Shown: positions 1 to 32,000 of the stretch, piece after piece
Layout: each line of letters starts with the position of its first letter
Position numbering within the stretch: the first letter of the stretch is position 1
Source: Candidatus Electrothrix yaqonensis
GTDB taxonomy: Bacteria; Desulfobacterota; Desulfobulbia; Desulfobulbales; Desulfobulbaceae
DNA length: 32,000 nucleotides
Direction of reading: 5' to 3'
Assembly: GCA_047651235.1 (NCBI GenBank)
Contig: CP178758.1
Span: 2,670,001 to 2,702,000, forward strand
The notes under the pieces: generated by a model
What the model was told of the DNA's origin: nothing
Seen by the model: only the letters and a program-made list of their open reading frames with translations
Databases searched by the model: none
Translations under genes and position numbers: made by a program

Positions 1-515
1 CCAACTTTGCCGCCACTGCAGGCAATCAGTGGTTCGAGCGCACTCTGGATGACTCGGCTATCCGCCGCATGGACATAGCTCAGGCTTTTCTGCTCACTGA
101 TGCCATCCTGAAGCTCTATGTGAATATCACCAGCGATATGGTAGTCTATCCCAAGCAGATAGAACGCTATCTGCGGGCGGAGCTGCCCTTCATGTCCACG
201 GAAAAAATTCTCATGGCCTGCGTAGAGCAGGGCAAGAGCCGACAGGAGATGCACGAGGTGATCCGGGAGCATTCAGTGGCTGCAGGGCTGGCCGTCAAGG
301 AGCAGGGCTTGGAGAACGATCTTTTGAATCGCTTGGCTGAGGACGAGCGCGTTCCTTTCTCACAGGAAGAGCTGGAAGGGATGATCAGCAATTATCAGGA
401 ATTCACCGGCCGGGCTGCTGAGCAGACCGAAGAGTTTCTGGATGAGGTGGTGACCCCGATTCTGAAAAAATACCGGAATCAGATCGGTGGAATCGATGCC
501 TCGCTCAAGGTGTAA
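1..515 (+). CDS. purB: adenylosuccinate lyase, C-terminal part (5' end lies outside the window)
   Basis: Frame 3 is open from base 3: NFAATAGNQWFERTLDDSAIRR precedes the tracked Met at 69. The QWFERTLDDS motif and the C-terminal region are PurB-like. Stop TAA at 513-515. Confidence 0.9.
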   Translation, partial: NFAATAGNQWFERTLDDSAIRRMDIAQAFLLTDAILKLYVNITSDMVVYPKQIERYLRAELPFMSTEKILMACVEQGKSRQEMHEVIREHSVAAGLAVKEQGLENDLLNRLAEDERVPFSQEELEGMISNYQEFTGRAAEQTEEFLDEVVTPILKKYRNQIGGIDASLKV

Positions 516-531
516 TTCGGCGGCTCCGGCA

Positions 532-726
532 GTGCATACCTTTTATCTCAAAATCAGAACGGACCGGATCAGCCTGTTCCGCTTTCTGCTGGAAGGTTAC
601 GACGGGCTGGCTACCCTGTCCACGGTGGATGTGCGGCAGGGGGTGGTCCGCTTGATTGTGCCGAAATCCAGATATACTGAACTCTGGCAGCTCCTCACGG
701 CAATCTGTGGAGAGCTGCGTCCGTAA
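532..726 (+). CDS. DUF4911 domain protein
   Basis: The tracked ORF is 487-726. The sequence HTFYLKIRTDRISLFRFLLEGYDGLATLSTVD matches the small DUF4911 family, which I recall usually sits right after purB in deltaproteobacteria. The in-frame GTG at 532 avoids overlap with purB; the start is uncertain (ATG 487/496 are possible). Confidence 0.6.
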   Translation: MHTFYLKIRTDRISLFRFLLEGYDGLATLSTVDVRQGVVRLIVPKSRYTELWQLLTAICGELRP

Positions 727-915
727 CGGGCCAAAGAATTTAATTTCTTTTTCTTTCGTACCCTATAACCATACGTTACCCATTCATGTCTTTGGCTTTT
801 ATATATTATTAATAATTGTCTAAAGTTATATGTTTTGACAAACGCACTATGCTGAGATTTTCTGCATTGTTCTCCATCATTTCAAAAAGTGTTACCGATT
901 CAGGCAACCCTGGAT

Positions 916-1400
916 TCAAGTGATAAGTGCATAACCCATAATTTTTCTGACATCTACCCCTGTCAGTTTCTCAAATAGGGTGTTTTAAATTTGAGACATT
1001 TTCTCGGCCTGCTGTTAATTCTACTTTGGCGATCATAAACATAACTAGCTTATTTTTATTAAGTATTTAAAAACCCCTGTTTTTAGCATTATTAATATTA
1101 TTAAATAGTTAATGGTATGGTCACCAAAGTAGAATTAAGCTTGTCCACAGCACTCACGACCTGCTGCACAGTGATATCAACTAATTCGATATTCTTCGGA
1201 AAATATTGCCGTAACAGACCGTTGGCATTCTCATTCTGTCCTCGTTCCCGGGAGTGGTAAGGTTTGGCGAAATAGGTCTCACATTCAATTTCCTTAGCGA
1301 TCTCCTCATGAAGAGTGAATTCCTTGCCGTTATCAAAAGTTATTGTTTTAACAGACTGTTTTACAGGAGAAAACAATGCGGCCATCGCATCTTTGACATA
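916..1400 (-). pseudogene. IS30-family transposase remnant (N-terminal ~200 aa missing, interrupted at 1019-1134, probable frameshift near 975-980)
   Basis: Tracked ORF 1101-1439 reads TFDNGKEF...YFAKPYHSRERGQNENANGLLRQYFPK...VDKLN, the IS30 DDE C-terminal half. The expected continuation SRPRKCLKFKTP is found at 1013-978, beyond a 116-bp insertion. Another frame then reads LFEKLTGVDVRKIMGYALIT* down to 916. Confidence 0.75.
1019..1134. mobile_element. MITE-like 116-bp non-coding insertion with 17-bp terminal inverted repeats and a TTAA (or TA) target duplication
   Basis: Left end is ttctactttggcgatca (1019-1035). The right end reverse-complements to ttctactttggtgacca (1118-1134), a 15/17 match. 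TTAA occurs at 1015-1018 and 1135-1138. Deleting the element plus one TTAA rejoins the IS30 frame as ...VDKLN|SRPRKC. The AT-rich interior has no ORF. Confidence 0.6.
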
Positions 1401-1509
1401 TTTTCTGTGTGCCACAACGCGCAACAGTTTCATAACCACATACCGGGCAAATGCCTCTACCTTTAGGAAAGGGCATCACCCTTTCTCCGTCTACTATGGA
1501 AAATTTCAT
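1348..1509 (-). pseudogene. N-terminal stub of a CoiA-like (zinc-ribbon plus nuclease family) protein, truncated at about 1400 by the IS30 remnant
   Basis: My own translation gives MKFSIVDGERVMPFPKGRGICPVCGYETVARCGTQKI..., which matches my memory of the CoiA-like N-terminal pattern (short beta hairpin, then CPxCG...x(K/R)CG). The expected HFAH/WHWAH motif that should follow is absent. The ORF is 53 aa and so below the track cutoff. Confidence 0.3.
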
Positions 1510-1558
1510 TTTTTTTGAGCCTTAATTTTTTGCTTCAGTAGTCAAACTTATGGGAGTA

Positions 1559-1720
1559 TTAAAAACGAATGCCAAATAATGAAATACACATAAAGAGAAG
1601 CGACCAAATACACGATCCAACTCCAATTCCACCTAATATTCCTGTTAACAATCGTCTATAATTTGTTGATGGAAGGATATGGAAAAATTGTAACGACCAA
1701 TCAAATAATATTATAGCCAT
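1559..1720 (-). CDS. possible 53-aa small membrane protein (untracked micro-ORF)
   Basis: My own translation gives MAIILFDWSLQFFHILPSTNYRRLLTGILGGIGVGSCIWSLLFMCISLFGIRF*. It has a basic YRR followed by a ~28-residue hydrophobic segment. It lies 60 nt downstream of the 204-aa gene on the same strand. No Shine-Dalgarno sequence is visible. Confidence 0.25.
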   Translation of the reverse strand: MAIILFDWSLQFFHILPSTNYRRLLTGILGGIGVGSCIWSLLFMCISLFGIRF

Positions 1721-1780
1721 AAAAAGTAGGCTGACATAAAAACTTGGAAGAAGACCGAAGAGGAATAAGAAAGGTGGAGA

Positions 1781-2395
1781 TTAAGTCACAGGGTATTGTT
1801 CATAACCCCGCAGTACATTTTCATGAAATCTACAGAAATGTATTGATAGTTTCAGTAAAAATAAATAGAAGCCAGCCTGACTCAGTGTGAATTCTTTTTT
1901 ATTTTCAGCTTTGTTATAAAAATAAGGTGCCGGTACGTTATGAAGATCATCTAATACTGCGATATACTCCGATTTTAAGCCTCCTCCTTTGGGAAGATAG
2001 AACAAAGAGGTCACTCGTTGCTGTTTAATTGTACTCATTTTCGATGAAATTTTATTTCGATCAATTCCTCGTTGAATAAGCAATTTCTCATATGAATCAA
2101 GCAAAATGATTGGTGCAAAAACAATACGCACCGGAATGTCTCTTGCATTATCTGAGCTAATATCACAACTATTACTTAGGATGATTCCCTTTATAGATTT
2201 TCGTTCAGCCGTTTGCAGGTTGATTATATCAAGATTGTTCCAGCCATCTCCTTGCAGTAAATCATTTTGGTGTTTCAAGGTGTAATAATTCATCTTGTCA
2301 GGAAAGGCATCAAGAGCTTCTGTTAACTCTTTTTTGCCTTCCTGAGTCAAATAGTATGGGATATGATCTTTAATATCATCTACTGTAATGCCCAT
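1781..2395 (-). CDS. hypothetical protein, 204 aa, no family recognised
   Basis: Long ORF in an AT-rich block with protein-like composition. Candidate motifs are LLQGDGW and ILSNSCDISSD. It is the third gene of a tightly packed minus-strand cassette. Confidence 0.7.
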   Translation of the reverse strand: MGITVDDIKDHIPYYLTQEGKKELTEALDAFPDKMNYYTLKHQNDLLQGDGWNNLDIINLQTAERKSIKGIILSNSCDISSDNARDIPVRIVFAPIILLDSYEKLLIQRGIDRNKISSKMSTIKQQRVTSLFYLPKGGGLKSEYIAVLDDLHNVPAPYFYNKAENKKEFTLSQAGFYLFLLKLSIHFCRFHENVLRGYEQYPVT

Positions 2396-2402
2396 AAATT
2401 AC

Positions 2403-2741
2403 TCAGCTCTGATATAAATCCCAAAGGTCTTCAAATAAGACGTGCTCAAACTCAGAGCCAAGAGGTTCTTGATTTGCAGATAATTTGGAAAAAAAATTTG
2501 TAATAACAGTCTCTACTTCTTCAGATGAAGAATGCTGCTCAGGCAAAGAATCTCTGGTTGATTCGTATGTGGAAGAAATTCCACTATTGATAGAATCATA
2601 ATTGCTGCTTGCTGTACAGGGTGGAATATTTAAAGAGAGATCATCAGTGACACTTGGCGACAAACAAGTGCTGGCCAATATTCCTGATATTATTAAAGTG
2701 GAAAATGTCTGCGTTCTATGATGCGTTTGATATTTATTCAT
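2403..2741 (-). CDS. hypothetical Ser/Thr-rich small protein (112 aa from Met16 of the tracked ORF)
   Basis: The ATG at 2741 overlaps the upstream stop by 8 nt (ATGAATAA). The protein has a hydrophobic N-terminal segment FSTLIISGILASTCL, a low-complexity Ser-rich middle and an acidic C-terminus EFEHVLFEDLWDLYQS. It ends 7 nt before the next gene. Confidence 0.5.
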   Translation of the reverse strand: MNKYQTHHRTQTFSTLIISGILASTCLSPSVTDDLSLNIPPCTASSNYDSINSGISSTYESTRDSLPEQHSSSEEVETVITNFFSKLSANQEPLGSEFEHVLFEDLWDLYQS

Positions 2742-3480
2742 ACTCTGGCTCCAGTTGCATGAGAGTCGTTTCAGTAAGGCAATCAAAGAATGTTTCCTTA
2801 TTTACATCATGGATATGCTCAAGCACTTCATTCAACGCCTCCTCCTCAAGTTGTTTAACCGGGATATTGTCAGTCTCTTTTATCGTGTCAATATCAATTA
2901 GCACCCCTTCAAGCATAGTCTTGTCCGGCATGGTTACTTTTGCTCCAGAGACTATCTGGACAATATTAATAAGTCCATCAACTGGAATATCCATCCGTAC
3001 TTGATAAGACTCTTTAGTTAGCTTATGGCTTCCTACTGTCAGCGACAAGTTAGCTAGATTGACTTGTTCAGTGGGGTCAGTCGCCTGAATAAGATCAATA
3101 TACTTAATTGAATAGCGTATAAATTGATCGACCAAATTACTTTTCTTTACGATGCGAATTATTTCAATAATTTTTGACTTGAACTCAATCCAGCCTCTGT
3201 AAGGCAACTTACAAGTAACAGCTATACTGTGATCACCTATCAATATACCATAATTATCTAAATTTATACGAATAAGCGGAGCATATTTCAGTTTAGGGTC
3301 ACGGTTTCGTATTACTTCAGGTATGTCAAGCTGAGGAAGCCGTTCCAGCTGTTTTTCTTCACTAAGCTCGGAAAAAAGAACTCCTGGCAATATATTTGAT
3401 AAAGGAAGGGGAGCGATAAAACGGCACTCAAATACTGCGTCTAATAACGGTTCGTTGCGAAGTCGTGTTGGAAGTTTCAT
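2734..3480 (-). CDS. TIGR04255-like uncharacterised protein (248 aa)
   Basis: The N-terminus LRNEPLLDAVFECRF...LPGVLFSEL fits my memory of the TIGR04255 family signature (PLxEAVxExRF near the N-terminus, ~250-270 aa, sporadic distribution). Assignment not searched. Confidence 0.6.
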   Translation of the reverse strand: MKLPTRLRNEPLLDAVFECRFIAPLPLSNILPGVLFSELSEEKQLERLPQLDIPEVIRNRDPKLKYAPLIRINLDNYGILIGDHSIAVTCKLPYRGWIEFKSKIIEIIRIVKKSNLVDQFIRYSIKYIDLIQATDPTEQVNLANLSLTVGSHKLTKESYQVRMDIPVDGLINIVQIVSGAKVTMPDKTMLEGVLIDIDTIKETDNIPVKQLEEEALNEVLEHIHDVNKETFFDCLTETTLMQLEPEYE

Positions 3481-3639
3481 AGTTGTTTTTTTGAAAATTT
3501 GTAATTATCTTGCCCCTTGATTCTGCAATCCTTACAGAATTTACACGCATCCACAATATTCTTCTGAGTCTTAGCATTGCCCCAATCTCTTTTGTACCAT
3601 CTCCCAAGTTTGGCTTCAAGCGTATTTTACACTTCTTGA

Positions 3640-3880
3640 ATCTTCAGTACCCGGATTGGTCTGTCTGATTTTATCTTCAAACGGGCAAAGAAGCAGTACG
3701 GCAAAAGCGTAACCAAGGAAGATATTTTCTATTATGTGTACGGCATCCTGCACAGCCCGGAATACCGCACCGCCTTTGCTTTGCCAACGACCTGAAAAAG
3801 ACGCTCCCCCGCCTGCCCCTGCTCGACAGCGCAAAAGACTTTTGGGCCTTCAGTAAAGTGGGCCGTTTTTGTACCCGCTT
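3640..3880 (+). pseudogene. C-terminal relic of a type ISP restriction-modification enzyme / N6-DNA methylase, frameshifted
   Basis: One frame reads GLSDFIFKRAKKQYGKSVTKEDIFYYVYGILHSPEYRTAFA and then stops. The family-typical continuation ANDLKKTLPRLPLLDSAKDFWAFSKVGR is in another frame starting at 3783. The shift sits at the local duplication gcctttgctttgcc. There is no upstream catalytic part. Confidence 0.6.
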
Positions 3881-3929
3881 TATGCGGTTGATGTCAACGG
3901 AAAAGAATGGACGGCAAGGAAGGAAAGGC

Positions 3930-3967
3930 AAAAAAAAACCTGCTCACCAATGAAGGCTGCGGGTTTT
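3930..3967 (-). terminator. possible intrinsic terminator downstream of tRNA-Leu
   Basis: On the minus strand an imperfect stem (cccgc...gcagg, one mismatch) is followed by a run of 9 T (3930-3938). The stem is weak. Confidence 0.3.
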
Positions 3968-4003
3968 ATAAAACGTCAAAGGACGACGTGATACTCAATA
4001 ATA

Positions 4004-4090
4004 TGGTGCCGAAGGGGAGAGTCGAACTCCCACGAGCGTACGCTCACTAGACCCTGAACCTAGCGCGTCTACCAGTTCCGCCACTTCGGC
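4004..4090 (-). tRNA. tRNA-Leu (anticodon CAG), CCA encoded
   Basis: The reverse complement folds by hand as a class II tRNA. Acceptor GCCGAAG/CTTCGGC. Anticodon stem CTAGG/TCTAG with loop TTCAGGG. Long variable arm GAGCG-TA-CGCTC. T arm GGGAG-TTCGACT-CTCCC. Discriminator A followed by CCA. Confidence 0.95.
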
Positions 4091-4319
4091 ACGGCGAAAG
4101 GAATATGCCTTATTTCTGTTCTGCTGTCAACACCTTTTTACCATCCTTTCTGTAAAAAAATGAATCTTCATCTCATGAGAACCCATGAACTGTTTGCGGG
4201 TTTTGTCAGGTTAGAGTACATATTGTGTTTTGCCTTAAAAAATCTGCGTGTTTTCCTGAAACAGTCGATTGGTTCAGGAAACTCCAGACGCTCCATATCA
4301 AGCGAGGCAATTCAAATAT

Positions 4320-5297
4320 ATGCAGCTGTATAGAAATCTACAAGAAATCACAACTCCCTTTAAACGACCAATTGTCACCATAGGCAATTTCGACGGCGTG
4401 CATCTGGGCCACCAGCAGCTGTTCAGCGAAGTGGTCAGCCGTGCCCGGCAGAACGGCGGTACCTCGGTGGCCATCACCTTTGATCCGCATCCGCTCAAAG
4501 TGCTGCGGCCCGACGGCATCCGCCTGATCTCCACAACCCGGCAGAAAATCGAGCTGATCCGCATGGCCGGTATTGATGCGCTGCTCATCCTGCCCTTTGA
4601 CCGGCAGCTGGCTGCCACCACGGCAACCGATTTTATTGACAGAATACTTGTCAGCACCATCGGGGTCCGGGAGCTGATCGTGGGATATGACTATGCCTTC
4701 GGCCGGGGTCGAGAAGGCAATATTGATTTTCTGCGCAGCCAAGGCAACGAAAAAGGATTTTCCGTCAGCGTGGTGGAGGCCCATTATGAGGACGAGATGC
4801 TGGTGTCCAGCACCAAAATCCGGGAACTGGTCATGGAAGGCAGGATGCGAGACGTCCGTACATTACTGGGCCGCTGCTATCATATTCATGGCGAGGTGCA
4901 GCGGGGCAGGCAGCGGGGCGGTTCTGAGGTCGGCTTTCCTACGGCCAATCTGAAGCTCTCTGAGGAGGATCTCTGTCCAAAAAAGGGCGTCTACGTCACG
5001 CAGGTGATGTACAACGGCAAGGTATACGGCAGCATTTCCAATATCGGGTATAATCCCACCTTCGGGGAAAACGAATTAGTTGCGGAAACTCATATTTTTG
5101 ATTTTAATGATGATATCTACGGGCAGCCCATCTGTCTCAACCTGCTCCGTCATCTGCGCGGGGAGATCAGATTCAACTCGGTGGAAGAGCTTTCAGCCCA
5201 GATCCGCCGGGATATCGAGACAGCCCGGCAGGTGCTGGCTGATGCGGCCAAAGAACGGCTGCTCTGCTGCGAAGAAGGATTTGCTGCTGATGCATGA
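4320..5297 (+). CDS. ribF: bifunctional riboflavin kinase / FAD synthetase
   Basis: TIGNFDGVHLGHQ motif, and the C-terminal riboflavin kinase part GFPTANL...ETHIFDF. The tracked ORF starts at a TTG at 4269; the ATG at 4320 (MQLYRNL...) gives the usual N-terminal spacing. Confidence 0.9.
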   Translation: MQLYRNLQEITTPFKRPIVTIGNFDGVHLGHQQLFSEVVSRARQNGGTSVAITFDPHPLKVLRPDGIRLISTTRQKIELIRMAGIDALLILPFDRQLAATTATDFIDRILVSTIGVRELIVGYDYAFGRGREGNIDFLRSQGNEKGFSVSVVEAHYEDEMLVSSTKIRELVMEGRMRDVRTLLGRCYHIHGEVQRGRQRGGSEVGFPTANLKLSEEDLCPKKGVYVTQVMYNGKVYGSISNIGYNPTFGENELVAETHIFDFNDDIYGQPICLNLLRHLRGEIRFNSVEELSAQIRRDIETARQVLADAAKERLLCCEEGFAADA

Positions 5298-5390
5298 ATT
5301 GCATGAAGGAGCCTGCTCCCCCGCGCCGAGAGGCCGGAAGGTTCATCTTTTCCAGATTATTTTTATTTTTTTTACAACGTAGAGGGTATT

Positions 5391-6764
5391 ATGTCGGAAC
5401 CACTGAACTGTTTTACTGCGTATGACGTCCGGGGGCGTGTGCCCGAAGAACTGAACAGCGACATTGCCGCCCGTATCGGACTGGCCTTCTGCCGTCAGAT
5501 CAAGGCCCGCAAAGTGGTTGTCGGTCAGGACATGCGCCTCTCCAGCCCGAAACTTGCCGCCACCCTGTGCACGGTTCTGACCAAAGCAGGCATTGATGCT
5601 GTGGATATCGGGCAGTGCGGGACTGAAGAGATGTATTTTGCCGTGTTTCAGGGTGAGAATGAAGGTATTGACGGCGGCATTATGATCACAGCCAGTCATA
5701 ATCCGGCAGACTACAACGGCATGAAATTTGTCCGCCAGGGAGCCGTGCCGATATCAGGCGATTCCGGCCTGCGTGACGTTGCCGAGACAGCCTCCTCGCC
5801 TGACTGGTTCCGCGATACCCTGCCGCAGCATCCCGGCCGGATCGGCAGCCACCGCAAGATGCCCAACAAATACCAGTATATTTTCCGACTCCTGTCTTCT
5901 GTCGATACAGACAGCCTGAAACCGCTGAAGCTGGTGGTCAATGCAGGCAACGGCTGTGCCGGGCCGGTGATCGATCTGCTGGAACAGCGGCTGCCTTTCA
6001 CCTTTATCAAGCTCAACCACCGGCCGGACGGCACCTTCCCAAATGGTGTGCCTAACCCGCTGCTCCCGGAAAACCGCGAGGAGACTGCCCGGGCCGTGCG
6101 CGAACACGGAGCTGATCTCGGCATTGCCTGGGACGGCGATTATGACCGGTGTTTTTTCTTTGATGAGAACGGCCGTTTTATTGAAGGATATTATATCGTC
6201 GGCCTGCTGGCGGCTGCCATGCTCAAACTCCATCCCGGCGCAACCATTCTTCATGATCCCCGGCTGATCTGGAATACCCGGGAGATGATTGAGGCTGCCG
6301 GAGGTAAGGCAGTGATGAGCAAAACCGGTCATGCCTTTATCAAGGAGGCCATGCGCCGGGAGGACGCAGTCTATGGTGGTGAGATGTCAGCTCACCATTA
6401 TTTCAGGGATTTCGGCTACTGCGATTCCGGTATGTTGCCCTGGCTGCTGGTCTGCCAGCTGCTCAGCGAGCAGGATACCACGTTGTCTGCTCTGATTGAT
6501 GAACGGATGCAGGCCTATCCGGTGAGCGGTGAAATCAACTCCACAGTGGCTGATCCGGATGCCGTGCTCCGCAAGGTGGAGGAAAAGTACAGCGATGGTG
6601 AAAAAGATTATACAGATGGCCTTTCTGTCGCCTATCAGGAATACCGTTTCAATCTCCGCAAATCCAACACCGAGCCGGTGCTCCGCCTGAATGTGGAGAG
6701 CCGTGCCGACGAACAGCTGGTCCAAGAGAAAACCGAAGAGCTGCTGGCCCTGATCAGAGGATGA
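5391..6764 (+). CDS. manB: phosphomannomutase / phosphoglucomutase (ManB/CpsG type)
   Basis: Collinear with my memory of E. coli ManB: FTAYDVRG, the TASHNPADYNGMKF active-site serine loop, and DGDYDRCFFFD. Confidence 0.9.
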   Translation: MSEPLNCFTAYDVRGRVPEELNSDIAARIGLAFCRQIKARKVVVGQDMRLSSPKLAATLCTVLTKAGIDAVDIGQCGTEEMYFAVFQGENEGIDGGIMITASHNPADYNGMKFVRQGAVPISGDSGLRDVAETASSPDWFRDTLPQHPGRIGSHRKMPNKYQYIFRLLSSVDTDSLKPLKLVVNAGNGCAGPVIDLLEQRLPFTFIKLNHRPDGTFPNGVPNPLLPENREETARAVREHGADLGIAWDGDYDRCFFFDENGRFIEGYYIVGLLAAAMLKLHPGATILHDPRLIWNTREMIEAAGGKAVMSKTGHAFIKEAMRREDAVYGGEMSAHHYFRDFGYCDSGMLPWLLVCQLLSEQDTTLSALIDERMQAYPVSGEINSTVADPDAVLRKVEEKYSDGEKDYTDGLSVAYQEYRFNLRKSNTEPVLRLNVESRADEQLVQEKTEELLALIRG

Positions 6765-6879
6765 GCCTGTCCTGCTTATGCAAGCAGTTACAATCTGATG
6801 TTACACAGCCTAAACGCAAAATCGACAGATTCCCCGTTTGGGCTGTCCCGTCATTCAGCTCTTTTTCTTTGTAGCCCCC

Positions 6880-8295
6880 CTACAAATCCCCCGATGCCTG
6901 CCCGTTCATCTCTCTGTACAGTTTCAACGCCATCAGTCCGGCAATCAGTACTCCGGCGATGAGGACAGCCCAGAGCAGCCAGTGCCGCCAGGGCAGTTTT
7001 CGGACCGGCTTAAGCACGGCGGGGTCGCCGAGAATTCTCTGCGGTCCGGCCTGCGCCGTTGTGACTAGTTTTTCTGCCTGCTGCGGCTCAACAGCCCTGA
7101 GCAGGCGATCCACCTGATAACGGGCCGCCTGCAGACCGGCACGACCATACACTAGGGTGAACGGCGGTTTGCCCTGGGCCATAAACAGCAGCTGACCGGG
7201 CAGCCAGCCCAGTTCCATATTCGGGGCCTGATCACCACTGCTGATATCCCCGGTTTCTATGCGCCAGAATCGGTCCGTAGTCGGGCTGATCCGCTGCACC
7301 CCGCTGTCCAGATCAATGCCGTCAACCGTCAGGCGGTAGGCGAGCAGCGAAGCCCGACGCCGCCAGGTACTCTCTTCATCCGGTCTGGAAAAGACCGCAA
7401 CCTGGGCCAGCGAGTTCTGCTCCGGCAGCGATATTCCGAGCTGATCCACTGGAAAGAATCCTTTGGTCTCGTACTGATACCCCCGGATTCCCCTGTTTGT
7501 CATCGGTACAGGTTCGCCGGTCATAGCCAGCAGGCTGCGGGGCCGGGCCTGCTCCTCCCGGTCATAGCCCGCTCTGACCGCAGTTATTTGTACCTCGTCT
7601 TTCCCAGCAGGCCAGGAGAGTCGCAGATAGGTCTTCTGCCGGATGCCCTGCGATATTGGAATTCTTTTCCGCACCAAGGTATGACCACCGAAACGGAGCT
7701 CGGCCAGAGAGACGGAGCGGACCAGCGGCTGCCAGCTGTTCAAGTCAGTACTGCTGTCCACCCGCACTGAGGTGGAAAACTGTTCACCCTGCCCGTCCCA
7801 GGCAAGCTCCAGCCAGTCCGCAGGATGCTCCAGACCGGAGGTATCCACCAGATAGGAACTGACCGACTTGACCGACTGCACCGTATCTTCAGAACTGTTC
7901 AGGCCGATGTCGATAATCGCGCCCTGAGCATTGGTTATGATGCGCAGATCAGAGGACAATCTGCTCTTTCCCGCGCTCTGTCCGGGCAAAGGGAAAAAGG
8001 GCAGATCCTGCGCCGGTCGCTGTTTTTCCGCTTTAATCTGCGGGCGCAGGAGATGCGGCACCGGATTTTGGGCATTGAACACCCGCAGATCACCGAGATC
8101 GGCTCTGGTGCAGCCCTGATAGACCTCGGCAGGCAGGGTCAGTTCATAGATGGGACCTGTACCGTTGAACGATACATCCATGCCAAAGGCAAAATCCTCC
8201 CGCTGCAGTGATGCAGGAGCAGGATTATCTGCAGCCCGGACAGGAACAGCGCAGAAAAGGACAAAAAGCAGGAAAAGCTGCTTCATGACTCTCAT
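6880..8295 (-). CDS. DUF3999-like secreted/anchored protein
   Basis: Signal-peptide-like N-terminus MKQLFLLFVLFCAVPVRAA and a C-terminal TM anchor WLLWAVLIAGVLIAGLMAL. It overlaps the upstream DUF2339-type gene by 4 nt (8292-8295). Family name from memory of the conserved DUF2339-DUF3999 pairing, not searched. Confidence 0.65.
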   Translation of the reverse strand: MRVMKQLFLLFVLFCAVPVRAADNPAPASLQREDFAFGMDVSFNGTGPIYELTLPAEVYQGCTRADLGDLRVFNAQNPVPHLLRPQIKAEKQRPAQDLPFFPLPGQSAGKSRLSSDLRIITNAQGAIIDIGLNSSEDTVQSVKSVSSYLVDTSGLEHPADWLELAWDGQGEQFSTSVRVDSSTDLNSWQPLVRSVSLAELRFGGHTLVRKRIPISQGIRQKTYLRLSWPAGKDEVQITAVRAGYDREEQARPRSLLAMTGEPVPMTNRGIRGYQYETKGFFPVDQLGISLPEQNSLAQVAVFSRPDEESTWRRRASLLAYRLTVDGIDLDSGVQRISPTTDRFWRIETGDISSGDQAPNMELGWLPGQLLFMAQGKPPFTLVYGRAGLQAARYQVDRLLRAVEPQQAEKLVTTAQAGPQRILGDPAVLKPVRKLPWRHWLLWAVLIAGVLIAGLMALKLYREMNGQASGDL

Positions 8296-11057
8296 GATTC
8301 CTCCTCGTTATTTTCGTTTTCCTCGGCAGATGCGGGCGGCAGGGGCGCGAAATAGGCGATGATGATGAGCAGGATACCTACAGCAAGAAAGGAGACGATC
8401 CGCTCCACTGTGCCGCTGTTGGCCAGATCAACCAGAAAGAGCTTGCTGACGGTCACCCCGATCAGGCCGATGCCGACAAACCAGATAGTTCGATGCTTCA
8501 GGCGGTGCGCGGTCACCATCAGGATCAGCGAAAGCATTCCCCAGAAAATTGACAGCGCAGCCTGATACAGGCGGGAGGCAAACATGGCATCCACGTTAAA
8601 CGGGACAGCGCCGAAATGATGGACAGAGCGGGCCAGCACGGCGTTGAGCCAGAGAAAGCAGGTTACTCCTCCGGCAGCCGCAAAGGTCTGCAATGGGATA
8701 TAGGCAGTAACATACTCTCGGCGCAGGAGGAGCCAGCGGAAAAGCAGAAGCAGGACAATAAGCTGGCTCAGCTCTAGGGGATTGAGCAGTGGGAGAAAGG
8801 GCAGCGGCTCGGCATTGCCCGGACTGAGCAGGGCGCCTGCCAGCAGCCAGACCCAGAGCAGAAAGGCGATAATGCCTCCTGCCTGCTCCTGATACTGGGC
8901 CGCATACTCGGACAGCGGCCAGAAGCGGGTCAGGCGTTCGCGCTGCACGAGCTGCAGCATAAGTAGCGGTACCAGCCCCCAGACAATGAGATTCCAGGCC
9001 CCGGTTCCGCCGGTCAGATTATGCACCTGCCAGGCGGCTTCCGAGGTCAGAATTAGGACAAGCAGGAGATAACCGCCGATATGGGTAAAACATAGGGGTC
9101 TCTCCGGCAACCGCGCACGGGCCTGCGCAAGACAGAAGTGGAGCAGGGCAAACAGCACTGGCCAGATCAGCCAGCCCAGATCGGTAGAAACATGCTGGCT
9201 GCCGAAGAATCCATGCCAGCCGATCTTGTCCGCGCCCACCAAGGCTATGACTGGCAGCAACCCCAGACTCGGCCAGGCCGCAATGGGCCAGGAGATCTTT
9301 TTTGCTGTCATCAGCAGCGCAGCGCAGCTCAGCCCGATAAAGAGCAGCACAGCATAGTCGTGATAATTATAGTATGAAACAAGCTGATAGCTCAGCTCAT
9401 TAATTCCGCCGCCGAACCACCAGCCGATCCCCCAGAGAAAAAGCGGCAGATGATGGTATTGTTCAAAACGGCGCAGACTTCCGGCCTGACCGGCCTGATA
9501 CAGATACCAGGAGGAAAACAGGGCAGACAGGCTGATGATAAGGGAACCGAGACAGATCCCGTTGAACAGGATCATCCGGTCGGCAACAGGCTGACTGGAT
9601 GCCAGAAAAAAGAAACCCGCAGCAAACTGCAGCAGTACACCGACGTTTCGGGGAAGAAGGCGGTTCTGCCGTACCCCGACCCAGATGAGAGCAGCGCCTT
9701 CCATTGCCCAGGTCACGGCAGTCCACCGGCCGCTCAGGGCCAGAGGGATGGCCAGGGTGACAAAGGCGACGCTCAGGGCCAGAAACGCCTCGGTCAGGGT
9801 GCGTATTCCCTGGCGCAGCCGCTCATTGCCTCTGTTCCAGAGAAACGAGGCCAGCCCGACATAGAACAAACTGACAGCCAAGGCGCTGAGTGCTAGGCCG
9901 TACGGCATATCCTTGACCAAGGCAGCCTGGAGGGAAAAACAGATGATCGGGGTGCCGAACACCAGCGTGCCGTCCACATAACCGCGCAGCTTGGGCGGCT
10001 GGCGGAAGGCGAACAACACACCGATGGCAGTGAACATCAGAAAAAAGAGGAGAAGAAAGGGCTCAGTGGAGGCAAAATAGCGGGGCTCATAGCTGCTCAC
10101 CCCCCAGGCGCTGCCGATCCCCAGGGTGAAAACAAAGCCCAGCAGGTTCAGCTCCCTCCAGGCCTTGAACCAGGCAATGAGCAGAATACCGCTGTTGAGC
10201 AGGGCGTAATAACTGAACAGGGCCACATGACTGCCGCTGCCGGTGGAAAGCAGAACCGGGGCGAGAAACCCGCCTGTCGTACCGAACAGGGCCAGCGATT
10301 TGGCATCCTGGAGCAGGGCCAGGGCAGCAGAGGTGCAGACCAGCCCGATCATCACGGCAAAGGCAAGGGGCATGGGCAGCAGATCATACAGCTTGAATGC
10401 CGCAAAGACATCGAGAAACAGAAGGCCGATGGCACCGCCCTGCATCAGAAGAGCAAATCCGGGACGTTTCAGCCGCACCTTCCAGCCGAAAATCAGCATG
10501 CCGATGCCTGCCAGCGCCACTCCGAGCAGGCGCAGCTCAATGGACAAAGTGAGCAGCTTGCGATCAACAGCGTATTTCAGCAGAAAGGAAACTCCGAAGA
10601 AGAGCACCAGCAGACCGACCCGCAGAACCACATTGCCCTGGGTGAAGAATTTCCACACAGCGGAAAGAACGCGTTCCACCGGATCAGAGGTATTTTTCGG
10701 GGGAGATGGGGGGGCAGGTTTCGTGCCGGTACTTTCTGTTTTTGAGGAGGGAGAAGACGGAGAGGAAGGTGCCGGTCGGACCGATTCCAGGCCGTCCTGG
10801 TCCGGCCCGGTCTCAACGGTTTTGTTTTCAACCGGGGAAGACGGTTCCGGCTCGTGTTGTTCCTCCTTTTCCGGCTGAAAAATAACCGGCTTTTCTGCCG
10901 GAGCTTCTTCTTTCTGAAGCGACTTCAGCAGGTTCTCATTGTCCGTCAGCCGTTTCTCCACCTGCCTCAGCCGCTTGCACTGCTGCACAACGATACACAG
11001 GAACAGGAGGCTGCCTGCGATAATCCCAACAAGAATTAGTACAATAATTACATCCAT
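8292..11057 (-). CDS. DUF2339-like polytopic membrane protein (921 aa)
   Basis: N-terminal TM helix, a coiled coil (LRQVEKRLTDNENLLKSLQKEE), a Pro/Ser-rich linker (PAPSSPSSPSSK...PAPPSPP), then more than 20 hydrophobic segments. Contains the TTGGFLAPVLLSTG-type motif I associate with DUF2339. GGAGGAGG lies before the ATG. Confidence 0.75.
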   Translation of the reverse strand: MDVIIVLILVGIIAGSLLFLCIVVQQCKRLRQVEKRLTDNENLLKSLQKEEAPAEKPVIFQPEKEEQHEPEPSSPVENKTVETGPDQDGLESVRPAPSSPSSPSSKTESTGTKPAPPSPPKNTSDPVERVLSAVWKFFTQGNVVLRVGLLVLFFGVSFLLKYAVDRKLLTLSIELRLLGVALAGIGMLIFGWKVRLKRPGFALLMQGGAIGLLFLDVFAAFKLYDLLPMPLAFAVMIGLVCTSAALALLQDAKSLALFGTTGGFLAPVLLSTGSGSHVALFSYYALLNSGILLIAWFKAWRELNLLGFVFTLGIGSAWGVSSYEPRYFASTEPFLLLFFLMFTAIGVLFAFRQPPKLRGYVDGTLVFGTPIICFSLQAALVKDMPYGLALSALAVSLFYVGLASFLWNRGNERLRQGIRTLTEAFLALSVAFVTLAIPLALSGRWTAVTWAMEGAALIWVGVRQNRLLPRNVGVLLQFAAGFFFLASSQPVADRMILFNGICLGSLIISLSALFSSWYLYQAGQAGSLRRFEQYHHLPLFLWGIGWWFGGGINELSYQLVSYYNYHDYAVLLFIGLSCAALLMTAKKISWPIAAWPSLGLLPVIALVGADKIGWHGFFGSQHVSTDLGWLIWPVLFALLHFCLAQARARLPERPLCFTHIGGYLLLVLILTSEAAWQVHNLTGGTGAWNLIVWGLVPLLMLQLVQRERLTRFWPLSEYAAQYQEQAGGIIAFLLWVWLLAGALLSPGNAEPLPFLPLLNPLELSQLIVLLLLFRWLLLRREYVTAYIPLQTFAAAGGVTCFLWLNAVLARSVHHFGAVPFNVDAMFASRLYQAALSIFWGMLSLILMVTAHRLKHRTIWFVGIGLIGVTVSKLFLVDLANSGTVERIVSFLAVGILLIIIAYFAPLPPASAEENENNEEES

Positions 11058-11105
11058 TACATCCTCCTCCGCTCATGAGATACCGTCCCGCTGACGATAC
11101 ACATC

Positions 11106-11134
11106 ATTGTACAATTACATGTGAATATCCGCAA
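11106..11134 (-). promoter_or_regulatory. candidate sigma70 promoter for the DUF2339/DUF3999 pair
   Basis: The minus strand reads TTGCGG-N17-TACAAT, about 45 nt upstream of the ATG at 11057. Confidence 0.3.
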
Positions 11135-11173
11135 GAAACAGGATGGTTCTGGCAGAAGATCCGCCTCATCCTG
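11129..11173 (-). terminator. candidate terminator after cheB
   Basis: The minus strand reads CAGGATG-(21 nt)-CATCCTG followed by TTTCTTG. The 7-bp stem is perfect but the loop is large, with some internal pairing. Confidence 0.3.
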
Positions 11174-11185
11174 CTGCAGGGTTGT

Positions 11186-11782
11186 TTACGGAGTGATGGA
11201 ACGCTTCGCGGAGCTGCGTATTGCCGGAAGGCCTGCCAGAAATTTTCCCAGATTTTCCGGGGCAAGTACATGATCAACCTCTGTGCGGGCCAGTGCGGTC
11301 GCGGGCATTTCCGGGAATCTGGCCGTAGCCGGATCCTGCACCACGATCAGACCGCCGTGCTCCCTGATCCGCTGCAGACCGCAGGCACCGTCATGATTGG
11401 CACCAGTCAGGAGGACACCGACCAGCGCGGGGCCGTATACATCTGCCGCGCTTTCAAACAGCACGTCAATCGAGGGCCGGGAGTAATTGACCTTGTCATC
11501 GGCAGACAGGGAAAACGTTTCGTCCCGCTCGATCAGCAGGTGATAATCCGGCGGGGCAACATACACCCGTCCGGGAATAATTTTTTCCTTTTCCTCGGCT
11601 TCCTGCACATCCAGCAGCGAACGGCTGCCGTACAGACGGATCAGGGAATCCTCCTGATCTTTGCGCAGATGCTGGACAAGAATGATTGGCAGGCTGAACT
11701 GCGCCGGAAGCTGGGCCAGTATTGCTGTAAAGACCTCTATTCCGCCGGCTGAAGCCCCGACGACAACCGCTCTGTATTGCAT
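11186..11782 (-). CDS. cheB: CheB-type protein-glutamate methylesterase, catalytic domain only (no receiver)
   Basis: MQYRAVVVGASAGGIE (Ser), ILVQHL (His) and LLTGANHDGACGL (Asp) match the CheB catalytic triad context. Starting at Met33 of the tracked ORF leaves 4 nt after the cheR stop. Confidence 0.85.
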   Translation of the reverse strand: MQYRAVVVGASAGGIEVFTAILAQLPAQFSLPIILVQHLRKDQEDSLIRLYGSRSLLDVQEAEEKEKIIPGRVYVAPPDYHLLIERDETFSLSADDKVNYSRPSIDVLFESAADVYGPALVGVLLTGANHDGACGLQRIREHGGLIVVQDPATARFPEMPATALARTEVDHVLAPENLGKFLAGLPAIRSSAKRSITP

Positions 11783-11786
11783 GGTT

Positions 11787-12653
11787 TCACCTGTGCGCAG
11801 GAGCATTCCGCAGAGTATTCTGCACAATCTGTTTCCGGTATATCCTGTTTTTTTCGTCCACCCGGGTATATCGCGCAAAAATATCTGAAAACCGTAACGA
11901 CTCCTTGGCTCCGAGACAGAGAAACCCGCCGCGGATCAGACTTTCATCAAAAAGATTCAGCACCCGGTCCCGCAACTTCCTGTCAAAATAAATCATTACA
12001 TTACGGCACAGAATCAGGTGCATCTCGCCAAACACCTGGTCGGAGACCAGATTATGGTTGGCAAAGGTGATGCTGCTCCGCAGTTCGCTGTCTATGAGAA
12101 TGTATTCATGATCAGCGTGATAGTATCTGCTGAACGACTCTGCCGAACCGCTCGCCTGATGATTCTCCGTATAGTTCCTGACCTGTTTAAGGGGAAAAAT
12201 TCCTTTTTTCGCTTTTGCCAGAGCTTGGTCATTGATGTCGGTGGCAAAGATGGTCGCCTTGTCCAGCAGTTCTTCTTCTTGCAGCAGGATAGCCATTGAG
12301 TAGGCTTCCTCGCCTGTTGCGCAGCCGGCCAGCCATATTCTGATAAAGGGATAGGTTTTGAGCAGCGGTACGATTTCTTTCCGCACTGCCCGATAAAAGG
12401 AGGGATCGCGGAACATTTCCGTCACCGTGATGGAAAAGTCAATCAGCAGCTGCTGAAACAGGGCAGGCTCGCGAAGGACTCTGGCCAGCAGGACACCTGC
12501 GGTGGCGCAGCCTGTTTTCTCCAGAAACTGCTTGACCCGTCTGGTGATGCTTGCCTTGGCATAGTTGCGGAAGTCATAACCGTAACGGAGAAAAATCCCC
12601 TGCAGCAGCAGGGTGATTTCTGTTTCCTCAATTGTTTTATCCGGTACATTCAT
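11787..12653 (-). CDS. cheR: CheR-type protein-glutamate O-methyltransferase
   Basis: TEMFRDPSFY and IWLAGCATGEEAYSMAILL (SAM-binding region), with the length expected for CheR. Confidence 0.9.
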   Translation of the reverse strand: MNVPDKTIEETEITLLLQGIFLRYGYDFRNYAKASITRRVKQFLEKTGCATAGVLLARVLREPALFQQLLIDFSITVTEMFRDPSFYRAVRKEIVPLLKTYPFIRIWLAGCATGEEAYSMAILLQEEELLDKATIFATDINDQALAKAKKGIFPLKQVRNYTENHQASGSAESFSRYYHADHEYILIDSELRSSITFANHNLVSDQVFGEMHLILCRNVMIYFDRKLRDRVLNLFDESLIRGGFLCLGAKESLRFSDIFARYTRVDEKNRIYRKQIVQNTLRNAPAHR

Positions 12654-12702
12654 TATTGTTTCCCGATGCAGCAGCCCCTTTTATAAATGCGGTTTCAAAC
12701 CG

Positions 12703-15700
12703 CTACCTGTAGAGCCAGACCCGCATCATGGACATGAGCCTGTCCACATCAACCGGCTTTGCCAGGTAGTCACTGGCTCCGGCTTTAATGCATTTTTCTC
12801 GGTCCTCCTTCATGGCCTTGGCGGTCAGGGCAATGACAGGCAGCTTCCAGAACTTTTTCTGCTCACGTATCTTCTGCATCGCTTCATAGCCGTCCATTTC
12901 CGGCATCATGATATCCATCAGCACTATATCGATTCCCTGCCCGCGAGCAAGTTGCTTCAGGGCGCTTCTGCCATTTTCAGCAATAATCACCTCCATGCCT
13001 TTCTGTTCCAGAATGCCGGACAGAGCATAGACATTCCGCATGTCGTCATCCACCAGGAGAACCTTTTTGCCCTGAAATATCTTATCCCGATCATACAGGT
13101 CAGCAATGATCTGCTGTTTTTGAGCAGGCATGCTTTCCACCATTCTATGGAGAAAAAGCGAGGTTTCATCAAGCAGCCGCTCTTTAGAACGGGCATCTTT
13201 AATAATGATAGAATCCGAATACCTGTTCAGTTCCCGTTCTTCTTCCCGGGTGAGTTCTCTGCCGGTATAGATGATGACTGGTGGAATGCTGGCTGCCCCG
13301 TCTGTTTCATTCTCGGTCAGCTGGCGGAGCAGTTCAATGCCGTTGCAGTCGGGCAGACCGAGATCGAGCACCATGCAGTCAAACTGCTGCACGGCCAGCA
13401 GCTCCCTGACCTCTCTGCCGGTTTTCGCTTCAAAGGTCTTTGTGTCGCTGTTGCCGACAAGCTCGACAAGAGCAGCCCGCAGGGTATCATCATCCTCCAC
13501 CACCAGCAGTTTTTTTATCTTCCTGTTGATGACCGATTCAAAGCGGTCAAAGGCCTCGCCAAGCTGCTCTCTGGAGACCGGTTTTGTCAGAAAGCCTATG
13601 GCGCCCTGATGCAGGGCCTTGCGGCTCACCTCTTCCGCCGACATCATGTGTACCGGAATATGGCGGGTGGCGGCATTGGATTTCAGGCTGTTCAGGACAG
13701 TCCAGCCGTCAATGCCGGGCAGGCGTATGTCAAGAATAATCCCGTCCGGGCGGTATTCTTCTGCCAGCTGCAGTCCTTCTTCACCGCAGGCTGTCACCAG
13801 CGCCTTGAAATCAGCTTCATGGCACTGCTGCAGGAGGACTTCGGCAAACCGCTGATCGTCTTCAATAATCAGCATGACTTTGTCTTTGTCAGTGAGTTGG
13901 CTGCGGTCATCCGGGATAGATTGGATAAGTTGATTCTGTTGTGCCGGAATGTTTTTCCTTGCCGGTTCAGCAGTTTGACCAGCCAAAGTCGGCAGCGGCG
14001 GTATCTTCTTTACATTCTCCGGTTTCTCATTCAGCTTCTTCACCTGTTCATTCATCTGCTCATTATTTTCTCTGCTGCTGACCGGCAGATACAGGGTAAA
14101 GGTCGAGCCTTTGTCCGCTTCGCTGACCAGAGCAATCTCACCGCCGAGCAGGGCAGCCAGTTCTCTGGAGATGGATAGACCGAGACCGGTGCCGCCGTAT
14201 TTCCGGGCGGTAGAACCGTCGGCCTGCTGGAAGGCCTCAAAGATCGCCTTCTGCTTTTCAGCCGGAATCCCGATACCGCTATCCTTCACACTGATTGCGA
14301 TGGTCTGTTCAGGCTCCAGCTTCTCCGACAGTCCGGCTGCCCTTTCCTTCATCCGGGCAAAAGTCAGGTCAATCCAGCCTTCAGTCGTAAATTTGATGCT
14401 GTTGCCGAGAAAATTTTTCAGGATCTGTTCCACCCGTTTACGGTCGGTGATGATCACCGGAGGCAGACCGTCGGCAATGGTTATAGAAAAATCAAGCCCT
14501 TTCTTTTCCGCCATATGCCGGAACAAGGTGCGGGCTGTCTCCGCCAGATCAGCCAACCGGACTTCCGCCATTTCTGTGACTACCCGCCCGGCCTCGATCC
14601 TGGCCAGATCCAGAATTTCATTGATCAGGTTCAGGAGATCATGACCCGACTCCACAATGATATCGGCTGAGCGCTGCTGCTTTTTGCTGAGCGTTCTCTC
14701 TCTGTTTTCAGCAAGCGACTGGGCCAGCAGCAGCAGGCTGTTCAGCGGGGTACGCAGTTCATGACTCATATTGGCGAGAAACTCGGACTTGTATTTTGAT
14801 GCCAGGGCCAAGTCCTTGGACCGCTCCTCTATTCTCTCCTTTGCCTCCATGAGTTCCTGGTTGCGCAGCCTGATTTTATCCTTCTGTGCCACTAAAGCTT
14901 CTGATTTTTCTTCAAGCTCGGCATTGGTGGCCTGCAGTTCTTCCTGCCGGCTCTCCAGCTCCTGCTGAAATTCCTTCAGCGCAGTGGTCTGGGACTCCAG
15001 TTCCTCATTTGTTGCCTGCAGTTCTTCACTCTGCTGCTTGAGCTCCTGGGACTGCAGCTGGGTTTCTGCAAGCAGGTCCTCCACTTGCTGACGGTTTTGC
15101 GCCGACCTGAAAGCAACAGCGATATTCTCCGTTACATCGTTGAGAAAATCCATCACTTCATCAGAGAATTCTCTGAAGGCAGCAAATTCAACAACGCCGA
15201 TCAGGTCATTTTCATGGGAAAAGGGAACAGCCAGTATATTGCAGGGAGACGCATCGCCCAGGGTGGAGTTGATACGGACATAGTCCTCAGGCAGCTCGGT
15301 CACGGAAATCAGCGTGTTTTCCAGAGCCGCCTGGCCAGCAAGTCCTTCACCGATTCTGATCCGGCTGTTGATGCTCCTGCGCTTATGAAAGGCATAACTT
15401 CCGGTCAGTACCAGGGTCTTTTCGTCTCTATTCGTTTCATCCTGACGGGCAAGGTATAATGAGGCCATCTGCGCTTCCAGAAATCTGGCCAGATAGGTGA
15501 CCACATTCTGGGCCAATGCCCGGACATCCAGCTCCCCCCGCATCCTGTCGGCCAGTTCCGCCATCCCGGTTTTATACCGGAAATTCTTGGCCACCCTGTC
15601 TGCCATGCGGTCCAGGGCATCGGCCATCTGACCGATTTCATCCAGGCGCCGCATATGAAGACGCTGCTTGAAATCGCCGGAGGCAATGCTGTCCGCTATT

Positions 15701-16824
15701 CCGGCAGCGCGGACAATAGGTTTGCTGAGCGAACGAACTATCAGGACGGCCAAGGTGCCCACTAGACAAAAGGTCACCAGAAAGACCGCCATGATCTTCC
15801 TTTTCATCCTCCTGTCCGCCTCTGCACGTGCGCTGTTCATATCAGCTCCGGTTTTCAGCGCCGCTGCCTTGTCAAACTCACAGAGCAACGCCCAGCGGAT
15901 ACCGAAGATATCTACCGGTCTCCAGGAAGAAAGCACTGTTTCTCCTCGATAATCTTTTATGATACCGGTTCCGGTTTCGCCGTTCAGTGCCTTTCTGACA
16001 GCAGCAGTCGTGACTTTATTATCCTGTCTGAAGGACTCCTCTCTGCTGTAATTTTCTGGATCAAGAACAGAATCCGAGCGCATATATCCGTCCGCCCCGA
16101 CAAGATAGGCCTCCAGCCCCTGGTCCTTTTTTGACCCCATTTTGATCATATCCCGTAATGCCCTTGTTGAGGGCTGTATAGCCAGATAGCCGATGACCGT
16201 CCCCTTTTCATCCTCCACCCGGACCATAAGAAAAGCTGACGGCTCATTATTGTGCGGTGGATAGGGCGCGTAATCACCAAAGGAGATCCCGGCATCAGGC
16301 GTTGCCTGCAACCGGTCAAAGGCTATGCCCAGAGAGGTACTCCTGAGCGGTTCTCTGGTAAGAGACATACCGAGGTCAGACGCCTTGTTCGTAGAATAGG
16401 CAATATATCCGTTATTGTTGATCAGAAAGACATCTTCCCAACTGAAATACAGGGAGATATCCCTGAACCACTGATCATATTTTCCGGCAAGGGTATGCCA
16501 TTCCTCAGAGTCGGTCGAGTTGCCCCCTTCCGTAAAGGCACGATGAAAGGCTCTGAAAATATCCGGAAGCCAAGGAAGATTTCTGACCATAGACAACTTG
16601 CCCGACATCTCCTTGAAAAAATAAATAATCTGCTTTTCCTTGATCTGGCACATTCCTGAGAGCTGATCATAGGCCGTCTGTTCCACAGCAGACACCCCCT
16701 GATTCCCGACTGTCTTCAGCCCTTCCGAGGCAGTCATCAGGAGGGTCCAGCTGATAAACAGCAGGGGGATAATCCCCATACCGAGGTGGGATATGATCAA
16801 CTTCGCACCCAGGTTAAATCTCAT
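12703..16824 (-). CDS. hybrid sensor histidine kinase: TM - periplasmic Cache-like domain - TM - HAMP - GAF - coiled coil - HisKA - HATPase - REC x3
   Basis: H-box SHELRTPLN (His688). G-boxes DSGIGIP and GGTGLGLSIS. Three receivers with acceptor contexts ILDIRLPGIDG, MVLDLGLPDCNG and VLMDIMMPEMDG. TM helices at ~12-32 and ~344-364. Confidence 0.9.
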   Translation of the reverse strand: MRFNLGAKLIISHLGMGIIPLLFISWTLLMTASEGLKTVGNQGVSAVEQTAYDQLSGMCQIKEKQIIYFFKEMSGKLSMVRNLPWLPDIFRAFHRAFTEGGNSTDSEEWHTLAGKYDQWFRDISLYFSWEDVFLINNNGYIAYSTNKASDLGMSLTREPLRSTSLGIAFDRLQATPDAGISFGDYAPYPPHNNEPSAFLMVRVEDEKGTVIGYLAIQPSTRALRDMIKMGSKKDQGLEAYLVGADGYMRSDSVLDPENYSREESFRQDNKVTTAAVRKALNGETGTGIIKDYRGETVLSSWRPVDIFGIRWALLCEFDKAAALKTGADMNSARAEADRRMKRKIMAVFLVTFCLVGTLAVLIVRSLSKPIVRAAGIADSIASGDFKQRLHMRRLDEIGQMADALDRMADRVAKNFRYKTGMAELADRMRGELDVRALAQNVVTYLARFLEAQMASLYLARQDETNRDEKTLVLTGSYAFHKRRSINSRIRIGEGLAGQAALENTLISVTELPEDYVRINSTLGDASPCNILAVPFSHENDLIGVVEFAAFREFSDEVMDFLNDVTENIAVAFRSAQNRQQVEDLLAETQLQSQELKQQSEELQATNEELESQTTALKEFQQELESRQEELQATNAELEEKSEALVAQKDKIRLRNQELMEAKERIEERSKDLALASKYKSEFLANMSHELRTPLNSLLLLAQSLAENRERTLSKKQQRSADIIVESGHDLLNLINEILDLARIEAGRVVTEMAEVRLADLAETARTLFRHMAEKKGLDFSITIADGLPPVIITDRKRVEQILKNFLGNSIKFTTEGWIDLTFARMKERAAGLSEKLEPEQTIAISVKDSGIGIPAEKQKAIFEAFQQADGSTARKYGGTGLGLSISRELAALLGGEIALVSEADKGSTFTLYLPVSSRENNEQMNEQVKKLNEKPENVKKIPPLPTLAGQTAEPARKNIPAQQNQLIQSIPDDRSQLTDKDKVMLIIEDDQRFAEVLLQQCHEADFKALVTACGEEGLQLAEEYRPDGIILDIRLPGIDGWTVLNSLKSNAATRHIPVHMMSAEEVSRKALHQGAIGFLTKPVSREQLGEAFDRFESVINRKIKKLLVVEDDDTLRAALVELVGNSDTKTFEAKTGREVRELLAVQQFDCMVLDLGLPDCNGIELLRQLTENETDGAASIPPVIIYTGRELTREEERELNRYSDSIIIKDARSKERLLDETSLFLHRMVESMPAQKQQIIADLYDRDKIFQGKKVLLVDDDMRNVYALSGILEQKGMEVIIAENGRSALKQLARGQGIDIVLMDIMMPEMDGYEAMQKIREQKKFWKLPVIALTAKAMKEDREKCIKAGASDYLAKPVDVDRLMSMMRVWLYR
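14797..15093 (-). other. Glu/Gln-rich coiled coil with duplicated EELQATN(E/A)ELE motif, between the GAF and HisKA domains of the kinase
   Basis: Residues ~578-676 read QQVEDLLAETQLQSQELKQQSEELQATNEELESQTTALKEFQQELESRQEELQATNAELEEKSEAL. The two motif copies lie at 14992-15027 and 14908-14943. Confidence 0.8.
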
Positions 16825-17861
16825 CTTTTTTCTCCCGGAGAATCCTTTTTTTCTTCAGCCGGGTTCCCTGTCCGCTGAACTGTTGTCTGTTTATCTGCAA
16901 TGACGCGGTTTCTGCCGTTCTGTTTGGCCTGATACAGTGCCTTATCAGCAGCAGAAACCATGCAGCCGAAGGAATGGTGGGATTCTTTCCGGTAGGTGGT
17001 CACACCCATACTGACAGTCATTTTCGTGGAGTATACGCCGTCATCGATCAGATAGTCCGCACATATCCGGCGGATTTTTTCAGCTTTGCAGAGAGCTCCC
17101 TTCATACCGGTCTGGGGAAGCAGAATGATAAACTCCTCCCCGCCGAACCGGAAAACAAGATCAGATTCTCTGACATGGGCGAGCAGGAGAGCGGAAAATT
17201 CTTTCAGCACATAATCACCGAATTCATGGCCGAAGGTATCGTTAATTTTTTTAAAATAATCAATATCAAGCATAATAATGGAAAGTTCACTGCCGTGACG
17301 GCGGCACCGGCAGAATTCCTGCTTCAGACAAGTCACCAGATGACGGCGGTTGTACAGCCCTGTCAGGTCATCGTGGGTGGAGAGCCGTTCCAGCTGCTTA
17401 TTTTTTTCCAGAACAAGCTGTTTTGTTTTCTCAAGTTCACGGATAGTCTCCCGCAGCCTGATCTGCTGAAGATATATTTCAATAAAGAACCGTATCTTGC
17501 CTGCCAGGAATTCCGGGTTGAACGGCTTGGTGATGAAGTCCACAGCCCCGGACTCATACCCTTTAAAAATATGAAACTCATCAGAATAGATGGCGGACAG
17601 GAAGATAATCGGCAGATTGGCCGTCTGTTTTCTGTTTCGGATAAGCTGCGCCAGTTCATATCCGTCCATTTCCGGCATCTGGACATCAAGGATAGCCAGG
17701 GCAAACTCGTGCCGCAGAAGCTCCACGAGGGCATTATTGCCGCTTGTCGCCTTGATAAACTCTGCATCAATACCGCTGAGAACGCCGCTGAGTGAGGTTT
17801 CCAAGGCAACAAGATTATTCGGCTTATCATCAACGATAAGTACTTTGACCCTGTCCGTCAT
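16821..17861 (-). CDS. response regulator with GGDEF output (diguanylate cyclase, PleD/WspR-like)
   Basis: REC domain (LIVDDKP, ILDVQMPEMDG, FITKPF), a coiled linker, and a GGDEF domain with GGEEF at 17130-17144. An RESD motif lies exactly 5 residues upstream (RxxD I-site). The stop overlaps the kinase start by 4 nt. Confidence 0.9.
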   Translation of the reverse strand: MTDRVKVLIVDDKPNNLVALETSLSGVLSGIDAEFIKATSGNNALVELLRHEFALAILDVQMPEMDGYELAQLIRNRKQTANLPIIFLSAIYSDEFHIFKGYESGAVDFITKPFNPEFLAGKIRFFIEIYLQQIRLRETIRELEKTKQLVLEKNKQLERLSTHDDLTGLYNRRHLVTCLKQEFCRCRRHGSELSIIMLDIDYFKKINDTFGHEFGDYVLKEFSALLLAHVRESDLVFRFGGEEFIILLPQTGMKGALCKAEKIRRICADYLIDDGVYSTKMTVSMGVTTYRKESHHSFGCMVSAADKALYQAKQNGRNRVIADKQTTVQRTGNPAEEKKDSPGEKR

Positions 17862-17934
17862 ACAGAAAATTCAGCCGCAGGCCCGGCGTATCGGGCAGCC
17901 GGGCTCAGTAACAAATATGAAACGATAATATCCT

Positions 17935-17963
17935 ATTATATTTTATCACAGTGAAATTTTAAA
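17935..17963 (-). promoter_or_regulatory. candidate sigma70 promoter of the GGDEF-kinase-cheRB operon
   Basis: The minus strand reads TTTAAA-N17-TATAAT, about 75 nt upstream of the ATG at 17861. Confidence 0.3.
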
Positions 17964-18342
17964 GGTAATACGTTGAATAATTCCGTTGTCTATCATCCGT
18001 CTTTCCTGTCCGCCCGCATACAGATTTTCCGCTGCATTTTTCGGGACCGGAAAACAGGTGCAGCTGACGAACGCAGACTGGGCCTGCCACCCATCGCTTT
18101 TTGCTGATTAGCGATAGATATATGATTTAAAATAAAGCGTTACACAAAGATGTTCTCTTTTTACTTCCCTTGCATGTATGTGTACAGTAAGCGCATCTTG
18201 CGAAAGAAGTTTCATCCGGTCTGCGGAGTGTTCTTCCCGGACTCAAGAAAAGTCCTCTGTATAAGGAATGAAAATTTAATAACAACGGAACTTGCTGACA
18301 GGTCATTGACAATTTCATAGTTGCGTTTATTCTCATCCGGTT

Positions 18343-18534
18343 ATGAAGATAAAAACATATTCTCCTGAGATAGAAACGCGAATGCGTAATTTTTACGGCA
18401 GCCTGTCTGAAAAAGACCGCCGTCGATACGCCGCAGTTGAAGCGGAAAAGTTCGGATACGGCGGCATAACGTATATATGCGACGTGTTGCGGTGTGATTC
18501 TGACCGGGTCCGTCGCGGGATGAATGAACTGAAA
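18343..18534 (+). pseudogene. N-terminal stub (~64 aa) of an ISAzo13-family transposase
   Basis: LSEKDRRRYAAVEAEKFGYGGITYICDVLRCDSDRVRRGMNELK matches my memory of the ISAzo13 N-terminal HTH region (...RLWAAAEAxxxGxGGIxxVxxATGxSxxTIxRGxxEL). Similarity is lost after ~18534. Confidence 0.55.
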
Positions 18535-18536
18535 AT

Positions 18537-18692
18537 GACAACGGGACTGCCCGGCGTGGAACATCCCAGCATAGCACCGGGATTGGGGCAATGTACGGTC
18601 AGCTCATTACCGTCGGTGAGGAGGATGTCGGCGAGAAACCGCTTGTAGCGTCTGAGCAGGATGCCGGTCTGCCAGATCGGGGGAAGCTGCAT
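18537..18692 (-). pseudogene. sfsA: 5' stub (~52 aa) of sfsA (sugar fermentation stimulation protein A family)
   Basis: GILLRRYKRFLADILLTDGNELTVHCPNPGAMLGCSTPGSPV is collinear with the E. coli SfsA N-terminus (LIQRYKRFLADV...LHCPNTGAMTGC..PG). The rest of the ~230-aa protein is absent. Confidence 0.7.
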
Positions 18693-19005
18693 GAAACCGA
18701 AACAAGAGAGTTATTCCTTAAATAACGCAGATTGAAATCCCAAAGAGCGGCGCTGATATTGACAGCATTGTCGTCGAAATTTTTCTGGGATTGCGGAATC
18801 AATGAATTTGAGATCGTGACCGAAGCCTTCTCAGTCATACCAGAAAGAGCGGAACAGAGCAAGACGCGATTGTCCTGCGTTGAGATGATGATGGATTTTA
18901 ATGGGCAGTCCGGAGGTGAAGTGAAGGTGGTGTTGAAGAGGTGGGTTTGTAGCGGGAGAATAACCTTGGCAAATGCTAAATTGGATACCACATCATGCAT
19001 AACCA

Positions 19006-19572
19006 TCATGACTCGTTTTTTTTATTTGATATGCAAGACAATTCTAATATTGGTTGTTCAGCAGGTCTTGGCTTATCGATAACAAACGACCGGGCTCCTT
19101 TCCTCTCTTTGATCCAAGCTATGCTTAAATCGTCCCAAATGGTTTGATAAGAATCATGAAAATAATTAATTACATCTAAATTGAGTTGTTCGTCAGTCTT
19201 TCCTGCAAGATAATGATCAAGGTCATCTCGTAAATGGTAGAATCGAGCTTTTGCAAGCTCGTGCTCGATCCAAAGAGCGTGATAATTAAAGAAAGGTTCT
19301 AACGCGGTAAGAAGAGTGACAATTGCGCCAAATGCGAAAGCAATATTTTTAAAGGCTGGCTCAAACCCTTGTATCTGGAGGCCAAGTAAAATGGTGGCGA
19401 CAGCAGATAACGTCAGTCGAATGAGGATGATAACAGTTGCTTTAAATTGATTGCGAGTTCGTTTTTTCTGGGCATTATTGAGCGACCACTCAACACGCTT
19501 TATCAATAGATTAGCCTTGGTTCGGGCTTCAGACGTTTGCACTTTCTCGTCATCAGATAATGGCTTATCCAT
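19006..19572 (-). CDS. SLATT / DUF4231-like two-TM protein (188 aa), stand-alone
   Basis: The architecture is an N-terminal helix (RVEWSLNNAQKKRTRNQFK), two adjacent TM helices (ATVIILIRLTLSAVATILLGL and IAFAFGAIVTLLTALEPFF), then NYHALWIEHELAKARFYHLRDDLDHYL, which resembles the conserved post-TM helix of SLATT domains. The gene is AT-rich. Assignment from memory. Confidence 0.55.
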   Translation of the reverse strand: MDKPLSDDEKVQTSEARTKANLLIKRVEWSLNNAQKKRTRNQFKATVIILIRLTLSAVATILLGLQIQGFEPAFKNIAFAFGAIVTLLTALEPFFNYHALWIEHELAKARFYHLRDDLDHYLAGKTDEQLNLDVINYFHDSYQTIWDDLSIAWIKERKGARSFVIDKPRPAEQPILELSCISNKKNES

Positions 19573-19888
19573 GTTTTTTACGTCCTGATTATCTTTTATC
19601 CATTGATCATTTTAAAATCACACTTTTTTAAAGACAGATAGCCTACCATAAAATGGTAGTAATGGCTACCCTATGCTCACCCCTTCCCCGACGACACCAA
19701 GCCATCAAACTCTCCCTACAGGCGATTCCTGCTCCTGCTCTTTGCATTGGCGGGCTCGATTAAACGTTACGCTGCTGGCAGAAATCGGGTAGTATGCCCC
19801 ACGATAAACAGATAAAACTGAAGCCGGGATGCCGGGTGTCGGACCGGTTTCATATAAACTGCATAATTCCAATTATTCTTCATAGTAA

Positions 19889-22134
<2,246 letters not shown>

Positions 22135-22216
22135 TCTCCTGCGTTGAAACACATGGTTATAACACAGGGTTTCGCCCGCCCCTGCCGGGGCGGCAAGAGA
22201 GAAAAAGCATCCCGCA

Positions 22217-22978
22217 GTGCAATATCAGGTAATAATTTTTGATTTCGACGGAACCATTGCCGATTCCTTTAACCATTTTTGCATTATTCTCAACAGACTG
22301 TCAGAAGAATTCAGCTTCAGGACGGTTCTGCCGCATGAAGTTGATGCGTTCAGAAGGAAAAGCTCCAGAGAGGTCATTCGTGATCTCAGGATTCCTCTGT
22401 TCAGGCTGCCGAGAATTCTTGCCCGGGCAAGAAAGGATTTTAATGAGGTTATGCCGGAAATACAAGTTGTTCCCGGAATGAAGGAGGTGCTGTTTCAACT
22501 GAAGCGGCAGAACAGAACGATCGGTCTGCTGACTTCAAATGCATCGGAGAATGTGCAGTGTTTTCTGGAGAATAACGGGCTGGATATTTTCGATTTTCTG
22601 TACGCCTCGTCAGGACTGTGGGGCAAGGCAAGACGGTTGAAAAAAGCAATCGCCGGACATCGTTTTGACATCGACAAAGTCCTTTATGTCGGCGATGAAA
22701 CGCGCGATATTGACGTGGCTCGAAGGGCCGGGGTGAAGATTGCTTCTGTTGCCTGGGGCTATAATAGCCTGCAGACGCTCCGGGAGTTTTCTCCGGACTA
22801 TCTTGTTACCGAGCCTCATGAACTGCTGTCAATCTGTGCGGAGGATAATTATCACACGGGACGCGACAGGTATGGCAGAAAATTCCGTTCTGATCCAGTG
22901 CAAATATTTTATATCCTGCCGGTCATGCGGGAGGAGGAGAACGGCTGCAGAAAAAAATTCTGCAAATCCTCTCCGTAA
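22217..22978 (+). CDS. HAD-superfamily hydrolase (phosphoglycolate phosphatase-like)
   Basis: Motif I IIFDFDGTIADS, motif II LLTSN, motif IV YVGDETRDI. GTG start. The C-terminal ~40 aa look like a non-conserved extension. Confidence 0.8.
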   Translation: MQYQVIIFDFDGTIADSFNHFCIILNRLSEEFSFRTVLPHEVDAFRRKSSREVIRDLRIPLFRLPRILARARKDFNEVMPEIQVVPGMKEVLFQLKRQNRTIGLLTSNASENVQCFLENNGLDIFDFLYASSGLWGKARRLKKAIAGHRFDIDKVLYVGDETRDIDVARRAGVKIASVAWGYNSLQTLREFSPDYLVTEPHELLSICAEDNYHTGRDRYGRKFRSDPVQIFYILPVMREEENGCRKKFCKSSP

Positions 22979-23077
22979 AACATGGAATGTGGTACGCTGC
23001 AGATATGACGCTGAACAGGCAATGCAGAGCGGAACACAGAGCAGATCGGATTCAATCTTACAAGGGAGAGCAATTCA

Positions 23078-24235
23078 ATGAATGATATTCAACAACTGCA
23101 TATTGACCGCGAACGGCTGGCTGATACCTTTATCCGGCTGTGTGAAACCGACAGCCTCTCCCGGAAGGAGGGCCGCATGGCTGAACTGGTCACCAAAATC
23201 CTGTACAGTCTTGATGCACCGCTGCCCTTTGAAGACGATTCTGCTGAGCAGACCGGCTCGGAATGCGGCAATCTGATCTTCCGTTTTGCTGGCGAACCGG
23301 ACCGGGAACCTCTGTTTTTTGCCTGCCATCTGGACACGGTGGAGCCGGGAATCGGAATCAAGGTCGTCCGCAGCGAAGATGATATCTTTACCAGCAGCGG
23401 CAACACGATCCTGGGTTGTGACGATAAATCCGGCATTGCCGCCATGATTGAGGTTTGGCGGGTAATCCGGGAAAACAACCTGCCCCATGCGCCGATGGAA
23501 TTTATTTTCACCACCTGCGAAGAAATCGGCCTGCTGGGCGCCAAGGCCCTGAACCCCCAGCATATCCGGGCAAAAATGGGCTATGCTCTTGATTCCAATG
23601 AATTCGGCAGGGTGGTTATCGGGGCACCGGCATCCAACCGGCTCCGTATTACTGTCAAAGGCGTAGCGGCCCATGCCGGGCTGCATCCTGAAACAGGCGT
23701 CAATGCGATCACCTTGGCCGGAAAGGCCCTTGCAGCAGCTCCCTGCGGCAGAATCGACGAAGAAACCACGATCAATTTCGGCACAATTCAGGGTGGGGCT
23801 GCCTCAAATATTGTCCCGGAAGAGGTCGTTATTGAAGGCGAAGCGCGCAGTCATTCTCCGGAAAAACTGGAACAGGTGACCCGTGCAGCTGAACAGGCTT
23901 TCCGTAAAACTGTCGAGGACTGGAGTGATCCTGCAGGCACAGCGCGGGGTGTACCTGTCCTGAACTTCAAAGCTGAGGAAGATTTCCCGATCATGCAGCT
24001 GACTGCTGAAGATGCGGTGATCCGCCGTCTTGATCAGGCTGCGGAGCGCATCGGTATGGAGCTGCGTCATGAAGTTGCCGGAGGCGGCAGTGATGCGAAT
24101 ATTCTGAACGGCTACGGCCTGCAAACCGCCATCATTGCCACCGGTATGACCAATGTTCATTCCACGGACGAGCAGATCGGTCTTGAAGATATGGTGCAGC
24201 TTACCCGGCTGCTGCTCTCGCTTGTCAGCGGATAA
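23078..24235 (+). CDS. M20/M25/M40 family metallopeptidase (peptidase T-like)
   Basis: CHLDTV, GCDDKSGIAAM and TCEEIGLLGAK are the metal-ligand motifs of the M20 family. AAGGGAGAG lies upstream of the ATG. Confidence 0.85.
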   Translation: MNDIQQLHIDRERLADTFIRLCETDSLSRKEGRMAELVTKILYSLDAPLPFEDDSAEQTGSECGNLIFRFAGEPDREPLFFACHLDTVEPGIGIKVVRSEDDIFTSSGNTILGCDDKSGIAAMIEVWRVIRENNLPHAPMEFIFTTCEEIGLLGAKALNPQHIRAKMGYALDSNEFGRVVIGAPASNRLRITVKGVAAHAGLHPETGVNAITLAGKALAAAPCGRIDEETTINFGTIQGGAASNIVPEEVVIEGEARSHSPEKLEQVTRAAEQAFRKTVEDWSDPAGTARGVPVLNFKAEEDFPIMQLTAEDAVIRRLDQAAERIGMELRHEVAGGGSDANILNGYGLQTAIIATGMTNVHSTDEQIGLEDMVQLTRLLLSLVSG

Positions 24236-24251
24236 CCCGCCGGATAACCGA

Positions 24252-26114
24252 ATGGAACCGATGGACAGACCGTTCAGAAAGCAGAAAAGAATTGGCGAGC
24301 TTTGTATCGAGAAAGGTCTGATTTCACAAAGAGACCTGCTCCAGGCTCTAAAACTGCAGAAGATACAGTCCATTCCTCTGGGCAGGGTTCTGCTGAACCT
24401 GAACAAGATCAGAAAAAAAGATCTTGCCGCAGTGCTTGCCGAACACTTTGGGGTTCCGCAGATATCGCTGAAAAATCATGCGATTGATTATAAACTGCAG
24501 AGCAGGCTGAATGAGCATTATGCAAAAGAGAAAAATCTGATCGTCCTGCGGGATGCTGAGGGGAATGTAAAAGTTGCCTCTCAGGAACCGACTCAGCATC
24601 TCTTTTACGATATCCGGAAGCAGCTTGATCCGAATCTGCAGTACCAGCTGTGCATGGCGCCTGCAGAGGAAATCGGTTATGCGCACAGAACCATTTATGC
24701 TGAAAAGGGGAAAAGGAAAATAACCTATTTTCCCGGAGGCTGCGTCTGCACCCGGATGGTGCAGAGATCCAGGGCGGAAGACGGCCAGCTGACCATGACG
24801 CTGGTCGATAAAATTCTGCAGATCGGCCAGCGGGTTGAGGCCAGTGATATTCACTTGGAACCCCTGAAGGAAAGATTCCGGATCAGATACAGAATTGAAG
24901 GAGACCTGAATGAGATTGATGTCAACAACTATGAACTGCAGATCCTCTATCAATGCGTGATCGCCAGGTTCAAGATTCTCGGCAAACTTGCCCTGGACCT
25001 GAAGGATCATCCCCAGGGCGGTTCCTTCAGCATCCAGTATGACAACGGCAGAGAACTGCAGAATATTGATTACCGCATCTCAGTTCTGCCGACCAGATAC
25101 GGCGAAGCCATGGTTCTCCGGGTGCTCAATCAGAGCAGAATGGAGAACATTCAGCTGCAGGATCTCGGCATGACCGGCTTCATACACAGGGAGTATGTAC
25201 GCCAGATCCAGCGGCCTCAGGGCCTGATTATCATTACAGGCCCGACAGGAAGCGGAAAATCCACCACACTGTATGCAACAATTAAGCATATTGCCGGCAG
25301 CAAAAAAATACTGACTGCAGAAAATCCCATTGAATATGCCTACCCTGAAGAGTATTCCATAACTCAGACTCAGGTCAACAGAGCCCGTGGCGTAGGGTAT
25401 GATGAGCTGATGGATGAATTCATGCGGCATGATCCGGATGTCATCATGCTCGGAGAAGCACGCAATAAAAGATCGAGCAGAACAGCCGTGGAAGCAGCCC
25501 AGACAGGGCATCTGGTCTTTACAACCATGCATACCGAAGACAGCACCGGGGTTGTGCCGAGAATGCGGGAACTGCTTGAAATGAAGGCGGAGCAGTTCCT
25601 CGGTCAGACCAAAGCGGTCATGGCGCAGATGCTGGTCAAAAAGGTCTGTGCGCATTGTGCTGAACAATATACGCCGGATCAGGAGGATATTCTCTTCTAT
25701 TTCGGCGGTATTGACCCGGTATTTGCGTTCTATCGGGGCACTGGCTGCGAACACTGCGATTATGACGGCGCAGACGGACGGATCGGCATGTATGAATTAT
25801 GGCTGCCCACCAGAAAAGTTGTTGCTGAGATGCGGGACGCCGGAACGGATTATGAAATTCGTCAGTCAGCAATCGCTCACGGGCTCAAACCGCTGTATCT
25901 GGCTGCCATTGATCTTATGCAGCAGGGAAAAATCACCCTGAAAAGAGCAATTGAAGCTGTGCCGAATATTGCGGAAGACAGAGAATTGTTGGGGAAAACC
26001 CGTATTGAGCGCTATCTGCATAACCTGCATTCAGGCGGCCTGCCCGCCGTTCAGAAATATGAAGTCGGATCAAAAGTCGGATCAGGATGGTTTGTTTATG
26101 ACCAGGGCTCTTGA
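24252..26114 (+). CDS. GspE/PulE/PilB-family secretion ATPase with an MshEN-type N-terminal domain
   Basis: Walker A GPTGSGKST, Asp box, Walker B DVIMLGE, His box GHLVFTTMHT, tetra-Cys CAHC...CEHC. The N-terminus carries a tandem RIGELCIEKGLISQRDLLQALKLQ / PLGRVLLNLNKIRKKDLAAVLAEH motif. Start moved to the ATG at 24252, after the peptidase stop. Confidence 0.9.
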   Translation: MEPMDRPFRKQKRIGELCIEKGLISQRDLLQALKLQKIQSIPLGRVLLNLNKIRKKDLAAVLAEHFGVPQISLKNHAIDYKLQSRLNEHYAKEKNLIVLRDAEGNVKVASQEPTQHLFYDIRKQLDPNLQYQLCMAPAEEIGYAHRTIYAEKGKRKITYFPGGCVCTRMVQRSRAEDGQLTMTLVDKILQIGQRVEASDIHLEPLKERFRIRYRIEGDLNEIDVNNYELQILYQCVIARFKILGKLALDLKDHPQGGSFSIQYDNGRELQNIDYRISVLPTRYGEAMVLRVLNQSRMENIQLQDLGMTGFIHREYVRQIQRPQGLIIITGPTGSGKSTTLYATIKHIAGSKKILTAENPIEYAYPEEYSITQTQVNRARGVGYDELMDEFMRHDPDVIMLGEARNKRSSRTAVEAAQTGHLVFTTMHTEDSTGVVPRMRELLEMKAEQFLGQTKAVMAQMLVKKVCAHCAEQYTPDQEDILFYFGGIDPVFAFYRGTGCEHCDYDGADGRIGMYELWLPTRKVVAEMRDAGTDYEIRQSAIAHGLKPLYLAAIDLMQQGKITLKRAIEAVPNIAEDRELLGKTRIERYLHNLHSGGLPAVQKYEVGSKVGSGWFVYDQGS

Positions 26115-26556
26115 GCATGCTGCCCGGGCAGCGGACATGGATGAAGTACCGGTCGGCGCAGTCCTGGTGGACCAGGAGCAACAGATTATTGCCGGAGCAG
26201 GCAACAATTGCATCGCTGCGCATGATCCCACCGGTCATGCCGAAATTCACACCCTGCGGGCAGCAGCGGAGAAGCTGCACAATTATCGGCTGACAGGGAC
26301 AACTATGTATGTCACCTTGGAACCCTGCCCCATGTGTGCAGCAGCCATGATTCAGGCCAGGGTGGAGCGCATCATTTTCGGGGCAACCGACCCCAAGGGC
26401 GGCGGGCTGCAGTCAGTCTACCGCATCGGCAGCGACGGCTGCCTGAATCACCGGTTCAGGATCACCGGCGGGGTGCTGGCCGATGAATGCAGCCGGATAC
26501 TGAAGGAATTTTTCCGGCAACGGAGAAAAAAACGGCGCTGTCAGCATCAGTTATGA
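26098..26556 (+). CDS. tadA: tRNA adenosine(34) deaminase
   Basis: VPVGAVLV, the HAE zinc/catalytic motif and the PCPMCAAA motif. The ATG at 26098 (MTRALEHA...) gives the usual ~150 aa. The tracked longer ORF is an in-frame upstream extension inside gspE. Confidence 0.9.
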   Translation: MTRALEHAARAADMDEVPVGAVLVDQEQQIIAGAGNNCIAAHDPTGHAEIHTLRAAAEKLHNYRLTGTTMYVTLEPCPMCAAAMIQARVERIIFGATDPKGGGLQSVYRIGSDGCLNHRFRITGGVLADECSRILKEFFRQRRKKRRCQHQL

Positions 26557-28578
26557 TGATACTCGATCATCCAGCACCTTCCGGACGGTCTTTGCCAGTT
26601 CTTTCCGACTGACCGGCTTCATAAGAAAGGCACGTATTCCTGAAGCCTTTGCTTTATCTCCGTTCACCAGCCTGCTGAAACCTGTGCAGAGAATAATGCA
26701 GGCATCCGGTCGCAGGGTCAGATATCTTTCTGCCAAGTCAATCCCGGTCATGCCCGGCATGGTCATATCGGTAATGACAAGGTCAAACGAATCCGGTTGA
26801 TCGCAGAGCAGTTCCCATGCCTCGCTGCTGCTGGTCAAGGCAGTCACCCTGTAGCCGAGTCCTTCCAGAATCTTCCGCTCCATTGCGACAATCACCTCTT
26901 CATCATCCAACAATAAAATGCTCTCATTTCCTTTGGGTAAAGATTCCTGTTCCGGTGCGGATACTGCAGAAGGCGACTGGATATGCGGCAGATACACCTG
27001 AAAAACACTTCCTTCACCCGGACTGCTGTACACTGAGATATGGCCGCCGTAGCTATGGACGATACCATGCACTATTGCCAGACCCAGGCCCGTACCCTTT
27101 CCCTTTCCTTTTGTTGTGAAATACGGATCAAAAATCCGATCCAATGTCTCCTTGTCCATACCATGACCGGTATCGCTCACCTCCAACCTCAGATATTGCC
27201 CTGCCGGTAAAATCATGGCTAAAAAATCCGTCTCACTTTCTTCAACCTCTACAAGAGTTAGAGAAAGCCCCAGAATCCCTCCTTTCTCCTGCATAGCATG
27301 ATAGGCATTGGTGCAGAGATTCATTATGATCTGATGGACCTTGGTCGGGTCGGCATGCACCACACCGGATGTTGCCCGGATATTCTGTCGGATTTCAATG
27401 GTCGTCGGCAGGGAGGCCCGGAGCAGTTTCAACGCCTCTCTGACAATCAGATGAATTTTCAGCGGCTGGCATTCATGTTCACCCTGCCGGCTGATGGAGA
27501 GAATCTGCTGCACCAGCTCCTTAGCCCTGTTTCCGGCATCAATGATCGCCTGCATGTCCTGCCGGGGTACACTGCCACGCGGCAATTCCTGCTGCACCAA
27601 TTCGGCGTACCCAAGGATCGGTGTGAGGATATTGTTAAAATCATGTGCTATACCGCCGGCCAAAGTTCCGACAGCTTCCAGCCGCTGGGTCTGACGAAGC
27701 TGATATTCGAGTTTCTTTTTCTCCTCCTCCTCTTTTTTCCGCTCTGTAATGTCCCTGACAATTGCCCGGGCAAAAATCACTTTTTTATCTTCAAATTGAG
27801 GGAATGCACTGACTTCCACATCGATCAGCCTGCCGGATTTTGCGGTCAGAACGGTCTGATAACTCCTCACTGTTTTACCGGCAAAGACCCTCTTGAGGAC
27901 AGAAGCTGTCTCTGTCCGTTTATCCGGATGAATGATATCAAGCAGAGGTTTGCCGATGAATTCTTCTCTTGTATACCCTATGGTTTGGAGCTCTGTCAGG
28001 TTCGCATCCGCAATATTTCCATCCAAGCCGACGAGATGAATCATATCCAGGGCATCATTAAAAAGACTTTTGTATTTTTGTTCACTTCTCCGGAGTGCTT
28101 CGCAGGACCGCTGCAGCGCAGCAGTGCGTTCGGCAACAAGCTCTTCCAAGGATTGCTGCATGTGCCGAAGCTGGAGATGCGTTTTCACCCGCATCAGCAC
28201 TTCTTCCCGGTGAATCGGTTTGGAGATAAAGTCCACCCCCCCGACCTCGAACCCTCTGACCCTGTCGTGCAGCTCCTGCAGGGCACTGACAAAGATAACC
28301 GGCACCTCGGCAGTCCGCTCATCCTGCTTCAGTCTCCGGCAGAGTTCATAGCCGTCAATGTCCGGCATCTTGACATCAAGCAGAATCAGATCAGGGGGAT
28401 CGGCAAGTGCGGAATCAAGCGCCAGCTGCGGTTCCTGGGTCGGGCGAACTTTATACCCTTCAGAGGAGAGCATATCCGTCAGCAGGCGCAAGTTTTCCAG
28501 CATATCATCGATAACCAGAATTTCCTCGTTCTTATCACCCATCCTTCTGTCCTTTGCAGGCATCGGAAGCCTGCTCAA
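26551..28578 (-). CDS. hybrid signalling protein REC - PAS - HisKA - HATPase - REC
   Basis: N-terminal receiver ([22 protein letters not shown]), a PAS region, H-box [12 protein letters not shown]-boxes DTGHGM and GTGLGLAIV, and a C-terminal receiver ([25 protein letters not shown]). Confidence 0.9.
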
Positions 28579-30821
28579 TCCGGTGCATTGTTCAGCAGTT
28601 CCAGAATTCGACCGAAACGGAACTCATGAGCCAGCACCTGCAGTCCGCTGGCGATCTCCGGATGATCAGCGCAAATATCTCTGATTACCTCTTCGACCGC
28701 CGCAATATCCAGTTTCTGCGCCGCTTTTTTCAGTCTCTCTCGCTGCTGAACAGGCAGACCCTGTATCATTGCCGCTGTAACGGTACTGATCGATTCTGCC
28801 GTTTTATTTTCATTTTTCTCTTTATAAATATAGCGCACCCCAAGGTATTTTTCCATGACGGAAAAGAGTTCTCCGGCACGAAAGGGTTTATGCACCACCT
28901 CGTCACAACCGGCTGCTAGGATTCTGCCGTGCTGCTCCTTAAAGACACTGGCCGTGAGGGCCACAATCGTTACCTTATCCCCGCCCGGCAGAGCACGGAT
29001 CCGCCGGGTTGCCTCATACCCGTCCAATACCGGCATGCGCAGGTCCATCCAGATGAAATGTGGGTGCCATTGTTCAAACATTGCCACGGCCTCCTTCCCG
29101 TTCACTGCCTGCTGTACTGAAAAGCCTGTCTTCGCCAAAAGGGTCGTCAGCAGCAGCCGGTTCTCCGGGTTGTCCTCCGCGACCAGAATACGCTGCTCCG
29201 GCTGATCAGGTTCCAGCCCGAGGACCGGGAGCCGGACGGATTCCCTGTTGCCGGTTTCCTGAACTTCAGCCAGGGGCACGGGCAGCTCGATCAGGAACCG
29301 TGATCCCTTGCCGACCTCACTTTCAACGCGGACTTTCCCTCCCATGAAATCGATAAAGGATTTGCTGATGGCCAGACCCAAGCCTGTCCCTTTGGCCCTG
29401 GCTGAAGCCTGACCGGTCTGGACAAAAGGGTCGAAAATCTGCCCGAGCTGGTCCGCCGGAATGCCCGGACCGCTGTCCTGCACTTCGAAATGCAGAATAC
29501 GTGTTGCCGGATCTCCGGGCACAGGCAGAGTACGGGCGCGGAGGGTCACACCGCCTTCCTCGGTGAACTTCACCGCATTGCCCAGCAGATTGATGAGGAT
29601 CTGACGCAACTTGCCGCTGTCGGCCCTGATGCAGCATGCCGATGACGGATCGATCTCCTGCCTGAAGTATAGAGCCGCATCCTCGGCACGCAGCTCGAAC
29701 ATGCGGCAGATATCCTCCAGCATCCGGAGCAGATCGAAAGGCTCCGGCCTGATTTCCACCCGCCCTGCCTCGATCTTGGAAAGGTCGAGGATCTCGTTGA
29801 TCATCGACAGCAGGTGTTCGCCGCTGCGGTTGATAACCGCGAGTTTTTCGTGCTGCTCTGGCGGGAGATCCGGGGTGCGCCCTAACATTTCGGAAAAGCC
29901 TAAGATGGCGTTCAAGGGTGTACGCAGCTCATGGGACATATTGGCCAGGAAGATGCTTTTGGCTCTATTGGCGGATTCGGCAGCTTCTTTCGCCTGTGCC
30001 AAGGCCTGGTTTGTCCTGGTAAGATCGGCAGTCTTCTCCTCCACGATCTCTTCCAGATGACTTTTATATTTTTCCAAAGCCTGTTGCGCTTGGTATCTCT
30101 CGGCAATCTCCTGTTCAAGCATCGCCATATTCGCACCGAGCTTGCCTGTCATCTCGTTGAAGGAGCGCGAAACATCGCTCAGTTCGTCATTATGCCCGAT
30201 CTCCAGCCTGTATTTGAATGAGCCGGCTGTGATCCTTCGGGCTGTCGATGCCATAGTGAGCAGGTGGCGACCGACAAGCAGATAGAACAAAAAAAGGATA
30301 AACAGCGAAACCAGAAAAGTTTTGATCGTCTGGCTGACCAGAACGAGAAATAGCTTGTTCAGGAGCCGTTTATAGACGACATCCAAATCAGCCAGCACGA
30401 TTATCTCACCTAAGCGCACCGTCTTGTCGCGATGAAGATAATTCAGTTCAAAGGATCTTCTGATAATCCGCTGTTCCCTCTGTTTCCCGCGGTGAGCTAT
30501 TTTTCTGCCTGATTCATCATTCACCTGAACAGAGAGAATGCCCGGCAGACGCATCATCCCGTCCAGCTGGAGATTCAGGCTCTTTGTGTTATGCACCCAG
30601 AGTGAAGTTGAAAGCGTATCCTGATACAGAATTTGTATTTCCTGGAGATGTTTTTCAAGCTCACTGATATCCCGCCAATAATCATACAGCAGCTGCGATG
30701 CGGTAATTATCAGAGTGATAACAGAACTGAACAGCAGGATATAGGTTGCAAAACGCCGCCCGATTCCCTTGGACAGAAAGGTGGACAATATAACTTTTCC
30801 CTGTGCCGATCCGCTCTGCAT
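28575..30821 (-). CDS. hybrid sensor histidine kinase TM - periplasmic domain - TM - HAMP - HisKA - HATPase - REC - C-terminal helical domain
   Basis: H-box [10 protein letters not shown]-boxes DSGPGIP and GTGLGLAIS, receiver ILVAEDNP...[13 protein letters not shown]...VHKPF. Two hydrophobic segments flank a ~130-aa external region. Confidence 0.9.
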
Positions 30822-30849
30822 GAAACTCTTTTATACAAAGGTTGACCGG

Positions 30850-31602
30850 TCAGCGGGACGGGGAATCCGTCTGCTTACTGAAGCGTTTTAAGACACTGTC
30901 AAGAATCCGCTGATGTGATCCGTCTTCCTTCATCCTGCGGATCTCATGATTAATGATCGGCACCAGGTTGCGATGTTTTTTATGCAGGTAGAGATACCAG
31001 TCGCCAGTTAGAAACGCCGGTTCCAGAATGCGGATATCTTTAAGACCAAGATGCCTGACATGCATCATGCCGGTCATCCGCTCAATAACTGCCAGGTCGA
31101 GACGTCCGTCAGCCAGCATGGCGAACAATTGCTCTCCGGCATCCACCAGGGTGACTGTACGGGCGCTTGTGGTGTTCCACTCAATAATCTTCCACCCTTT
31201 GACGACCCCGACGTCGTACGGTTTCAGGTTATCAGGGCCGGTCACTTTAAAATCAGCCGCACGGGAGAAAATGACGTGTTCATACTGCATGATCACTTCC
31301 GGAACCCGCACTAAGTTGGGGTATTTCTCATCCAGCCCGAAGATCCGACAGACATCGCCGTCATCAATCCCCCTGTCGGCATTAACCAATGCCCGCTCGG
31401 CAGGCAAATACTGAATCTCGAATTCTCCGCCCAGCCGTCTAAAAAGCTCCTGGTAAAAAAGATCCAGAACACCTGAGTGATCAGGTGCGGTCAGAGGAGC
31501 TGTATACGAGGTGTTGAGTATCAGCTTAGGCATTGCCGCAAGCGGCATTCCCGCCGGAAACAAACAACAAACAGCCGCTATAAGAACAATACGATCTAAC
31601 AT
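30850..31602 (-). CDS. periplasmic solute-binding-protein-like protein (family 3 SBP fold), 250 aa
   Basis: Starting at Met65 of the tracked ORF gives a signal peptide MLDRIVLIAAVCCLFPAGMPLAA, preceded by AAGGAG 8 nt upstream. Size, composition and position upstream of a kinase fit transporter-type SBP domains. Family assignment is moderate. Confidence 0.7.
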   Translation of the reverse strand: MLDRIVLIAAVCCLFPAGMPLAAMPKLILNTSYTAPLTAPDHSGVLDLFYQELFRRLGGEFEIQYLPAERALVNADRGIDDGDVCRIFGLDEKYPNLVRVPEVIMQYEHVIFSRAADFKVTGPDNLKPYDVGVVKGWKIIEWNTTSARTVTLVDAGEQLFAMLADGRLDLAVIERMTGMMHVRHLGLKDIRILEPAFLTGDWYLYLHKKHRNLVPIINHEIRRMKEDGSHQRILDSVLKRFSKQTDSPSR

Positions 31603-32000
31603 GTTTGACACTCCTTGAATAAGATGATGGTCAATCCCGGCCACACTGTTCCGCTGTCGAGCAGTGCCAGAAAGCTCACCGAAGCGGAACTCACGGACCA
31701 CATCGCCCTGCTCCGGACGGATACAGATGGAGGATTCCATTTTGTCATTATCTTTCCACTGATTAACTATATGAAAAATTAAACAAAAAAACAAAAATAT
31801 TATATCGGGTTATCCGTCGGGACCACTTTTCCACGAAAGAAAAAAATGAAAAACTGACTGAGTCCCCTATTTTTCTATTGTCAAAAAGTCCAAGTCAGTT
31901 TAAAAAGGGTTGCACAGTAATATATCTGGTGCGGCAGGAAGTGAGAAACAAAAAAAGCATCGTGTTCGACTGTTGCTTTTTCAGAGAATTCAGGAGAGGT

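Follow-up and report, generated by a model that had tools for sequence, protein, structure and literature searches.

A conserved three-gene TIGR04255 operon of Candidatus Electrothrix and temperate phages, a candidate toxin-antitoxin-like module

Background

What does an intact group of genes of unassigned function do in a low-GC islet of the Candidatus Electrothrix yaqonensis genome, and which of these genes belong together? The window analyzed here (the whole stretch of 32,000 nucleotides from contig CP178758.1) contains three intact minus-strand open reading frames (ORFs), designated g1, g2, and g3, within such an islet beside a tRNA-Leu gene (Table 1). The original prediction had proposed these ORFs, together with a micro-ORF, as a candidate novel defense or toxin-type module. 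In PADLOC-DB v2.0.0, no model was matched at E ≤ 1 by any of the three ORFs or by the micro-ORF, and nothing covering the triad was found in the literature searched.

The proposal of a defense or toxin-type module gained support from synteny, from the predicted fold of g3, and from phage accessory loci, and it is from these that we infer the function. The best reading, to which an even chance is given, is that the triad is a tripartite toxin-antitoxin-like or abortive-infection (phage-exclusion) module.

Gene organization and local setting

The coordinates first proposed for g1, g2, and g3 were borne out on the sequence, as were the 8-nt overlap between the g1 stop and the g2 start and the 7-nt gap from the end of g2 to the start of g3. 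The cassette is about 1.8 kb in size and is AT-rich as had been claimed (GC of 0.34–0.38 vs. 0.53–0.60 in the flanks), and its neighbors are indeed decayed insertion-sequence and restriction genes. Shine-Dalgarno sequences had been reported as lacking throughout. This is correct for g1 and g3; g2, by contrast, has a GGAG 7 nt 5′ of its ATG, inside conserved LEPEYE codons of g1, both in the window and in 22 of 37 loci.

The micro-ORF was rejected as a fourth cassette gene, given that its DUF2085 match is confined to the C-terminal third of that family and that no counterpart was present in any other locus compared. Because its frame stays open from immediately 3′ of the g3 stop and the DUF2085 match is C-terminal only, it is what remains of a gene that was cut off where the cassette ends on its 3′ side. 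Neither an att-like direct repeat of the tRNA-Leu end nor a clean promoter or terminator for the cassette was found at the locus.

Table 1. Features of the cassette and its surroundings (positions within the window)
Feature	Position	Strand	Description	Basis
g1	2734..3480	-	248 aa, TIGR04255 family	ORF call
g2	2403..2741	-	112 aa; ATG at 2741	ORF call, start backed by conserved 8-nt overlap
g3	1781..2395	-	204 aa	ORF call
g1 stop/g2 start overlap	2734..2741	-	ATGAATAA, 8 nt (translational coupling)	Sequence
GGAG, Shine-Dalgarno-like, for g2	2749..2752	-	Within last g1 codons	
IS30-family transposase remnant (context)	1101..1439	-	C-terminal remnant, only profile positions 170-263/267	NCBIfam NF033563, E 1.1e-31
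DUF2085 membrane-protein gene remnant (context, outside cassette)	1559..1780	-	C-terminal remnant, profile positions 55-88/90; includes 53-aa micro-ORF (1720-1559)	Pfam DUF2085, E 6.3e-7
Type ISP restriction-modification enzyme remnant (context)	3661..3869	+	Frameshifted C-terminal domain, 5′ of g1	Pfam PF18135, E 9.1e-26, frame-corrected peptide
tRNA-Leu(CAG) (context)	4004..4090	-	Edge of low-GC islet	ARAGORN and GC profile

Conservation of the triad

Whether the three genes recur together elsewhere had been left as a check on the proposal, and they proved to co-occur, with gene order unchanged, wherever the available sequence was long enough, temperate phages included. The order g1-g2-g3 was preserved in 39/39 genome loci having enough upstream DNA, which span Desulfobacterota, Alpha-, Beta-, and Gammaproteobacteria, Bacteroidota, Balneolaceae, and Muiribacteriota, and the genes were collinear in 34/34 viral contigs from IMG/VR. 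The triad was also present in two sequenced Pseudomonas phages, Dobby and VW-6S. On one Phocaeicola plasmid (n = 1), for which the comparison covered g1 and g3, homologues of these two genes lie about 340 nt apart on one strand. In total, the triad was recovered from approximately 75 bacterial, prophage, and plasmid loci, and its distribution across phyla is sporadic and patchy.

The 8-nt overlap of g1 and g2 is nearly universal, recurring in 27 of the 30 loci listed (the rest showing −11, or a gap in cases of a damaged g1 or an ambiguous start), and g2 and g3 were separated by 1–17 nt in all loci. Pairwise distance matrices of the g1, g2, and g3 proteins were correlated (r = 0.76–0.85). Relative to the four closest loci, dN/dS was 0.06–0.10 for g3, 0.12–0.15 for g1, and 0.28–0.35 for g2 (values calculated with dS near saturation); all three genes are under purifying selection, with g3 the most conserved and g2 the least constrained. 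The three genes are thus a real, coupled operon that is inherited as a unit.

No fourth conserved neighbor was detected among 109 flanking ORFs from 38 loci, in which the only shared families were four integrases and scattered housekeeping genes, and many copies are placed between housekeeping genes. The triad is best read as a self-contained, horizontally mobile operon. In decayed copies, g3 was the gene most often broken (frameshifted in loci L037 and L038, split by an insertion in L041). Locus L018 lacks the C-terminus of g1 and the N-terminus of g2, and retains the g2 C-terminus and an intact g3.

A predicted TBP-like fold in g1

The resemblance of g1 to TIGR04255, noted in the original prediction, was established by a match over model positions 1–248 of 252 (113.7 bits, E 1.3e-32) that far exceeds the curated NCBIfam cut-off of 30 bits; the Dobby orthologue scored 83.5 bits. 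An AlphaFold2 model of g1 (pLDDT 95.2, pTM 0.90) gave weak Foldseek matches only, to TBP and AdoMetDC (TM 0.3–0.45), and a TBP-like double-repeat alpha/beta fold is predicted for the protein. Sequence-based searches yielded no links to solved structures for g1 or g3. The TIGR04255 family, to which no function is assigned, has 'sporadically distributed' in its name, and no mention of it was found in the literature searched.

A predicted MazF/Kid-type fold in g3

The statement that g3 could not be assigned to a family was upheld in Pfam, NCBIfam, and PADLOC. Its 658 homologues are all about 200 aa long, and the family comprises 896 clusters at 50% identity, so that g3 defines a large unannotated family of predicted MazF-fold proteins of this length. 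Homology to housekeeping or phage-structural proteins, either of which would have spoken against the proposal, was not seen. The AlphaFold2 model (pLDDT 84, pTM 0.78) was instead matched by Foldseek against the PDB to MazF/Kid/MoxT-type toxins, which filled ranks 1–48 and 50 of the top 50 (best E 8e-4, probability 0.85–1.0, target-normalized TM mostly 0.62–0.73). On the basis of this model, g3 carries a predicted MazF/Kid-type fold, and the order of its secondary-structure elements agrees with the MazF topology. A 45-aa N-terminal extension precedes the MazF/Kid-like core (residues ~45–190), and a two-helix insert and a C-terminal HFCRFHE motif complete the protein.

At the sequence level, this likeness was not recovered. 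The Pfam PemK model did not match g3 at E ≤ 1, a profile search of PDB sequences with g3 returned no MazF, and hhalign of g3 against a four-sequence MazF alignment gave E 0.054 and a probability of 1%. The QGDGW and SNSCD motifs, singled out earlier as a possible Cys/Asp active site, are present and invariant across the family (Q48, G49, D50, and W52; N75, C77, and D78); what stands of the active site itself is this set of invariant residues. Further invariant polar residues are R85, H152, and H186-x-C188-R-x-H191-E192; K66 is near-invariant. A Cys/His metal site may be among these residues. In a by-eye secondary-structure register against MazF, whose catalytic Arg and Thr/Ser pair lies at the beta1–beta2 and beta3 positions, g3 appears to have no polar counterpart to the catalytic Thr. 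In that register, K66 falls at the start of beta2 near the position of the catalytic Arg, and beta3 has a hydrophobic end (FAPII).

Because of its MazF/Kid-fold core, g3 is predicted most likely to be an endoribonuclease; with no recognizable catalytic Thr and only a Lys near the Arg position, this predicted RNase activity is not assured. The triad could alternatively be a non-toxic accessory complex, for instance a factor for RNA processing or regulation, or a lysogenic-conversion function at the membrane, in which the MazF-like fold of g3 serves for binding and not for cleavage. The canonical MazF residues that are not recognizable in g3 (in a by-eye register, with no significant hhalign alignment) would fit such a role, as would a g2 that looks membrane-anchored or exported, the acidity of g1 (pI about 5.4), and the missing PADLOC match. 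Such a complex is nevertheless decidedly unlikely: its genes would not be expected to show so sporadic and patchy a spread, with 50–76% identity among the 120 best g3 homologues listed, to be pseudogenized preferentially in g3, or to lie at phage moron sites. That g3 is so densely set with invariant residues (polar, Cys, and His) also suggests catalysis, in keeping with g3 as the effector of a toxin-antitoxin-like module.

g2 as a putative adaptor

The g2 protein is acidic (pI 4.4 for the window copy, median 4.55 for orthologues) and belongs to no Pfam, NCBIfam, or PADLOC family. An alignment of 38 orthologues, combined with pI and hydropathy computation, resolved a polar N-terminus, an uncharged hydrophobic segment at residues ~10–32, a variable, low-complexity linker rich in Ser/Thr, and a C-terminal helix region that is acidic, conserved, and ends in NLWDLYES. 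The conserved hydrophobic segment has a median of 24 uncharged residues, a slightly positive N-flank, and a small-G-x-x-A/S motif. Mean distances were 0.51 for the acidic soluble C-terminus vs. 0.81 for the hydrophobic segment, making the C-terminus the best conserved part. Partial correlations showed both halves of g2 tracking g1 over g3, which is a weak lean. Divergent g2 copies were spotted by eye in loci L035, L040, and L045.

Acidic, encoded ahead of g3, and with a variable linker between conserved ends, g2 is laid out as type II antitoxin tails usually are. The two small genes are adjacent and coupled, with the acidic one preceding g3, as in type II toxin-antitoxin systems; the DNA-binding antitoxin domain of such systems was absent from g2 in Pfam and NCBIfam searches. 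Judged from its composition, the hydrophobic segment could be a signal anchor with the conserved C-terminus outside the cell, a topology that would rule out a cytoplasmic antitoxin role.

The same segment raises the question of whether g2 is itself the effector, causing membrane damage or depolarization once activated, with g1 and g3 acting as sensor and regulator, an arrangement known from defense systems whose last step is a small transmembrane effector. One-TM and two-TM effectors have precedents in P2/P4 hotspot systems (Rousset 2022), and the conserved hydrophobic segment with its small-G-x-x-A/S motif would suit such a role. We consider this very unlikely, since the acidic soluble C-terminus is better conserved than the hydrophobic segment, g2 is the least constrained gene, and it is the strongly conserved g3, with its enzyme-like invariant residues, that is inactivated in decayed loci. 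These observations favor g3 as the effector of the toxin-antitoxin-like module.

Phage placement and defense context

In the P2-like phage Dobby, the triad is convergent with the portal gene, a position that is the cos-proximal gpA/gpQ hotspot of the P2 type. In P2-like coliphages, anti-phage systems have been demonstrated at this hotspot (PMC9122126). In phage VW-6S, the triad is located directly 3′ of the CI repressor gene and co-oriented with it. A scan of 18 representative phage loci showed neighbors such as repressors, Q antiterminators, HNH endonucleases, and genes for lysis. The triad thereby occupies phage accessory ("moron") sites typical of exclusion genes. For chromosomal copies, PADLOC models were matched by approximately 10 of the 109 flanking ORFs, several of these models being generic, and 8 of 10 large neighbors had no match; the association of chromosomal copies with defense genes is weak.

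That known defense genes are not consistently near the chromosomal copies would equally suit a purely selfish addiction module, which would stabilize its carrier prophage, plasmid, or islet by post-segregational killing and exclude no phage. A toxin-like fold, coupled genes, and an acidic partner encoded upstream fit addiction just as well, and the triad does occur on a small plasmid and on prophages. Phage exclusion is better matched by the P2-type hotspot and by the position just behind cI, both typical of exclusion genes; many copies lie amid housekeeping genes with nothing obvious to stabilize, and a larger, strongly conserved third component such as g1 is unnecessary for simple addiction. 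Addiction as the sole role is, for these reasons, considered unlikely.

Comparison with known systems

Among the known systems closest to the toxin-antitoxin-like module is MazEF/Kid-Kis (PemIK), with which it shares the predicted MazF/Kid fold of g3, a small acidic gene directly upstream and tightly coupled, and the habit of a mobile, sporadic unit. It differs in that g3 is ~200 aa long, is extended at both termini, carries a two-helix insert, has no PemK Pfam match, and has invariant residues unlike those of MazF. MazE binds DNA, whereas g2 starts with a hydrophobic N-terminal segment and has no DNA-binding domain of the AbrB or RHH type. The triad operon is also headed by a third, obligatory gene, that of the TIGR04255 protein.

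Three coupled genes are also found in tripartite toxin-antitoxin-chaperone (TAC) systems, where the middle or adaptor protein has a segment recognized by the third component; MazF-type toxins occur in some of these. The TAC third component is a SecB-like chaperone, whereas g1 is TBP-like (predicted) without a SecB match, and the gene order differs. The ToxIN/AbiQ/CptIN systems (type III toxin-antitoxin/abortive infection) act in abortive infection, as is proposed for the triad, through Kid/MazF-related endoRNase toxins that are longer than MazF, and CptN was a weak structural match to g3 (Foldseek E 0.1). Their antitoxin is a tandem-repeat RNA encoded upstream of the toxin gene, while the triad has the conserved protein-coding g2, under purifying selection, in that place. 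No ToxI-type repeat array was found upstream of g3; Tandem Repeats Finder gave only two short repeats, each of which falls within the g3 reading frame.

In the anti-phage toxin RnlA, TBP-like domains serve in RNA or substrate binding (PMC8266594). RnlAB/LsoAB, which are phage-exclusion modules on mobile DNA, resemble the triad in combining TBP-like domains with a ribonuclease toxin, both of them predictions in the case of g1 and g3. RnlA combines two TBP-like domains and a HEPN RNase in one polypeptide, whereas the triad has a separate g1, a putative effector of predicted MazF fold, and no RnlB-like antitoxin; RnlA was also absent from the top 50 Foldseek matches of g1. [quoted passage not shown] The MazF-like domain of GajC is split and works alongside a UvrD-type helicase (GajB), in contrast to the triad, which has no helicase and no PADLOC Gabija match.

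Rst_3HP of E. coli E1114, a validated system of three hypothetical proteins (337, 362, and 227 aa) in a P2 hotspot (Rousset 2022), is likewise a three-gene system with unassigned domains at a hotspot of this type. Judged by protein size, the triad (248, 112, and 204 aa) is a different system.

Proposed mechanism

For the triad, we infer toxicity, RNase activity, binding partners, a trigger, and a defense phenotype along the following lines. The 8-nt overlap would fix the ratio of g1 to g2. The g2 protein would be an acidic two-ended adaptor (antitoxin or tether) whose C-terminal helix keeps g3 inactive, and whose hydrophobic N-terminal segment would either bind g1 or tether the complex to the membrane. 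A sensing or RNA/partner-binding subunit would be provided by g1. Infection by another phage, or loss of g2, would free g3, the effector and most likely an endoribonuclease, which would then cut RNA such that growth stops before the phage cycle is completed.

As a phage-exclusion system, the triad would add a compact, phylogenetically widespread three-gene candidate to those already described, and it would offer a first functional lead for TIGR04255. Given that it is carried by the cultivable Pseudomonas phages Dobby and VW-6S, the hypothesis is directly testable.

A second TIGR04255 triad

A broader and more tentative proposal, which we regard as possible yet somewhat doubtful, is that TIGR04255 proteins are the common subunit of a previously unrecognized class of immune modules, carried by prophages and islets and built with interchangeable partners, of which this triad would be the most widespread form. 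Here g1, through its TBP fold, would sense a phage cue or recruit RNA, and g2 would be a tether, possibly membrane-anchored, that holds g3; g3 in turn would represent a new branch of MazF-fold enzymes (~900 clusters) whose Cys/His active site, possibly a zinc site, differs from those of all characterized MazF proteins.

A modular architecture is suggested by a second conserved triad that is led by a distant TIGR04255 homologue (hhalign probability 99.6%) and whose second and third genes are unrelated to g2 and g3. Sulfurimonas phage SNW-1 and its relatives (Campylobacterota phages) carry this triad in their immunity region. For the SNW-1 TIGR04255-type protein, only five homologues and three metagenome loci were found. 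A by-eye guess that the third gene of the SNW-1-type triad encodes a HEPN protein was unsupported, as it had no Pfam or NCBIfam match and the only related hit was a retron HEPN chain at E 0.49.

Layout of the cassette and its junctions

The three intact genes g1, g2 and g3 (together, the triad) and the decayed genes that hem them in are listed in the table. The sequence ATGAATAA is common to the g1 stop and the g2 start, and g2 and g3 are spaced by 7 nt. Against NCBIfam, g1 matched TIGR04255 at 113.7 bits (cut-off 30), and g2 and g3 returned zero matches to Pfam, NCBIfam or PADLOC. The g3 product matched an NCBI protein from the Ca. Electrothrix sp. YB6 MAG at 100% identity. Shine-Dalgarno sequences, originally described as lacking throughout, are indeed lacking for g1 and g3, but g2 carries GGAG 7 nt upstream of its ATG. 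GC content was 0.34–0.41 from ~800 to 4004 and 0.53–0.60 in the flanks, and the Type ISP remnant lies between g1 and the tRNA gene.

Positions of the cassette genes, neighbouring features and related triads (window positions; rows opening with an L-number use positions in that locus)
Feature	Position	Strand	Remark
g1	3480-2734	minus	ORF, 248 aa
g2	2741-2403	minus	ORF, 112 aa
g3	2395-1781	minus	ORF, 204 aa
DUF2085 C-terminal remnant	1559-1780	minus	directly 3' of g3; includes micro-ORF
IS30 transposase C-terminal remnant	1439-1101	minus	
Type ISP restriction-modification C-terminal specificity domain remnant	3661-3777 and 3786-3869	plus	one frameshift
tRNA-Leu(CAG)	4004-4090		adjoins low-GC stretch that holds cassette
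L018	4847-6594		decayed triad
L037	6001-6589		decayed triad
L038	1055-1643		decayed triad
L041	5298-7206		decayed triad
L083	3974-5424		SNW-1-type triad
L084	4001-5477		SNW-1-type triad
L086	4001-5446		SNW-1-type triad
L089	201-1648		SNW-1-type triad
L090	268-1809		SNW-1-type triad

The original prediction had counted a 53-aa micro-ORF (1720-1559) as a possible fourth gene. This ORF belongs to the DUF2085 remnant and had a counterpart in none of the other loci; the remnant is a marker of the cassette junction, not a gene of the cassette. Its frame is that of g3 and stays open after the g3 stop, which places the 3' junction within a few nt of that stop and indicates that insertion or rearrangement cut short a membrane-protein gene. 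A separate Cys-rich 53-aa ORF (1509-1348, minus strand; CxxC...CxxC), which had no family assignment, overlaps the upstream end of the IS30 remnant.

Co-occurrence, spread and decay of the triad

A set of 5.8 billion proteins yielded 658 homologues of g3, the best 120 of which were almost all ~200 aa long, with 52–76% identity. A profile search of 50%-identity representatives gave 896 clusters; none of the top 150 showed a fused architecture. GTDB was then scanned for g3 loci using one genome per species, and 44 loci were returned. In each of the 39 loci whose upstream DNA was long enough, a TIGR04255 gene, a ~110-aa gene and a g3 homologue followed one another in constant order; three loci without g2 by tblastn each held a divergent copy. 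Of the 30 loci listed, 27 had the 8-nt g1/g2 overlap, and the g2-g3 gap was 1–17 nt. Hosts included Desulfobacterota, Alpha-, Beta- and Gammaproteobacteria (for example Aggregatibacter, Pseudomonas, Caballeronia and Legionellales), Bacteroidota, Balneolaceae and Muiribacteriota. Pairwise distance matrices of the three proteins were mutually correlated (r = 0.76–0.85). Whether the genes co-occur elsewhere had been left to be seen; given this synteny and these correlated distances, they firmly do. Against the four closest loci, dN/dS was 0.06–0.10 for g3, 0.12–0.15 for g1 and 0.28–0.35 for g2, with dS near saturation.

Among decayed triads, g3 was most often the broken gene, being frameshifted in L037 and L038 and split in L041 by a 1.3-kb insertion with an oppositely oriented ORF of 399 aa. 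In L018, deletion took the C-terminus of g1 and the N-terminus of g2 and spared both the C-terminus of g2 and g3, which is intact; this single case is consistent with g3 being kept harmless by the C-terminus of g2 and not by g1. These variants lend small support to a tripartite module.

Protein features and predicted structures

The AlphaFold2 model of g3 (pLDDT 84, pTM 0.78) has its secondary-structure elements in an order that fits MazF topology. It adds an N-terminal extension of 45 residues, an insert of two helices and a C-terminal tail of low confidence containing the HFCRFHE motif. By Foldseek, PDB ranks 1–48 and 50 were MazF, Kid, MoxT and YdcE toxins (best E 8e-4, probability 0.85–1.0, target-normalised TM mostly 0.62–0.73). 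By sequence, similarity to an alignment of four MazF proteins was not significant (hhalign E 0.054), and the register was correct in the C-terminal half only. Invariant residues were Q48, G49, D50, W52, N75, C77, D78, R85, Q126 and H186; near-invariant ones include K66, H152, C188, R189, H191 and E192. Judged by eye, these do not appear to reproduce the MazF Arg/Thr pair, and no MazF catalytic residues were recognisable, so g3 chemistry may differ from that of MazF; a Cys/His metal site is possible.

The g1 model (pLDDT 95) is an internally duplicated beta-alpha-beta4-alpha unit, that is, a TBP-like fold. Its sole PDB matches were weak (TBP and AdoMetDC/prozyme, TM 0.3–0.45, Foldseek), and a viral structure library gave nothing informative. 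Residues kept in distant TIGR04255 members include R58, Y94, W97, S124, Y127, G-x-h-h-D196-x-D198, H224 and K228.

Orthologues of g2 are acidic (median pI 4.55), and their alignment has four parts. It opens with conserved polar residues (MN.Y...Q.S.TFS), passes into an uncharged segment (median 24 residues) with a small-G-x-x-A/S motif and then a variable linker rich in Ser/Thr/Asn, and closes with a well-conserved acidic C-terminal region (FE....FY..L...QEPLG.EFE.VL..NLWDLYES). For both halves of g2, co-variation was stronger with g1 than with g3. The N-flank is slightly positive, so g2 may be exported. In the hydrophobic segment a conserved Gly stands amid small residues, e.g. ISGILAST and VAGVFATH (~2650-2710, minus strand), a pattern resembling a transmembrane helix-packing motif.

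Chromosomal, phage and plasmid context

No fourth conserved gene was found among 109 ORFs flanking 38 chromosomal loci, where the only common families were four integrases and assorted housekeeping genes. PADLOC gave single matches to MzaA, a type IIG restriction enzyme, pAgo, an Aga-type SIR2 protein, a type I restriction enzyme and DinG, as well as matches to generic cyclase and TPR models; these are sporadic, and the association with defence islands is therefore weak. In L003, the closest Desulfobulbaceae relative, a gene for a 1527-aa TPR-CHAT protein, of a caspase-like protease family, lies just upstream of the triad (60-4643, plus strand).

Phages are more informative about context. The g3 profile picked out 34 IMG/VR viral contigs, every one of which carried the full triad. 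In lambdoid phage VW-6S, a CI repressor gene is followed by the triad on one strand, the position that rexAB occupies in lambda, with an integrase gene further downstream. PHROG neighbours at 18 representative phage loci were repressors (5 and 4 members), Q-like antiterminators (5), HNH endonucleases (5) and lysis genes. Dobby, a P2-like (phiCTX-like) Pseudomonas phage from which ctx is absent (PMC7454045), has the triad at 1114-2786, convergent with the portal gene; anti-phage systems cluster in the cos-proximal gpA/gpQ hotspot of P2-like coliphages (Rousset et al., PMC9122126). Plasmid OY726032.1 (Phocaeicola massiliensis, 14,960 bp), deposited without annotation, was searched with g1 and g3 and carries homologues of both (33% and 37% identity) on one strand at 9655-11313, ~340 nt apart as in the triad.

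Sulfurimonas phage SNW-1 encodes a TIGR04255 protein (28% identity to g1, hhalign probability 99.6%) followed by ~110-aa and ~130-aa genes, an arrangement kept in five related contigs with proteins of ~230–240, 108–134 and 129–136 aa. This second triad lies mostly in the phage immunity region; in the longer contigs it is flanked by a cII-like gene on one side and an HTH repressor gene on the other. The second and third proteins had no detectable relation to g2 or g3, so TIGR04255 appears to stay constant while its partner proteins are exchanged, as is common among immune modules. The third protein carries R[ND][FI][VI]SR[ST]YY..LHC[RK]D and R[VI][QK]ADY; a by-eye likeness to HEPN was not confirmed, with no Pfam or NCBIfam match.

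Proposed mechanism and comparison with known systems

We infer, with moderate confidence, that the triad is a tripartite toxin-antitoxin-like phage-exclusion module. The effector would be g3, with its predicted MazF fold, and it would be masked by the C-terminal helix of g2, a partly disordered acidic protein whose gene lies just upstream. The N-terminal hydrophobic segment of g2 may bind g1 or tether the complex to the membrane, and g1, the larger, ever-present component translationally coupled to g2, may detect a phage signal or contribute RNA binding. Such a design is plausible because two TBP-like domains bind substrate ahead of the RNase domain in the anti-phage toxin RnlA (PMC8266594) and the validated type II Gabija system employs a MazF-like protein as its effector (PMC13069673). 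Against it stand the possible export of g2, the stronger co-variation of its halves with g1, and the catalytic residues of MazF, which are not recognisable by eye in g3.

Neither its sequence nor the type of its partner places the triad in MazEF. It differs from type III toxin-antitoxin systems in having no RNA repeats, from TAC in having no SecB, from RnlAB in having no HEPN domain and in its components being separate polypeptides, and from Rst_3HP in protein sizes. It matched no entry of PADLOC v2.0.0, and a literature search found no paper mentioning TIGR04255 or describing the g1-g2-g3 architecture. Its function would be most like that of a type II or tripartite toxin-antitoxin or abortive-infection system. 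New candidate defence systems are now common; this one is widespread and compact, is a lead for the orphan family TIGR04255, and is testable via cultivable Pseudomonas phages.

Other features of the window

A second low-GC stretch (~17000-19600, GC 0.43–0.47) has few long ORFs, and AT skew is strongly positive (0.2–0.38) at 8000-10500, over a DUF2339 gene.

Follow-up and report, generated by a model that had tools for sequence, protein, structure and literature searches.

A kinase-linked CheR and CheB pair in a putative c-di-GMP signalling module of Candidatus Electrothrix yaqonensis

Described systems that pair a kinase with CheR

In B. cereus, the CheR-type methyltransferase RsbM is reported to methylate the signalling helix of RsbK, a hybrid kinase, in an in vitro assay with 14C-SAM (PMC4574943, citing Chen et al. 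2012). In the same article, RsbK methylation is reported to be needed for signalling repression and acts as an inhibitory lock, and B. cereus is described as having no paired esterase; names of the methylated RsbK residues were not found in this text. A preliminary description of the locus studied here had stated that such modules have not been characterized biochemically. For the methyltransferase half this was wrong, and the claim of novelty fails because one and the same search, described below, recovered both RsbK/RsbM and cfcA-cheR-cheB loci.

The P. putida cfcABCDE genes form the same cluster with a CheB, and CfcA activates the REC-GGDEF regulator CfcR (PMC4951495). Others have shown that CfcA His496 and CfcR Asp65 are required for c-di-GMP synthesis. 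According to PMC4951495, the orthologous pair CfcB/CfcC plays no part in chemotaxis. A Cfc-type kinase that raises c-di-GMP through a REC-GGDEF-type regulator has been reported in PMC4951495 and bioRxiv 10.1101/2024.11.25.625174. PMC12848376 and PMC8175716 belong to the literature in favour of the explanation proposed below. P. alkylphenolica BmsA and P. brassicacearum 3082-3079 are listed with the Cfc system. In the literature searched, we found no role for CfcB/CfcC in methylating CfcA, no CheR-methylated kinase beyond RsbK, no test in any organism of the demethylation half or of adaptation of such kinases, and nothing usable on cable-bacterium chemotaxis genes.

The Wsp system of Pseudomonas (WspA-F, WspR) contains an MCP (WspA), CheW-type couplers, a CheA-type kinase and a receiver-bearing CheB (WspF). 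Like Wsp, the locus described here combines a sensor in the membrane with enzymes for methylation and demethylation and with a REC-GGDEF protein expected to make c-di-GMP. However, the MCP, the CheW couplers, the CheA-type kinase and the CheB receiver of Wsp have no counterpart in the window.

The four-gene locus and its proteins

The window, which is the whole stretch of DNA analysed, comprises 32,000 nt of Candidatus Electrothrix yaqonensis (GCA_047651235.1, contig CP178758.1, 2,670,001-2,702,000). Genes were called from an ORF listing and the raw sequence, and domains were assigned with Pfam. Four genes on the minus strand (11186-17861) encode a REC-GGDEF regulator, a hybrid kinase, CheR and a receiver-less CheB (Table 1). 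The stop codon of the REC-GGDEF gene overlaps the kinase start in an ATGA (16824-16821), which points to translational coupling. The kinase gene and cheR are separated by 49 nt, and cheB starts at an ATG 4 nt past the cheR stop. A consensus scan placed a promoter-like site ~74 nt 5' of the REC-GGDEF start codon. This layout matches exactly the four co-directional genes with an ATGA overlap and 49-nt and 4-nt gaps that had been described before, and Pfam agrees with the earlier assignment of a c-di-GMP synthase regulator, a Cache/HAMP/GAF kinase with three receivers, CheR and a receiver-less CheB. The earlier statement that MCP, CheA and CheW are absent also stands, as no MCPsignal, CheW or CheA-type domain was found by Pfam in the large ORFs of the 32-kb window. 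PP2C, STAS, anti-sigma and sigma-B-type genes were likewise not found in the 32 kb by Pfam. Two other hybrid kinases are encoded at 26551-30821. There is no doubt about the presence of the four genes, and it is almost certain that they function together.

Table 1. Features of the locus, numbered by position in the window
Feature	Position	Strand	Basis
Promoter-like site TTTAAA-17 nt-TATAAT	17935..17963	-	Consensus scan 10/12; pattern match only
REC-GGDEF response regulator, diguanylate cyclase output, 346 aa	16821..17861	-	Pfam and sequence reading
Membrane hybrid histidine kinase, 1373 aa	12703..16824	-	Pfam and translation
S-helix, kinase residues 579-683, proposed methyl-accepting region	14776..15090	-	Heptad listing
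Motif copy 1, EELQATNEEL, residues 600-609	14998..15027	-	Translation
Motif copy 2, EELQATNAEL, residues 628-637	14914..14943	-	Translation
Codon of phospho-accepting His688, H-box	14761..14763	-	Translation, heptad listing
CheR-type SAM-dependent protein-glutamate methyltransferase, 288 aa, RsbM/CfcB kinase-linked subfamily	11787..12653	-	Pfam CheR_N and CheR
CheB methylesterase, catalytic domain alone, 198 aa	11186..11782	-	Pfam CheB_methylest

The regulator has a receiver (Response_reg, 4.5e-22) and a GGDEF domain (4.1e-48), and Pfam detected no EAL domain. By sequence reading, the receiver Asp is located within 'LAILDVQMPEMDG' and the active site is GGEEF, with a RESD (RxxD) I-site five residues before it. 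The view that c-di-GMP is the output of the module is well supported. It had been put forward in the preliminary description and holds up, since REC-GGDEF genes adjoin the module co-directionally in 8 further loci among the matches listed and CfcA/CfcR provide a precedent (PMC4951495).

The kinase consists of TM1, a periplasmic dCache_1 domain (residues 128-313), TM2, HAMP (361-411), GAF (432-572), an acidic coiled coil, HisKA (679-746), HATPase_c (794-915) and three Response_reg domains. Neither an HPt domain (Pfam) nor a C-terminal pentapeptide (translation) was found. The coiled coil, or S-helix, is an acidic stretch of ~100 residues that runs from GAF to the H-box in ~14 unbroken heptads, and an AlphaFold2 model with a mean pLDDT of 85 shows residues 555-706 as a single continuous helix. 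Two copies of a Glu-rich motif lie on it. Copy 1 begins 88 residues before His688 and copy 2 begins 60 residues before it; these are the commonest and second commonest motif positions in the family. The candidate methyl-accepting pairs are E600/E601 and E607/E608 in copy 1 and E628/E629 in copy 2. The H-box is nearly invariant across the kinase family. A search for kinase homologues yielded only fragments shorter than 600 aa, which were used in the structure alignment.

The chemotaxis CheR equivalog has a cut-off of 435 bits, and the window CheR reaches only 84. The best relative with a solved structure is B. subtilis CheR (5ftw), and the motifs 'IWLAGCATGEEAYS' and 'CRNVMIYF' are kept between the two in the alignment. 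Identity between the window CheR and the CheR proteins of the at least 80 loci retrieved in the survey is 45-56% (48% for P. putida, 51% for the Neobacillus sigB-cluster). The CheB_methylest match (8e-56) covers residues 6-181 of CheB, and no receiver domain was detected by Pfam, hence the classical phospho-feedback is missing. Ser11 (GASAGG), His38 (VQHL) and Asp130 (NHDG), which we take to be the catalytic triad, align with conserved residues of the CheB domains 3sft and 6ymz.

The locus has much in common with RsbK-RsbM-RsbY: in both, a CheR-type gene comes directly after the gene of a hybrid kinase in which an extracytoplasmic sensor is joined to HAMP, GAF, an S-helix, HisKA, HATPase and REC. 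The sensor is CHASE3 in B. cereus RsbK but dCache_1 in the window kinase, RsbK has one receiver whereas the window kinase has three, and the output is a REC-PP2C protein (RsbY) in B. cereus and a REC-GGDEF protein here. There is no paired methylesterase in B. cereus, in contrast to the receiver-less CheB of the window, and the S-helix repeat is SEELQ[AT]Q in the RsbK type and EELxx[ST]NEEL in the window type. The Cfc system shares with the window a GAF three-receiver kinase (CfcA), CheR (CfcB), a receiver-less CheB (CfcC) and a REC-GGDEF-type target. The CfcA-type kinase of the P. putida locus (L044) bears EELKSANEEL and is 44% identical to the window kinase across the whole cytoplasmic part (residues 403-1371), while the Neobacillus RsbK-type kinase is 33% identical; the alignments are collinear, and the architectures of these two kinases were confirmed. 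The Cfc kinase, however, has a CHASE3 sensor and no recognisable HAMP, as opposed to dCache_1 plus HAMP. A REC-HisKA-HATPase gene follows cheB in P. putida (the cfcD position) but not in the window, and the gene for CfcR, a REC-GGDEF-EAL protein, lies elsewhere, unlike that for the window regulator, which overlaps the kinase start.

The kinase architecture, an adjoining CheR of the clade and an in-register acidic S-helix, which characterize RsbK/RsbM and CfcA/CfcB, are all found in the window. The Cfc-specific combination of a receiver-less CheB after CheR and a REC-GGDEF-type regulator is found as well, but not the RsbKMY-specific REC-PP2C in a sigB cluster (compare the Neobacillus locus L029). 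The marks of a canonical chemosensory system, namely an MCP hairpin, CheA with CheW and a CheB with an N-terminal receiver, are absent from the 32-kb window. The module is a further member of the known, under-studied RsbK/RsbM-CfcA/CfcB/CfcC family.

Recurrence of the locus and of a coiled-coil motif

A survey of CheR/CheB pairs beside HisKA kinases, proposed in the preliminary description, was run, and its outcome agrees with a kinase-linked pair. A CheR-subfamily profile was built from homologues of the window CheR; 598 of 600 candidate stretches were confirmed and gave at least 80 species-level loci. The species retrieved represent more than ten phyla, and there are hundreds of further candidates. 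Adjacency was judged from the start of homology, as the longest ORF tends to reach beyond the true gene where GC content is high. Among the matches listed, a GAF-HisKA hybrid kinase is encoded directly upstream of CheR in 69 of the 76 loci with enough sequence and a receiver-less CheB directly downstream in 74 of 89. An MCP hairpin is present in only two of the 89, each time at a distance of 6-7 kb and encoded on the other strand. The CheB homology region lacks an N-terminal receiver in every retrieved locus among these matches, and the listed Bacillales and Paenibacillus loci of this CheR family have CheR and no CheB. CheA and CheW were not found in nine related loci annotated with Pfam. Many loci have a further REC-HisKA-HATPase gene after cheB, and in one locus (L066) a REC-kinase is fused after the CheB region.

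The same profile retrieved the P. putida cfcA-cheR-cheB locus and the Neobacillus locus, in which the order is rsbV-rsbW-sigB-rsbY-ferritin-RsbK-RsbM. Two other cable-bacterium genomes, Electrothrix GW3-4 and Electronema halotolerans, have all four genes in this order between unrelated flanks, and the kinase-CheR-CheB core also occurs in metagenomic loci, those of Myxococcota and Chloroflexi among them, so the arrangement is not due to chance. An apparent GAF-HisKA-CheR fusion (P0127) was rejected, as it looks like a deletion or an assembly chimera and no true domain fusion.

The methylation consensus of MCPs is [EQ][EQ]xx[AGST][AGST] (Terwilliger 1986, Alexander & Zhulin 2007). Both motif copies of the window kinase (EELQAT) fit it, but it is present in only 26 of the 67 family kinases among the matches listed. 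For this reason the consensus, tried as EExx[AS][ST], was dropped as the defining motif and replaced by the empirically derived EEL-x-x-[TSA]-N-EE-L, and the family motif is considered related to the MCP site but not identical to it. The family signature has a conserved Asn at the seventh position and recurs along the coiled coil that connects GAF with the phospho-His. Among the matches listed, it was found in 65 of 67 non-redundant kinases encoded beside CheR, and, counted from the phospho-His, its 97 instances fall without exception in a single heptad register. In its strict form it is present in 54 of 70 adjacent kinases versus 3 of 77 other kinases from the same loci (Fisher p = 6e-22), and the 59 ORFs that carry the motif, out of 4044, are all kinases, again among the matches listed. 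The kinase helix resembles the MCP methylation helix in that its acidic coiled coil bears Glu-Glu pairs at a spacing of seven residues. However, the kinase coiled coil is a parallel dimer helix leading into the HisKA DHp, whereas that of MCPs is an antiparallel four-helix hairpin with a CheA/CheW-binding tip. CheB-CheR-PAS-kinase fusion proteins may bear similar EELQSTNEEL repeats.

Possible roles of the methylation pair

We consider it probable, at roughly 0.72, that the locus is a four-gene two-component module in which methylation by CheR and CheB tunes the kinase and c-di-GMP is the output. The dCache domain would sense a small ligand in the periplasm, and the signal would pass through HAMP and GAF to the ~100-residue coiled coil that runs into the His688 helix. 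CheR and SAM would methyl-esterify Glu residues of the heptad repeats, presumably at the candidate pairs given above, and the receiver-less CheB would strip the methyl groups. The resulting charge neutralisation may alter the packing of the coiled coil and so shift the balance between kinase and phosphatase activity as well as the grip of the inhibitory receivers. The kinase would phosphorylate the co-translated REC-GGDEF protein, leading to c-di-GMP synthesis. How might the phosphate reach this protein? Because the kinase has three receivers and no HPt, the route may be direct or via an unlinked HPt. We infer methylation of the window kinase, its sites, the sign of its effect and phosphotransfer to REC-GGDEF.

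That CheR and CheB would act on the adjoining kinase is well supported at the level of sequence. The preliminary description had placed methylation on the kinase and not on an MCP, and the MCP-free synteny, the Glu-Glu heptad motif and published precedent favour this placement. As the view is of 32 kb in a contig of ~3.7 Mb, canonical MCPs or other CheR/CheB substrates may exist elsewhere, and the two enzymes, which keep intact chemotaxis-type motifs and catalytic residues, could serve such MCPs with the kinase adjacent through co-regulation only. We regard this as quite improbable, since in 87 of 89 loci, which span many phyla, the CheR clade goes with S-helix kinases and not with MCP genes, and the motif specifically marks the adjacent kinases (among the matches listed), the window CheR is far below the chemotaxis cut-off, CheB lacks the CheA-dependent receiver, and the orthologous P. 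putida pair is described as playing no part in chemotaxis (PMC4951495). It is very improbable that the pair modifies another partner and not the coiled coil, be it the kinase receivers, the REC-GGDEF protein or the hybrid kinases at 26551-30821. The literature yielded no mapped methylated residues for CheB-containing members, and the REC-HisKA-HATPase gene after cheB in many loci, fused to CheB in L066, could suggest such a partner. However, the S-helix of the upstream kinase carries the sole conserved Glu-Glu heptad signature among the matches listed, RsbK methylation is reported on the S-helix (PMC4574943), and scanning of their translations found no motif in the kinases at 26551-30821, the motif search itself having covered the loci and not these two ORFs.

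Even with methylation on the kinase, it may serve as a gate or set-point without stimulus-coupled adaptation. CheR would then lock the kinase off as RsbM does RsbK, and CheB, either always active or under separate control, would erase the mark and thereby fix a threshold or provide a slow memory. This is a tentative explanation, somewhat less likely than not. The window CheB, like that of all retrieved loci among the matches listed, has no receiver for the usual feedback from CheA, the Bacillales and Paenibacillus loci have CheR without CheB, and in B. cereus methylation is reported to be required for repression of signalling, with no paired esterase (PMC4574943). The retention of CheB beside CheR in 74 of the 89 loci among the matches listed, however, argues for selected reversibility. 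In MCPs, CheR and CheB can tell receptor conformations apart without phospho-feedback, and substrate-level feedback is therefore possible. The stronger proposal is that the pair gives true reversible, stimulus-coupled adaptation to a HisKA kinase without CheA, CheW, MCP or phospho-feedback, that feedback comes solely from enzyme preference for one coiled-coil conformation, and that this is widespread in at least 80 species from more than ten phyla. We consider it rather unlikely.

If such adaptation does occur, c-di-GMP in cable bacteria would track a change in the dCache ligand and not its absolute level. A kinase tuned in the proposed way would show glutamate methylation, usually seen as the hallmark of chemoreceptors, to be a general and widespread means of tuning classical histidine kinases. 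The module is a compact case, with sensor, writer, eraser and c-di-GMP output in a single operon. The residues E600/601, E607/608 and E628/629, together with the fixed-register motif, are direct targets for experiments. For cable bacteria, the module is a candidate link by which a chemical cue outside the cell could be passed on to c-di-GMP.

The four-gene operon and its neighbourhood

The genes encoding the REC-GGDEF protein, the hybrid kinase, CheR and CheB are all on the minus strand, and their coordinates and Pfam domains agree with the preliminary description. An ATGA overlap joins the REC-GGDEF and kinase genes, and the spacing is 49 nt between the kinase gene and cheR and 4 nt between cheR and cheB, the same values as described before. 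No convincing terminator was found between the four genes, and a promoter-like TTTAAA-17-TATAAT is located 74 nt 5' of the first gene. The GGDEF domain, as read from the sequence, has the active site GGEEF and the I-site RESD, and the acceptor Asp is present in its receiver. In the translation, all three kinase receivers retain the acidic pocket, Asp, Thr/Ser and Lys. Alignment to solved structures showed that the conserved CheR motifs are intact, the closest solved relative being B. subtilis CheR (5ftw), and that CheB Ser11, His38 and Asp130 fall at conserved positions of solved CheB domains. These three residues correspond to the CheB catalytic triad. Pfam scans of the other large ORFs in the window found no MCP, CheA or CheW, as had been claimed, and no HPt domain was found in the window.

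Features of the window (positions in nucleotides; domain limits in residues)
Feature	Position	Strand	Description
REC-GGDEF	17861-16821	-	346 aa; Pfam Response_reg, GGDEF
Hybrid kinase	16824-12703	-	1373 aa; Pfam dCache_1 128-313, HAMP 361-411, GAF 432-572, HisKA 679-746, HATPase_c 794-915, three Response_reg
cheR	12653-11787	-	288 aa; Pfam CheR_N, CheR
cheB	11782-11186	-	198 aa; Pfam CheB_methylest only
Hairpin and T-run	12598-12613		cheR coding strand
DUF2339 membrane protein	8292-11057	-	
DUF3999 protein	6880-8295	-	
SLATT region	18127-19572	-	SLATT gene and two small ORFs
SLATT-domain protein	19006-19572	-	NCBIfam SLATT_1, 1.2e-18; Pfam DUF4231 weak
MshE-type secretion ATPase (T2SSE)	24153-26114	+	N-terminal MshEN (Pfam E = 4.8e-6)
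Hybrid kinase	28575-30821	-	CHASE5-HAMP-HisKA-HATPase-REC
Hybrid kinase	26551-28578	-	REC-PAS-HisKA-HATPase-REC
Solute-binding-protein-like ORF	30850-31794	-	weak match
Low-GC stretch	1000-4000		GC 0.37-0.41
IS30-family transposase fragment	1101-1439		
TIGR04255-family protein	2734-3480		

The GC-rich hairpin and T-run lie within the first 20 codons of cheR; they are probably due to chance and could otherwise attenuate expression of cheRB with respect to the kinase gene. The DUF2339 and DUF3999 genes overlap by 4 nt and lie 128 nt 3' of cheB on the same strand with no terminator-like site between; this pair is absent beside the module in the Electrothrix GW3-4 and Electronema loci. Directly 5' of the operon is the SLATT region, a possible conflict or defence islet of lower GC; after the SLATT gene it holds two small ORFs that match no family. 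The low-GC stretch at 1000-4000 (~0.53 elsewhere) also holds two matchless ORFs and is probably a mobile-DNA remnant. The two additional hybrid kinase genes overlap by 4 nt and are preceded by the solute-binding-protein-like ORF, and these genes (26551-31794) encode no HPt domain. MshEN is a c-di-GMP-binding module, so the secretion ATPase may act as an effector of the cyclase, whose gene lies 6 kb from its own.

Distribution of the kinase-CheR-CheB association

In the closest genomes, those of Electrothrix GW3-4 and Electronema halotolerans, these four genes keep their order among unrelated neighbours; the cassette is thus inherited as a unit. More distant CheR homologues (55-60% identity) from Myxococcota, Chloroflexi and other metagenomic contigs occur in a recurring arrangement, in which a [CHASE3, or 4HB_MCP-HAMP]-GAF-HisKA-HATPase-REC(n) kinase is followed by CheR, a receiver-less CheB and often a REC-HisKA-HATPase gene.

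An alignment of the CheR subfamily (A1) was scanned against one genome per species and retrieved at least 600 stretches, with 598 of 600 among the matches listed confirmed. The best 80 of these (CheR 45-56% identity) were examined, and the counts below include nine loci fetched earlier. The best 80 span Pseudomonadota, Desulfobacterota, Myxococcota, Bacillota, Cyanobacteria, Bacteroidota, Gemmatimonadota, Acidobacteriota, Planctomycetota, Verrucomicrobiota, Deinococcota and others. A homologous kinase is directly 5' of CheR in 69 of the 76 loci with at least 3.5 kb of upstream sequence, and CheB is directly 3' in 74/89, its homology region lacking a receiver. The conserved MCP signalling hairpin was found in only two of the 89 loci, both times on the opposite strand and 6-7 kb away. 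A co-directional REC-GGDEF gene adjoins the module in eight of these loci beyond the two from cable bacteria.

Variations in the module were also observed. CheB is missing beside the kinase and CheR in a Thermodesulfobacteriota locus (L009), where PilZ genes flank the module on both sides, and in Bacillales/Paenibacillus loci (L029, L051, L053, L055, L058, L062, L065, L070, L073, L079). In a Sericytochromatia genome (L066, 8985-11429) one protein combines the CheB catalytic domain with REC-HisKA-HATPase, a fusion that ties CheB to the second, cfcD-like kinase found after cheB in many loci. In the metagenome protein P0127 (444 aa) a single gene call runs from the GAF-S-helix-DHp part of a family kinase into the C-terminal half of CheR; it was rejected as a domain fusion and probably reflects a deletion or a chimeric assembly.

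The S-helix and its conserved motif

Between the GAF domain and the H-box, residues 579-690 of the window kinase form ~14 heptads without interruption and are strongly acidic, with 24 Asp/Glu versus 11 Lys/Arg in a counted 90-residue stretch. Modelled with AlphaFold2 (53-sequence alignment, mean pLDDT 85), residues 425-760 are predicted to contain one helix from 555 to 706 that runs through the phospho-His, His688. This S-helix contains EELQATN(E/A)EL twice, starting at residues 600 and 628. Both copies match [EQ][EQ]xx[AGST][AGST], the consensus for methylation sites of chemoreceptors, and the Glu-Glu pairs are spaced seven residues apart.

The family-wide signature is EEL-x-x-[T/S/A]-N-E-E-L, and at least one copy was found in 65 of 67 non-redundant CheR-adjacent kinases. 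All 97 copies are in one heptad register from the phospho-His (-116, -95, -88, -81, ... -39), and the commonest positions, -88 and -60, are the two filled in the window kinase. The strict motif is present in 54/70 adjacent kinases versus 3/77 other kinases of the same loci (Fisher p = 6e-22); among the 4044 ORFs of the loci it occurs in 59, all of them kinases. However, the classical MCP consensus fits only 26/67 family kinases, so the family motif is related to the MCP site but distinct from it.

Characterized relatives and proposed mechanism

The Neobacillus drentensis locus (L029) has the order STAS, anti-sigma kinase, sigma factor, REC-PP2C, ferritin, kinase and CheR, which is that of the Bacillus cereus sigB cluster with the kinase RsbK and the methyltransferase RsbM. 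Its kinase (CHASE3-HAMP-GAF-HisKA-HATPase-REC, 905 aa) is 33% identical to the window kinase. According to PMC4574943, RsbM methylates RsbK on the signalling helix and in this way represses sigma-B. The paper describes an assay with 14C-SAM in vitro, mentions 127 RsbK-like kinases in 10 phyla and states that B. cereus lacks a paired esterase. De Been and colleagues, as cited in PMC12848376, had noted that RsbK and CheR are associated in genomes.

In Pseudomonas putida (L044) a CHASE3-GAF-HisKA-HATPase-3xREC kinase is followed by CheR, CheB (191 aa) and REC-HisKA-HATPase, in agreement with the published cfcABCDE cluster. Across the entire cytoplasmic part of the window kinase (residues 403-1371), the two kinases are 44% identical. 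According to PMC4951495 and PMC6849547, c-di-GMP synthesis by CfcR (REC-GGDEF-EAL) requires CfcA His496 and CfcR Asp65. The CheR/CheB pair is stated to play no part in chemotaxis (PMC4951495). Salt is the stimulus reported for the P. putida system. CfcA has a CHASE-GAF-kinase architecture with three receivers according to bioRxiv 10.1101/2024.11.25.625174, which makes no mention of cfcB, cfcC or protein methylation. PMC8175716 cites another relative, P. alkylphenolica BmsA, as well as the 3082-3079 cluster of P. brassicacearum.

The proposal that CheR and CheB tune the kinase by methylation, with c-di-GMP as output, is largely supported by the linkage, the motif register, the predicted helix, and RsbK methylation and CfcA-to-CfcR signalling in relatives. 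For the window kinase we infer methylation, and likewise its sites, the sign of its effect and the route of phosphotransfer. The dCache domain would sense a ligand and the signal would pass through HAMP and GAF to the S-helix, which would set the activity of the DHp/CA kinase core; the kinase would then phosphorylate the REC-GGDEF protein to give c-di-GMP. Methyl esters would be written on the Glu pairs by CheR and erased by CheB. They would alter how the coiled coil packs just above the phospho-His, and probably how the inhibitory receivers dock, as proposed for RsbK. Because CheB has no receiver, adaptation, if any, would need to rest on conformation-selective action of the enzymes, and a serious alternative is that methylation is a static gate or set-point rather than adaptation.

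The suggestion that such modules were biochemically uncharacterised did not hold: RsbK/RsbM and cfcABCDE modules are known, and RsbK methylation is reported in PMC4574943. The window module is an added member of this RsbK/RsbM-Cfc family, set apart from those already described by its dCache sensor, by the REC-GGDEF gene within the operon and by the absence of a cfcD-like kinase.
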